In this document: piece by piece, positions 1-64,000 of the stretch | Layout of the letters: each line of letters begins with the position of its first letter | Position numbering within the stretch: position 1 is the first letter of the stretch | NCBI GenBank assembly: GCA_021613535.1 | Contig: CP075492.1 | Span: 3,162,001-3,226,000 of the forward strand | Direction of reading: 5' to 3' | DNA length: 64,000 nt | DNA from: Adineta vaga | Lineage: Eukaryota > Animalia > Rotifera | Translations under genes and position numbers: made by a program | The notes under the pieces: generated by a model | Database searches by the model: none | What the model was told of the DNA's origin: nothing | What the model saw: only the letters and a program-made list of their open reading frames with translations

Positions 1-56
1 ATCGTGTTCTTATCCATAGAGTTGTATTAGAAAACAAAATTATGCCTGAGACCTAC

Positions 57-2007
57 CACACGAATTGACTCCTATAATGAATTTTTGAATACGACGATTG
101 GCTTCATCTGCCACATACAAATTACCAGAACTATCGAAACGAACTGAATATGAATAATGGAGTTGAGTTGATTCTGATCCACTCTTTTCGCTACAACCAA
201 CAAGACATCGAAAATGATAACGACCTACTACTCGAACAACACGATGTTTTTGATTGTCTGCAATGTATAAAATGTTATCGGCGTCTACGATTATACCACT
301 TGGATATTGTAATTGTAAACCATTGGGAATACCATTACCAGCAACTGTAATTCCATTTGATTCTTCCGATGGAAAAAGTTGAATTCTGTTGTTTCTACCA
401 TCAGCTACGTAGAGATTGCAATGAACATCGACAAATATCCCAACAGGATGAGATAGGCTCTTTTCACTTGAACCAGATTTATCATTCTCTCCTGCAGCAG
501 TCGACTCTGTTTTGTCTCTGCCATTATTGAGCGATATTTTAACCACTATATGTCTCAGGTTAATGGAACAATAAAGATCATTTTTGACATCTAGAAATAG
601 TGCATAACAATTTCCAGAGAACTTTGAAATGGGATCTCCTCTCGTAGCATTTAATGTCCATTTATCGATTTGACCTGTCTGATTGTCATTTTCAACATAA
701 ATATCACCATTCGTTGTAACAAACAGACCTGTCCAGGCGAATAACTTCCCGGTGGATATTTTCCGAGGATTCTTGTTATTTGTTTTTGACCAGATCAGAA
801 TTTGTCCGTGAGTATGATCAACTACGTAGACAGTATCATGGGAGTCAATGAAGATACCACGGGGCTCGGAACCAACAAGACTTTGACTAGCAAATGTGAT
901 TCCACATGAACTCCATTTCGAATTTGTAGGAACAATTGGTTGATTGAACGATTCTAAACAAAGAAGAAATATAGTTTCAGATTAGTTTTAACACTTTAAA
1001 GCAAGTTAAAGACTATTAGAACATATAAATGAGTGATACTGCTATATAGAATGGTTGTAACCTCAAGAACTACTCACGTGAATAACTGAGAATTTGGAAT
1101 TTTTGTACTCGATGATTATCCCAATCAGCAACATAGAGTGATCCATTTCTATCAAATGCCAATGAATGTGGGCCTTTCAGCTGATTTGTTGCAGTTCCAA
1201 AACTTCCCGTGCAAGCAACAATACACACACCATACCATGATCCAACAAGCCATCGAATAATGCGTCCTTGATCGCCAGCTTCACTTATGTACATATATTC
1301 ATTTGCATCAACTATCACATAGGTGGGTTTGTTGAGCTGTGTTGCTTTGTCACCAGCATTGCCATCACCAGCCACACGAATTCCTTGAGAAGCTCCCGGC
1401 AACCATTTCATGATTCGATGATTCTGACGATCTGCAATGTACATAATTCCTGCGTCGTTCACAAAGATTCCATATGGTTCATTAAATTGATCGTCATTGG
1501 ATCCGCTATCTTCGTTTTTTCCGGCGATGATCTGACCGATAGTTGAATTCGACAGAAATAACCAGATGCAATGTTCATCTCTATCACTTACATATATGTT
1601 ACCTTCATTATTCACATACAAATAGAACGGTTGTTTTGATCCGGCGAGATTAGCAGCTGTAGCTGGATTTGAACCGTTGAGTGATATTCGTTGTATTCTT
1701 TTATTCTTAGTGTCAGTAACATAGAGGGATTTGTTAAAAACAAAAACATCATGTGGTTCATTGAACTGGTTGAGAGCAACACCTGGTCCAAAGCCAATAG
1801 CAAAGTTCTTGATGGAAGAATTCAGATGAACAACAAGAATACGATGATTAAATTCCTCACCAATGTACAAAATCTCTTGGTCAGTGATATGTATTCCTAC
1901 GGGTCCATCAAGCTGAGTAAGAGATGATCCCGCGGTTCCGTTTTTCTGGCCTGCAACTGTGATACCATTTTGATCCCAATAAGCTTGACGAGATAATTTT
2001 AACTCTG
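57..2007 (-). CDS. NHL-repeat (two beta-propeller) protein, copy 1; exons ~2007-1078 and 953-57; gene continues off the left edge, first exon not located
   Basis: NHL motifs (PxGIxVD..LYVADxxNHRIQ) in ORFs 1070-2017 and 40-546; frame stays open from 953 to 57; GT-AG intron 954-1077; donor GTAGGT at 56-51. Confidence 0.85.
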
Positions 2008-2343
2008 CTGAAAACAAAGATGGTATGATATTATTATTGTTATGCGAAGCACATTATGTGGATGAAATTTTTGTAGTTTCAAAGTCAAAAAATCAGCTGA
2101 CAAATAATTTACTTGTTCGTTGATCGAGTATTAAGAACTACAAAAAACCAACTGTGATGACTGTTTCAGTTGGTTTGCAGTGCAAGAATTTATCAAAAAA
2201 ACGTTTGTAAATCAGCTCGAGTGCACTGCTTTAAAGACACGCAGTATACTCTTTGCTGCACGATATTTGGATCATAATTAAGGAATAACTGCTTTCTTTC
2301 TTCGCAAATATCAATAAGATATGCAATGCTAATTATGAACATG

Positions 2344-2914
2344 CGAGGTGGCCCATAAGTAACCCGGAGATAAGAAAATTAAATAACTCTCTTTTTAGTT
2401 GGTCGAAAAGAATGAAATTTTTGGCAATGATAGAGATCGGCACATTCCAAGTTTATATCCATAAAGACAAGCCTAGAAAACTCTTTACTAAGTATCACTA
2501 TCGAATTAAACATGAAAAATGTTTTTTTTTCTCAGATAGAAAAAATAGTATACAGAGCAACGTAAAAGTCACTTTACCAAACAAAACAAATCAAATATCT
2601 TCATTACGATTTGAATAAATGAGCTGATTTTTTTATCAATGTTACAGGTTTATTCATGCTGTATATTCATAAAGATATACTTTGAGAAATTCTTTTGTTA
2701 AGTCTGTTGTTTTTATTCCTAAGTTACAAAAAAGTAAACCTTTCTGTACAGACCAGCAGTGATACTTAGTAAAGAGTTTTTCTAGGCTTGGCTTTATGGA
2801 TATAAACTTTGAATGTGTCGATCTATATCATTGCTAAAAATTTCATTTCTTTCGACCAATAAATAAGAGAGTTATTTAATTTTCTTATCACCGGGTTACT
2901 TATGGGCCACCCTG
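2344..2914. mobile_element. MITE with ~155-bp terminal inverted repeats, Tc1/mariner-like end
   Basis: 2347-~2500 (ggtggcccataagtaacccgg...tactaagtatcact) is the reverse complement of ~2758-2911; right end reads TA|CAGGGTGGCCC on the minus strand; absent at the paralogous position upstream of NHL copy 2. Confidence 0.8.
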
Positions 2915-3749
2915 TATCATCTACCACAATCTGCTGATATTTTCAAATTACATGCATTCTTTCCAGCCTCTTTATTTGATATCACTTACACGATACGTCA
3001 TTGACAATCATTAAAATGATCGAACACATCAGAAATTTACATGTCGGTACCATTATACACACTTAATAAACGTATTTGAAAATGAATTCAGCATTAACAA
3101 TTAAAAAATAAAATGAAAATGGCATTTAATAAGAACTTTTTTCACAGAACTGTACTTCTCCGTTTTAATCTCTAATACTCTGAATGGTGGCAGAGAAGAG
3201 AAATAAAACTCGTAAAAAAGAAAACGATACTATTTACACATATTAGAATAACAATAAAATATTTCCAGACAAAACATGTTTAGATAGACATAGTATTTAT
3301 TTTTATTGACGTCAATAATATTCATATCCATTAAATGCATGTAGAAAAACTAAAAAATTATTTACGGTATTTCAACGATGTTTGTGAATCTAATTTTCTA
3401 CTTATTCATAACCATACATAACTGAATACGGCATAAGATGATATCATAATCAAGTGAGTTTACTTATATTTCTAGTCCATGATGATGACGTACATCAGTG
3501 TTTTCATGACTTTAATGTAGATTTTTCTTTAATCATGACAATAGGAATGAAACGTGTCATCAACAGACGAACGTGCTATCATTTATTATCAACTTTACCA
3601 GTTAATTTGTTACTCTATCATAGACGAAAAACTGATTTGATTTATAATATACGGTATATTTTTTAAATCTCTAAACATAAATGTGTTCACCAGACTATCA
3701 TATGTTTTATATGAGCATTTAATCGGAGAATATGATGATGAATGATAAA

Positions 3750-4650
3750 ATATCCTAACTCACATCCATAGATTAACTGAAGACATGAGATATTGAAATT
3801 TTACTGATAGGAAAGATTTAAAACTGTGCACACGCCGATTCTTCTTTATTAAAAAATAAACATTAAGTTTATCTCGAGAATTGATCGGAAGTCTTCTTCT
3901 GCGTTTGGATTTCTTTTTCAAATTCTTAGTCAATATCGATTTTGTGTAAAAAGCTGTTTATTCAATTGATATTAAATTCACTAAGTTCAACTAATTCTAA
4001 AACTATAAATTCTTCACAATCGTTCCATTCGTCAGATGAAACATTTTTTTTATAAATGAAAATCATTCATGATAAAGATCAATTAGATTATTAGATAAAT
4101 TTGTTAGTTCAATACTTGTAATGTTTAAATGTTTAGAGAAAATTAAACAAAATTTTGCTCGAATTGAAATAATGTCGGAGGGCGATGTTTCCCAAAGATG
4201 AATTAGAATATTTTCTTTTTCATTTGTTTTAAAATGAATTCTAAAATTTCTTTTCGATTAACTAATATATTCATTTTTGATAAATAAGAAAGAATTGTTA
4301 AAATTTGACATAGAACATTTAAATGAATATGTTGAGAAGAAAGAATGAAATTCAACGAGAGTTTTAAAACGATATATTTAATTGTTAAAAAACATCTCTT
4401 TGATAATATCGATTAAATCTTCAGAATTCGAACTATGTGCAACTATAACCACATTCGTTTTAATCGATTAATTGCGCTAAGATAAATGCTTGATATTGTG
4501 AGAAATGATATAGAAAGAAAAGTTTTCGTTAAAAATTTCATGTGATATAGGAGGTAGAATGATTATATTTCGAAAAGTTTAATCAATAGCGAATTTAATT
4601 GATGGACTTCTAGGATGAAACGAACATAAATGTCGGTGAATAATATATAA
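3750..4650 (-). pseudogene. degraded F-box/LRR-like gene remnant
   Basis: short minus-strand peptides such as HIHLNVLCQILTILSYLSKMNILV resemble the LRR-like family at 10.6-11.9 and 57.7-59.6 kb; no long ORF. Confidence 0.3.
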
Positions 4651-5456
4651 TATATTTTTCTTCGATTTCCATAGGAAAACGTGAGAGAAATTTGAAAAGA
4701 CTTTGATCATCTTTAAGGATGTGGATGTGGGCACTACATCTATCTAATACACACACTCAATACTCCTGGGAAATGAATTCACAACATCTTCCTTTTCTAC
4801 CAATGATGGTACGAAACTATTTAGAGTATTGATCAGTCTAAAAATGAGCTGTTAGTGTCGATCTTTTTAATCTACGACAGTATAGTCGAATAGAATTAGT
4901 TTCTAAGAAATCTGATTGAAAAGATTACGAACTAATTCTAATCCAGATTTTTATGTAAATTTCTATAATCTTGAATCTTCTAATGATTTATTAACTGAAT
5001 AGATTGCATGTTCCATAGTTTCATTTATGATTAGTCGAATATACTAAACGAACAGTATTTTCAAAACTGCTTATTCTTTATATCAAGGACAAAAACAATC
5101 CTCTATAGTTTATTTCTCACATATCTTATAAGGACCAATGAGAAAAAAATAGAAGAACAGAAAGAATATCTATGACTCGATGGATTCCTTTTCCAATATA
5201 CGATTAGCGAGAACAAAAAAGAAAGCAAACATATGTGTAACGTATACACGGGTACTGGGGATAGCGCTGTCAACTTTTCAAGTCCAAAAAATAGAGAAGA
5301 TATTCCTTATGTAAATCTACTATGAAGCATAGATTTAAAGTAATAATTAAAAAATTAAGTGGATGAGATTGATGTGTGAATATACTATTCTCATCCTTAA
5401 GATATTCATCGACAAAATTAAAAGCGACAAAGAAAATATTTTAGTTTATATCATAT

Positions 5457-8400
5457 TTAAAGAGTTGTTTCTTTTCTTTGGAAAATTGTCTGTTCATCCG
5501 ATGAAGGAATAGCATTGATATAAGTAAATCGTTGAATCACTGGTCTATGTCGTCTTTTTGCTCGTTGTTCTTGTCGAATCTGTTCTAGTTCACCACGAGT
5601 AGGATCAATTCCAAAACCATATTTCAACACATCCATCATGATCACAAATAATGCTACAAATGCCATGGCAATGATAGCAATATAAGCAAATGATTTACGA
5701 ATATACTGAAAAATAATCACTTTTCCATCAACAATTTCACAATATCGACCAGAATAACTATCACCCAAACATTTACACGAGAAATTTCCAAGTAATGAGA
5801 CACAAATTCCATTGTTGTGACAAGTAACATCAACACAATAATTGATTTTTCGTTCACATCGTGTTCCTTCCCAACCAAGTGTACAGTTACAGTTCGATGT
5901 TTGATTACACACACCTAAAAAAGAAAAGATTTCATTGTATTCTATTTAATGAAAGGAGTAAGAAAAACTAAATACCATTATTGAGACAAGTATTTTCTTT
6001 ACATGGTCGATTATCGATTTCACATTGTGTACCATTGAAATGGAGTGGACATGTACAATTATAATCTTTATTATTATTAGTGCTGTTACATGTTCCATTG
6101 TTTAGACATGGTTGCCATAAATCACAAATAGTAGCGGAAATACTGCAATTGAAGCCAATATATGTTGATTTGGGACACGATATTGGAAAAAAATGGGTGA
6201 ATGTCGGTTGAGCTAAAAGAAAGCAAGGATGTATCGATGTGTGTATGTGTATGGAAATGAAATGAAATGTATACGAGATGTTGCAATGATTGTGTTTGGT
6301 ATGGTTGTTATTGGATCTAAAATTATCATAATGTGGAGTTATGTTTCGAATATCTGATACAATAACTAACCTATTTTTGTGGATGTCGATGGATCAACTG
6401 AAGTATTCTCGATCTCAACCATTGCGTTGCTACTTGTCGAAGTTCCAATTTCTAAAATATCAATCGAACTCAATTAGAAGCTTTCTAAAACGACGAAGTC
6501 AATCATGTTAAGAAGGAATGGAGTGTGTTTAATATGACATTTCACTTTAGGCAAAGATTGAAATAATACTATACGATTTTCTTTGCTTCAAGAAATACTT
6601 ACGCTTTTTTGTTGTTGGAGCTGTCGTCGTTTGTTGTGTTGTTGTTTTTAGATCTAAAACGATCATACAATGAAGTTGCCTTAAACAAAGCTTTGGATGT
6701 AATTTTACTGAGTTCTTCCGATGATGATATAGACATGGTTGTACTTTTAACAGTCGATAATGCATCTGTTGAAGTTCTAGTTTCTAAACAATGAACAAGG
6801 TTAGATTGTAGCAGTTTTATGTAGTACTTACCACAAGAATTGGTTCCCAAAATGAATTTTTGAATACGATGATTGCCTTCATCTGCCACATACAAGTTAC
6901 CATAGCTATCGAATCGAACAGAATATGAATAATGGAGTTGAGTTGATTCTGATCCACTCTTTTCGCTACAACCAACAAGACATTGGAAATGATTACGTCC
7001 TACTACTCGAACAACACGATGTTTTTGATTGTCTGCAATGTATAAAATGTTATCGGCGTCTACGATTATACCACTTGGATATTTTAATTGTAAACCATTG
7101 GGAATACCATTACCAGCAACTGTAATTCCATTTGATTCTTCCGATGGAAAAAGTTGAATTCTGTTGTTTCCAGCATCAGCTACGTAGAGATTGCAATGAA
7201 CATCGACAAATATCCCAACAGGATGAGATAGACTCTTTTTACTTGAACCAGATTTATCATTCTCTCCTGCAGCAGTCGACTCTGTTTTGTCGCTGCCATT
7301 ATTGAGCGATATTTTAACCACTATATGTCTCAGATTAATGGAACAATAAAGATTATTTTTGACATCTAAGAATAGTGCACAACAATTTCCAGAGAACTTT
7401 GAAATGGGATCTCCTCTCGTTGCATTTAATGTCCATTTATCGATTTGACCTGTCTGATTGTCATTTTCAACATAAATATCACCATTCGTTGTAACAAACA
7501 CACCTGTCCAGGCGAATAACTTCCCGGTGGATATTTTCCGAGGATTATTATTATTTGTTTCTGACCAGACCAGAATTTGTCCGTGAGTATGATCAACTAC
7601 GTAGATAGTATCATTGGAGTCAATGAAGATACTACGAGGGCTGAAACCAACAAGACTTTGATTAGCAAATGTGATTCCACATGAACTCCATTTTGAATGT
7701 GGACGAATTACTGGTCGATTATATGATACTAAACGAAAAGAAAGTGAAAACAATCAAAAACTTTGCTTCTGTTTCGAGGTTCATTAAAGCATATATTTTT
7801 AAAAATTAATCGTGGATTGTGATTTACTTACATTAAGTCAGGGAAGAAGGTTATTTTTAGGGTGAATAAAACTCTCTACGATCTATCATTTATGAGAAGA
7901 AAATATTGTTTTAATTACTGACCGTATAAATTCTGAGTTTCTTCTAATCAGTAAATATTCTACTCATTTCATACTGATATAAGTCAAGATGATCACATTG
8001 ACAATTACAAATGAGTTAGTCAGGCATAGGTATGACTGAGAACTAAATGAATACTCACGAGCGTAGCCGAGAATTTGGAACTTTTGTACTCGATCATTTT
8101 TCCTGTCAGCAATATAAAGTGATCCATTTCTATCAAATGCCAATGAATGTGGGCCTTTCAGCTGATTTGTTGCAGTTCCAAAACTTCCCGTGCAAGCAAC
8201 AATACACACACCATACCATGATCCAACAAGCCATCGAATAATGCGTCCTTGATCGCCAGCTTCACTTATGTACATATATTCATTTGCATCAACTGTCACA
8301 TAGGTGGGTTTATTGAGCTGTATTGCTTTGCTACCATCATTGCCTTCACCAGCCACACGAACCCCCCAAGAAGCTCCCGGCAACCATTTCATGATTCGAT

Positions 8401-9196
8401 GATTCTGACGATCTGCAATGTACATAATTCCTGCGTCGTTCACAAAGATTCCATATGGTTCATTAAATTGATCGTAATTGAATCCGCTCTCTTCGTTTTT
8501 TCCGGCGATAATCTGACCGATAGTTGAATTTGACAGAAATAACCAGATGCAGTGTTTCTCTCTATCACTTACATATATGTTACCTTCATTATTCACATAC
8601 AAATAGAACGGTTGTTTTGATCCGGCGAGATTAGCAGCTGTAGTTGGATTTGAACCGTTGAGTGACATTCGTTGTATTCGTTTATTCTTAGTGTCAGTAA
8701 CATAGAGGGATTTGTTAAAAACAAAAACATCATGTGGTTCATCGAACTGGTTGAAAGCATCACCTGATTCAGAAGCCAATAGCAAAGTTCTCGGTGGAAG
8801 AATTCAGATGAACAACAAGAATACGATGATTTTCTGAATCAGCAATGTAAAGAACATCATCATTAGTGATATGTATTCCTAAGGTTTATCAAGCTGAGTA
8901 AGAGATGATCCCGCGGTTCCGTTTTTCTGGCCTGCAACTGTGATACCATTTTGATCCCAATAAGCTTGACTAGATAATTTTAACTCTGCTGAAAACAAAG
9001 ATGGTATGATATTATTATTTTTATGCGAAGCACATTATGTGGATGAAATGCTTGTAGTTTCAAAGTCAAAAAATCAGTTAACAGCTGAAAAAATACCTTC
9101 AATTATTATCAATCAGTCAATCTCAATCATGATTCAAATTGGATACTCTCTGTCTTTACGAATAACAATAGAGATTGCAATATTGATCATAATCAT
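5457..9196 (-). CDS. NHL-NHL / Thr-rich stalk / EGF repeats / TM / short tail receptor-like protein, copy 2 (two indels in first NHL exon; pseudogene or assembly error)
   Basis: NHL ORFs 7964-8785 and 6599-7753; EGF exons ~6212-5977 and 5914-5457 (CxCxxGWEGTRCE, TM helix FAYIAIIAMAFVALFVIMM); versus copy 1 a 1-nt loss at ~8880 (creates TAG) and a 1-nt gain at ~8773; start exon tentative. Confidence 0.75.
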
Positions 9197-9980
9197 CTTG
9201 TAGAACAGTCATAATTCGTTATTTACTTACATGATACATCATGAGCAATCAATAAAATGATTAAACACATAAAAAATTCACATATCCATAGCATTTTACA
9301 CAGTTTATAAACGTTCCAAGAATGAATTCAACATTAAATAAACTATATCACGGACAACATTGAATAGTTTTATTTTTCAATGTAATTCGATATTGTTTGA
9401 GATAATGTTAGAGAAGAGAAATCAAAATCATAAAAAAGAAACTAATACTATCTAAACACATTATAATAACAATAAAATATTTCCAAATAAAACAAATTCA
9501 GACGGACATAGTATCAATTTTCATTGACGTCAATAATTCAGATCCATGAGTTGATTAAAGGAAAACTAAAGACTATTTGTGACAATTTTATGCCTGTGTG
9601 TTCATCAGTATTTCGTTAACTATGATTTTAAATCTAATCTTCTGATTATTCATGACAATGCATGGCTAAAGAAAATACTGATCAATTCGGTTTTACGTTA
9701 GTTTCTAGTCCATGATGATGTAAATCAGTGTTTTCATGACTTCAATATATTTTTTGTTCATGACAGTAATAACGAGACGTGCTATCCATAGACAAACATA
9801 CTAACATCAACGTCATAGGCTAACTATTTTTCTCTATCAGAGTAAAAACAAATAATATGACTTACCATAGATAGGAACTAAAAGTTCTCTTAAAAATGTA
9901 TTCTCTTACTATAGCTAAAGCGAATACTAAAACATTCATTTTAATTAATCGATAATTGTAGTCAGACTATCACTTGTTTC
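6830..9980. repeat. tandem duplicate of ~57-3710 (NHL gene plus upstream region)
   Basis: coding blocks nearly identical (e.g. 150-350 vs 6925-7125); upstream 2985-3710 aligns loosely with 9225-9980. Confidence 0.85.
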
Positions 9981-10439
9981 ATTTAAGTTTTTTTAGTAAC
10001 TTATTTAGCTTTTGATAGATTCATCTCAATCGATCAAAGATATGGACGATAAAACAATTTCGAAGGAATATCTGATGTAAGATTCTCGTTGGAATTCATT
10101 GTCAAAGACTCAAGATAGACTAGTGATGGGAAAATATCTACGATTTCTTCAAGATTAGTTCTAGTTATCACTACAATAAATGTCGAAGAATAATACTTTA
10201 CAAAAATTGTGAGATCAAATCTTTATTGACATATTTTAATGATGTCTTTCATATTTACAATTACAAATACTTCATTTCGAATCGAATTCTCCAAATAAAA
10301 GTCTTAATAATTTTCGAAATGTAATGAAATACAAATTGACAAGAAACTACACGTGATAATGATACGAGAGAGAAAGAAAGAGAAAAATATCTATCGAGGT
10401 ATATAGATATATATGTATCGTGTTCCTACCATTTGGACG

Positions 10440-11930
10440 GATGAAAACAAACATGAAACGACAAAAAACAAATTCTAGTCAAATACGTAAGTTCATTTTA
10501 AAATCGATTATTTAAATTTTATTTTCTTTTATTAGAAAAAAATTAAAAAAATAAAGTAAGAAAGTTGTAATGTTAATGATTTTTCAATTTTAGAACAATT
10601 AATTATTTGGAGAATTTATCTAATGAAATTTCTCTCGAAAAATTCATTCATTCATTTACCATCAATTCATCTTTTTCTCATCTTCAATCACTCACTTTCT
10701 TTTTCATATCATCATCAACATTTACCATCCTTCTCTTTTATTTAAAATCTTTACCATGTCTTTCATCATTAGATATTCGTCTTAATGATTTTCCACAAGA
10801 TCTTGGTCTTATCTATCAAATGATTTTTCATTTTCCATTAAAATTTCTTCGAATCGTTACACCAGAAATTTTACTTTACCAAATCAATTATCATCGATTG
10901 AATATTTAACTATCTTTCATCAATGTACAACACATGAATTAATAGAAATTCTTTCACATTTACATAGTTTTGATATTATAAATAACAATGATTTGACCTC
11001 TAATTCAAATTCTATAGTTAAATTAAATCATTTAACATGTTTAACTTTAATTTTACAGAATGTTGATTTCGATGAATTTGAAGGATTTTTATTGAAATTT
11101 AGTTCTCACTTGAAAATATTAACTATTGAAATTATTAATGGTGATATTAAGTATTTAGATGCAGATCGATGGGAACGATTTATTTCAATAAATTTATCTT
11201 CATTAAAACAATTTCGTTTTAATTATCATCAAGCAATCGATGATGATTTTATTTTACAATCTTCTCATTTATTGATCAATCGTTTTACTTCACAATTTTG
11301 GATTGATCGACAATGAATTTTGAAAATTTTAATCAAAGAAGATAATTTAATCTATTCAATAGCTCCATATGATATTTATGATCATTTATCTGCAATGGAG
11401 CTTTGTATTAGTGGAAATCTTCTTACTCAAAATCGAAAATCATTTCTTAAACAAATTTGTCCATTATTTCGTATGTTTACTCATTTAGATATTAAATGTG
11501 ATCAAATGACTATTGATATGTTGATTAGAATTTTAAATGCATTACCAAATTTAACTTCAATAGGCATATCAAATTCTTTATTATATGAAGGAATGAAATT
11601 GATAGATGAACAGAAAATTTTATTAAAAAAATATCTCTTCGAAATGAAATTGAAACGAAAAAAATTGATTTTATTTTAAAATATTTTCCTCGAATAGACT
11701 ATTTTGAATTGGATGGTATACAAAATGTTAATCTTGGAATAATTGCAACGGATATTATATGGAAACTTACACGAAATGGAATTTCACATCCAATGACTTT
11801 GTGTCTTGATTGTAATGATGCTGAATGTGATCAATTAGAAAAATTATATCAAACAATTGATTGGAATAATTTATTAAAAACTTATACAATTCATCGGCAA
11901 TATCAACAATTTTTTATACATTGGAAATGA
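10440..11930 (+). pseudogene. F-box/LRR-like protein, fragmented
   Basis: successive ORFs 10607-10909, 10993-11316, 11320-11679, 11709-11930 with family motifs (LENLSNE, YLDADRWERFIS..L..LKQFRF, FTSQFWIDRQ) broken by stops and frameshifts. Confidence 0.7.
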
Positions 11931-12416
11931 TTGATTTTTATGTTTTGAAATAAACTTTCTTATATTTTTACTTTTTTTTATTTGAATACAAAAAATAACT
12001 CATCAAATTAATAACTAATATTGTCTTAATTTTACGTCCTTGAGTACAATAACACGATACTCTTGAGAGTGTGAGTTGGTGTTGGATAGTTAAAATATAT
12101 CCACCCTTCTTCATAAAAAAAAGTTAGAAATGCAAATAAATTAAATTGTCTGAATACTTTGAGCGAATATGTCACAAAAATGACTTTCGACGAGTAGACA
12201 GTCTAAAAATAAAGTAACAAGAAAGAACTTATCTAAAAGATTTTTTCAACTGTCGAGGTGATTGGTGTTTTCCATGAGATAACATCTCGTTCTTTTGAAA
12301 AAAAAAACATTTATTCTTAATCTGACTTTTTTATTTTTCATTTCGCTTGAATAGAAGACGTTAATATTTTTCATATATATTCTTTAATATATAATCAGTT
12401 TTCAAGATTTCTTTAC

Positions 12417-13180
12417 ATGAAAATGTCGTTGTTATATATTGGTCAACAAATAACGATTTTTGGTGGATGTTCAATGTTTCTTAGTGGTATCTTTGGTAAT
12501 ATAATGAATATATTAATATTTTCAACTGTTCGAACTTATCGAACAAATCCAGGAACATTTTATTTTCTTGCTGCATCTATGATTAATATCATTTATATCA
12601 TAGGAAATCTGCCATTTCGTATTCTAAGTGTTGGATATAATCTTGATTTTACAATCAACTCTATCCTGTGGTGTAAATTACGAAATTATCGATATATTAT
12701 GCTTGGTCCAATTTCATATACTTTTGTTTGTTTAGTCACAATTCTTTATATCTTCATCAAATCCTCGTATTCGAAGTTTTAGTAATCTTAAATGGTCACA
12801 TCGAATTTTAGCTTTTGTCATTATACTTTGGTGTCGTCATGCCATTCCAGTTGTTCTTTACGTAAATAATGTTCCCCCAAATTCGACTTGTATAAATACA
12901 AATGCAATTTATCGTGTTTATTTAACAATCTCAATCGTATTTGGATGGTCAACTTATCGAAATATTCGACAAACAAAAACTCTTGCTGAACAACATGCGG
13001 ATCGACAAATTATTCGAATGACATTCGTTCAAGTCATTCTTATGATTATAGCTGAAATACCTTATACGGTTTTTTCAACTTATCTTTTTCTTATAAATCA
13101 ACGATTAAAAAGTTATGATCAACAAATGTATGAATATGTTATTATGCAATTGGTTATGTTGATTTCGTATCTGTTTTGTT
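12417..13180 (+). pseudogene. orphan class A GPCR pseudogene, copy A
   Basis: TM1 GIFGNIMN, WCKLR before TM3; frameshift after CLVTI removes the D(R/Q) motif; 39-bp deletion in TM5 relative to copy B. Confidence 0.8.
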
Positions 13181-13552
13181 GTAAGTTATGCAAATTTAAC
13201 AGAAATTTCATTAGATCAATGAAGAAAGAAAACAAAAACAGTTTGTACATTTGATTGTTTTCTATTGTATTTGTTATCTATGAGTAGATTCTTTATTGTA
13301 TCATTTGTTTTGTCGTTTATGTTCTCAATTTCTTCGAAGTGTTGATCTCAAATCATGAATATATGATGTCATTCTTATTCTTATACTTATCAATATTTTC
13401 GACAATTTCTTTATATGTAATATATTTTAAGGATTCACTGATCATATTGTTTGTCAATGTTTAGTAAAACACCAATAATACGAAATGAAAAAATGTTCAT
13501 AACTTGTTCATTTGTCATTATGCCCACACCCATACCCACCCACACCCTTTCA

Positions 13553-13990
13553 AATCGTTCAGGTCAAACTAATATTGAAATTAAATTCTTTCAAGGTGAA
13601 CAGAAGAAAGCACAAGATAATCATTATCTGGAACTTTTTAAACTCCGTATTTTTCCAGGACTTGAAGGTATATCAATATTCGATGTAAGCTTTTGTATTG
13701 ACGAAAATGGAATTGTAAGTGTCAGTGCAGCAGATAAATACTTTTCAAGGGATTATCAGATTGCAAGGGAGATCTATAAAGAATGTTTATCAAGAGATGA
13801 AATTGAAGTTCTAACTAAAGATGTCGAAAATCATAAGCGAGAAGATAAATTACGACGTGATCAAATCCGAACAATGGCTGCAATTGAATCAATTTGTTAC
13901 AATATCAAAACAAGAATCTATGAAAAAACATTAGTAAATAAAATACAAGAATACAAGAACTTGAAGAGAAATTAAAGAAACTGGAAAATA
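13553..13990 (+). pseudogene. Hsp70-family C-terminal (substrate-binding/lid) fragment, 5'-truncated
   Basis: QTNIEIKFFQGE..AQDNHYL..F.L...DVSFCIDENGIVSVSAADK...LSRDEIE matches the Hsp70 substrate-binding domain; no ATPase domain upstream. Confidence 0.8.
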
Positions 13991-14355
13991 TAATGTGATG
14001 TTATGTTGTGTTGTCAAGACAGTTAGTAAAACGTTTCACTGGAATAATCGAGATATACATTCATTCTTTTTTGATTTGTCAATCATTGATCCAATAGATT
14101 TTATTCTAAGTATACAGTACAGAAATAATACTAACTAACGAAAAAAGAATTAGACCTTGTACTTTTGCGTCCTTATGTATGACAGTACGTTGATTACGAA
14201 TTATTTTAGGTAAATCGTCTAAAAATATCGATCATGCGAAGGAAAGATGAAAAGAAAAAAAGAAAAACGTGTTTTGCATGGTAGGAGACGACGACAGTAA
14301 GACGATAAATATTATGAAAAAAACAAAAATCATTTTCGTTTAGGTAAAACAAATA

Positions 14356-15514
14356 ATGATAGCAAGTAGAACCCTGAAAAAATTTGTTTTCTTCGTTGTG
14401 ATTGCAGCTGTTGCTGTCCCATTACGATATGGCTCAACAAATCATAAATATATTTTACTACGGTTAATACATTCGGCACTAACAATAAAAAATTGTTTTG
14501 TTGTTGATAAAAATCGACCAACACTTAGTGCAGCTTATCGTGCTTTTGAAGAAATATTAAAGTCCAATAAAGAACCGCCTTATGATCCATTAGCAGATAC
14601 ATTGACAACGATTCAACAACAACGTGCAAGTTTTCCATTGGGTTATATAATTCCTAAACCGTTTCAGTGTCAAATTACAAAGGAAATATTTATATATGGT
14701 GGACACAACGTAGATGCGTATTGGGTTGATCATCGTCAGAAACATTCACAGAAAAGATCCGATAAAATCATACTCTATTTTCATGGCGGAAGCTATACAT
14801 TAGGAGATATTCATTGTAAGTTATTCTATATCTTTACAGATATAAATGATACATTCCGATATTTTGATAGCTTATAGTGGAACTGAATGTCATTATTCTA
14901 AACTATTCAATATGACTATTCTTCATTTGGAATATCGTCTTATTCCTGAGTACCCTGTGCCCTCTGCTCTTGAAGACGCAGTAGCTATCTATCGTGCACT
15001 GCTTGCTCAGGGCATTGAACCATCTCAAATCTTTATTATGGGTGATTCAGCTGGAGGTGGGCTCGCTCTCTTAACAATTCAGTATTTGATTACTCATCAA
15101 TTGCCTGTTCCACATGGTGTTATTGTCCTAGCACCATGGACTGATCTTTCATTATCTGGTGAAAGTTACACACGAAATCATGATACGGACGTTATGTTCA
15201 ATTCAGACAACACAAAATGGGAAGTTAAAGTGATCGTGGATACTCATGCATCGAAATTACCACCAAACGATCCAATATTTAGTCCACTTTTTGGTTCATT
15301 CAAAGGATTTCCACCAATGTATGTGAATGTTGGTACAGCTGACACACTAGAAGATGATGCAAGAGGAGTCGTCAAAAAAGCACAAGAAGCAGGCGTTAGT
15401 GTTACATTTGAGACAGGTTTACATCTGATGCATGTTTATCCAGCATTCTTTGATTACTTTGCTGAAGCACGTCAGACTCTTGATAATATAAACAAATGGA
15501 TTCATTCAATTTAA
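14356..15514 (+). CDS. alpha/beta hydrolase, hormone-sensitive-lipase (Abhydrolase_3) family, N-terminal membrane anchor; intron 14816-14870
   Basis: HGGS oxyanion motif, GDSAGG nucleophile, catalytic D and H (LMHVY); 55-nt GT-AG intron joins the two ORFs in frame (..DIHS/YSG..). Confidence 0.9.
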
Positions 15515-16336
15515 TCACTGATTATACGAAACCCAACGATATTATAATATTCCTAAAACTAAACTCATCTAACTATATTGTATTGTCTTTTCGAAAATAT
15601 ACTTTCTCACATATAATTTCTTAAAAATCGTATGAATCGTACACATTCATAATTATCTATATTCGATTATAAAAGAAAAAAATTGACAATTTATTTCGTC
15701 AAACATTATTCAAGTAGAATAACAAACGATGAAACAACGTCTTGATTTCTTGTGATAATAGTATATCTGCTTTTCTATTTCTATCTTAGATTATGGAAAC
15801 AGTATGATCATACCGTTTTAGATTTGCTGACAAAAGTATCGATTACCAACGAAAGCTTTCTTTAGTCATCCTTTTCTTAGATAAAAATAAAGACAAGCAA
15901 GATTTTTCAAGTTACGTTGTTCGATCATCATTCGTTTTATATTTAATTGAGCAAATGTTATTTTTTCTACAGTTATTGTTTTCTTTCGTCGATATTTCAA
16001 ACAAGTACGAAATTACCTTTTTTCTCCTTTTTCTGCTCAAACAGGTGACGTCATATCTTGCGTAAGTCTTATGTAAATCTCGAGAACTAGCAAAGTTAAG
16101 CAGAACATTAATTAAATCTGCCATACTTTTCTTTTCGAACCTATAAATTCTCCACGCAACTGTTTCCGTTGTTAGATTATGTTTTGTAAGACATTACTCA
16201 GTAAACATTATTTTTACTTTTCGCTTCTGTCTTTTGTTCTAAATAATGAAAAAGAACGATTATTATCTATTCTTCTAACTTGTGAATACCTTTGGAAAAT
16301 ATGTATTAACAATTTTATTCTAGATAACTACTGTTT

Positions 16337-16625
16337 ATGGCCAATACAGACGTTTTACCAGCGATACCAACTTCATTCGTTTATGAAGATTTGGTCGAAC
16401 AAGTTCAAGCGATACAAAATCAACCGATAGAATTTGAAAATATTCCTGCTGAACGATGGCAAAATAATAAAGATATGCGAAAAGAACTCAAATTCCATTC
16501 ATGCACTTTTATTGATCCATATGGAAATGAAATGATCGAAGAACATATCGATCACGAAGCAACGAATAGTATCGTTCGAAAATATCTGAAAAATTAGATT
16601 CAAATTGGTATATTGGATGCAAATG
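16337..16625 (+). pseudogene. N-terminal fragment of an unknown lineage-specific protein, cut off by GPCR copy B
   Basis: 86-aa protein-like ORF (FIDPYGNE..EEHIDHE) after a splice acceptor; sequence switches to the GPCR duplicon at ~16628. Confidence 0.45.
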
Positions 16626-16627
16626 GT

Positions 16628-17881
16628 TTATTTTTGATTTCACTTGAATAGAAGACGTTAATACTTTTCATATATATGTTCTTTGATATATATTAATATA
16701 ATCAATTCTCAAGATTTTTTTACATGAAAATGTCGTTGTTATATATTGGTCAACAAATAACGATTTTTGGTGAATGTTCAATGTTTCTTAGTGGTATCTT
16801 TGGTAATATAATGAATATATTAATATTTTCAACTGCTCAAACAAATCCAGGAACATTTTATTTTCTCGCTGCATCTATGATTAATATCATTTATTTCATA
16901 GGAAATCTATCATTTCGTATTCTAAGTGTTGGATATAATCTTGATTTTACAATCAACTCTGTCTGGTGGTGTAAATTACGAAATTATCGATATATTATGC
17001 TTGGTCCAATTTCATATACTTGTGTTTGTTTAGTCACAATTCTTTATATCTTCATCAAATCCTCGTATTCGACGTTTTAGTAATCTTAAATGGTCACATC
17101 GAATTTTAATTGTTGTCATTATAATTTGGTGTCTTCATGCCATTCCAGTTCTTCTTTACGTAAATAATGTTCCTCCAAATTCGACTTGTATAAATACAAA
17201 TGCAATTTATCGTGTTTATTTAACAATCTTTGGTGTTGTATTTATTTGTGCAATACCAGTAACAATCTCAATCGTATTTGGATGGTTAACTTATCGAAAT
17301 ATTCAACAAACAAAAACTCTTGCTGAACAACGTGCTGATCGACAAATCGTTCGAATGACATTCGTTCAAGTCATACTTATGATTATAGCTGAAATACCTT
17401 ATACGGTTTTTTCAACTTATCTTTTTCTTACAAATCAAAGATTAAAAAGTTATGATCAACAAATGTATGAATATGTTATTATGCAATTGGTTATGTTGAT
17501 TTCATATCTTTGTTTTGTTGTAAGTTATGCACATTTCACAGAAATTTCATTGGATCAATGAAGAAAGAAAACAAAAACAGTTTGTACATTTGATTGTTTT
17601 CTATTGTATTTGTTATCTATGAGTAGATTCTTTATTGTATCATTTGTTTTGTCGTTTATGTTCTCAATTTCTTCGAAGTGTTGATCTCAAATCATGAATA
17701 TATAATGTCATTCTTATTCTTATTCTTATCAATTTTTTCGACAATTTCTTTATATGTGATATATTTTAAAGATTCACTGATCATATTGTTTGTCAATGTT
17801 TAGTAAAACACCAATAATACAAAATGAAAAAATGTTCATAACTTGTTCATTTGTCATTATGCCCACATCCACAACCTTCAA
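16628..17881. repeat. direct duplicate of ~12330-13553 (GPCR pseudogene unit)
   Basis: near-identical from ttattttt..tttc(g/a)cttgaatagaagacg to gtcattatgcccaca. Confidence 0.95.
16724..17520 (+). pseudogene. orphan class A GPCR pseudogene, copy B
   Basis: same TM3 frameshift as copy A; own 9-bp deletion near 16838; retains the TM5 segment lost in copy A. Confidence 0.8.
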
Positions 17882-17882
17882 T

Positions 17883-18992
17883 CTAATTTTTCGTACTATT
17901 TGGTTTTGAATCGTCTTTCTTCTCCCATTCTTGTTTGCATTTTGCTACGAGTTGATCTGTTGTTGGTTGTACACCATTATTTTCCTTAAAAAGAAGAACT
18001 AATATTCCAATATATGCCTCTCCAAATGCTGTGGTAACGGATGCTGCAATACTTGCATCAATTATACCACCAGCAATTGATCCAACACCTGGAATAAACT
18101 TTAATAATGTAGCTAAACCGAGTCCAATAATAGACGCGCCAGCTGCTGTCGTAAAAATTCCCAATAAAGCCATAACAACACTTCGTTCGATCTCAAAACC
18201 AAAAACTGCTGTTATAGATATAATCATTCCTGTTTCAATTGGCACAAGAAGAGCCATATCAGAAAATGGTATTGGTACGGCTGCTGCTGTTACTGCAGCG
18301 GCCGCTGCGGTTACGACAATAGCCTGTGCCTTGATGAGTTTAGCATTAAAATCGACGTTTTGAGCAGCAAGAAAAGCTATTTGCTGTGCTGCTGGGAGTA
18401 ATTCATCTGTCATTTTTACGAGATTTGGAAGTCCCACTGGTGAAATAGGTGGGTATCCTGCGCGCATAACTTTCTCCTTTGCGACAACAGATATGACTTT
18501 CGAATCTTGAAATTTGTTTTGCACTTCATTAAATAAAGTTTCATCTTCGTCGTAAGATTGTGTAATAACAATAATTACTGGTGTGTATTTGGAAATCATA
18601 TTAACAAAGGCTATTTCACCCTCTTCCAGTCGATGCGACATGTGTGATATACACATCCAAGCTATATGAATATGTTCATTTATATCCTTTTTCTTTTGAC
18701 ACTGTTTTATAAATTGACATACTTCATCCATTATTTTTTTATACTCTTTCATTTCAAGACCACGTGAATCAAACAGTGTTAATAGAGTACCAGGTATCGG
18801 ATATTTTTGTATATTCTTTGTAACTGATGAACCCGTGCCAGTTTGTGCTACATCTTTGTTGAATATTGCATTGATGAGAGTACTCTTACCGACTCCAGTA
18901 CGGCCAACAACTATTATATTTGTTCGACCTAACCTTTTTATTTCGTTGTCAATATCTCGATGTAAAGTTTCATGCGTTTGAAGACCTGCCAT
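17883..18992 (-). CDS. TRAFAC (Era/MMR_HSR1-like) GTPase fused to DUF697/YcjF-like hydrophobic C-terminus; bacterial-type
   Basis: intronless 369-aa ORF; G1 GRTGVGKS, G2 VT, G3 DSRG, G4-like TQSYD; C-terminal PIPFSD..LLVPI..GM and LLKFIPGVG..AGG..A...T.AFGEAY. Confidence 0.85.
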   Translation of the reverse strand: MAGLQTHETLHRDIDNEIKRLGRTNIIVVGRTGVGKSTLINAIFNKDVAQTGTGSSVTKNIQKYPIPGTLLTLFDSRGLEMKEYKKIMDEVCQFIKQCQKKKDINEHIHIAWMCISHMSHRLEEGEIAFVNMISKYTPVIIVITQSYDEDETLFNEVQNKFQDSKVISVVAKEKVMRAGYPPISPVGLPNLVKMTDELLPAAQQIAFLAAQNVDFNAKLIKAQAIVVTAAAAAVTAAAVPIPFSDMALLVPIETGMIISITAVFGFEIERSVVMALLGIFTTAAGASIIGLGLATLLKFIPGVGSIAGGIIDASIAASVTTAFGEAYIGILVLLFKENNGVQPTTDQLVAKCKQEWEKKDDSKPNSTKN

Positions 18993-19990
18993 TCGTATTC
19001 ACTGGTACCGATGAAAACTATAAATGAATAGCATAGAAATTGTATTTAAAGATGAGGATCATCATGTCAGTAAAAGTCATTTAGTTTTCTTTTTCTGCTC
19101 ATGCACGTAGACGAAGTAAGCAACTCATTCGAATATAATTAGGTATATACTAACGGCAATGGCTTTTTATCGCGCAATATAGCTTCGGTGCGTCACGGTA
19201 CGCAACACTATTTTGCTATTTTTCTTATTCTTTATTGGATGAAAGAAAAAACAAATATATACATTTAACATAAGTGAAGCGAGCAGCCAATTGATGGAGC
19301 ATTTACCGCAATTTGTCTCAGGTATTAGTAGAGTACGCCATCTATTATCTCTTAACCTCCTCTCACTTTATTTTATTATTCATAGCTCTATATAGTTGTA
19401 CATATGTATATGTCACAGTTGACATGAGAATTTCAGTTGAGATTGGAATGCGCGAAAAAAAAATAGAAAAACAAAATAAAACAGAGAAATAAAAAAAGAG
19501 ATAAATACAATCGAAATAAAATCATAGATAATAGATTTCAAAAAAAAAAAGAAAGAAAAAAAAATTCTTTTTTTCCACCATATTGCTTCTATTATTGAAC
19601 AAAATAAAAATCAATAGAAAATTATCAGTAAAAATCGTTTTAAATAATGCATTCAGTTTACGTTATCATAAACTAATAAAAAGGATTCTTTTATACATTT
19701 CTTCCCAATATTTCACAATTCATCTTTTAATAATACCTTTGAAATCAAATTCTACGTACATATAAATAAATTAAATTATAAGAAAATTGTATTTCAATGT
19801 ATCCCTATGTTAATATTCATTGAATAAGCATAATCCTATTTTTTTCCTGCTCAAATTAAAAACTCATTTATTGAAAAGCAATATAAACACAGCTCACTAT
19901 GACAACATTAATTAACTTAGAAACTACATACATCATTTACTATGTCTTTGTTTTTTCTCTTTTTCTTCTTAATTTATTGAATTCAATTTC

Positions 19991-21979
19991 ATGGAAATAT
20001 TTATTTCGAAACTGAAATCATATATCGATAATCTTGATGAAAAAAAAAGAGAAAAATATACAATCAACAATGATATGTATTATAATATGATGAAAGTATT
20101 AAAAAAAGAAAAAATAGACGCCTCACCAAAATTCAAATTTTGGGTGCGACATACATTTATATTAATGGAAATTGGATCAAATAATGTAATATATAATAAA
20201 AAATCTAATTTGCCATTAATTACACAAGAAAACATGTATCAAAAAATTAAAGATTGCCACACAAACGTTGGTCATTCTGGTAGAGACAAAACATGGAGCG
20301 AGGTTCATACACTAAATTTACTTATAATTAATAAACAGAATTTTGAATAGGTCAAAAAACGATATGCTGGAATACCTCAACAAGCTGTTATTATCTTCAT
20401 CGCCATGTGCGATGCATGTCAAACTAGACGTTCTTTCTATAAACCACCAGCTGGAAAACCAATAGTTTCAATTGGTTTTCTAACTAGATTTCAGGTCGAT
20501 TTAATAGATATGCGAAGTACAGCATATGATGGATATAATTTTATAATGCATTGTAAAGATCATTTTACTAAATTCAGTTGGTTATTTGCATTGAAATCGA
20601 AAGAAGCTAGTGGTGTCGCTGTTCATTTAAAAAACATATTCTATACATTTGGTCCACCTAAAATTTTACAATCCGACAATGGAAAAGAATTCGTGTAAAA
20701 AAATTATTCTATATGCTATTAAATAAATCTTTATTTAGGGCCAATGTCATTTTAAATTTAAAAAATCTATGGCCAGATTTATTAATCATTAATGGACGTG
20801 CACGACATCCACAGAGCCAAGGTCTTGTTGAACGATCCAATGCTGTAGTTCAACAAATGTTAGGTAAATGGCTTGATGTAAATGAAACTTCTGACTGGCC
20901 AAGTGGTTTAGGTAAATGAAATTACAAGATAAAATTCTCATTTCATTCAAAAATATTTTTATTAAAAGGACCTGTGATGTTGGCAGTCAACAACTGTATT
21001 TCACAAACAACAAAGAAAACAGCATACGAAATGGTTTTCGGTCAACCATGTAGAATTGATCATGAATTCTGGTTAGAATTACATAAAGAATCATCGAAAA
21101 ACGATTCAATTGTAAATGAAGAAGATTTACCTGAATCATTTCTCGCAAATTTAAATGCAGTTACAACATCAGTTCGTAGAAATCTAAAATTACGTGTTCA
21201 TTTTTCTTCTTTTATTTACATTTTTCTTTATTCTTTAGACCAACATCGATCATCAACAGATAATTTCTGATGAACAAACATCATCTAGATCATCATTTCA
21301 ATCTGATTTCGATGCACCTACTGAGTACATGATTTTCATTCTTTTTTTCCTATAATTCTAATTCATATGATATTCTTGATTTATAATAGACAATCAACTG
21401 AAACAGCACATAAACGAATACGTGACGAAGCTGAAAAGCATTATATCAATACAGCAGGTACAATTAAAAGATCAATTTTATTTCATTGATACTTGTAAAA
21501 TATAATTCATATCCATTTCAGAACGACAACTAAAAATTTATGAACGTGGTTTGAAAAAACAAAAATCTTTCCAAATCAATGATATTATTGGATTGAAAAT
21601 AGCTGATGTTGACCGTTCACATACAGCACCAAGTATTTTACCTTGTAAAATTATTAAAATTATAACAAAAGATGATTCAAACAATATATTTTATAAACTC
21701 GCCACAGAAGATGGAATTATTAGTGAATTATTTCAATCATCTGATTTCATGGATTTAACACAAACTGTCTCTGCTAATTTAAGAAGAACAGATACAAGTC
21801 AAATACCGATTGTCACATTTATTCAAGCTTGTAAAATATTTACTAAATTCAAAACAAGTAGACCATGTAAATGCGCAGGAAATTGTGATAGTAATCGTTG
21901 TCCGTGTAAGAAACGACTTATGAAATGTTGTACTAAATGTCATCGTGGTAATTCTAATACATGTAAAAACAATGTTTAA
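19991..21979 (+). CDS. DDE integrase/transposase, Ginger2 / KRBA2-SCAND3 type, 7 exons
   Basis: H2C2 finger (CHTNVGHSG...CDACQ), core VDLIDM..DHFTKF..QSDNGKEF..HPQSQGLVERSN (D-36-E), C-terminal CKC...C...RCPC.K....CCTKCH; introns 20303-20350, 20695-20738, 20912-20968, ~21171-21238, ~21326-21389, ~21458-21520 splice in frame. Confidence 0.9.
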
Positions 21980-22635
21980 TTCTTTAATATCATTCAATCA
22001 TTCAAACTGTTTTTCTTAAAATAAATATTCTCGACTTTTATGAAAATCGCAGAAACCATCATTATCAGAACATAAATCATATAAATCAATTTCAGAAACA
22101 AATAAATAAAAGAATCGTAGAAAAAAAGCAGTCACTGTCTTATCATGTGGTTTAGAATTCCCCACATTATTCATATCTTTTAACGCTGTTTTCAATTCAT
22201 GCAATAAATCAGTTTATTAAAGAGCCATTTTTATATCTATTTATTTGATTTCATTAGTTGCTTAGATACGACATATTGAAAATAATTCCGTTTGCATCGT
22301 TAACCTCATCACATTATCATACTTAATAAATAAGAAATCTATTTGTTGACTGAAATAAATATTTCCATTGATTATTTATTTCATTCAATTCGTAACAACT
22401 CATATTTTACTTTCCGTATCATTTACAAACCTATCCTAATCTATCACTGTGAACAAAAATCGACTCATTCAATCTGATATTGCATTGTATGTAACTAATC
22501 ATATCCAATAAATAAATTCGTATTAATATCATTTACTAATCAATTACAAGTATTAATACATAATTCTTAACACCCAAAAATATTTGCTCGAAATATTTCA
22601 TTTTTTTATCTTAATATTTCATTTCAGATAATCAA

Positions 22636-24320
22636 ATGAATAAGAAACATAAAAAATCTAATACAAAGGAAATTGTGAATACTGTTTCAATCGCAACGTG
22701 AATTTAACTAATCTTATTTTCATGCAACAATGATTACAATAATTTTCTTTTTTATCTAGAAATGATAATACCCTACCTATAACAACAACACAAGAACAAG
22801 AACGAGAAGAAGAAGAATATGATGAGAATGACGATCATGATAATGAGAACAATACAAATCCATCACATTCTCTTACAACAACAGGTAATTTATTGCAAAT
22901 ATTCAAAACTTCTCACGTAAATGAGCAAATACATTTATTGTTGTCCTAAAAAAACATAATATAATACTTGCTATGTATATTGACATAATATTTCTAAATA
23001 ATTCAGTTTGACTAAAGACAACCCAATACTACTTGAGGTAGATGTCATGTTGATAGATTTCTTTCTATCGTATTTCATTTATTTTTAGCAGTACAACCAA
23101 TTCTGATTAATATAAATGATATCACTACCGATATAAAATTCGTGTATGTCATTAATACAAATTTTTACAATTATAATGATAAAAATCAGTTCAGTTTGAT
23201 TCACAAATCATTCCTAATATTTTATCTAACTTTATATTCAATCTTTATTTTCAATTTCATTCAAATTTAGATGGAAAATTCATGGATTTGTCACTTGCAT
23301 TTATCCTAAACGAACATTTACAAATTCTCATGGTGTTGGTGAAATTTCAAACTGGGATATAACCGATGAATCAGGTTCAATTACATTGGTGGCATTTAAC
23401 TTAAATTCACATATAATGGCTGATAAATTGAAAATAAATCAAGTACATAATTAAGAAAGAATTTATCACCATAATCTTCTTTTTGTTAATAGGCATATGA
23501 ACTGTCAAATTTAATAATCAGAAGTGCAGTTGATATGTACAAAACATTACCACATCCATTTCAATTAACTTGTACAAATGCAACATGTGTTCGTGATATT
23601 CATCCACCATTTAATATTACACAAATCACATACAATTTCACACCATTGAATCAAATAAACACTCTTCCATTGAATACAATAATTGGTGAGATGTTTCAAT
23701 ATTATCACAGACATTATTCAATTATTCCAAATATAAGATAACACATTTTAATTGAACATAAATCGTCGACAATAAGAAACAAAAAAATTTCGAGCAGATC
23801 ACTAATCAATTTCCCTTTATGCATAAGAAATAAATAATACTAAATACTAGAATCTACATATTAATTAAAAATATCCCACAAAAAATCTATATGAATAATA
23901 TGATTTATAATAATAATTTTTATTTAGATGTTGAAGTACGAGTTCTGCGTGATTTTGGTGTAACAACTGGTACAAAAAATGATTCAGTATGGAGTCGGCG
24001 CGATATACATGTTGATCAAGATGCTTCTCATATTGGTATGACTTTATGGAATGAACAAGTAAAGTAAAATAAATTAATCTATTACTTGAATTAATAATTA
24101 TATAATCTCTTAGGCTCGATTCATAAAAAAGAGTATGATTCATCTTCGATTAAAATTTAAAAATATAAAAATATCTTGGTATGAAGGCATGTAATAAAAA
24201 AACAATTCATATTCTTCACAATATAATTATCGAATAAACGTTTTTATTTTAGGAACACGATTCTTAGTTACTCTACCAAACACACAAATGAAAGTATTTC
24301 GAAATAATTCGATAAAATAA
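22636..24320 (+). CDS. RPA70-like ssDNA-binding protein (DBD-A + DBD-B OB folds) with acidic N-terminus, multi-exon
   Basis: spliced WKIHGFVTCIYPKRTFTNSHGVGEISNWDITDESGSITLVAFN parallels RPA70 [72 protein letters not shown] parallels DBD-B; last intron GC-AG (24187-24252); mostly missed by the ORF track. Confidence 0.8.
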
Positions 24321-24931
24321 CAAAACGTTCTCTCAACAAACAAATCGATGTAAAAGAAATCGAAATCACATTTATTTTTTTATTTTATTTTCATCGATAT
24401 TTATCGTTTCAATGGGATTTGTTTTTCAATCTATAAATATTCAATCTGATTTTCGATTCAATTATTAATTTCGATTCTATTTTATGATAACAATAAAGAA
24501 ATAAGAAAAAACTTCTAAAGGATCTTCTGATAATAAACAAAGATAAAAAAATAAATTCAGCTCTTAATCATCAAGAGAGTTTCTCCATAAGCATGTGATA
24601 TATTGGTGTTGACACCCACATCCTCATACTGACACCGTTCGTTTATTCTGAACAAATCACGCAGACCAAATCGTCTCCTGAGAGAGATGAGATTGTATCT
24701 TCCATGAGCAGGATATATGATACCACTCATATAAATGTAGCAATATGTTCAAGATTCTCTTAGTTTTATAGGAAATTTCTTCGATTTGCAAGAAACAGAA
24801 AATAAATATGAGATTAGAAAATTTTACCACCTTTTTCTCATTGGTTACATCAAATATTTCAAAACGGACAATAGAATCATATCATTCTACATTCCAAAAT
24901 CAAACTTAAATTCGTTACAAAAACAATATCA

Positions 24932-27900
24932 ATGGAAAATAACAAAAACCAAGAGTCACTTAATAATTTAATATGGCAAAGAAATCTATCGAATGCCAGA
25001 AATATCAAAATAAATTTACAATCCATTATAGATGGTCCAATGAAACTATTGTATCAAATATTGAATCATTTTGAAAATCTGAATGGTACAGATCCTATTG
25101 GATTACTTTTAAGTTTATTTGTTTGTGTCGGGCATTTTTGTGGCGAATCAACAGTTAAAATAACAAATCATATATCGAAATTAAATGTTTTCCTTTTACT
25201 AATTGGTCCATCAGGTCATTTTTTATAAAGAAAACACTATAAAAAAATCACTTATACATATATAGGTAGTGGAAAGTCAAAAATAATATCGCCCATTAAA
25301 AAAGCAATAATTCGTGCTATTAAAGCCTTAGGAATTTCAAAACAAGATGCTGGAATCATGGATGATTTCACGAATGCTTCTCTTTCATCGAAATTATCTA
25401 AAACTAATGTTTTCATTCTCACAGATGAAGCTGAAAAACCACTGTTGTCATTGGGATTTTATTCACCATTATCAGAAGTTAGTGCTGCAGATCGTATTTC
25501 TGGATGTAAATTTTTTGGTACAATACCAACAACTAAAGATACAATGAGCTATCATTTGGAGATTAATTCACATTTATCTTTTGTTGGTGCAACTACAGGA
25601 CGATTATGGCATCGATTGATACATTTTTATGCACAAGGTTATCAAAGTGATGGATTTTCAGAAAGGTATTAACTTCTTCTTCATAACTAATCCACAAAGA
25701 TTCACATAATTGAAAGAGTATTCAGCAACTAAAGTTCATTATGAATATCATTGATAAGAAACCTCTAATGAAACATAACGACGATTGAAGAAAATTGAAT
25801 GTTGATTGGTTGATTAATTATCTTATAATTTTTTCCGCACATGTTGATACAAATCTTTCCATTATCGAATCCATAATTATTATACATATACATTAATCAG
25901 GAGATAGAACAAACTTTTATTAATAAGCAACTAATGCTATCATCAAAATTTACTCTATTTCTCTTTTGTAATCTGTTATTCAAGAAATACTTATAACATA
26001 TAATAATACATAAAATACATCATTTTTCATTTTAGATTTCTCCATTATGTTATGCCTAAGAAAAATGAGTTGAATTTTAATTTATCGCAATGCATTGAAT
26101 ATGAAGAAGTTGATGATGGTGATATTGGTGATGAATATGATGATGATATCAGTGATGATGAATATGACACTGAACAAAAACTAAGTTCAAATACGAATCT
26201 TCCAACTTTATGTCAAATTTTAATTATTTGCCAACTTCTTGGAAAACGTAAATTTATTTTAAGCAGAAATGGAACAAAAAAATTCTATGACAAAGTTCGA
26301 CAATATCAAGAACTTTCTCAAATTGATAAACCAGACGATGTCAATTATGGTTCTCGTATGGGAAAATCTGCTGAAATACTATGTAAACTAGTGGCTATAT
26401 GTCAAACACTTAAAATCTCTATGGATATTCTGAAGTAAATATAATGAACTAAAAATTTACTTATATCAATAATTCAACAATTAATTTTACGTTTTAATTC
26501 ATAGAACTCTTCAAGAACAAAAACAATTGATTTCTGGTGATTTAACTTTTAATTTTATTCGAAGTGTAACTCAAATTATTGAAACAAAATATAAGTCTAC
26601 AAACAATATTATGGAAATAGATTCATCTAGTTGTCGACTAGCAGTAACCATTCTTTGTAGCCATTTACTTAAAACATTATTTACTTTGTACAATACAGAA
26701 CCAATTACTGAACCTGACGAAAAATCCACAAATCTACAATCAATTTCTAGTAAAATTCCTTTTCCAAACATTTCTTTTATACTAATTGTTTATTAGTTCA
26801 TTCAAATATAAATACTATTCGTGAACGCATAATTCAATTTCCACAACTTTTCTTCTTGAAACGTGATTTAACTGGAAGTATGGGTGTACTTCGGCATTAT
26901 CCTTCTCAAATGGTCAATATCGTTCTTGATGAATGTATCTCTTATCAATTAATACGAAAAGGACGTATGAGTTTTTAACTATTCAAGCAAATATTTCTAT
27001 ATTCATATCAATATTTTTGTTAGCTTACATCACAACAACGTCTCGTGGAATTGTTCATATGAAATCTTTTCCATCAAATAATATTTTAAATAATCCATCA
27101 AAACTTGTTGCACTTGAACAAATACTTAATGAAAACAATTTGAATTTAACTAGCTACTCAAATATTCTTTGCCAATGTATTATAAAAGAAAAACAAATAC
27201 TTACATCAGCTGGGAAAGATATATTATTGTTACCTGAACACAATCTTTTATATCAACATTTAAAAGAAAAATATCCAGAACGCCAATTAAATGGTAAATT
27301 TTCATATACAACGATCATTTATTTCATTATAATCACTACGTCAATACAATGATCAAATCTATTTTTTGAAACATAAAATTCTATATTTTAATTAATTATT
27401 CTTACAACAAGTTTATAATTTTCAATTTTTTCTATTATAGATATAATTCCTTCATCTCAACCAATTGTTTGCACAAACATTATAAATGAAGAATTACCGA
27501 AATCTACAATAGATAACGCATCAAATATCCTCGACACTTCCGATTATGGTAAAACAATAAGAAATTCATAATGTGCATCATTGTTTTTTTTTCTATTGCA
27601 CAGTAACTAATTTATCAACACCAATTCTGTCATCTACAACAATTGATACAACATTAATAAACAACTTTTACAATAATACACCACCTCCATCAAATGACAG
27701 CTCTTCAGCACTGACATTAAATATTCCAGAAAGTAATTATTTATATTATTTTACATCTGATCATGACCAATATTGAACTCTAATTATTTAGAAAATTTCA
27801 TCACTAATCCACATCGAACACAATCAACAATCAATCAAAATTCAAATCAAAACAAAACGTTACCAATCACAGAACATGAACTCATCACCACAAATAATCA

Positions 27901-28651
27901 TACAATGCATTTTTCTACAAATCAAACTTTTAAATGCATAAAAACAATGATTCCATTACAACAATCACGTATATCATTTTCATAATATATAATACTATTT
28001 GAAAATATCTATCTAGCAACACAATCAGACAAGCAAAACAATGTCAAATATATCATTCCAACACATTCTGGTAAATTAATCAGCAAAAAATCTAAAATAA
28101 AGAGAATTTCATTTTTACTTTCAGTATTATCCTTCAACAATATAAATGATTCAATGCAAATATCCGCTGCTCAAACATCAGTATCAAATATTAATAATAT
28201 CTTCCAGTCATCATCTACTATGGCTCATACTATTCAACAAGTAAATGTATTTTAATTTTTGTTATGAGCTTATTTTTGCGAATCCATCAATAGTATTTCG
28301 TTCGATCGATAAAAAACAATTCCCTTGATATTTTTTACCAATTTTATCAATAAACAATTTTAATAAAAAAATTTCCGTTTTGATTTTGTTTTCATTAATA
28401 ACTACCAAAAACCAAAAATAAAAAGCATATGAATTATACGCATAATTCATCTTTTTTCACCATACTTGAAAATCACTAAATTACTTCTATATTTATTTAC
28501 TATTTAGAACAAATCTTTAACCATGTTAACTAATAAATCGAATACATCGTCAAATAATGCACGCATTGCATACGAAAATAAAACGAATACATCAAACACA
28601 TCACAAATAGTTGATTTGTTTGATAATAACACAAGCATAATTGAATCAAAA
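24932..28651 (+). CDS. DUF3987/YfjI-like AAA+ (helicase-type) P-loop ATPase with long Ser/Thr/Asn-rich region; 3'-truncated
   Basis: Walker A LLLIGPSG/SGKS split by intron 25215-25265; Walker B VFILTDE; sensor-1-like LSFVGATT; Arg-finger-like DGFSER/FL across the next intron; further exons to a donor at ~28652 with no acceptor after. Confidence 0.7.
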
Positions 28652-28677
28652 GGTAATCTTATTATTTGAATATCATA

Positions 28678-28760
28678 TTGAGGGGTGGGTGAGGGGTGTG
28701 GGTGTGGGTGTGGCTGTGGCTGTTTTTTATCTACACTCCGCCTACATCCATACTCTCAAG
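28678..28760. repeat. telomere-repeat hairpin (TGAGGG/TGTGGG arm ... C-rich arm ending CTCTCAAG)
   Basis: ttgaggggtgggtgaggggtgtgggtgtgggtgtgg...cactccgcctacatccatactctcaag. Confidence 0.8.
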
Positions 28761-29860
28761 ATGGTTTTGCAACACGATGAATAAAAATTCTCGGAAACCG
28801 ATCCTCTTTTCGCTATAGATAGAACTGGATTCTTGAAAAATATAGGCACATATCATATTTGCTCTAAAAAATTAGATGTTGTACGATTTATTCTCTCCTA
28901 AAATTGTTCTGGATAGGATCTTAATAACGAATATCTTTGTGATTTCCAAATAGAATTCGAGTTTATTGATACATGAGAATCTCCATACTGGTTCGAGGAA
29001 GTCTCTCAGATATGAAGCATCTAGACTTCTCATTTCTCATCTGTTTGTAAGGTTATTATTATGTGGCATTCAATCGGAAAAAAGGATTTAATGCGTATAG
29101 TATGTGATATAAAAACGTGTTACTTGATGTAGAGATGAGAGGAAACGATAGACTTTCGCCTCGCCTATTTTTGCGATCAATTTGATCGAGATGACAACTA
29201 TTCTTTTCGAAACAACGAACAAAAAAAGTTAAAACTAACGAACTGGTCAAGATACTATAGCAGAAGTCGATGTCCAGATTGGCGATTGTTAGGTTTCTCG
29301 TTATTAATTTGACGAGCTTGAAGAATTCGAAATAAAGACATATTAATCTCGGTTTCTCGAACTTCCAACATATCGTCACAGAGTTCCCTATTATTGTTAT
29401 CCGCCAGACAGAACAGATAATGTTACGTAATAAAAAACCTGTTTCGTACGCATACCACTAGTCTAACGCTATAGTCATGTGCCTCATCGATAGTTCGAAC
29501 ACAAAAATCAATTTGTCACTTTTCATTTTTCATTTTTTCTTTGTAATAATAAATATAAAATATCTCTGAGTTTACGTTCAAATACAGTTTCGATCGGTTG
29601 GATATAGAGATCCTGTTTGTAATCAAAACTATCGTGTTATGCAAGCGCGTAACGATGACGAAACTTATAGCGCACACATTTTTTGTGTATACTATTCACA
29701 GAACAATACGAAAACGAACAACGTGACAATGCAAATTTTACCGTACAAATTAAGGATAAAGTGGAAAAAAATGAGTCACTCGACATGACCAAGCAAAATG
29801 ATACATAATTATGAGTATAAATTAGATTACAATATTCTAGAGATTATTTATTTGACATTA

Positions 29861-30616
29861 ATGGGAAAACTCGATGGAAAAATTGCTTTGGTTACAGGTG
29901 GTTCAGAAGGTATTGGTTTAGCAACTGCTGCACAGTTTGTGATTGAAGGTGCTTATGTTTTTATTACTGGACGTCGTAAAGAAGTACTTGATGAAGCAGT
30001 GAAAAAAATTGGTAGTGAAAATGTAAGTGCAATTCAAGCAGATTCAACAAAATTAGATCAAATTGATAATGTAATCAACATTATTGAGAAACAAAAAGGA
30101 AAACTCGATATTCTCTTTGTAAATGCTGGAACAAGTACATCTTTACCACTGGGTTCAATCACAGAAGATCATTATAATTTTATATTTGATCTTAATGTCA
30201 AAGGAGTATTGTTTATTGTACAAAAAGCATTAGGAATTCTTTCTATCGGCAGTTCAATTATCATAAACGGATCAGGTCATAGTATCAAAGGTTTTCCAAC
30301 TTATAGTGTTTATGCCGCATCAAAAGCTGCTGTTCGTTCATTTGCTCGTTGTTGGTCTGTAGATCTAAAGGATCGAAAAATTCGAGTAAATGTACTTAGT
30401 CCTGGTGCAACTGAAACACCACTAACTAGAAAAGTTGTAGGTGGTTCTGAAGAAGATTGGCAAGAAGCGAAAAAAAAATATTCGGATCTTACCGTCTTAG
30501 GTCGTTTTGGTCAACCTGATGAAATTGCAAAACCTGTTGTATTTCTGGCATCAGATGATAGTTCATATATCACCGGAATTGAACTTTTTGTTGATGGTGG
30601 TCTTACACAAATATAA
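29861..30616 (+). CDS. classical short-chain dehydrogenase/reductase, bacterial-type
   Basis: MGKLDGKIALVTGGSEGIG, VNAG, YAASK, RVNVLSPG, ITGIELFVDGG; no introns. Confidence 0.92.
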   Translation: MGKLDGKIALVTGGSEGIGLATAAQFVIEGAYVFITGRRKEVLDEAVKKIGSENVSAIQADSTKLDQIDNVINIIEKQKGKLDILFVNAGTSTSLPLGSITEDHYNFIFDLNVKGVLFIVQKALGILSIGSSIIINGSGHSIKGFPTYSVYAASKAAVRSFARCWSVDLKDRKIRVNVLSPGATETPLTRKVVGGSEEDWQEAKKKYSDLTVLGRFGQPDEIAKPVVFLASDDSSYITGIELFVDGGLTQI

Positions 30617-31630
30617 AACTGTTCTTTTTTTTTTATACATTTTCATTATCAGTTGTGTCGAACTTGAAACTTTAGTTCAATTGAAAATTATCACTTCAAT
30701 TGAATTTTCAATTAAAACTGTTCAATTCAAGTTTCAAATGAAATTATGTGCTCAATGTTTTAATACTCCTCTGCATCCTCTCCACACCATGAATCAGCTG
30801 TTATCCGTTCTGCACGTACGAAATCTCAATTTCAATTTTTTTCCATTGAATGTAAATTTCCAGTTTGACATGTATGTTAATTACAAGCTTATCGACAAGG
30901 ATCTTCTCGTGGACAAAGTTCTACTTATGAACTGAATAATTTGCAAGTTATTGCTCATATAAAAAACACATTATCGAATGATTGAATCGGGGGTCTTTTT
31001 TTAATATAATTTCATCATTCAAAATAAGTGAAAAGGCTTAATTATCTCTGTTATATGACTTATTTTGTTTGTGTGTTTCACTGCGAATTGAAGTAGGAGT
31101 TGTTTTCTTTGTTTTCCCATAGCAAGATGTTATCAGTTAAAACAAATTGATTCAATGACAATCAAAAGTATCTATATTTCTCTTGAAGGCAGCGAGTAAC
31201 GTAGAAAAGTAAAAGCTCTTTTCACTGTAAATTAATGAAATCTCAACAGTAGCAGATATTCATTTGTTGCCTTCGCTTGACTACATCATTAGGTAAACTA
31301 TAGTACTTCATCTGGCATGTCTGTCTTTGTCCATATGAAGATCAAAATGACCATGATAAAAGTTATCAATGTACTCGAACTTTGTATGACGACAATTGAG
31401 CAAAAAATCAATGAAACTTTTGCTACAAAGACAGATTTTTCAACATTGGAAATTGAAGTTTATAAATAAATTGATGTAGAAAATCGATGTGTAAATTCAT
31501 TTAAGAAACAGTTGAAATATTTTGTTCAGCTTTCTTTCAGAGTTCATCTTGAATTTTATTTCTAATAGAACGAATACATTAAGCTGAGCTTTGTAACTGT
31601 CTTGTTTTCTTTTATTCTCTCTCTCTCTCT

Positions 31631-32377
31631 CTAGATTAATCTTCTTAGTTGTTCCACACATTTTGCATTTCCTCCTCCATTAGATGTCAACAATCGACTA
31701 TCTTCACTTAGTGTCAGTTGAACCTGTTGCCCAAACACTGATAGAGATGTGCTGAAACCACTTGTTGTTGTTAAACGTGGTATACGAGCATCTATTTGCA
31801 GATTCACATTGGGTGGACAACGACCTCTATAATAGAAACAGAAAATGATATGAAAATAGTTGTATTTGTCAGAGAGATGTTATTATTGACAATTCGAGTA
31901 GAACCATGAGCCTATACAATACCATGTGGGATTATACGAATGTTTATCAAACAAATGTAAAACAAGTGATGCACAGTGCCTTCGATCTATATTCGGTTAT
32001 TTCTCACGTATAGCTGTCGTCGTTCATCTTAATTAGTCAGAACTATACCATTGACATTACAAATATTTTGATTATTTGAATCTGAGTAAAGTGAATACTT
32101 CGTTTACATACTCAAAACGAAATCTAATGCTTGTTTCATTGAATGGATATGGTGTCGAAATATAAAACAGATTTTCGATGCAACAACATTGTTGTGGATC
32201 ACATGGAGAATAGCGAGCTGAATAAAGACCGCACCAGTATGGTAATGCAGCACTAATACCTTTGAAAAAATTGAAAATAACTTTATCTAGTAATCTGAAT
32301 AACATTGGCCTACCTATATTTTGAATTGTAAAAAGAATTATAATCGTTTCTATCACAGAAATAACTTGATTCTTCAT
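31631..32377 (-). CDS. small secreted Cys-rich protein (W..C-D-x3-CCC family), ~3 exons
   Basis: hydrophobic exon 32377-32314; WCGLY..CDPQQCCC exon; last exon GRCP...VFGQQVQLTLSEDSR..KC from ~31826; same pattern as the 54705 gene. Confidence 0.6.
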
Positions 32378-33584
32378 TTCGTTTCTTTTTTGCTGTCGAC
32401 AATTGGTTTGGTTAAACGTCTACTTACGTATTTGTGATTTATATTTACTAACGACCATACTTACATATCCTTCACTATTTGCTTTGACTGATTTGCTCGT
32501 ATGGTATTCACTCGTGTCATAGTCCATTTAAATTATCACTAATCTTTTTAGACAAAAACAATACATGCTGTCATAGAATGACAAAGCATTACAACGCATT
32601 TCAAAATGTTAGATTTACTAAACTTGATGATATTTGATATGCGTTGTTGATTAGTTATTAGCCTAGAGAGTAGTGTTCTTCACGGTCAATACAAAAAAAT
32701 AAGACATATTCATCTGTTTTTTTGACGATGTTCGGCGGATATTTTGTTGTCCGTATATAATAAATTGAACATAAGGGTGAGTGTATATGTCCCTGTTGAT
32801 ATAAAGAGAACAACCACATCCACACTTCACACCCTCAAGATGATTATTATCAATTTGAAGCGAAAATTCGAAGTGAAATGCCATTTACATGTGTTTGGAT
32901 TAGTGATCTTATTGAAATGCCAGAGAAATATGATGATTTCTTTGGACCAAGGTTCAAATTAACTTAACATTCGAATATCCTTTTTTTATAAAGTCACTTT
33001 AGAGAAAAAAAATAAAAAGGAGAGTTTAAGAGTGTGGGTGTAGGTGTTAGACAGATGTAATACTCGCAGCCACCCTCACATTTTTTAGAAGAAACAATCG
33101 AAAATTGATTTTTTCAACCCTCAAAAAAAATAATTCTAACACAATGACATTGCAGTGTGTATCTAAATTGATAAAGTTATATTTTTCTGACATCTGTTTT
33201 ATGGCTTGATAATGAAATTATAAATGCCCATAGAAACAGAAACATAGAATTTACCTTTCATTATTGCAATATGTTACTAATTATTTTTAAAAAAAGCAAA
33301 AATATCGAAAGAATTTCATTTATTTAGATCAACGACTAAATTAATCTGGATTTTCTTCTCATATATTTGTCAAATTTATTTCATTCGATCGATTTACAAT
33401 GTTAAGTCGAAATTTTGAGATGTAATAACATACGAAATGTGCTGTATGTTATTAATGCATTAGGCGAATGTCAAAGTTATGAATTAGATTCAATTAGTTC
33501 AATCTAATAATTTTCAAAACATAAGATTTTATTTTTATTTAATAATCGAACATTGAAACAACAACAAACTACATCAATAATTAT

Positions 33585-34601
33585 TCATTTTATACATGAA
33601 GAAAATGATGCTGAAATAGATTGTAGACTTTTTTTGAACATAGCACAACATATCTCACGAAAAGTAGCCGATGCTAATGTATACAATATTGATGTGATCT
33701 AAAAATATCCAAAAGAGAAAATTAATTTTCTTGTAATTTTGATAAAACCTACCGCTGCATATGTATACAGTAAATAAGTTCCCCAATAATAACATAAATA
33801 AATCATTTCTCGTTCATTACTCAAAGAAGTACGTATAACAGTAACATGATAAATAACAACTGGCATTGCTGTTCTTAAAGAATTTAGAATTATATAAAGT
33901 AAAACTTGTAAAAATGATAAACGTATAAATTGAATTTCTCGTCTTTTCTGTGATTGTCTTTCAATACCAATTCGACCAGTAAGAATTGTTATTGGATTTA
34001 TTCGACGACCAACATGACGTAAATTCATTAATGTTAAAAAACTAAATAAAATCATAATTATTAATGCACCAATAGCAGTAACAATATGATATATCGATGA
34101 TAACACGATATAATCATGTGCACTTGCACATACTGTATTAACTGAAGAATAACCAGTAGCGGTATGAATATTAAATAAAATCCAAAACGATAATGTAATG
34201 ATAACAGTCCAGCGAGCTGTTCGATGTGAACTTTGTTTACGAATCCAAGCATTTGGTGATGTAATCATCCAACGATTTATACAAATTAGACAAAGAAAAT
34301 TTCGAGAAAGAACAAGACTAAGAACATCGAGATAGTTACTGATTTTACAAAGAATATTAATACGACCAAATATGTTATAATTATTAATTACAGCTATTAT
34401 ACGAAATAAACATGGACAATTAAGCATTAAAAGATGAGAAATTGATAAACAAATAAAATATGTGGAACAACTATTTGAACGAAGTTTCGATTGACAAAAA
34501 ACAATTATATTTAATATATTACCGATTAAACCAATTGCATATACAAATGGTAAATAGTAGATCGATGGTTGAGTTGTAAACAGAGCGATCAATGATGGCA
34601 T
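33585..34601 (-). CDS. orphan class A GPCR; last intron ~33699-33752
   Basis: GLIGNILN, LCKI, CLICINRW, seven hydrophobic segments; final exon ITSILYTLASATFRE. Confidence 0.85.
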
Positions 34602-35693
34602 TATGGTTTTTACTTTCAAATATTCACAGAGAATATATATATGAATAGAGATATAATTGATTATTATCAACAATTAAGTTGAAAAGAAGGTTAATCCTTT
34701 TTTCTTTTATGATACGTCGAAAAAGTAGACAATTAGAAGAATCCAATTAAAATAAATTGTTGTTTATCGTGATTTAAAGATTTGTCCTTCATGGAAAAAA
34801 GAAATAAATGAGTTTTGATCTGTCATGAACAAAATTAATTCCATATTTTAAAAATAATCAATAATAGACGTGTCCCATGAGAAAACTTGATTGAAATGGT
34901 TGAACATATTGAGTTGTCTTCAACATGCTCTTTCTTTGGTGTCTCTATGAAAGCAGACATTTGAGGTTATTATCAAAGAAGTTTATCGACAGGATCGAAT
35001 AGTATATTAAAGGTTCTGGTGTCAAATGCTCACTATAGTCTAAAACAAATGAAAAGATTTTATTGATGAAACCTTATTTAAAAAAACATACATTATTGAT
35101 TTTGAAAGAAAGCGTATCTTTTATTCTATTCTTTATGAAAATTGCTGAAATGATAATAAAAAAAATGATTGTACGTTAAATACTTGAGAGGTTACATCTT
35201 GTGGATGTAATAGTCGTAAATAATATTGTGGTTGACTGTTCGTTTTCTAACATAATGTTGTATATTCGGTAGTTTTAAGTGAAGAGAAGATTGATTTTAC
35301 AGTATATTCTCAACAACTATGACTTCAAGCTTCTACATTTACGGTCTTATCATCAAAAGTACACCAGATATTTACAAAACAATCATAAAAAAACGAAAAC
35401 CTATTGCAGAAAGAGTTGAGTGGATAAAAGAGATATCTTTTGGATCGTAAATTTATGCAAAATAACCACAACTGTAAAGTATTTGAAGCAATCTTTATAA
35501 ATAGTCTAAAATGACTAAGTATGTTTCGAATTCTTTTTGTTATTTATGATGGAAACTTCACCATTGTTGTCCGTATTTATAACTCTCCTTTGATTTCATA
35601 GATTCATTTTGATAAATAGAGTTCTCACAATGAAAAGATTTTGAATATACTATTATTATTTGACTTTAGATTATCGAATTGTGAGAATAAAAC

Positions 35694-36185
35694 ATGGATT
35701 TGGAATTTTCAGTGACAGAAAGTATCACTCGTAATTATGGTCATATTAATCAAATTCATTATCAATTTGAGGAAGTTAGTTTTGAAAATACTTCGAATGG
35801 AATAACAAATAAAAAAGAACGACGTAGTAGAATATATGATACTAATATTACAAGAGAACATTATAATGTTTTAGGTAAAAATATTCGAAATGCATTGTCA
35901 TTTGATAATTTTATTCTTGTTTTACGGCCATTCGTCATGGGATATTATCAAAACGATGAATTAGAACAAGCATTTCGTGTTTTAGATAAAGATCATTCGG
36001 GATCTATTAATGTAGATGAATTAGCAAGATTTTTACCGATTATTAATGAAAATGCAACAACGGAGGCGTTGAAAAATTATATTAGAAAAGTTGATATTAC
36101 TAATGATGGAGATTTAAATTATGATGAATTTCGAACACTTATATTAAAAGGTATTGGACGGGATATTATATGTAATCATATTTAA
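35694..36185 (+). CDS. EF-hand (calmodulin-like C-lobe) protein; upstream exon ~35319-35518 appears damaged
   Basis: DKDHSGSINVDE and DITNDGDLNYDE canonical EF loops. Confidence 0.75.
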   Translation: MDLEFSVTESITRNYGHINQIHYQFEEVSFENTSNGITNKKERRSRIYDTNITREHYNVLGKNIRNALSFDNFILVLRPFVMGYYQNDELEQAFRVLDKDHSGSINVDELARFLPIINENATTEALKNYIRKVDITNDGDLNYDEFRTLILKGIGRDIICNHI

Positions 36186-36499
36186 CTTTTATTTTCATAT
36201 AAAACTGTACTTTTTTATTGTCTTCATACAAGTTTTCCAATTTTTCTTATATCTTGAGGGTGTGGGTGTTCCTTATAGAGTTGCTAAAATTCACACATTT
36301 ACTTACACCGTAAACTAACTGTAATAAAACGAATACCATGCTTCTGAAAAAATTCTTTAATATTTTCATTACGGAATATATTTATATCAAACAGTAAAAT
36401 TGATCCGGAGTTTTTTTTAGAGATATACGTTCATACATCAATATTTATGTTTGAAACCAATGATATCAGATTTTTAAGTTCATTTTATTGTTTTAAAAG

Positions 36500-37530
36500 A
36501 TTTCAAAAATGATCAATATCATTCTGCTGTGTTTAAAATCTCACTGTACTTTCCACCAACAGCTAATACTTTTCCATCTGTTAACAGAAATGCTGTGTGA
36601 GTGCCTTATATACAATTCAACACTCTTTAGATAATAACTACCATTGTGTCCACCAGTAACTAAAACTTGTCCGTTTCTTAATACGGATGCCGTATGTTTT
36701 CCACGTACGTAACTCATGTTACCAGTAGTTGTCCAATTTCCTGTTTCAGGATCATATAATTCAGCTGTAAGTAAAGAATTACCTCTTCCATAACCACCAG
36801 CAACTAATACTTTTCCATTTTTTAATAACGATGCTGTGTACCATATCAGATGAGAAGGAACATTTTGTTTTTTCATTTTTCTTAAATAGTGACGTTTACC
36901 AAGAGAGAAATCTTTATTGAAAACTCACCTAATTGCTGATTGCTAGATGTTGTTAAGACTACCGTTGTAGTTGAATTATGTGTCGCTATTCATCAAAATA
37001 GAATATTTCATGTAAATAAACAGAATACTTTCATTATCAAGTAGAGATTGGAATTAAATTTGATAAAAGGTTCGAGTTCGACATGAATATATGGTTTACT
37101 CACGTTTTACGATTGGTGGACAAATTCGTTGATTACTCATTGATATTGGGTAGCAAACAGAATGATCATAACATCAATGATGATGAACACAAATAGTGTC
37201 GGGCTGTATGCTGACATGTTTTATTTGCACTGGCACAAGGCATTAAGTTAGAACAAAACACTGCAAGAAAACCACAAACATCAGTATTATCAGCACTTGC
37301 TGTATGAAAACAGCCACAAGCACTATTCGTTGAACATCGATCATATTGAGCTACGCCGTCACATATTCGAGATTCTACTTGAACTATGAAAAAAAATTAA
37401 TTAATCATTTAATACATAGAATAGAATTGAAAATTGATTGTTAGAAAAAATAAAAGATAAAAATGAGTTTCATATACCTGAGAAGAATAAAAATGAAAGA
37501 ATAAATCATAGCTTGTAATGAAATGGTATG
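36500..37530 (-). pseudogene. signal peptide + Cys-rich domain + Thr linker + Kelch repeats, disrupted
   Basis: Kelch HTASVLRNGQVLVTGG..AELYDP..W; Cys-rich exon QYDRCSTNSACGCFH..CGF at ~37385-37103; linker exon ~37000-36930; frameshifts and deletions. Confidence 0.65.
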
Positions 37531-38404
37531 ATATGATGAAAATGTCTATCAGCTTTTTATTTCTAACAGATAGATGCTATTTTAATCTGTATTACTCTTA
37601 TGTTAGAAAATAGATAATCAAATTCGATATTGTTTTTTAAGTGATTTCCTATGATGACAGAGAATATAATTTCCCTGGATTAAAATAGACTGATGAATAT
37701 TTTCTAAATACGTCATTGAAGGCTTTGCATTGTCATAAGCGTTAAATTCCACGTTAAGTATTTCAATAGTTATTTTCTCAATTCTATTTTGACTAATCCT
37801 TTTGTAAAATTGAAATAAACGACAACATTGTGAATATGTTTTTTGATCGAAGTTTTTGAAAATATTGATTAATTCTTCTCGATGTTCTCAATGTATACAA
37901 TCAATTGTGTTACATTAACAATGTTTATATTATTCGATAGAGAATTTCATGAGCTACAAAATGATACACATGAAGATTAAACCATCCATTGAAAGAGATT
38001 CACCTTAGTTCGAACTGATGGTTACCATCTTATAAAAATTTATTTGATCTTAAACACTTTGTGAAGTACTCATAATGCTTATAGACATAAATCTGAAGTT
38101 TCTCGAAGAATGATATGGGAAAAAATCAATTTAATACAGTAGGTTCAGTGCAAATAATATAATACTAATTCATTTTATTAATCGTTAATTGACTTCGATT
38201 GTGAACAGTTTATTCATATACTCATCCTGTATGTGGTTGATGCTTACGTTATATATTTTATAAAAGTCCTTTTCTTTTAAACTTGTGAGTGATTAGCGTA
38301 CCTACATCCGGATTTTTACGGATGTGAGAATAAAAAAGATCCACCCACAACCTTTAAAAATCTACATTGCAAAGCATAACAGAAAACTCAAGATAGATCT
38401 TTGA

Positions 38405-39508
38405 TTAAATTGTTGTTAAAATTGTATGAGCAATTTGAGATGAATTTGTCACTCGTCCGAAATAATCAGTTATACTTCTTGATTCAGCTTCTCGATTCAG
38501 TCCGCCGATAAAATCTGCACTATAAAAAAAATATTGCGATAAATTAAATAAAAATGGTACTATATGTGGAGACCAACGAATAGCAAAACGAACAATGAAT
38601 CGTCGTTTGAAATGATATTTTCTAATTATCATTTGTATCCGAGGAAGTTTATCATTATCAAATTTAAAAATTTTCGTGGTAACAAATGTATAAAATTTCA
38701 ATAAACCTGTATAAACTGCGACAATATACGCACAAATTGCAACGATAAACGAATAGATAACAACCATAGGAATTACATTTGTAAATATATATGGAAGAAG
38801 CATAGCACTAACAAATATAAATGTTATTGTTGATACAATCATCGATGGATAAAATATAATCTTCCCTAAAGTTCTTCGCCATTTTTTCTTTCGATTAATC
38901 AATGGAATATTATGATGTCTTTTATCGCGTAAAAGAATCATTTTAGAAATATATTCATATGCGAACATGGAAAATGGATCAAATAAATAATTATAAATTC
39001 GATAACCAAATAAATTGTAACAATTCCATACTGTTGCAAATTCACCTGACATACAATTCGCTTGAATAATACAATACCAAATTGCATGTGCAATTAATGG
39101 TGAACAAGCGAAAAGAAGATCAAATAAATCAAATGTTGGCTTTTGTTTATGTTCTTCTAAATCATCATCATTTGTTTTTAATAAGATTCCTTTTTGGTAA
39201 TTAAGAAGATAGATTGTTCGAATTCGAGAGCTACGTCTACGTGGAAGTGCAGGTGGAGCAGGCGCAGGGGGAGGAGGAGGAGGTGGTGGTGGTGGCGGTG
39301 GTGGGACTATTTGAAGATCAATAAAATCACTTGGTAATAACCATGTTCCACAAACTGCTCGATCCCAAAGACGAAAAGAAAATTCAAAAATGAAAAATTG
39401 TGATACAGCTATAAAATATGGTTGAATTCCTGTATTATCATCTCGAAATGTATAAAGTAATGGATTGGCATTTTGATAATTCGGTGGAATTGTATTAATT
39501 TCAGCCAT
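38405..39508 (-). CDS. intronless multi-pass membrane protein with poly-Pro tract, unknown function
   Basis: 367-aa ORF, 14-Pro run, several hydrophobic helices. Confidence 0.7.
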   Translation of the reverse strand: MAEINTIPPNYQNANPLLYTFRDDNTGIQPYFIAVSQFFIFEFSFRLWDRAVCGTWLLPSDFIDLQIVPPPPPPPPPPPPPAPAPPALPRRRSSRIRTIYLLNYQKGILLKTNDDDLEEHKQKPTFDLFDLLFACSPLIAHAIWYCIIQANCMSGEFATVWNCYNLFGYRIYNYLFDPFSMFAYEYISKMILLRDKRHHNIPLINRKKKWRRTLGKIIFYPSMIVSTITFIFVSAMLLPYIFTNVIPMVVIYSFIVAICAYIVAVYTGLLKFYTFVTTKIFKFDNDKLPRIQMIIRKYHFKRRFIVRFAIRWSPHIVPFLFNLSQYFFYSADFIGGLNREAESRSITDYFGRVTNSSQIAHTILTTI

Positions 39509-40049
39509 AATTTTATTTAATTTTCGTGTCTTTATTCACGTATAATCTATATGAAAGGAAAATGTTATCTGATCCTTGATATCTTCAAGTCAAATATAAG
39601 GCCGTGATACGTCATTAGAACGAACGGAAGAGACAAAGATATGCGTCAATACGATGTTTATGATTATAGTATAGCATCAAGGCGCTATATATCATTAATG
39701 TGTATGCACATAAAAGACACGGCCATGAAGGAGGAAATATCGTTTATGAAAAATCAAAATTTTCATACATTACTCAGAGCTGATATTATATAGTTTGAGT
39801 CCGATTATTCTTCATCAAATCAGATACGTTTTTTTTTCTTCTCGGTGTACATCATCTGTAACACGTTGATACGTACCAAATAAGAATGATAAATAAATGA
39901 ACGAAATTTATAATTATCAAAAGATCGTTGAGCTAATAGAAAGTTTTCTGTCAAAGATTTAAAACAATGGTGGGGTGGGTGTGGGTTTACATGAGGCTAC
40001 GCTTTTAAGGCTCACACACACGACCTTTCTTTTCGTAGAAAATTCTCAT

Positions 40050-40662
40050 ATTTCTGGTGTACTCGAAAAGTGAGCACACTATGCTATAATGGATCAGTGT
40101 GCCCGACTGGTCGGCCGTTTACACGATAACTTTTGAAAGAAGAGTCAGATCGTGGTGATATTTTCTGAGCAGTTCAGCCTCGACCATATCTTGGTCGAGT
40201 TCGAAGATGAGATTGATCCCTAACAACAAATACCGCGGTTATTAACGGTTTATTATTTGAGGTTTCGAACGGTGATTTTGCACCAAAAAAGTCAGACCTT
40301 TTATCAGGTTTTTCCACAACGCCCGAAACCGCGATAAGTCGTTATAATTCCTAATAATTTATATCTCATTTATATTTTTATTAAATTTTCTGAGATATCC
40401 ATGTTGATGATGTGCTATATGCGATGTATAAAATCATGTTTATCACTCATAGTCGTGATTAGTAAACTATAAACATAATCTATTCGAATAAAATCATTTC
40501 TGAAGGAAAATATACATTTATTAGGATATTTAGTTGATGAACCGCGGTATCGTGTGCTACGAAAAAGTCTAACTATTTGAAATATTATTACAGTTCTGAC
40601 TACATGTATGTCTATATACGTCAAAACACATGAGAATACTACTCAATATACTTATCTTGATT
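40050..40662 (+). mobile_element. non-autonomous Helentron (HINE/DINE-1-like) element
   Basis: T-flanked 5' sub-terminal hairpin gtgtactc-gaaaagt-gagcacac; internal acacgataacttttgaa and gagttcgaagatgag; 3' gagaatactactcaatatacttatcttg echoes the 5' arm. Confidence 0.45.
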
Positions 40663-40766
40663 TCATCAATGGAAAAAACAGAATTGTTTCTATTTTTATC
40701 TCTGAAATTTTCCCATCTTATGGACATATTCTTACAAATGTTCATCGCAACGAAATTTGACTAATA

Positions 40767-41037
40767 CCCAGACAGATAGAATCGATAAAAAAACGACGTT
40801 CTTATGTTCGTTTTTTCCAACAGAACGTATATTTACTACGTTAAAAAAATATACTTTTGTACCCATATAAACGATGTTTTTTTTCTTTCAGACAGAAAAT
40901 AGCCGAAAACGACGTTTATACGGGTACAAAGGTGTATTTTTTAAAGTGGTAAATATGTTTTGTTGAAGAAAACCAACATAAGAATGTCTTTTTTTCTCGC
41001 GAAGCGTGTTTTTTTCTATCGATTTTGTTTGCCTGAG
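40767..41037. mobile_element. fold-back MITE flanked by TA
   Basis: TA|cccagacagatagaatcgata ... tatcgattttgtttgcctgag|TA; almost the whole ~270 bp is an imperfect palindrome (tttgtacccatataaacg / cgtttatacgggtacaaa). Confidence 0.8.
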
Positions 41038-41108
41038 TATCTTTAAGATGTATTCATGTCTATTTTAAGTCAATATAATATTCGATTAAACAACATCAAA
41101 TGAAGATA

Positions 41109-43668
41109 TTAGAATCGTGTAGATAATGGTGGCGTAGGTGCAGTAACTTTGATCGATATCGTTGGCATATCTTCTTCAATTTTTATATTCTTTCTTTGTT
41201 TTTGTTGTTGTCTTTCATACACAGCGAGTTGTCGCCAACTGTCGATTAAAGTTTGTGCACTGTACTCAATTTCTTCTTGATCTTTCATTGAATCAAGTAA
41301 ACCTCGATGTCTACCCATACACATGACTAATATTAATATTATCTTGCTTGATGTACTAAGTGCCGTAGCAAGACCTGGTGATGTAGATGAAAAACCCATA
41401 GAAAGACCACAACCACCAAAAGCACTGATAACTTCAAATATAATTCGAAATACTGTGATACGTGGATTACTTGGAATGACAAGAGATTTTTCCAAAGCAC
41501 AAATAAGAAAAATAAAAATAAATAACCATGTTCGAGTTGATATAAGAAGACTAAATAAACCAAGAATAAAATGTCGACAACAAATTATCAATAAGAGTTT
41601 CATTCGAAGAATAGATATATGTAAACTTTGTGTACCACTACTCCGAGAACCTGTACTTAAATGGCGTTGATAACGTTGTTCATTGAAATAATTTACTGAT
41701 GTTTCAGTTTTATCCGATGGTAAAATTTTCGTAAAATATCTTTTTGCTTGTGCTTTTGTAATTGAACCTTGTCGTAAAAGATAATCTTTCATTTGATTAA
41801 CTGGTAAAAAGAGTTCAATACTTGGACTGTTGACTGTAGTGTACAAGTTTATTATGAAATTTTTCTGATGTTTGAAGTAATATCCATTCCATTTCAAATG
41901 GTGTTTCATTTATTGTACATAACTAAAAATGTGTCACAGTATCATTCACTTCTATTCTACTATGTTAACTAGATGATAGGTGATATATGATTTTTCTTTC
42001 GTTCTGTAACTTTGACATCTGTCAAAAGGAATAACATATGTTTCTTTTTTATTTGGAATTTTTTTCTTAATTGACTCATCGATTGTACATGCTCTCTATA
42101 GATTTTTTCATAAAAAAATCATCTATTAGATTTGTCATAGAATAATAAACATACCATCTGAGGTTTGATACTCATTAAAACAACAAAAAAGATTAACGTT
42201 GCTGCAGCAAGTTGCTCAAATTAATTGTTGCATAGCCTAAAACAAGGTGTTATCTTTCTAATATTTCATTTTAACATCGATAATTTACCTCCAAAACGAG
42301 TATTAATTGTTTGAAACATAAGTATCAAAAAACGTTGTCCTTCTTTATACATTGCCAAGTTCGGATTGTTAAAATCGAGTATCAAAGCTATGGTTATTCC
42401 AACTAAATAATAAACGAGAAATAAAGAAAGAAACTATTTTGTGTATAGTTACTTACGTATATGCATTAAAATAGTAATAGTTACATAAAGTCGTGTTTGA
42501 ATCGATGGAAATATTACAGTCGATAGACGATGATTATTAAGTAAAATATAATCAAAATAGATTTTGTATTTCCATCTAAAACAAAATTCTATTAACAATA
42601 ACTGTATCAATGACTATTTACGGCATAAGAGATTTCATTAAAGTAACAATTCCACGAAGAATAGCTGGAAATAATGATGTACCAGACATGACGATCAACA
42701 TGATGATAATATTCATAAAAATATCATTAACAAATAAAATAATACCATTATTCCTAAGAAAAAAAAGGTTTTCAAATTTAATAAATAATTAAATATCTAT
42801 TCATAGATGTTTTTGTTTGAGTTCGTTACCAGACGGATAGACCATTTTGATTGAAACCGCTCACACTGATAACTAATGAGGCGTAGAATGGATTAATTGT
42901 TACATTTGCTTGTGACAAATCATTTGAATCATAATGATATTTCAACCAAAAACCAATGGAAAGAAACGAGAAAAGATAAATAATAAAACAAGTTGAAAGA
43001 ATTAATATAATCAAAATAATATGAGATGTTATTCGAAGATCTTTTCGATTAGGTAATTCTTGAAGATGTTTTTCTAGAACGGGATCGATTGTATTGTGAC
43101 GAATGAATTTTGTCCAGGTAATGTATTAATTTCAACTACTGATATGATAATGATACATCTTCTATATTATTTGTTTCTCGTTTAGCTTGATAAATTTTAA
43201 TTACAATCGCTGGAATCGTACTTATCGTAATACCTATTTGCAATAAAAATGTTATCTCATGTCATTTCATTGACCTACTTACCTGATATCAATGACTATG
43301 AGTAATATGATTTGTGATGATTTTTTAAATATTGAAAATTGATATGTTTGTAATCCACATGTAAATACACATGTAGCACTAATAAACCAACAATCAATAA
43401 AAGGTATTTGTTTGTCTTCAATAAACCAAATAATTGCACCAAAAACTAATGCATTGATAAAGAAAACACTAAGATGTATGTAGAAGTAATGTCGCATACG
43501 CCATTGATAAGTATTCCAGAGTTTAGAAAATTTTGAACGCCAATTAGTTACTGGTATGATTGCATGTGTACTTGCATTAATCATATCACTATCTGATTGA
43601 ATAACATTACGTTGACTATCATTTTCAGTTGCAAATGATTCTTCTCTAACAAATCCTAAATTCAGCAT
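41109..43668 (-). pseudogene. Trk/HKT-family K+/Na+ transporter, multi-exon, several frameshifts
   Basis: four pore loops: SATCVFTCGL, SVSGFNQNGLS, TRFG/GY, FEVISAFGGCGLSMG plus MCMGRHRGL; frame breaks at ~43290, ~43135 and ~42218. Confidence 0.8.
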
Positions 43669-44165
43669 TGTTTAAGTTATTGAAATTGACTTCTTTTATG
43701 AAATACTATTCTGACAGGAATATAAATAGTGAAGTTTTTTGTTTATCTTTCTTTATATTAACTCGATTCAATATTTTTTTACTTGAGGCAATTATATAAT
43801 AAGTAAGAAATATAAATAATATTTATTTGTATAGAGAATACCTACTGATTAATATTTAAAGTTTTGACAAGAACAAGACTAACGGGTATATTATATTGTT
43901 ATTATAAAACTAATTCGTATTGATCCATTTCGATCACAATCATAATACTTATATGTTATTTTAAACAGAAATAATATTATAATTAATTCTTTTCTTTTTG
44001 TATTCTATTGGAACGGAACGATATGAGGTAAAGAAGAATACTTTTTAATGAATATGCTACAATTACTCGCAGAACTGAACATGAGTCGTATAGTTCTATC
44101 TAATCTTGAACAATTATAAATAATTCTTCTTTACTTTATAATTAGTCAGTTTATGATATTAAAAT

Positions 44166-45253
44166 TCAATAACGCAAATATCGTATAAAATAAGCATCTT
44201 GATCAATATTTTCATCACTAAATGCAGTAGTTTCTGGTTGAATTTGATTTTTCCTCCAACAACACAACTTTTTTATTTGTTTCCAACATTTTTTCTCCAG
44301 AACATATTTCACTTGTCGACGATATCGTGTTGATATAATTAAAAATAGATAAAAACTAATCTAGAACATATCAGCTATTTTCTTTTTCTATAATAAACAA
44401 AATGAAATCTTACTGCAGCATTAATGTTAACCAATGAATAAAAAATTGTTTGAATTAATCGTTCAATTGCAGATCGTACTTGATCGATTTGTTTAGGATC
44501 AATATTAATTGCATAAACACGATGAATTGCATATGGTAATTGACATATAACATAAGCTATGACACGAACTAAAACCATTGCAGTTATTTGATGATCAAAT
44601 CGACGACGTTCAAGTGAAATTTGTCGACGAATAACTCGACGAACATTTTCATAAGCAAGTAAACTAAATGCTGAAGAAATAAAAACTGGTAAAAAACCAG
44701 AAAGAAATGGAAAATAGAAATATTTTGCATATTGACTCCATATTGGATTTAATAAAATACATCCTAATAATGGATGACTTTCAGTATAAATACCATATAG
44801 AATACTATGAAATATACTAAATGAAATACTTATAGAAACTAAATATCGAGCTGTTGTTAATGTATACATTTGTCTGATATGTAAACGATTATTGGTTAAA
44901 AAAAATTGATCACAAGCAGATAAACATATCATACAAGATGTTGTTAGTACGGATGTTTGAAATATAAAAAGTCGTAATTTACACCAAGTAAATGTAGTTG
45001 CAATCGTAATATCACCATATACTAATGGTACAACTGTTATAATAGAAGTCATTAATCCACACATAAAATTTGAAATTGATTCAATAATAAAATATAAAAT
45101 ACATCGATTTGTTCGAAAAGGTTTTAATTGAAGAAATACAAAGATATTTAATGTATTACCAAGAAATGCAGTAATACTTGTTATAGAATTTGAATATAAT
45201 GTATATTGAGAAACAATATTTAAAATTATTGTTGATGTTGAATTTGTAGTCAT
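44166..45253 (-). CDS. orphan class A GPCR; last intron ~44362-44413
   Basis: FLGNTLN, WCKLR, CLSACDQF, LP in TM5/TM6; final exon ISFYLFLIISTRYRRQVK. Confidence 0.85.
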
Positions 45254-45757
45254 GATAAACTATCTGTTGTTTTATTATGAAAATAATGGCGACTGATTCT
45301 CTGTTCTAATCAGATTAAATTGTCAAAATAAGAAATGCCCAGAGATTATATTTTCATGCGACATGGATTTTGTGACTTTTATGACAGGAGAATTAATTAT
45401 AAAATTGATTCACTAACCATAAATAAAAATTTCTTTTGAATAACTGAAAAAATAAAATAAAATAATGGTTGAAGAAATCATGTAAAGTTCTGAAATAGAT
45501 TAGTATCAGAGGACATTTTCTATCATAGAAAGGATGGATGAGTGAATGTAAGTACACAATATACAAAAAAATGTCCATACAGCTGAAAGACTATCATAAT
45601 CAATTAGATCGACTTGAAAGTACATGAAGAGAAATTTCTTCCTGAAAATGAACTTAATGAGAAAAAAATAACATTGATTGTGAATGTATGTGAAAGATTT
45701 TTTCAAACTGGATTTATTTATCACAAAAACATTGATATAGATCGAATTATCGTTTTT

Positions 45758-45812
45758 CTTGAGGGTGTGGGTGTGGGTACTCCTATCTTCTATCACTCCA
45801 CACCTACACCCA
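45758..45812. repeat. telomere-repeat hairpin, clear copy
   Basis: cttgagggtgtgggtgtggg-tactcctatcttctatcact-ccacacctacaccca. Confidence 0.8.
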
Positions 45813-47105
45813 TATGACAAAAACCCTTTCAAATATAATTGGGTCATAAGAAGTAAAGTCACATAGCAGTGAGAATATGAATAATCGATGAATCGGACAT
45901 ATACATATATTGACAATCTCATGTTTATTTTATTTTGCATCAATGAAAACAGGAAAATATTATCTATTCATCGAGGGATTGCAAAAATACATAAAGTTCT
46001 ATTAATCATATGGTGTGTAGATGTCCACTGGTTCTTTTCGAATAGTGTAATGATCATCATTCTTTAAAACCAAGTTTCATAAAGCATTTCGAGCTTTCAT
46101 CATTAAAATGATAATGAACTAGGTAAGAAAATGAAAGTATTATATTGCAGTAGAGTAATGACATTTCACATGCTTCTACAAAAGGTACTTACCATCTTTT
46201 GTATCCTTGAATAGACATAGCCAACAGAAATATGTATCACATGTGCATTGCGTTGCATTACAATCTTCGTCCTTCCAACAGGGTTGTTTACATTTTGGGT
46301 TTGGACACAATTTAATGGGTAGGTTACCTATAGAAAGACTTATTTTATATTCTGCTTATCAAAAAAGATATTTCATCGTTTTAAAATAAGAATTCCAGCA
46401 GTTGACGTCGGTAAGTTTATCTCGAAACCTGATTGAAAAATTACTAAATCCAGACAAAATATCGTACGAAACGAATGGTTTCCGAGACTAGAATATCGTG
46501 ACTGTATTCAACGATTGGTTATGTATTCATTTTCTATAGGAAAGAATGGGTGGGTGTGGGTGAAGGTGTCTCTTCCCTATTCACATCCACACCCACCCTC
46601 AACATCACCAATATAGAGAACTGGCATTAATCAAAACCTAATTCACAGTTTTAATAAGTTTCGTTAGATTACGTACTAATTGTGATCTTACTAGACAATT
46701 TGTTACTTCGCTCGTCTCGTTTCTAGCTTTCTTATCTCTTATATGTTATGTACATAGAAATGAATAAGCATGCTTGTTTACATACACTGCATGCATGATA
46801 GTTGTCTCTTTATGCAAACAGACACCAACCTTTTTTTCTTGTCTTTTCTTTTCTATAATTCTTTTCGCCGAACGAATATGTAAGTATGTGTTTTGTATAA
46901 GAACGATACGATTATTGAAAGGAAGAAACAAACAAAAGCGACGTGTCATTAGTGTAAGTATATCTTGTATAAAAAATCGTTACATATAGTTGCTTATTCT
47001 CTTTTAAATCATTTTAGGTACCATTTGGAGCAGATTAGTCTATGGTTGGGGTACCCGATACAATCAATTCATCGATGAAAAATCACGGAATTATTTTAAA
47101 AGACT

Positions 47106-47708
47106 ATGGAAGACATCGGGAGTACCATACTGAAATTTGTAGAAACAATATCAAATACAATATGGACTGTAATACCTCCACTAAAAAGGAAGACAAATGG
47201 TTCGTTATGTTTTTATGCAAATGTGGATTCCGATACGGAAGATATGCACATGCTTCACCATAATAATCTTCTTAAAGAATTTGAAGATATTACTGGTTCT
47301 GAGCCTGACAACATCTTGAGGATTGCAGTGTATAGAGTACCGTTGAATCCATTGGAACCTTATCTTAAAATGTTCTACCATGCGTATCTAGTATTAGAAA
47401 CTGAAAGATGGTATTACTCGTTGGAAACAACATCGGAAAAGATCACACTGCAACGATCAACGAAGCTCGAAAATGTTCGCGATATGTACGAAAGAAAATC
47501 CCGATGTGGTGGTAGTGAACCTGAACTCATAATTAGAGCAAATGGCAAAAAATCTATCAAAGAAGTAATGGAATATCTCCACAAAAATAATCGTCTTAAT
47601 GTTAACTATAATTGGTTTGTGGAAAACTGCAAGGACATGGCCAAATGGATTTTTGACAACTTCAACTCAGAAGGAAAAGAATTCGACCTCAAATACACGA
47701 AATATTAG
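47106..47708 (+). CDS. permuted papain-fold (PPPDE/LRAT-like) thiol peptidase/amidase
   Basis: FYHAYLVLET (His) precedes YNWFVENCKDMA (Y-x4-NC Cys). Confidence 0.6.
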   Translation: MEDIGSTILKFVETISNTIWTVIPPLKRKTNGSLCFYANVDSDTEDMHMLHHNNLLKEFEDITGSEPDNILRIAVYRVPLNPLEPYLKMFYHAYLVLETERWYYSLETTSEKITLQRSTKLENVRDMYERKSRCGGSEPELIIRANGKKSIKEVMEYLHKNNRLNVNYNWFVENCKDMAKWIFDNFNSEGKEFDLKYTKY

Positions 47709-48025
47709 CCACATTTTCTTACATATTCATATCCCGTTGAGTACAAAATATATATTCTCTCGCATCTCCATTAATTCTTTGTCCATTTCGCTTCTAAGGA
47801 TCTTTTGTTTCTCAATAAAACTCATTCTATTTTCGGTAACACGCAAAATTTCTCTTGAGAGTGTATAATTTAAGACACAGTTGTACTAAACCACTACATG
47901 CTCACCTCACTCATGAACTTCAAATGAATTGTTATATTCATATATTATTCAAACAAAAGTTTTACATATGCAGTTTATTATAAGAGAATGACAATGTCAG
48001 GATGAGTATGAAAGAAAACGATAGT

Positions 48026-51000
48026 TTAACATAATTTCATGACAATATTTGTATTTCCATATGCATAGTTTCCAATAATAACATCTGTAACATTATCATG
48101 ATTGATATCTTTTGATGATAATGCAAACGGGCGAGCATTAAAACCAATTGGTAATATAAATTGATTAGAAAAGCTTCCATTACCATAACCAAAGAAAAAA
48201 CCAACATTATTACTTCCATAATTAGCCACAGCTATGTCCAATAGTGTATCATTATTATAATCAGCTATATTAACTGATGATGGTTGAGATTTCAGACCCG
48301 TTGAATAAATAATTTGATTATAAAATGTTCCATTAGTTTTTCCAATAAAAATACCAATAGTATCACTTCCACTATTTGAAATAACAATATCTAATTGATT
48401 GTCATTATTCAAGTCAGCAATTGCAATTGAAGATGGATGAGAATCATTACCTGTTAAATAAATATTCTCACGTATAAATGTTCCATATCCCGATCCAAAC
48501 AGAATCATTAGATTATTAGTTCCAGAATTAGTTACTGCAACATCCAATTGCTTATTATTGTCAAAATCTCCCGTAGCAACAAACATTGGACGAGAATTTA
48601 ATCCAGTTGAATAAGACGGTAAACTTATAAAACTCTTACCAGAATATCCAAGAAATATGCTGATATCATCATTATCAGAATTACATACTGCCATATCCAG
48701 TCGACTATTGTTATTAAAATCAGCAAAGAGAACACCTGTTGGACGTGCATTATAACCAGTTGAATAAGTTATTTGACTGAAGAAAGTACGATTAACATAA
48801 CCAAGAAAAAAACCAATTTCACTTTTTTGTGAATTGACAACAGCAATGTCATCTATACCGTCATGATTCAGATCGATAACAGTCAACGAAGATGTTTGAG
48901 AATCTTGACCAGTTGACAAAATAATTTGATCTTCAAAACTTCCATTTCCATATCCGAAAAAGATGCCAATACTACTAAGTGCACTTTTAGCAATAACAAT
49001 ATCAATATAACCGTCTTTATCAAAATCCCCAGTATCAACAGAAGTTGATACCGAACCGGCACCAGTTGATAAAATTTTTTGTCCAGAAAAACTTCCATCA
49101 CCATTTCCAAACATTATATTTATAACATCACCTCGTTCATAAACGACGGCGACATCTGATCGATTATCATTATCAAAATCTGCAATAACAGCAGAACTTA
49201 ATCCATCGCGTGCACTTATTGGATAATCAATTGTGACAGAAAATTCACCATTACCAATTCCAAGAAAAATATTTATTGTTCCAGTTTCAAAATTGGCTAC
49301 AACAAGGTCTGGTCGAGAATCATCATTCAAATAACCGACGGTAACTTCTCTTGGCCAACCATTACTCTGAGTATTATAAACTATTGTATGGGAAATCGTA
49401 CGATTTGCACCCATTATTAAAATATATAGGAGAAAATGAGCATTATCAATTAAAGCTATGTCTGCTATATTGTCATCATTAAAATCACCAGCATCAACGG
49501 AAGTAGGTAAACATTTATCATCAGGAGAATATATTATCTGATTAGAAAATGTTCCATCACCATTTCCAAAAAAAATTCTAATGGTATGATCTCCATTATT
49601 AGCAGTTACTATATCAAGTCGATTGTCGTTATCGAAATCTCCTATGGCAAACTTAAATGGATTAGAACCTGCACCCGTAGAATAAGGGGTTCGTGATCCA
49701 AAATATCCATAATCATATTGAATTAGTATATTGATGTTATCATTACCATAATTGGCAATAACAATATCAGTCAGATGATCGTTATTGTAATCACCAGTAT
49801 CAATTGAATATGGATTTAAACCATCGGAAATTGAATAACTGTTTTGTTTTCCAAAACTTCCATTTCCATATCCATAAAAAATACCGAAAGAATTTACACC
49901 TGAATTAACAACGGCAATATCTCGATGATTGTCATTATTAAAATCGTGAACACTCACAGCGACAGGAGAAGAAATTGAACCAGTTGAATATTGATCTTGT
50001 ACTGGAAATTCTCCTTGACCATTTCCTAAATAGATTCCAATATTATTTGTAATATAATTAGCAACGACGAAGTCCATTTGATGATCTTCATTAAAATCAT
50101 CGACAAAAATAGAACGTGGACCAGAAGATGATCCAGTTGAAACTGGAGTTCCCTGCATAAAATTTGCATTTGCAAATCCAAGAAAAACACCGAAATTCTT
50201 ATCACCTGAATTAATAACGATAACATCGAGTAGAGTGTCATGATTGAAATCACCAATAGCAGCCGATGTTGGACGTGAATTTTTACTACTTGAATAAATT
50301 ACTGCATTCGAAAAACTGCCATTACCATAACCGAGAAAAAGGGCTATACCTCGACGTTCTTGATGATCAAAAAGAATATCGACTAAACTGTCATTATTAA
50401 AATCACCGACAATTACAAATGATGGATGCGATTCATAACCTGTTGTGTAAATCTTTTGCGGTAGAAAAGTTCCGTTTCCATAACCAAATAGAATGCCTAT
50501 GTTACTATTCCAAGGATTACTAACAACAAGATCAATTTGACCATCACTGTTAAAATCACTGCTAGCAACGGAACTTGTTAATGGATAATAACCTGTTGAA
50601 TAACTTCTTTCATTGACGAAGTGTCCAGCTCCATCTCCATAAAGTATACCTACAGAACCGTAAGGATAGGGGTCAGATTTGTATGTAACTGCTACATCGG
50701 GTCGACCATCGTTATTAAAATCAGTAACAGTAAATCCAGAGGCCGAATATCTAATTGTAGACTGAAATACATCTGTAAAACTTCCATTTCCATATCCAAG
50801 GAAAGCACAAATAACGCTAGAATAATCACACATAAAAGAAATATCGAGATAAGTATCATTATTTAAATCGCAAATAATAATCGATTGTAATTCATCGTAA
50901 AAATCATAATTCAATGTTGTTAAAAATGTGAAAGTTCCAAAACTATTTCCACGATGAATTTCTATTTTGGTTTCATCATAGTTTTGATAAAAGATGACAA

Positions 51001-52660
51001 TATCATCAAATCCATCTTTATCGAAGTCACCTACACCAGTAACAATAGACCACGGCTCATCAATAACTAAATATATCGATTGATTTGAAAACGTTCCATC
51101 ACCATTTCCCATAAAAACTCCCACGCTACCACTATCAATATCAACTACTACAATATCAAGTTTACTATCATTATTGAAATGACCCATATCTACTGAGCTT
51201 GGTTGTGATTCTGAACCAGTTGAATAAATTTTTTGATCAGAAAATGTTGCATTAGAATAAGCCAGTAAAATAAATATATTATTCGTTGCATAATTAGCTA
51301 CAGCAATATCTAATCGTTGATCATTATTAAAATCTGCTCCAACAATAGAATATGGTTGAGAATTTGAACCAGTTGAAAATATAACCTGATCTTTGAATAA
51401 TCCATTTCCAAGACCAAGAAAAACGCCAACATTATTAGTACCACTATTAGAAACAACAATATCAAGTTGATCATCATGATTAAAATCATCAATAATAATT
51501 GAAATTGGTTTAGAATTATTTCCTGTTGAATATGTTCTTTGTTCTGTAAATGTTCCCTTCGCATTTCCAAAGAAAATACAAATATTATTCAGAGCTAAAT
51601 TAACAATAACAATATCCAAATAATTATCTTGATTAAAATCTGCTACATCAATATCATTTGGATAAGATCCAATTCCAGTGGATATAATTATTCGATCTGT
51701 AAATGTTCCATTTCCATTTCCAAAATAGAATTCAATATTATGCAGACCAGAATTAACAACAGCTATATCAAGAGTATTATCATTATTAAAATCTTTAATA
51801 GCAATTGATAATGGTATTGAATCATAAGTCGAAGATAATTGAATTTGATTTTGAAGAAGACCATTATCATATCCAAAGAGAATTCCAACAATATTTGTTC
51901 CATAATTAGTAACAACAATATCAATATATGAATCATTATTTAAATCATTCAAAGCAACTCTTAAAGGACGAGAAGATCCAACTGAATAGACTATTTGATC
52001 TTGAAATGTTCCATTATGATTACCAATAAGAATGCCAATTGTATGAGAACCAAAATTTGATACAACTATATCCAAATAGCCATCTTTATTTAAATCAGCG
52101 ACGGCAATGGATGAGGGTTGGGAACCTATACCAGTTGAATATGTCATTTGAGTTGTAAATGTTCCATTACCCATTCCAAAAAAGATTCCAATATTATTCG
52201 TACCCGAATTAGCTACAGCAATATCCATTTGTTTATCACGATTAAAATCATATGTAACAATACATTTGGGATAAGAATTACTACTGATAAATTGATAATT
52301 GATTGTTTTTATAATCACTTCACATGTTATTTCTAAAGAATATTTAAATCTTTTCTCTCCAATCTATGTTACGAATAAAAAATATTCCTACTTGATTTAT
52401 ACGATATGGTGAAATACCAACCAAAATTGCGACTATCATTGATAGAATTGTAAATAAACTAAATACACCCACACCCTTCCAAGTACGATATTTAGATCTA
52501 AAATCAAAGCGTGTTTTTTTTGTATGAAGATTAAAATAGGATAAACATACCGAAATTGATGAGATTGAGTGTTATTATCTGTATCCATATGAACATCGTT
52601 TACATTCGATAAATTCTCTTCAGAATGTAATTGCTCAATGGTGACAACTGTCTTCTCCAT
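48026..52660 (-). CDS. type II membrane protein with large FG-GAP/VCBS repeat ectodomain (possible 1-nt frameshift in exon 2)
   Basis: 1430-aa exon of tandem D(F/L)NxDxxxDIxVxN...FLGxGNGxF repeats; exon 1 MEKTVV..HQFR (from 52660), exon 2 SKYRTWKGVGVFSLFTILSMIVAILV (TM); acceptor at ~52333. Confidence 0.85.
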
Positions 52661-54704
52661 GATATACACAAATGCTGTTTGAGAAAAATCAAAAAGAAAG
52701 AAAACTTTTTACAAGAATATAAACGTAGTGTATTGGAATAGAAAAACATCCAAATAATTTTTATTTCGAATACGGATTTGTTAAGCTATGAGAATCATAA
52801 GGCGATCTATAGATAACTGGAGGTATACTTACGATGTAAATTAATACTGGGATGTATTGAAGTTATTTTGTGTGTTAATAGTCAATTTAGATACTTGGTT
52901 TTTTCCAAGTAATGTTTGTTTATATGTGAAATAACAAAGCTTAATACTTTATACACACAATTATATGATTTATATGAATGATTTTTTTTCGCACATGTTT
53001 TCATCATAACGCTGTGCAATACAGTTATGTCTTTCTTTTTTTTGAATTTATGTTAGCAAGAAAAGATATTACTTACCGTTACCTTTTTCTTGTTTTCTTT
53101 TCGTTCTTATGTATATATGATATATGTTTGAGGGTGGGTGTGGGTGCTGATATTCCTTCTTACCCATATTTACAATAGAATGAAATTTTCGTTCGAATAT
53201 ACATAAAAGCAACTCTATAGTAGCTTCATCGACTAGAAATTATGCCAAAATAGATGTCTCATATTTCCATATGCTTAATCTTTATATAGATACGATGAAC
53301 AGCTGTTATTTCTTGAAGTTCTCGAGGAACGTTTTATGACTATAAATCTATCGAAATATCCTAAATAATAGTCGCGTTTGGGAATGATTTTGCCATGAGC
53401 ATAGTTGAAAACCATTATATAAAAAGTTGTTTCAATTGATAATCGAGAATACGATGTAAAGAATATGGATGAATTGCAAAATTATTGTATCGTTTAGAGT
53501 AAAAACTGGATGAAAAACAAAAATTTTCGATTTTGAACTCGATCAGTGATGTTTTTAGTTGTACTACATGAGAGGAGAAAAAGTATCAAGTTTATCCATT
53601 ACCGTATTTAGTAAAGCTCTGATATACGAGAAACATTGGAAAATCTACTGAATGATTGTACCGCTGTTGGATCGAAAAATGGATTAAATATTAGATATTC
53701 GCAGAATGTGTTGAAAATACTTCAGTTTATATAGTCCAGTGTAATGATGCACGATCATACAAACTCTCTAAGTGCACTATTCTTTATATAAAATCTCACG
53801 TGTTTCATTGAATGTGACAACTATAGATATTTAGATTTTATTCGCCACTTATAAGCTTTCATTTAAAGCGTCCCCCGACAGATTTTGAATACTTTGTTAA
53901 ATTGTTTAGGCGTTTGTAAATCTCGATCGTGTGACACTATATCATGCTTCAGACATTACATTAGTATTCGAAGAAAAACGTATCATAAACTGTGATGATA
54001 GAACGAACCAGTTTAAGATTCGTCATGTTTACATACTGCGTACTGTAAATTCCAACAATAGTGTGGAAATTCAAATGACAGGACATATGGGCCAGTTATA
54101 GTTCATTTTCTGTCCATAGGTGGTAGCAGAAACTACTTATTGCATCCTAGTATATGCAGTATCTCGGAATAGGATAATGATAAATTCCTGATTTTTTTTG
54201 TGTGATAGTGAGGATCAACTAGAGCCCCAAACTCAGAACTGTTCATAAAGATTGATCAAGAGGAATTGCGGAGTTATTCATCGTATACATCGTTCATAGT
54301 CATGCTTCTGAATAAATAATAAATGTTTTATACAAGATTATTCATTGTGTATGTTTGTTGTTTAAATATAGTAAATAGTTGTTCTATCTGTGGCATTGAT
54401 TCAATGTACTTTTGACGGTAGTGAACGTCAAAGTCGTGTGTGTTTTTTGCTTTCTGTGCGGTGAGGCAAAAAGAGAAAGAAAAAAAAGAATAGAAAAAAG
54501 AACGTAAAAATACAATCACTTCTTTATCTTGGACTGGTAAGAATTGAGAGTGGCAAAGACATTTTTATTATATAAAATAATTCAAAGCAGCAACTAAAAC
54601 AAACATATTTCACTCCTCCATCAGTAACGATCTCATTACGTCAAGTAATTCTCTATCAAATAAAATGAATGAATAGTTTCTTTTTTTTAGTATATTACAC
54701 AATA

Positions 54705-55532
54705 ATGAGTGCACCACCTCGATACATCATTCGTAATGCTCGAAATGAAAGAAATTTTGATGACATGAATCATGTACAGCCCAAAGAAATAAGAGTATCA
54801 TCGATAAGACCACGTTCGTATAATGACGAATATCAATATCAAGAACCAAGATATAATAATAGACAACCAATTCCCCCACCACCGTGAATATTAACTTTAG
54901 ATGATGATTCTTATATACTATATTATATTCTTTTTTTATTTTCAAGTAAATCTCGTAGTTGGTGTTCGAAAGCATGTGTAATTGGACTTCTTATTGGTTT
55001 GACAATTGGTATACTGATTGCTGCTGCAGTTGCAATTCCACTTGGTCTCATCAAACGACCAACTCCTGCATTTGGTAAGCAAAAATTCTTGGTATACAAA
55101 GAATATTCTTTATTTATTTTAGTTCGAGGTGAAGTTTCTTCTACACCAAATTGGATTGGAACATTTCAAATGGATAGTTCATGTGATACAAGTACATGTT
55201 GTTGTTTTACAAATCAAATTTTCCTAATTCAGACAAGTTCGAATTTATTACAATTAAATGGAAGTCTTTCTGGTCGATGTATTGGTTCTACAAGTTTGGT
55301 GTCTTATGCGCTATCAATGCCAACAAACTATGCAGTAGCATTTACATGGTTTGGACAAGCAATTCGTGTAATTCTAAGTCAAGATAATTCTTATCTAGCA
55401 CTTGTGGATAATAATGTTGGATATTGTAGTGGTACTGCATTAAGAACATCTTATAGTAATAGTAGAATTAATAGTGTCAATTTACCTTTAATGATATTTA
55501 TGTTTTTGATTATTATCGGAATAATTATATAA
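54705..55532 (+). CDS. membrane protein with C-D-x3-CCC domain, 3 exons
   Basis: cytoplasmic N-terminus, TM (VIGLLIGLTIGILIAAAVAIPL), introns ~54884-54946 and 55075-55122, WIGTF..CDTSTCCC..GRC..FGQAIRVILSQDNS..YC, hydrophobic C-terminus. Confidence 0.7.
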
Positions 55533-57191
55533 TCAAATGAAACAGAACTTTTGTCCTTAGACATTCAGTGTATTTGCACGAAGTATCGCGATATTTTTTA
55601 TTAATATACTGTGACTTTTATACCAAAACAACTTTTCATTAGGTGGTAATAAAAAAATTGATTCATATTTACATATTTAACTAACATAACGTCAGAAATG
55701 GACCAGATAAGTCATACCTTGAAATAATATGAAATTTATCATTTTCAAACGATAGTGATGTCTCACGATCTAAGGACGTGATTTGACGTTGTACATATAC
55801 AGAAGGTTAAGATTGATACTGTTATCGTTTATTTATTTCATTGACATCTATGATGACTTTTTAAAAGAGGATATAATTAGCGTAAAATGATGTATCGATC
55901 GATGTTGACCTTTCTTTTATTCTGTCCTTTCCTTTTCTAAATCATATGCATATTTAGATAGACATGACAGAAACGGAGAGAATTAACTAGTGTGAGCAAT
56001 CTTGCTATTCACCAATGTGTCCTTATAATTTAGACCGAAACAATTGTTAATTAAGTCAATATATCTGATTACATACCGTAGGCAAAATGGATCATATTTT
56101 TACTAATACTTCATCTAGTTCAAATGCTGTGTAAAAACTGGGATTTGCGTTTGATTCAAGTCCTTTTTTTTAAAGGTTCCATAATGACGCATAGTCTGCC
56201 TATAGAAGCATACTAGAATATCGTGTGTGAACCGTTTATTTTATGAATTCCATTTTTCCATGTACAGGAGAAATGCAATAAAGTAAACGCACAAAACAGA
56301 TAAAGAAATAATTTCCAATAATATTTATTCATACTGATTTTTCAGTAATTAAATTACTTTTCAAGAAAATGATTTTGCTACAAAATCAGATTTCCTATTA
56401 TATGCCAATATCCTTTATTAAATCAAATTTATTCCTATACGAATGAGGGTGGGGATATATTTTCCTCTTTATACAACTATTCATGCATTCTCTTTTATCC
56501 ATGGTTTCAAAGACATTCGTCTAGCATTTTTCTTTCACTGCTTTATTTACTTCATGTTTTAAAAAATCTTACATTTAATTTGCTCTGCCTTCAAAAAGTT
56601 CTTTTTCTCTTATTTACTATTCCATTTGGCAGTTAGTTCATTTCATATGATTATCGAAATGTAATTTGATGCATTGTCCTTTCTGTAGGACAATTACAAC
56701 TTAGTTTTATCATTATCAGATCAGATCAGATCAAAAACTATAAGGAAACTGAACATTGCTTTGTCATTGCCAATGAACATGAATAGAAGATGAGTTTTCA
56801 GTAAAAACGATTGTTTGAACATAACACTATCATTTTACAATGGAAAAACTATTTCAATAAATTTAAAACTGAATTCTTTAGTGAATATTACTTCTATAAA
56901 AAGAAACACATGATAAATGGAACATAAAACTATCATCGAATCTAGCAAAAAAACTTACTGTTAAGTTAAATATAACTATATTTATAGAATATTGTTCAAA
57001 TACTTACAGAATAATATTTCAAGAGTGACTAAAACTGAAAACAAGATATACATGCATCTAAATGCTTTTATAATTTATTTTCTCAAGTCTTTCATATAAT
57101 TAATATGAATACAGTGTGTGCAATTTTGTATATTATATGAATTTATGATAAGTTTATTGTTATGTCTATGATATTTAAGACAAAATTTAAT

Positions 57192-57543
57192 TTATTGCCC
57201 AAAAGCGATGCACAGATTGTCGATTATAAATTGAGTTCTATTTTGTGTTCGATCACTATTCATGCATAACTCCATGTCCTACTACAAGTGTTATTGTGTC
57301 AGTATTCTCATAGAAACCACAATTTATCCATAAGGAAGATCTAAATATTGTCTTAAAAGTTCCTCCAGATGTAATCTGACCAGACCTGTAAGCAGTTAGT
57401 TTAATATCGATAGAACCATACCAAGTGCTATATAAATTCATAGAATCAAAAGAAAAACGAGTTCCATTTGCATTATGCATCGCAAAATTGCCACTGAGAG
57501 CAGCACTTCGATAACCCCTCATCGGCTGGAGTTGTTGAGACAT
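57192..57543 (-). pseudogene. 5'-truncated fragment of a beta-rich extracellular domain
   Basis: GYRSAALSG..FSFDSMNLYSTW..IKLTAYRSG..FIIDNLCI with a frameshift near 57260; begins directly at a telomere-repeat hairpin. Confidence 0.45.
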
Positions 57544-57733
57544 CTTGGGATTGGGTGTGCGGTGAGTGTAGGGTCCACAACCTCACTCACATATGTCACA
57601 CTCACACCCAGAAACACATACCAAAACCGAAACACCCACACATCACACTGACACCTATCCCGCAAAAATCAACAAAATAAGTGAGATACATTTATGTTCG
57701 TGATTAATATATATATTGATCTCCCATTGTTCA

Positions 57734-59629
57734 TTAACAAAAAGCTAGTGATTGTTTCCCCGGTCGAAAGTCTGTAACGTTAAAATCAAGACGCTCATCG
57801 TTCTCATAATAATAGTATTCATAATCGTCAATATCATAATCGTCAGTATAATAACCGTCACTATTATAAATACATTCATCAAAATCAATGTCAGAATCAG
57901 AAGTATCATCGTAGGTGTCACAGTTTCCTTTGGACGAATATATATTTGCTTCCAAGGCCTGATTCTGCAACCATCTTTTCGTTTGAATAGGCATATGCGT
58001 ATTGAATGAAAACACTTTCATCTTTGAATATTTTACTAATTCGTTTATTACCAATAGTAAATGTTTCGGTCCATCACAGTAACATTTTAGTCGTTTAATA
58101 TTTGAAAACCGTTTGCAGACTTTCATTATTTCATAAGCATCATAGAAGTAATCACCTAAAACATCTAATTCTGTTATATTTTTGCTGATATATTCACATA
58201 CATCCTGATTGCTGAAAAGTGAAAGTAAAGTATCCTTTCGGATTTTCAACGATGATATGTTTGACGCTTCTTTCATTATTAATAATAATACTAGTGGAGA
58301 TTCGATATCGAGTAAGCACGACGAGATATCAAGTTGCTTTAAGTTATATAAGTTAACGATCATCTTCAGTGACTTTATGTGTTTTGTTTCTAGAGGAGGA
58401 TATGTATCAATACTGCGCTCATAGTCATTATCTAGTGTTAATGAATTAACAGATGAAAAATAATGTTCGCAAGTAGTTGTTATACTCTGCAAAGATAATG
58501 TTAAGATGGTAACTTTGTCAAATGTGCCTAAATCAGTATTCGATACATCACAATATCTTTCGGTATATGATATAAGAGTATATTCATTTGATGGATAAGG
58601 TATAGTATAAATGCATGCACAGCTCTTCGAAAGTGCACATTCAGTATACCAATGGTTTTGATACCAGAAATCATTCTGGAAGTGTTCAAATCTTTTATAA
58701 ATGTCGTTGTCTTTACGAAGATATGTCATGCCAAATTTGAATTGGAAGTTAGTTAATCGGGGTAATACAGATTCAATCAATCGTTGCCAATCTTGAGGAT
58801 TAAGAATTTCCAAATCATTTTCAACAGAGATTGTTAAACTACTCAGATTAGGTGTTTTTCTTAATATCGTTTCAAGCGAATTAAAGCTACCAAAGTAAAC
58901 CGGAGAACCACGAACAATCAGTTGTTTTAAATGAGTAGCAGTGTGTTCATTCGTCGAATTAAGTTCGTCGATTTTCCACCAATCACATCCCTTTAAGTAA
59001 TTTATACTAAGATATTGTAGTTTGGGAAGATATTTAAAAAAAAGACACACTCGCGACACCGAACAACTATGAGAAATTGTTAAATTAATAACTGACGTAA
59101 ATGGATCAAGAACCGCGAAATTCAGTTCTAGCACTGGCACCGATAATGATTGTATATTAGATCTGGACAGTGCTGTCACGATGTTATCGATTTCCTCCGC
59201 CCATTTCTTAAAGTAAAAGTCCTATAAATTAAATAATAACAGTAAAGTACGTACCATATCCTTCCGTGCATAGCCTTCGTAGTCTACAGCCAAACATAAT
59301 GATCGAAGATGAAGAAATTGATCGAGCGAAAAACGTGACAAAAATGTAGATATTTGGTCATAAACAGTTTCATGGGACAAGTGTAAAGAGCGGATTCGGT
59401 TTTTAATTCCGGGATTTGATAATATCTGTTCACAAAATTGATCAAAAGTTGATTTTTGTACATGTCGAAAATTCAACCGCAGAGGAATACTTCGAATAAG
59501 ATTGTAATACCGGTTATTTAGAAAATCGAATGCATAGAATATATCTGTTCCATTGAGATATTTGAAGCATTCCAGGAGTATCTCGTTTGGTAGGAGCTCA
59601 AATTTCATAACGTCCTGCATATCACCCAT
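57734..59629 (-). CDS. F-box/LRR-like protein with acidic tail; one short intron ending at 59222
   Basis: KFELLPNEILLECFKYL..DIFYAF..LNNRY F-box start; WQRLIESVLPRLTNFQF, FQNDFW, IYTIPY; the two ORFs share a frame across the intron. Confidence 0.85.
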
Positions 59630-59973
59630 GATGAGAAAAAAGGTTTACTTTCAAAGTCTGCTATCTTATCTTTCTATAAAAAAAAGATAGTAGTTCAGTA
59701 TATAATGTTTCTTCATGACTTATATTCGGATCGCAGATAGAGAAAGCATGCCTCACTGAGGTCAAACAGAGACCCCGAATATTCGAGAACGTCCGTTTGA
59801 TAATCGAAACTGGAACTACGTCAAATGAAGTAGTCCTGAGATTAAAGACAGGATAATTGGGATGAGGACTTAATTGTAACTTTTATCTACATAACAAATG
59901 TTAAGTAAATAGCATGTGGGTGTAAGCGTGGGTACAATTATTACTTTCATTTCATATTCTGACCCACACCCAC

Positions 59974-60695
59974 GGTGAAAGACACAACCAAAATAGCGAC
60001 TATCATTGATAGAATTGTAAATAAACTAAATACGCCGATGAATCTCCAAGTGCGATATTTTGAGCTAAAATCAAAGTGTTTTTTTGTATGAAGATTAAAA
60101 TAAGATAAACATACCGAAATTGATGTGATTGAGTGTTATTATCTGTATCCATATGAACATCGTTTACATTCGATAAATTCTCTTCAGAATGTAATTACTC
60201 AATGGTGACAACTGTCTTCTCCATGATATATACAAATGCTGTTTGAGAAAAATCAAAAAGAGAGAAAACTTTTTACAAGAATATATACGCATTGTATTGG
60301 AATAGAAAAAAAATCTAAATAATCTTTATTCCGAATACAGATTTGTTAAACTATGAGAATTATAAGGCGATCTATAGATAACTGGAGGCATACTTACGAT
60401 GTAAATTAATACTGGAATGTACTGAAGTTGTTTTGTGTGTTAATAGTCAATTTAGCTACTTGGTTTTTTCCAAGTAATGTTTGTTTATATGTGAAATAAT
60501 AAAGCTTGATATTTTATACACACAATTATATGATTTATATCAATGATTTTTTCTCGCACATGTTTTCATCATAACGCTGTGCAATACAGTTATGTCTTTC
60601 TTTTTTTTTAATTTATGTTAGCAGGAAAAGATATTACTTACCGTTACCTTTTTTTGTTTTCCTTTCGTTCTTATGTATATATGGTATATTTTTCA
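59974..60695. repeat. duplicate of ~52408-53127 (upstream region + exons 1-2 of the FG-GAP gene), pseudogenised
   Basis: near-identical sequence; in-frame TAA in exon 1; bounded on both sides by telomere-repeat hairpins (59916-59973, 60696-60752). Confidence 0.92.
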
Positions 60696-60752
60696 GTGTG
60701 GGTGTGGGTCTGGGTGTTAGTGTTACATCTATCTAACACCCACACCCTCTCT
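60696..60752. repeat. telomere-repeat hairpin with TTACATCTATCTAA spacer
   Basis: gtgtgggtgtggg..gggtgttagtg-ttacatctatctaa-cacccacaccctc; same spacer at ~4735 and reversed at ~33047. Confidence 0.8.
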
Positions 60753-61118
60753 TTGGGGACGTTCCAAAAAAGGAACACTTTGCATCAATTTGATCAGTAT
60801 AAAACTGGATTATGAGCTTAGTTTTATTGATAAAGTAAAATATACAACGATGAGGACAAAATATTGATTGTTTACAAAACGACTAGTCGACGAATAATAC
60901 GTAATTCAAAGTTTTATGCTTTCATAGAATAATTCATTTCGTCAGTGGGTATTTTAACATGATGCGAATGAAAGAAAAAACAATGCAAATGTTGTTCTTG
61001 CTTGTTGCTACGCTACCAACATGAATATTGACTCATGTTTTGCTTTTTCTCCTCTGTTAAATTCGGTTGTAAAGAGAACAGAATATAAGAAAAGTGAAAA
61101 TTACATTGAAATATAACG

Positions 61119-62246
61119 ATGCTCGGGTTATTAACCAGATCTAGTACAAGTATTGATCCAAACAGCAGTGTTATATGGGTTGATTCTGATCCAAATATTC
61201 GTCAAAGTACAGGATTACTTGAGGCTCAAAATTGGCGTGTAGCATGTTTTAATGAAACAGCCGATGCACTAAATGCTCTCCGTCAGAATCGTTTAATACC
61301 AGATAAGATCAATTGTATTATTACAAGTATGATGGAGCGTGGCGGTAGAAGAGAACGTGGACTTTTAAATGGATTACAGATGTTAGACGAAATGAAAACT
61401 ATTTGGAAGGAAGCATGTAGTTACTGTCCACTTATAGCTATCATTACTCTGACAGCAGATGTACAAGAATGTCAGGAACATGGTGCTACTGTTATTGTGC
61501 ATGGTGATCGCAGAAAAATGCTGCTTCAAGTGATCGATCTTCTGAACAAAAGTCCAAATAGTGAACATCGAGAGAAATGGCGAGAACCATCTCTGTTACC
61601 ATGTTTACAGTTAAGAGAAATAGCCAAAGCATATCTCGATACATTGAATCTTGATAGGAAATACTTTGATACATTCTGTGATCATTGTTTCTGTAAGACT
61701 TGTTCATCAAAACGAATATGGGAAAGATGTAATGAAAAATATGCATTACCTATTGGTTACTATCGTTTTGGTTTGTTACTTCGAAATGAATTTAATGAAA
61801 GACGTGCTGATGTGCAAAATTGGCCAGTAGCATATCATGGAACTCGAAGACAGAATATTGATTCGATTCTTAGACATCGTCGGATTATGTTTCCTGGTGA
61901 TCGACTAGATGACGGTACCGTTCTACCTGTGCGACTTGGTCAATGTCATGCTCTTGGGTCACCTGTCATTTATGTTTCACCTACTATTCTTTATTCTCAA
62001 CACGATGTTTATACACCTCCCGAACACTTTCATCATGGTTCACCTTTCAATTCAACAAAGTATAAGATCAAGACAGTCCTACAATGTCGAGTAAAACCTG
62101 AATCTTTTCGAAAATGTCGAGAAACACTCGGCTTTAACAATATAATCATTGATCAAGATTTTAATAACAATGAAGTCGAATGGGTGGTATCCGATAAGAC
62201 AGCAGTTGTTCCATATGGTCTTCTCATTGGCATTTTTCCTGAATAA
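61119..62246 (+). CDS. receiver(CheY)-like domain fused to NEURL4-type ADP-ribosyltransferase domain
   Basis: intronless 375 aa; N-terminal VIWVDSDP..V.CF....DAL..L..CIITS.....NGLQML..PLIAIIT...GA; C-terminal CFC..C..YALP.GY.RF, WPVAYHGT, IYVSP...YS, LQCRVKP.SF, EVEW, PYGLLI. Confidence 0.8.
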   Translation: MLGLLTRSSTSIDPNSSVIWVDSDPNIRQSTGLLEAQNWRVACFNETADALNALRQNRLIPDKINCIITSMMERGGRRERGLLNGLQMLDEMKTIWKEACSYCPLIAIITLTADVQECQEHGATVIVHGDRRKMLLQVIDLLNKSPNSEHREKWREPSLLPCLQLREIAKAYLDTLNLDRKYFDTFCDHCFCKTCSSKRIWERCNEKYALPIGYYRFGLLLRNEFNERRADVQNWPVAYHGTRRQNIDSILRHRRIMFPGDRLDDGTVLPVRLGQCHALGSPVIYVSPTILYSQHDVYTPPEHFHHGSPFNSTKYKIKTVLQCRVKPESFRKCRETLGFNNIIIDQDFNNNEVEWVVSDKTAVVPYGLLIGIFPE

Positions 62247-62742
62247 ATGAATATTTTCATCTTGAAAGTGAGAGTGTGGATGTCATAAGAGAAATATAAG
62301 TCACACTCACCCTCTAAATTTCGTGTTGACTCGTCTACTTAATTCTATTCATGTTTTATTAAAAATTGTTCTTGAATTTCGATTTGAATCATATTCAAAA
62401 TTCACACATTTTTTACACAGCGATGTGCAACTGTTCATAAGAATCTGTTGTAGATTGAAAGACTGAAAGAGAAAATTTTAACTGGTTTATATTAATTATT
62501 TTCAAAGTATTTATATCTCATTTCCTCAACTGCATTTCTTTAGAAAATAATATTTCATAATTAAAATGTATATGTATTTAATAGATCAAAAAAACAATTA
62601 TTTTCTTTTTTCTACTGTATAACTCTAATTTTTCATCGCCGCGCAAGAATTTATATCTAATAATCATAAAATATGAAGTATCTTTACGAATATCTATTTA
62701 ATTTCAGGTAAAAATCTTTCAATTTAAAACATTCGAATCTAT

Positions 62743-63662
62743 ATGTTTGTTTTCTCTTTCTATAGTAATCCAACGAGTTTATCAATTATTACAGATACTC
62801 AATATTGGTTTATTCCCCTGGATATTTTTCGAATAATTTGTTTAATTTTTACAATTCTTCTTGGGATAGGTTTTTCAATACTTGTCATTGTTGATAAAAC
62901 ATGTCATACAATTTCCATAATGTTAATATCAAATACATGTTTAGCTCAATTATGTCCAGCAATCAATACACTTCTAATGGTTATATTTACATTACGAAAT
63001 GATCTTCAACAAATTCAATATCAAGATACATTTTGTATGCTTCGAGGTTATTTTACAAATGTATTCTTTGCAGCGACATATTATTCTTTACTTTTTCAAG
63101 CTGTTTATCCAACTCGTTATTATTGTCAACGACGAAATATGCAATTATTTTTCATTATTTTTTCATGGTTATTAAGTTTGTCATATTATTTAATATTGAT
63201 TTTTAAAAAAGATATGGTCTATAATACTGAAAGTCATATATGTCAAGCCATTGTTCAACTTTCTCTTATGGCCCTTTATATTGTATCAAGTATTTATATT
63301 ATTCCCGTTTCAATAATAATGTTAATTTATTTGAAATTAATTCGATTTGTTAAACAAATGTGTAAACGAATTGCACATGAAAATACTTTACATCGCGAGC
63401 AAAACGAGAATTGAAATTAATTCAACGCATTGTTATTTTAATTGCTATATTATTAACAGGTGGTTTGCCATATACTTATATTGTTTTTAAATCATTCATT
63501 AATTATCCTCCAAAGTATCATTTTCGAATAGCTTATATATTTCTTGATGCAACATTACCATTTGTTATGATCGTGATGTTTCTATTTACAAAACCATTGA
63601 AAGATGCAGCAAAGAAATTAATCAATAGACGATATAATACTACAAGAACATCGATGGGTTGA
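62743..63662 (+). pseudogene. orphan class A GPCR with end-of-TM3 deletion and frameshift at ~63410
   Basis: 7TM split over ORFs 62743-63414 and 63411-63662; FQAVYP lacks the expected (D/Y)RY segment. Confidence 0.65.
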
Positions 63663-64000
63663 ATGATTGAAAAATAATGTGATTCTTTTTTCTATTAGTT
63701 ATTCTACTAATTTGATTAGTTTTAACAAGTATTTTCAACAGCCATTTATTTTCGTTTGTCTCTATTAATCTATTTTCTGTACACGTACATGCTTTATTCT
63801 TTTCTCAAATGAATCTGTACAGCATGTATTTCCTAGATCATCCATTTCAATGAATCAATAGTCAAGATGAATACGAACGATTTTAGATAAATCTTACAAT
63901 TTCTTGAATATTTATTTATTGATTAGTGGCATTGCAAACACACAAATCACCAACAGAAGAAACAATGTTATTCTCACTCGAAATATTATCACCAACAAAA

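Follow-up and report, generated by a model that had tools for sequence, protein, structure and literature searches.

The 64-kb window, the whole stretch of Adineta vaga DNA that was analysed, contains what is best explained as a truncated copy, lacking PrimPol, of a bdelloid transposon family of the Ginger2 type. Fuller members of the family carry an integrase, an RPA-like protein, a PrimPol and an MCM-fold ATPase, and the family likely replicates itself before re-insertion (we estimate the probability of this reading at roughly 0.7). Unlike the described animal transposons of the Ginger2 type, it carries genes for a helicase-like protein, a single-strand DNA-binding protein (SSB) and, in fuller relatives, a primase-polymerase. 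Because of this gene content we infer that the element replicates its own DNA, and that this copying likely precedes insertion.

The block in the window (19411-28652) consists of three co-oriented genes, each splicing without stops. With 7, 8 and 12 exons in the integrase, RPA-like and ATPase models, respectively, they agree with the co-oriented, intron-rich genes of the initial annotation, and the integrase and SSB frames, described there as intact once spliced, encode 547 aa and 289 aa with no internal stop. The Ginger2/KRBA2-like DDE integrase at 19991-21979 (+ strand, six GT-AG introns) carries an H2C2 zinc finger (H..H..C..C), a D-D-E core and a C-terminal Cys-rich domain. It was matched by Pfam rve (PF00665) and Integrase_H2C2 (PF17921), both below the gathering cut-offs, and was identical at 346 of 545 positions to P0067, which in turn matched NF033577 (IS481 transposase, E 1e-13). 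The nearest integrases outside the rotifers were KRBA2-like proteins of Littorina, Branchiostoma, fish and Rhizophagus. The RPA70-like single-strand DNA-binding protein at 22636-24307 (+ strand) has two OB folds; its homologue P0072 matched human RPA70 (1jmc, E 2e-9) and TIGR00617 (E 8e-20).

The third gene, a DUF3987-like AAA+ ATPase at 24932-28652 (+ strand), has an open frame of 831 aa with intact Walker A (GPSGSGKS), Walker B (ILTDE) and GFSERF motifs, the last of which we take to be arginine-finger-like, followed by a C-terminal winged-helix-like domain and a low-complexity tail. An ATPase gene is present in the block as annotated, but it is incomplete and stops at the splice donor at 28653; the last exon, which is basic and was found in P0001 and in the metagenome locus L002, was absent from the window. 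The predicted model of the ATPase relative P0005 (pLDDT 77.7) matched MCM with Z 14.8 and rmsd 4.9 over 267 residues aligned to Mcm5 (VIA-align), and the best 11 matches in this structure comparison were all MCM. The same model matched Cch (5dgk, Z 10.3) as well as phage primase-helicase and DUF3987 proteins (E 5e-8 to 2e-7). Judged by this model, the window ATPase is a predicted helicase of the MCM fold. The PF13148 (DUF3987) score of P0001 was 23.5 bits against a gathering cut-off of 27, which was passed by Didymodactylos relatives only (6 among the 9 divergent proteins scanned, 36.7-59.6 bits), and Atlas features gave DUF3987 in 28 of 30 ATPase matches. A first fold of the full-length protein (A3) was of low confidence save for residues about 450-595, where weak winged-helix matches were obtained. 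The PDB sequence search with the ATPase profile returned P-loop matches only, and the alignment of divergent ATPases yielded no usable motif; P0032, an Argonaute fragment, was left out of alignments. The family assignments made at the outset (rve/H2C2 integrase, RPA70 DBD-A/B, DUF3987) all hold.

Most relatives carry a fourth gene, PrimPol, between the RPA and helicase genes. The three-gene kit proposed earlier is correct in that integrase, RPA and ATPase recur together, but the fuller kit includes PrimPol. The L002 PrimPol is intact (469 aa), and the PrimPol profile matched human PrimPol with an E value of 2.4e-11. DxE, SxH, hD and a UL52-type zinc finger were all present in 12 of the 23 DxE-bearing PrimPol sequences, the others being partial or fused, and PF03121 (UL52-type zinc finger) was matched by 10 of 24 PrimPol members. 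At the corresponding place the window has a 624-bp spacer (24308-24931) with no PrimPol remnant by tblastn; throughout the window, tblastn of 61 PrimPol-set proteins matched only fused RPA, integrase and ATPase parts. A single contig of run X1 (21540-27490) runs across the RPA-ATPase junction, which therefore did not arise from misassembly of the window. The P0070 lineage also lacks PrimPol between RPA and ATPase, and in both cases the frames are still open, so the element may do without PrimPol or obtain it in trans.

The left end of the block reads GTATA followed directly by TGTCA and fits the Ginger2 target-plus-terminus consensus; the TGT with which the block had been said to begin was found at 19411. 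Positions 19407-19410 are a probable 4-bp target site duplication (TATA with G before it, left copy only) matching the Ginger2 target RTATAY (PMC2836005), and the left terminal inverted repeat (TIR) of at least 39 bp, beginning TGTCA (TGTNR), occupies 19411-19449 on the + strand. An inverted homologue was found at L002:16847-16884 (29 of 39 columns, from TGT on), approx. 2 kb past the L002 helicase gene; its alignment score was 45, a value attained with none of 150 shuffled targets and with one of 200 shuffled queries. The L002 terminus closes with CCACA, followed by TATG. Compared with the window, it matched best at exactly 19411-19449, a reciprocal best hit. The terminal TGTNR is present on both, as TGTCA at 19411 and as TGTGG at L002:16884 on the minus strand. 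The summed contig depth in run X1 was 430 at 19431 compared with 11-26 nearby. By itself the RTATA-TGTNR motif is near chance (6 occurrences on the + strand where 4.2 are expected, and an expectation of about 0.04 for the 600 bp next to the integrase ATG), and the left terminus is supported by its homologue in L002 and by the peak in depth rather than by the motif alone. Since an integrase-type inverted terminus lies beyond the helicase in L002, the gene module is placed inside transposon ends. The TIR homology of at least 39 bp is between two different elements in opposite orientation, while Ginger2 TIRs measure about 45-260 bp on one element. The target flanks, too, are from two different elements, GTATA on the left in the window and TATGC on the right in L002 (one mismatch to RTATAY). 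One terminus is known per side, the left in the window copy and the right in L002, and a both-ended copy was not among the copies found.

A right TIR was absent from the 64-kb window by self-BLAST, mismatch scan and repeat finder, and none was found just after 21979. A TIR-core match at 37040 (one mismatch) had no TGT end and was rejected as chance-level. Position 28678, which had been given as the end of the block, is a break point and not a terminus, as the left end has no inverted copy in the 64 kb. The compositional uniformity also claimed for the block is weak: its GC content is 26.7%, and the flanks have 31.2% and 30.5%, but the further three window stretches that were checked gave 26.5-28.0%, and composition was dropped as boundary evidence. 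Without PrimPol, the last helicase exon and the right terminus, the window copy is a truncated deletion derivative. To move, it would have to be provided with both PrimPol and a right end, and it is probably immobile. Contig depth suggests that it is present on both homologues, as expected either for a host locus or for an insertion fixed long ago; the depth of X1 contigs does not give a copy number. X1 contig depth also hinted at a third copy with the 5' integrase part only (19598-21569), and an X1 joint, 21487-26902, was disregarded for having merely 21 bases on one side.

In the metagenome scan at least five loci were listed among 592 stretches, L001 and L002 being the same locus. The integrase, RPA, PrimPol and ATPase genes of L002 all lie inside 15 kb, with the integrase (492-2534, - strand) inverted relative to the window arrangement, and in L004 PrimPol is followed by the ATPase. 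The genes are kept together across Adineta and Rotaria relatives: fused Rotaria gene models (P0070, P0376, P0231, P0186, P0200, P0215 and P0026) have the same gene order, and in P0179 from Didymodactylos the C-terminus of an integrase is joined to a DUF3987 ATPase that is very divergent. Partner genes were linked by equal-sized parent contigs and accessions 3-36 apart in six species (A. ricciae, A. steineri, R. magnacalcarata, R. socialis, R. sordida and R. sp. Silwood1), for example CAF2086623 (ATPase), ...633 (PrimPol) and ...643 (integrase) in R. magnacalcarata; the ten accession-linked proteins were chosen after their parent contigs matched in size and therefore give no linkage rate. Nine linked integrases fell within one 19-member clade (SH 0.995) in a tree built with KRBA2-like database proteins and without Repbase references. 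The neighbours vary, with GTPase and SDR in the window, PIF1/Josephin fragments in L002, and Argonaute or ZnF-TTF fused in P0041 and P0008. Co-occurrence at other loci, proposed as a check in the initial annotation, was in this way confirmed in other bdelloids beside different neighbours.

The family was found in all three bdelloid genera with named matches, and several divergent lineages coexist per species. At <80% identity R. magnacalcarata has 4 ATPase lineages in 8 sequences and 7 PrimPol lineages in 8, so that neither the ATPase nor its associated PrimPol is single-copy, each having multiple lineages within species. Trees pair sequences across genera, not by host, and the tests of co-divergence are weak (Mantel p 0.014 for integrase-PrimPol, n=6; 0.13 for integrase-ATPase, n=5; 0.05 for ATPase-PrimPol, n=8). 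Purifying selection acts on each of the three window genes, with dN/dS values against L002 of 0.165, 0.168 and 0.154. No locus was found in the viral contigs, whether ATPase, PrimPol, integrase or TIR core was the query, and none in the genome contig collection.

For a complete element the following sequence of events can be proposed. The integrase would bind the TG...CA ends and release the element or start copy-out. The helicase, probably a hexamer, would load via its winged-helix domain on an internal origin and unwind the element, the RPA-like protein would cover the single strands, and PrimPol would prime and extend, perhaps then handing over to host polymerases. The integrase would finally join the product to a TATA-centred target, of which 4 bp would be duplicated. 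Among DUF3987 proteins, DNA unwinding is known from a bacterial member only: encoded on an integrase-bearing element, it was demonstrated to act as a 5'-3' helicase, and it binds its PrimPol (PMC11724360).

The same genes could instead belong to one transposon that moves by ordinary cut-and-paste or copy-out, with helicase, RPA and PrimPol as accessory factors for intermediate processing or donor-site repair, as IEE (PrimPol-helicase) is for IS3-type elements. By the NF033577 match the integrase family is near IS481/IS30 transposases; IEE works on IS that move by copy-out-paste-in, and AgaPP can join DNA ends (bioRxiv 2023.06.07.543989, PMC11724360); frames stay open in PrimPol-less copies, and copy numbers appear low. 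We nevertheless regard it as unlikely, given that an MCM-fold ring helicase, an SSB and a primase are the usual complement of a replicon, that the bacterial PrimPol-DUF3987 pair is taken as the element's replication machinery (PMC11724360), and that plain Ginger2 elements, 2.7-6.7 kb long, manage transposition with none of these genes (PMC2836005). There is very little to recommend a plain Ginger2 having landed by chance beside an unrelated RPA-PrimPol-helicase element: bdelloid transposons do nest, the integrase orientation differs between window and L002, and the possible third copy has only the 5' integrase part, but the linkage in six species with one integrase clade and the integrase-type terminus beyond the helicase in L002 largely refute it.

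Introns, purifying selection, presence on both homologues by contig depth and occurrence in all three genera would also suit a domesticated, immobile host cluster of old transposon origin that serves DNA repair in desiccation-tolerant rotifers. This appears improbable in view of the four to seven divergent lineages within one species, the cross-genus tree pairing, the differing neighbours, the many truncated copies, the retained termini and the high-depth terminal sequence. A capsid-less remnant or integrated form of an unknown rotifer DNA virus or Polinton-like element is quite improbable; the combination of integrase, primase and helicase recalls some Polinton-like viruses (PMC4642659), PrimPol has the UL52-type zinc finger and the helicase resembles phage primase-helicases, but no capsid, packaging ATPase, protease or pPolB-sized frame was present in the window block or from the L002 RPA to the right terminus, every gene contains spliceosomal introns and the viral contig scans were empty.

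The self-replicating Ginger2-type family that we favour shares with Ginger2/TDD elements (PMC2836005) the H2C2 and DDE integrase, TGTNR termini and, to judge from the left flank in the window and the right flank in L002, probably a TATA-centred target with a 4-bp duplication. The listed Ginger2 elements are 2.7-6.7 kb long with the transposase as the described gene, and that paper (Bao, Kapitonov and Jurka 2010, PMC2836005) makes no mention of 'helicase', whereas the rotifer family, more than 16 kb long in L002 with insertions counted, has RPA, PrimPol and DUF3987 helicase genes as well. Polintons/Mavericks and Polinton-like viruses (PLVs) also have a retroviral-type integrase, TIRs and their own replication genes, and some PLVs have AEP fused to a helicase (PMC4642659, PMC6431247). 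The rotifer integrase keeps the H2C2 finger, which Polinton integrases are without (PMC2836005), the helicase is MCM-fold DUF3987 and not SF3 or SF1, and the genes are intron-rich. In the window block and from the L002 integrase to the right terminus, ORF lists contained no protein-primed family B polymerase, and ORF lists with tblastn no capsid, packaging ATPase or protease; the earlier statement that pPolB and capsid genes are absent from the block was accurate.

Prokaryotic integrative replicons (AgaPP/AgaPH, PMC11724360; PrimQH/All3500, PMC5862659) likewise combine an integrase or recombinase with a primase-polymerase and an MCM-like helicase, and SCCmec Cch, likened here via its PDB match, is an MCM-like helicase. 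The rotifer family differs in that its host is an animal, its genes have spliceosomal introns, its integrase is a DDE enzyme that goes with TIRs, its PrimPol is of eukaryote type and its SSB is of RPA70 type. Helitrons with RPA cargo share an RPA70-like gene beside a helicase (PMC6431247), but the rotifer family has TIRs and a DDE integrase, not hairpin ends; no HUH Rep and no PIF1 helicase was present within the termini in the window block or L002, where the PIF1 fragment starts past the terminus at 16884. A literature search found no description of a Ginger2-type transposon with a primase-helicase-SSB module, in line with the earlier claim that the combination is undescribed in eukaryotes.

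On balance we lean towards a new class of animal self-synthesizing transposon, a capsid-less, intron-rich Ginger2 with a minimal replisome (phage-type MCM-like helicase, PrimPol, RPA70 fragment) that has diversified throughout bdelloids since before the Didymodactylos split. The self-synthesizing eukaryotic transposons in the cited literature use protein-primed PolB and are virus-like; Arkhipova and Yushenova considered that a primase-coupled integrase-bearing element could arise (PMC6431247), and the new class, if real, would approach it. An element that joins a DDE integrase to a primase-polymerase, a ring helicase and an SSB would give eukaryotes an equivalent of the bacterial integrative replicons, would offer a replicative transposition route without virions and would be a case of a phage-type helicase taken into an animal transposon. 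Its four-protein system would be open to direct testing, and it also bears on transposon persistence in the anciently asexual, desiccation-prone bdelloids.

X1 contigs branch at 28679, where a short G-rich/C-rich hairpin repeat of a high-copy family (28679-28758) begins outside the element; related copies lie in the window at 33031, 39974, 45760, 46543, 53127 and 60697.

The block at 19411-28678 was modelled with database homologues as a guide, so that its splicing is predicted and homology-based. Three genes on the forward strand gave GT-AG spliced models without internal stops: an integrase gene (19991-21979, 547 aa), an RPA70-like gene (22636-24307, 289 aa) and an ATPase gene (24932-28652, 831 aa). 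The integrase was identical to the Rotaria protein P0067 at 346 of 545 positions and the ATPase to P0001 of Adineta ricciae at 536 of 831. The three co-oriented, intron-rich genes of the initial annotation were thereby retained, but its right end had to be corrected. The ATPase gene breaks off at a splice donor (28653), the basic last exon present in P0001 and in L002, a metagenome locus with a relative of the block, was not found in the window, and no inverted copy of the block's left end occurs anywhere in the 64 kb. The window copy is thus defective and probably immobile.

The integrase contained an H2C2 finger, a DDE core and a Cys-rich tail. Among the matches listed (the best 120 of 305, from 6260 candidates) KRBA2-like proteins were its nearest non-rotifer relatives. 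The second protein resembled RPA70 DBD-A/B, its homologue P0072 matching PDB 1jmc (E 2e-9) and TIGR00617 (E 8e-20). Walker A, Walker B and GFSERF motifs were present in the ATPase, whose close relatives fall slightly below the DUF3987 cut-off; relatives from Didymodactylos exceed it. An AlphaFold model of the relative P0005, made from an alignment of 30 sequences (pLDDT 77.7, pTM 0.82), superimposed on MCM subunits with Z 14.8 and rmsd 4.9 over 267 residues, the 11 best rows all being MCM, and on SCCmec Cch with Z 10.3. Foldseek gave Mcm7 as best match (E 4.5e-3), the model also matched phage primase-helicase and DUF3987 proteins (E 5e-8 to 2e-7), and an Atlas feature search returned DUF3987 in 28 of 30 matches. 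Residues about 450-595 of the ATPase had weak winged-helix matches only.

Homologues of the ATPase numbered 23 among 974 candidates, and all 20 with names were from Adineta or Rotaria. Its profile found 94 matches at E up to 0.001 among 1.84 billion representatives; of ten more distant long matches inspected, eight clusters were named, all bdelloid, and two were unnamed. Very divergent bdelloid DUF3987 lineages (P0173, P0176, P0178, P0180, P0172) were 20-27% identical to the main clade, and several such divergent proteins carry a second conserved C-terminal domain. P0179 is the sole member of the divergent lineages with a known gene neighbourhood, and its integrase piece groups with a different clade from the linked integrases.

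A fourth gene was found in relatives of the block. In L002 the integrase (492-2534, minus strand) is followed by RPA, PrimPol and ATPase genes on the plus strand, the PrimPol being an intact frame of 469 aa with one intron. Used as query it found 58 homologues among 3491 candidates, every named one bdelloid; the homologue profile matched human PrimPol (E 2.4e-11), and 10 of 24 members of the PrimPol set matched the UL52 zinc finger. The Rotaria sordida model P0026 is a PrimPol fused to the ATPase, and together with the fused models P0376, P0231, P0186, P0200 and P0215 it allowed the order integrase-RPA-PrimPol-ATPase to be pieced together. P0070 combines integrase, RPA and ATPase without PrimPol, as in the window. 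Since the ATPases nearest to that of the window (A. ricciae, R. sordida) adjoin PrimPol, the window copy has most likely lost it.

Close accession numbers and equal-sized source sequences linked the partner genes in six species; the ten linked proteins were selected after the size match had been seen, which shows existence and gives no rate, order or distance. One contig of X1, a sequencing-run contig set, crosses the RPA-ATPase junction of the window. In an integrase tree of 95 of 124 sequences (29, including the linked P0257, were left out for short coverage) the nine integrases with shown linkage, which was sought among top matches only, all fell within one 19-member clade (SH 0.995). Species entries pool several assemblies; in these, R. 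magnacalcarata had eight ATPases in four lineages and eight PrimPols in seven, and D. carnosus five ATPases in five lineages. In further gene models the ATPase is joined to a piece of an Argonaute or to a TTF-type zinc finger (P0041, P0008) and PrimPol to a MULE domain (P0240), fusions that we read as traces of insertion beside differing sequences.

The left edge of the block, GTATA|TGTCA at 19411, agrees with the RTATAY target and the TGTNR terminus given for Ginger2 in PMC2836005; the motif by itself occurs at about chance frequency (6 observed, 4.2 expected). Low GC is not peculiar to the block within the window. The first ~40 bases of the block (19411-19449) align from the first T with the opposite strand of L002:16847-16884, with 29 of 39 columns identical by manual count and the last 15 exact. 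This L002 right terminus lies 2 kb past the helicase stop and reads ...CCACA|TATG. Its best match across the whole window was 19411-19449; the score beat 150 of 150 shuffled targets and was reached by 1 of 200 shuffled queries. Thus one copy has a left terminus ahead of its integrase, and another has, beyond its helicase, a right terminus homologous to it, which supports the three window genes and the termini as parts of one mobile element whose ends are known from two different copies. The initial interpretation as a candidate replicative DNA transposon was supported, and strengthened by the PrimPol of the relatives and the right terminus in L002.

Summed X1 contig depth was 430 at 19431 and 11-39 over the remaining block; depth is no copy number, and the peak points to many ends of that type. 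Judged by steps in the depth, there may be a third copy, diverged, of the 5' part of the integrase, and the contigs seem to branch at 28679. X1 also contained a variant with a one-base deletion near the gap of the terminus alignment. Outside both termini (window 19402-19410, L002:16885-16893) the flanks read ATATGYATA beside TGT, with 8 of 9 bases alike; with n=2 this suggests either that the preferred target is a palindrome extending past RTATAY, or that the terminus lies a little more outward.

By membership the family is filed as Ginger2, which its integrase and termini fit, differing as a variant with added genes. Of the 4-bp target duplication and the paired TIRs expected of Ginger2, one side was seen in the window and the other in L002, so that both features are putative for this family. 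The DNA seen did not qualify it as a Polinton or a Helitron. Prokaryotic integrative replicons with PrimPol and a DUF3987 helicase may work alike (PMC11724360, PMC5862659), and in the former paper a bacterial DUF3987 protein is a demonstrated 5'-3' helicase that binds a PrimPol. Full-text searches of the openly accessible literature gave no description of such an element, and a Repbase entry may exist. The papers found there on DUF3987 together with transposons were bacterial or phage ones, and a term search of PMC7943196 and PMC6222260 gave nothing relevant.

What was observed is the gene content, the linkage of the genes, selection, and termini that come from two separate copies. Between the window and L002 dN/dS was 0.165 (512 codons), 0.168 (189) and 0.154 (573), at dS of 1.3-1.7, near saturation; co-divergence tests of the element genes were weak to moderate. 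We propose that the TG...CA ends are the substrate of the integrase, which would insert copies at TATA-centred sites, and that helicase, SSB and PrimPol would act together as a minimal replisome once the element has been excised or copied out. PrimPols have low processivity, and host polymerases may therefore take over synthesis. Three tandem repeats of ~100 bp with a TGTCCC-rich core lie between helicase and right terminus (L002:15185-15455); they are candidate origin or binding sites, and replication starting there would be a guess.

The main rival to this replisome is that helicase, SSB and PrimPol might serve in accessory processing of transposition intermediates, the role that bioRxiv 2023.06.07.543989 assigns to IEE. 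Less likely readings are a host gene cluster domesticated from a transposon, the remnant of a virus and, given the linkage in six species and the homologous termini, unrelated elements nested by chance. We give a new class of self-synthesizing transposon, defined by mechanism, slightly better than even odds (about 0.55).

Other features were seen in both loci. Within the L002 transposon a 1.16-kb element is nested (15652-16809); its 26-bp TIRs are perfect and its flanks rich in TA. Directly outside the right terminus (L002:17040-18640) a PIF1-like helicase C-terminal fragment precedes a Josephin domain (PF02099, above cut-off); the two may be what is left of a Helitron-like element that carried a Josephin protease. 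At L002:20490-22707 an inverted repeat of 156 bp and a tandem repeat of 24 bp accompany frames on the minus strand, which we take to resemble a Mutator-like transposase; Pfam gave no convincing match for these frames. In the window an intronless GTPase with a DUF697 domain (Pfam) lies directly left of the element (17883-18998) and may be a gene of bacterial type gained by horizontal transfer. A 1445-aa open frame at 48026-52363 consists of 51-residue (153-bp) repeats, presumably FG-GAP/VCBS-like. Three local duplications of 91-94% identity (40-2102/6599-9083; 12330-13532/16627-17871; 52408-53145/59974-60709) include what we assume to be NHL-repeat-like and GPCR-like genes, and two small MITE-like inverted-repeat elements lie at 2347-2911 and 40783-40999. 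The core motif of a short, high-copy hairpin family is absent from L001-L005, the metagenome loci. This MITE-like family of 60-80 bp, with TGAGGGTGTGGG-like arms and very high contig depth, has copies in the window at 28679-28758, beginning 26 bases past the ATPase splice donor, and at 33031, 39974, 45760, 46543, 53127 and 60697.

What the first reader, a model, noticed from the sequence alone, without database searches (positions are those of the whole stretch)
59916..60752. A 720-bp duplicated segment is bracketed exactly by two hairpins; exon 2 runs straight into GTGGGTGTGGG
The copy of 52408-53127 begins at the base after cccacacccac (59973) and ends at gtgtgggtgtggg (60696). The donor locus also has a G arm at its matching right end (53128). 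On the minus strand the truncated exon reads ...TTC ACC|GTGGGTGTGGG, as expected if telomeric repeats were added to a broken 3' end or recombination occurred at the motif. This is the cleanest link here between the motif and rearrangement.
Basis: seen in the sequence. Interest (0 to 1): 0.72.

Follow-up and report, generated by a model that had tools for sequence, protein, structure and literature searches.

The report
Gene fragment plugged between telomere-repeat joints
In a bdelloid rotifer genome, a broken copy of a gene's first four exons sits exactly between two short head-to-head telomere-repeat joints, likely because DNA-break repair plugged it in through those repeats, which would show how these animals reshuffle gene pieces.

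Summary
Real, but not quite as read. Window 59974-60709 is a 93%-identical, intron-keeping copy of exons 1-4 of an FG-GAP gene (52408-53145) in bdelloid rotifer DNA; it is truncated and has a stop at codon 10. Its left end abuts, base-exact, 12 nt of perfect TGTGGG repeat absent from the donor, with no in-register base. At the right end homology runs through a G arm that the donor also has. The 'hairpins' are head-to-head telomere-repeat joints (27 arms versus 1.9 expected; 6 G-then-C pairs, 0 reverse) with unpaired middles. New here is dating: joint 1's spacer matches the repeat at chance level while the copy is 6% diverged, and spacers recur with unrelated flanks, so joints were likely reused as adapters rather than built fresh. 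The donor's exon also carries an 11-nt swap to telomere repeat, and an HSP70 fragment and a second duplication end at an arm. A promoter role is weaker but not excluded; bridging reads were not seen. This scan noted such joints before on other rotifer DNA; five literature searches found no paper describing them.

The parts
59974..60709 (-). Copy of the 5' end of the FG-GAP gene: exon 1, three introns, exons 2-3 and 91 nt of exon 4, plus the G arm; dead (stop at codon 10, truncated)
   Evidence: blastn and alignment, 93%; GT-AG borders kept
59962..59973 (-). Joint 1, C arm: 12 nt of perfect (TGTGGG)n on the minus strand, directly after the broken exon; absent from the donor
59934..59961 (.). 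Joint 1 spacer, nearly G-free on +; matches a perfect repeat at only 8-9 of 28 positions; longest match elsewhere in the window 12 nt
59915..59933 (+). Joint 1, G arm (degenerate), facing the neighbouring minus-strand gene
60696..60709 (+). Joint 2, G arm, 14 nt perfect repeat, shared with the donor; likely site of the right crossover
   Evidence: other genomic copies of joint 2 enter at 60706
60710..60735 (.). Joint 2 spacer, member of a multi-copy family
   Evidence: 16-mer recurs at 4735 and 33044; 8-10 records per DNA run leave at 60747 and at 60749, 4-5 enter at 60706
60736..60747 (-). Joint 2, C arm, 12 nt perfect repeat
52408..53145 (-). Donor segment: exons 53131-53077 (start inferred), 53011-52833, 52674-52551, 52497-52392
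   Evidence: spliced record X11/16 supports exons 2-5
53132..53146 (+). Donor G arm at the end of its own block, with only a weak partner arm near 53160
52465..52476 (-). 12 nt perfect telomere repeat inside donor exon 4, an 11-for-11 swap (8 differences) against the copy, 2 nt in register on the far side
   Evidence: the spliced record X11/16 aligns to the copy, not the donor, across this exon
48026..52332 (-). Main exon of the FG-GAP repeat gene; out of phase with the window's donor exon 4 by one base, in phase with the copy-length exon
   Evidence: Pfam FG-GAP_3 E 5e-167; phase arithmetic; bdelloid homologs end the membrane helix like the copy
57734..59644 (-). Left neighbour gene (F-box/LRR-like by eye, no Pfam hit); its putative RNA record runs 59255-59974 through all of joint 1
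61119..62246 (+). Right neighbour gene (no Pfam hit; NEURL4-like C-terminus is a recalled label), itself bounded by joints at 60736 and 62272
13521..13547 (-). C arm that ends the second duplication and joins it to a 5'-truncated HSP70 piece
   Evidence: alignment to a solved HSP70 starts at its residue 429 of 640, at window 13538 inside the arm
45763..46600 (.). Same geometry: two joints (45763-45811, 46548-46600) around a block holding an IBR-domain fragment
   Evidence: Pfam IBR E 2.1e-6

Best explanation
The segment is a dead, intron-keeping DNA copy of the first four exons of a nearby FG-GAP gene, lying base-exactly between two head-to-head telomere-repeat joints, and it was likely patched in during break repair by reusing joints that already existed. 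Shown: the copy, its ends, the polarity of the arms (G-rich strand pointing out of each block), the shared right arm, the donor-absent left arm, multi-copy spacers. Inferred: at the right end the donor's own G arm paired with the G arm of a multi-copy joint (4-12 nt of repeat microhomology); at the left end a break inside exon 4 was joined to the C arm of an older joint, either bluntly or after one or two fresh repeats were added and annealed. Inferred more broadly: the joints are seams first made when telomere-seeded ends were fused, and they act as adapters because any repeat-tipped end can pair with any arm, which leaves perfect outer repeats, old middles and swapped flanks.
For: Polarity 6 G-then-C, 0 C-then-G. 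Three of the four ends of this duplication and both right ends of the second one fall in arms. Arms abut internal coding pieces with no start: HSP70 in the window, NHL in L010, a mucin C8 domain in L048 (3 of the 4 Pfam hits among 63 fragments scanned). A perfect 12-nt repeat replaces 11 nt inside the donor's exon, where a promoter makes no sense. Age mismatch: copy and donor differ at 45 of 734 aligned bases, 3 of 124 columns in exon 3, yet spacer 1 fits the repeat at 8-9 of 28. Whole joints recur with unrelated flanks: L039 versus L074 and L106, 66-68 nt at 89-93% and nothing beyond; the joint 2 family in two DNA runs. TGTGGG is the published bdelloid telomere repeat (PMC8494291, PMC7943196) and repeats were seen at deletion breakpoints in A. 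vaga (PMC13564844).
Against: No empty allele of the target site was seen and no displayed record bridges either junction. No in-register base at the left break, whereas about 75-80% of informative mammalian loci have one (PMC2246262 section 9). Arms are followed by TCA in 23 of 79 cases versus 16 of 245 background and face 8 of 21 gene starts within 600 nt, which also fits a promoter role. Four differences in 14 nt beside the right arm leave open that it was capped anew, not inherited. The C-free/G-free split of spacers is significant in rotifer-like loci (79 versus 129) but also in GC-rich controls (261 versus 303), so it is not specific. Only 2 of the 40 metagenome loci used have a protein link to this window.
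Confidence: 0.55

Rival explanations
1. Fully de novo: both ends of the fragment and both ends of the host break were capped by telomerase (or an Athena-type reverse transcriptase) and fused, the spacers being filler or sequence copied from the enzyme's RNA, as in TERC-ITS.
For: Correct polarity at both joints; 12 and 14 nt of perfect repeat touch the copy; divergence rises beside the right arm; the exon swap looks like fresh addition; recurring spacers could be RNA-templated (PMC2246262 listing abstract, PMC7215372 passages).
Against: The donor has an arm at the same right position; no in-register base on the left; spacers fall into several unrelated types, not one RNA-derived sequence; joint 1's far arm is decayed while the near arm is perfect.
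Confidence: 0.2
2. The arms are selected DNA elements (sites for a KLF-like or Rap1-like factor, followed by a TCA initiator; labels recalled) at promoters and gene borders; rearrangements end there because this DNA is open or offers microhomology, and no telomere enzyme is involved.
For: TCA follows 23 of 79 arms; 8 of 21 genes have an arm facing their start; the donor's inferred exon 1 begins at the arm; pyrimidine-rich spacer words recur across samples.
Against: 13 of 21 genes have no such arm and 5 of 21 have one facing their 3' end, 7-125 nt past the stop; flank orientation in AT-rich metagenome loci is random (7 versus 5 flanks; longest ORF 16 versus 21); putative RNA records run through the joints at 59915-59973 and 57547-57643; arms occur inside an exon and at truncated domains; TGAGGG is itself a published bdelloid repeat variant (PMC6431247), which can explain the TCA.
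Confidence: 0.15
3. The joints are tiny mobile elements with telomere-like inverted ends, or the copy was moved by Penelope-type enzymes, which can copy intron-containing genes in A. vaga.
For: Whole units recur with unrelated flanks; Penelope-mediated copying with introns is published (PMC3846280 passages).
Against: No target-site duplication or pLTR around the copy; the two flanks of joint 1 come from different genes, so it is not an insertion into one continuous site; no Rfam match, hammerheads included, in the window.
Confidence: 0.06
4. Misassembly or a chimeric consensus created the junctions.
For: No bridging record displayed; the window's donor differs from two DNA runs by an indel near the shared start, and the best run holds only 0.70 of the sampled words.
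Against: The copies differ evenly by 6-7%; 12-nt arms are too short to mis-join; depth is continuous; in two studies the donor-side record stops at 52438, about 30 nt into the shared segment, as a graph fork at the copy's left end would give (weak, off by 1-2 nt).
Confidence: 0.04

Closest known systems
Short interstitial telomeric sequences inserted at double-strand breaks in mammals, including TERC-ITS (PMC2246262, PMC7215372)
   Same: Short runs of the host's telomere repeat at a seam, absent from the ancestral sequence, with small deletions or extra bases; the exon-4 swap fits this pattern well.
   Different: Mammalian ones are mostly single tracts in a re-closed site; head-to-head cases are listed as rare complex events. 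Here arms are 2-3 repeats, come as G-then-C pairs every few kb, join unrelated blocks and share spacers between loci.
Neotelomeres and interspersed telomeric repeats of bdelloid rotifers (PMC13564844, PMC8494291, PMC2861651)
   Same: Same repeat, at breakpoints, in a region rich in repeat-protein, foreign-looking and broken genes.
   Different: The passages read describe repeats at deletion ends or their density, not paired internal joints, blocks bounded by arms, or reuse.
Athena/Terminon retroelements (PMC6431247, PMC3846280)
   Same: Short repeat caps on truncated ends; base-pairing of (ACACCC)n or (TCACCC)n stretches to G-rich ends as a joining step; host genes caught between units.
   Different: No reverse transcriptase ORF seen beside these joints and no Rfam hammerhead in the window; published arrays are head-to-tail.
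Fusion-type head-to-head telomere junctions such as human 2q13 (recalled)
   Same: G-then-C polarity across a seam.
   Different: Arms here are at most 20 nt, at least six pairs in 64 kb, and bound gene-sized or smaller pieces rather than chromosomes.

Membership tests
Short ITS inserted at a DNA break | Run of the host telomere repeat at an internal site | tested here: met
   12 and 14 nt perfect TGTGGG runs at the copy's ends; 0.003 such 12-mers expected
Short ITS inserted at a DNA break | Repeat absent from the ancestral sequence | tested here: inconclusive
   Met against the donor at the left end and against the copy for the exon-4 swap; not met at the right end; no empty allele of the target site seen
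Short ITS inserted at a DNA break | Bases in register with the repeat at the broken 3' end | tested here: not met
   0 nt at the left junction; 2 nt only on the far side of the exon swap; feature from PMC2246262 section 9, where about a quarter of loci also have none
TERC-ITS | Flank copied from the telomerase RNA | not testable with these tools
   No bdelloid telomerase RNA sequence was at hand
Fusion-type head-to-head ITS | G-rich tract followed by C-rich tract on one strand | tested here: met
   6 G-then-C pairs, 0 C-then-G
Fusion-type head-to-head ITS | Long tracts from two whole chromosome ends (recalled) | tested here: not met
   Longest perfect run 20 nt; blocks of 0.2-7 kb between joints
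Athena/Terminon or Penelope-mobilised gene | Hammerhead/pLTR and target-site duplication around the copied gene | tested here: not met
   0 Rfam matches at gathering score; no flanking direct repeat; divergent hammerheads could be missed
Core promoter element | Fixed place and orientation at transcription starts | tested here: inconclusive
   8 of 21 genes 5'-facing, 5 of 21 3'-facing, hand-set gene ends; contigs cannot show starts
MITE | Inserted into one continuous site with a target-site duplication | tested here: not met
   Flanks of joints 1 and 2 derive from different loci

The most novel reading that the evidence does not exclude
Bdelloids run a plug-in repair route: broken pieces, their own or foreign, get one to three telomere repeats and dock onto reusable head-to-head adapter joints, so that variable regions become strings of capped mini-chromosome-like blocks; the same arms, with their TCA ends, hand incoming genes a transcription start.
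Probability: 0.2. Interest if true: 0.85.

Novelty: new variant of a known kind. Interest (0 to 1): 0.55.

Why it matters
How bdelloid rotifers shuffle, multiply and import genes without meiosis is a long-open question. Telomere repeats at breaks are published for them, but here donor and copy lie 7.5 kb apart, so what was kept, cut and added can be read base by base and roughly dated. The result favours reuse of old joints over fresh capping at each event and gives a direct genome-wide test: young duplication and foreign-gene breakpoints should sit at arm edges, and empty alleles should already carry the joints.

Tried and rejected
No whole genome is held for this window, so no genome-wide count was possible. 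My first reading, core promoter with start codon right after the arm, was dropped: the AAGATG after several arms often is not a gene start and orientation tests were flat. Folding: arms pair, middles do not, so a structured RNA was rejected; Rfam gave 0 matches. Local templating of spacer 1: longest match elsewhere 12 nt. Spacer 2 pattern in viral contigs: 0. Homolog search for the 57259-57549 fragment: 0 of 158 candidates, so it is not counted as a truncated gene; the 32836 fragment had no Pfam hit and is not counted either; the transposase-like reading of L024 is by eye only. No RNA holder is listed on record as RNA; X10 is a guess and X11 is untyped, though both show GT-AG joints. The joint 52332-59974 in X10 and X11 is, in X11, the intact parent transcript (16 donor letters lie between); for X10 the letters between were not displayed, so splicing from the repeat's GT into exon 5 is neither shown nor excluded (it would be out of phase). 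Exon borders were off by one and were corrected. The protein atlas did not answer. Two key papers (Gladyshev and Arkhipova 2007; Arkhipova et al. 2017) were not held.

Full report
Organism. The long ORF 48026-52363 is an FG-GAP repeat protein whose named homologs among the 120 listed are from Adineta and Rotaria. The window is bdelloid rotifer DNA; the species was not determined. TGTGGG is the published bdelloid telomere repeat (PMC8494291 and PMC7943196, passages). No whole genome is held.

The duplication. 59974-60709 matches 52408-53145 at 93%: 689 matches, 45 mismatches, 6 gap columns. It holds exon 1, exons 2 and 3, three introns with intact GT-AG ends and 91 nt of exon 4, stopping 16 nt short of the splice donor. 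A spliced record in run X11 supports exons 2-5 and carries those 16 letters. The copy has a stop at codon 10. The donor as assembled is also damaged: its exon 4 is one base shorter and out of phase with exon 5, while the copy-length exon is in phase, bdelloid homologs end the membrane helix like the copy, and the X11 record aligns to the copy across exons 3-4. So the copy keeps the older state of exon 4.

Left junction. On the minus strand the exon runs directly into 12 nt of perfect repeat (59962-59973) that the donor lacks; no base is in register. Beyond lie a 28-nt spacer and a decayed G arm (59915-59933). The spacer fits a perfect repeat at 8-9 of 28 positions and has no source longer than 12 nt in the window. 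As the copy is only about 6% diverged (3 of 124 columns in exon 3), the spacer cannot be repeat added at this event and then decayed: it is older than the event or is not repeat. A putative RNA record (X10/14) covers 59255-59974, all of joint 1, and then has 2 unmatched letters; this may be an allele with another flank or a transcript end.

Right junction. Homology continues through the G arm to 53145/60709, then the copy passes into a spacer that is multi-copy: its 16-mer core recurs at 4735 and 33044 with unrelated flanks (3 matches, 0.29 expected, 1 of 100 shuffles reached 3; pattern drawn from these sites), depth there is 115-188 against 25-37 nearby in X1, and 8-10 records per DNA run leave at 60747 and at 60749 while 4-5 enter at 60706. 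The simplest reading is a crossover in 4-12 nt of repeat between the donor's arm and a family joint. Four differences in the 14 nt inside the arm (P about 0.008) leave re-capping at the same place open.

What the 'hairpins' are. The window has 27 arm clusters against 1.9 expected, 6 G-then-C pairs and none reversed; by eye three more pairs have a weaker partner. The G-rich strand of paired arms points out of each block, the layout of a tiny linear chromosome. I kept the 50 with GC at or below 0.425 and dropped 10 by eye as unlike the rest (L008, L016, L018, L020, L025, L053, L075, L077, L097, L107), leaving 40; only L003 and L010 have protein matches to this window, so their rotifer origin is mostly assumed. 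Their spacers do not fold. L039 shares a 66-68-nt joint with L074 and L106 at 89-93% and no flank.

Seams, not mainly promoters. For seams: the second duplication ends inside a C arm in both copies; at 13538 that arm is where an HSP70 piece begins, at residue 429 of 640; L010 and L048 have arms abutting internal NHL and mucin-C8 pieces (4 of 63 fragments had any Pfam hit, the fourth being the IBR piece between two joints); and a perfect 12-nt repeat replaces 11 nt inside donor exon 4 (8 differences). Against a general promoter role: 13 of 21 hand-annotated genes have no arm facing their start within 600 nt, 5 of 21 have one facing the 3' end, flank orientation in the 44 loci at or below 0.40 GC is flat, and putative RNA records cross two joints. 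For it: 8 of 21 genes have a 5'-facing arm (one is the HSP70 piece) and TCA follows 23 of 79 arms against 16 of 245 background, though TCACCC is also a published bdelloid repeat form (PMC6431247).

Mechanism. Most likely (0.55) the piece was copied at DNA level during break repair and docked on two existing joints: repeat microhomology on the right, a broken exon joined to an old C arm on the left, with or without one or two fresh repeats. Fresh capping and fusion at all four ends (0.2), selected promoter or boundary sites that attract breakpoints (0.15), a mobile-element route (0.06) and misassembly (0.04) are the rivals. The enzyme, the order of events and the pre-insertion state are inferred, not shown. 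No displayed record bridges either junction by 31 nt a side (585 pieces not shown); donor-side records in two studies stop at 52438, near where a fork at the copy's left end would put them, a weak hint.

Literature. Passages read: PMC13564844 (repeats and Athena pieces at deletion breakpoints), PMC7943196, PMC8885841 (nothing on this motif), PMC8494291, PMC2861651 (microhomology deletions), PMC6431247, PMC7215372, PMC3846280. PMC2246262: listing abstract, outline and section 9. Not seen: Gladyshev and Arkhipova 2007 and Arkhipova et al. 2017 (not held). Supplements not opened that may bear: fig. S25 of PMC13564844, fig. S10 of PMC8494291, Figure 5 source data 2 of PMC7943196. Searches listed no paper describing paired short joints or their reuse in bdelloids; most subscription papers are outside this library. 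Labels KLF, Rap1, initiator, F-box, NEURL4 and 2q13 are recalled.

Earlier scan notes. Nothing on this genome. Eight notes on other rotifer DNA describe the same head-to-head joints as repair scars, and one more a capped broken gene; they are unchecked AI notes and not independent support. My odds had moved from promoter to seam before I read them; one note gave the wording of fresh repeats joined to an older recurring joint, which I tested here by the age argument and the shared spacers.

Verdict. Observation partly confirmed, reading partly supported; a new variant of break-associated interstitial telomere repeats, valuable here because donor and copy allow the seam to be read and dated. Interest 0.55.

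Noticed in passing
window 52465-52476 and about 52417: The donor's exon 4 has an 11-for-11 swap to telomere repeat and, about 50 nt away, a one-base loss that shifts the frame; other isolates appear to carry the copy-like form.
   Followed up: partly
window 13521-13975: 5'-truncated HSP70 piece starting inside an arm; the arm's letters read TPIPT, close to the HSP70 stretch expected there (recalled), so a natural repeat-like stretch may have served as microhomology.
   Followed up: partly
window 12330-13532 and 16627-17871: Duplicated 7-TM-like gene, 91.5% identical, both copies ending in a C arm.
   Followed up: partly
window 32775-33075 and 45763-46600: Two more short blocks (about 200 and 740 nt) held between pairs of joints; the second carries an IBR fragment.
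   Followed up: partly
window 2347-2911 and 40783-40999: A 154-nt inverted repeat pair at 92% and a 217-nt imperfect palindrome, MITE-like.
   Followed up: no
window 19973-28300: Low-GC stretch with integrase-like, single-strand-binding-like and primase-like fragments by eye; possibly a decayed large transposon.
   Followed up: no
window 17883-18998 and 29789-30616: Single-ORF GTPase/DUF697 and short-chain dehydrogenase genes that look foreign; the first has an arm 7 nt past its stop.
   Followed up: no
window 60749-60900: High depth and parallel loose ends at 60839 show the DNA right of joint 2 is also multi-copy.
   Followed up: no
window 59973: The G arm offers a GT splice-donor-like site at the end of the broken exon; use not shown.
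   Followed up: partly
L003 82-145: A joint lies about 250 nt past a homolog of the window's 61119 gene, as joint 62272 does in the window.
   Followed up: no
L014, L042, L078, L092, L095: A recurring pyrimidine-rich spacer with mixed TGTGGG and TGAGGG units shared across loci.
   Followed up: partly
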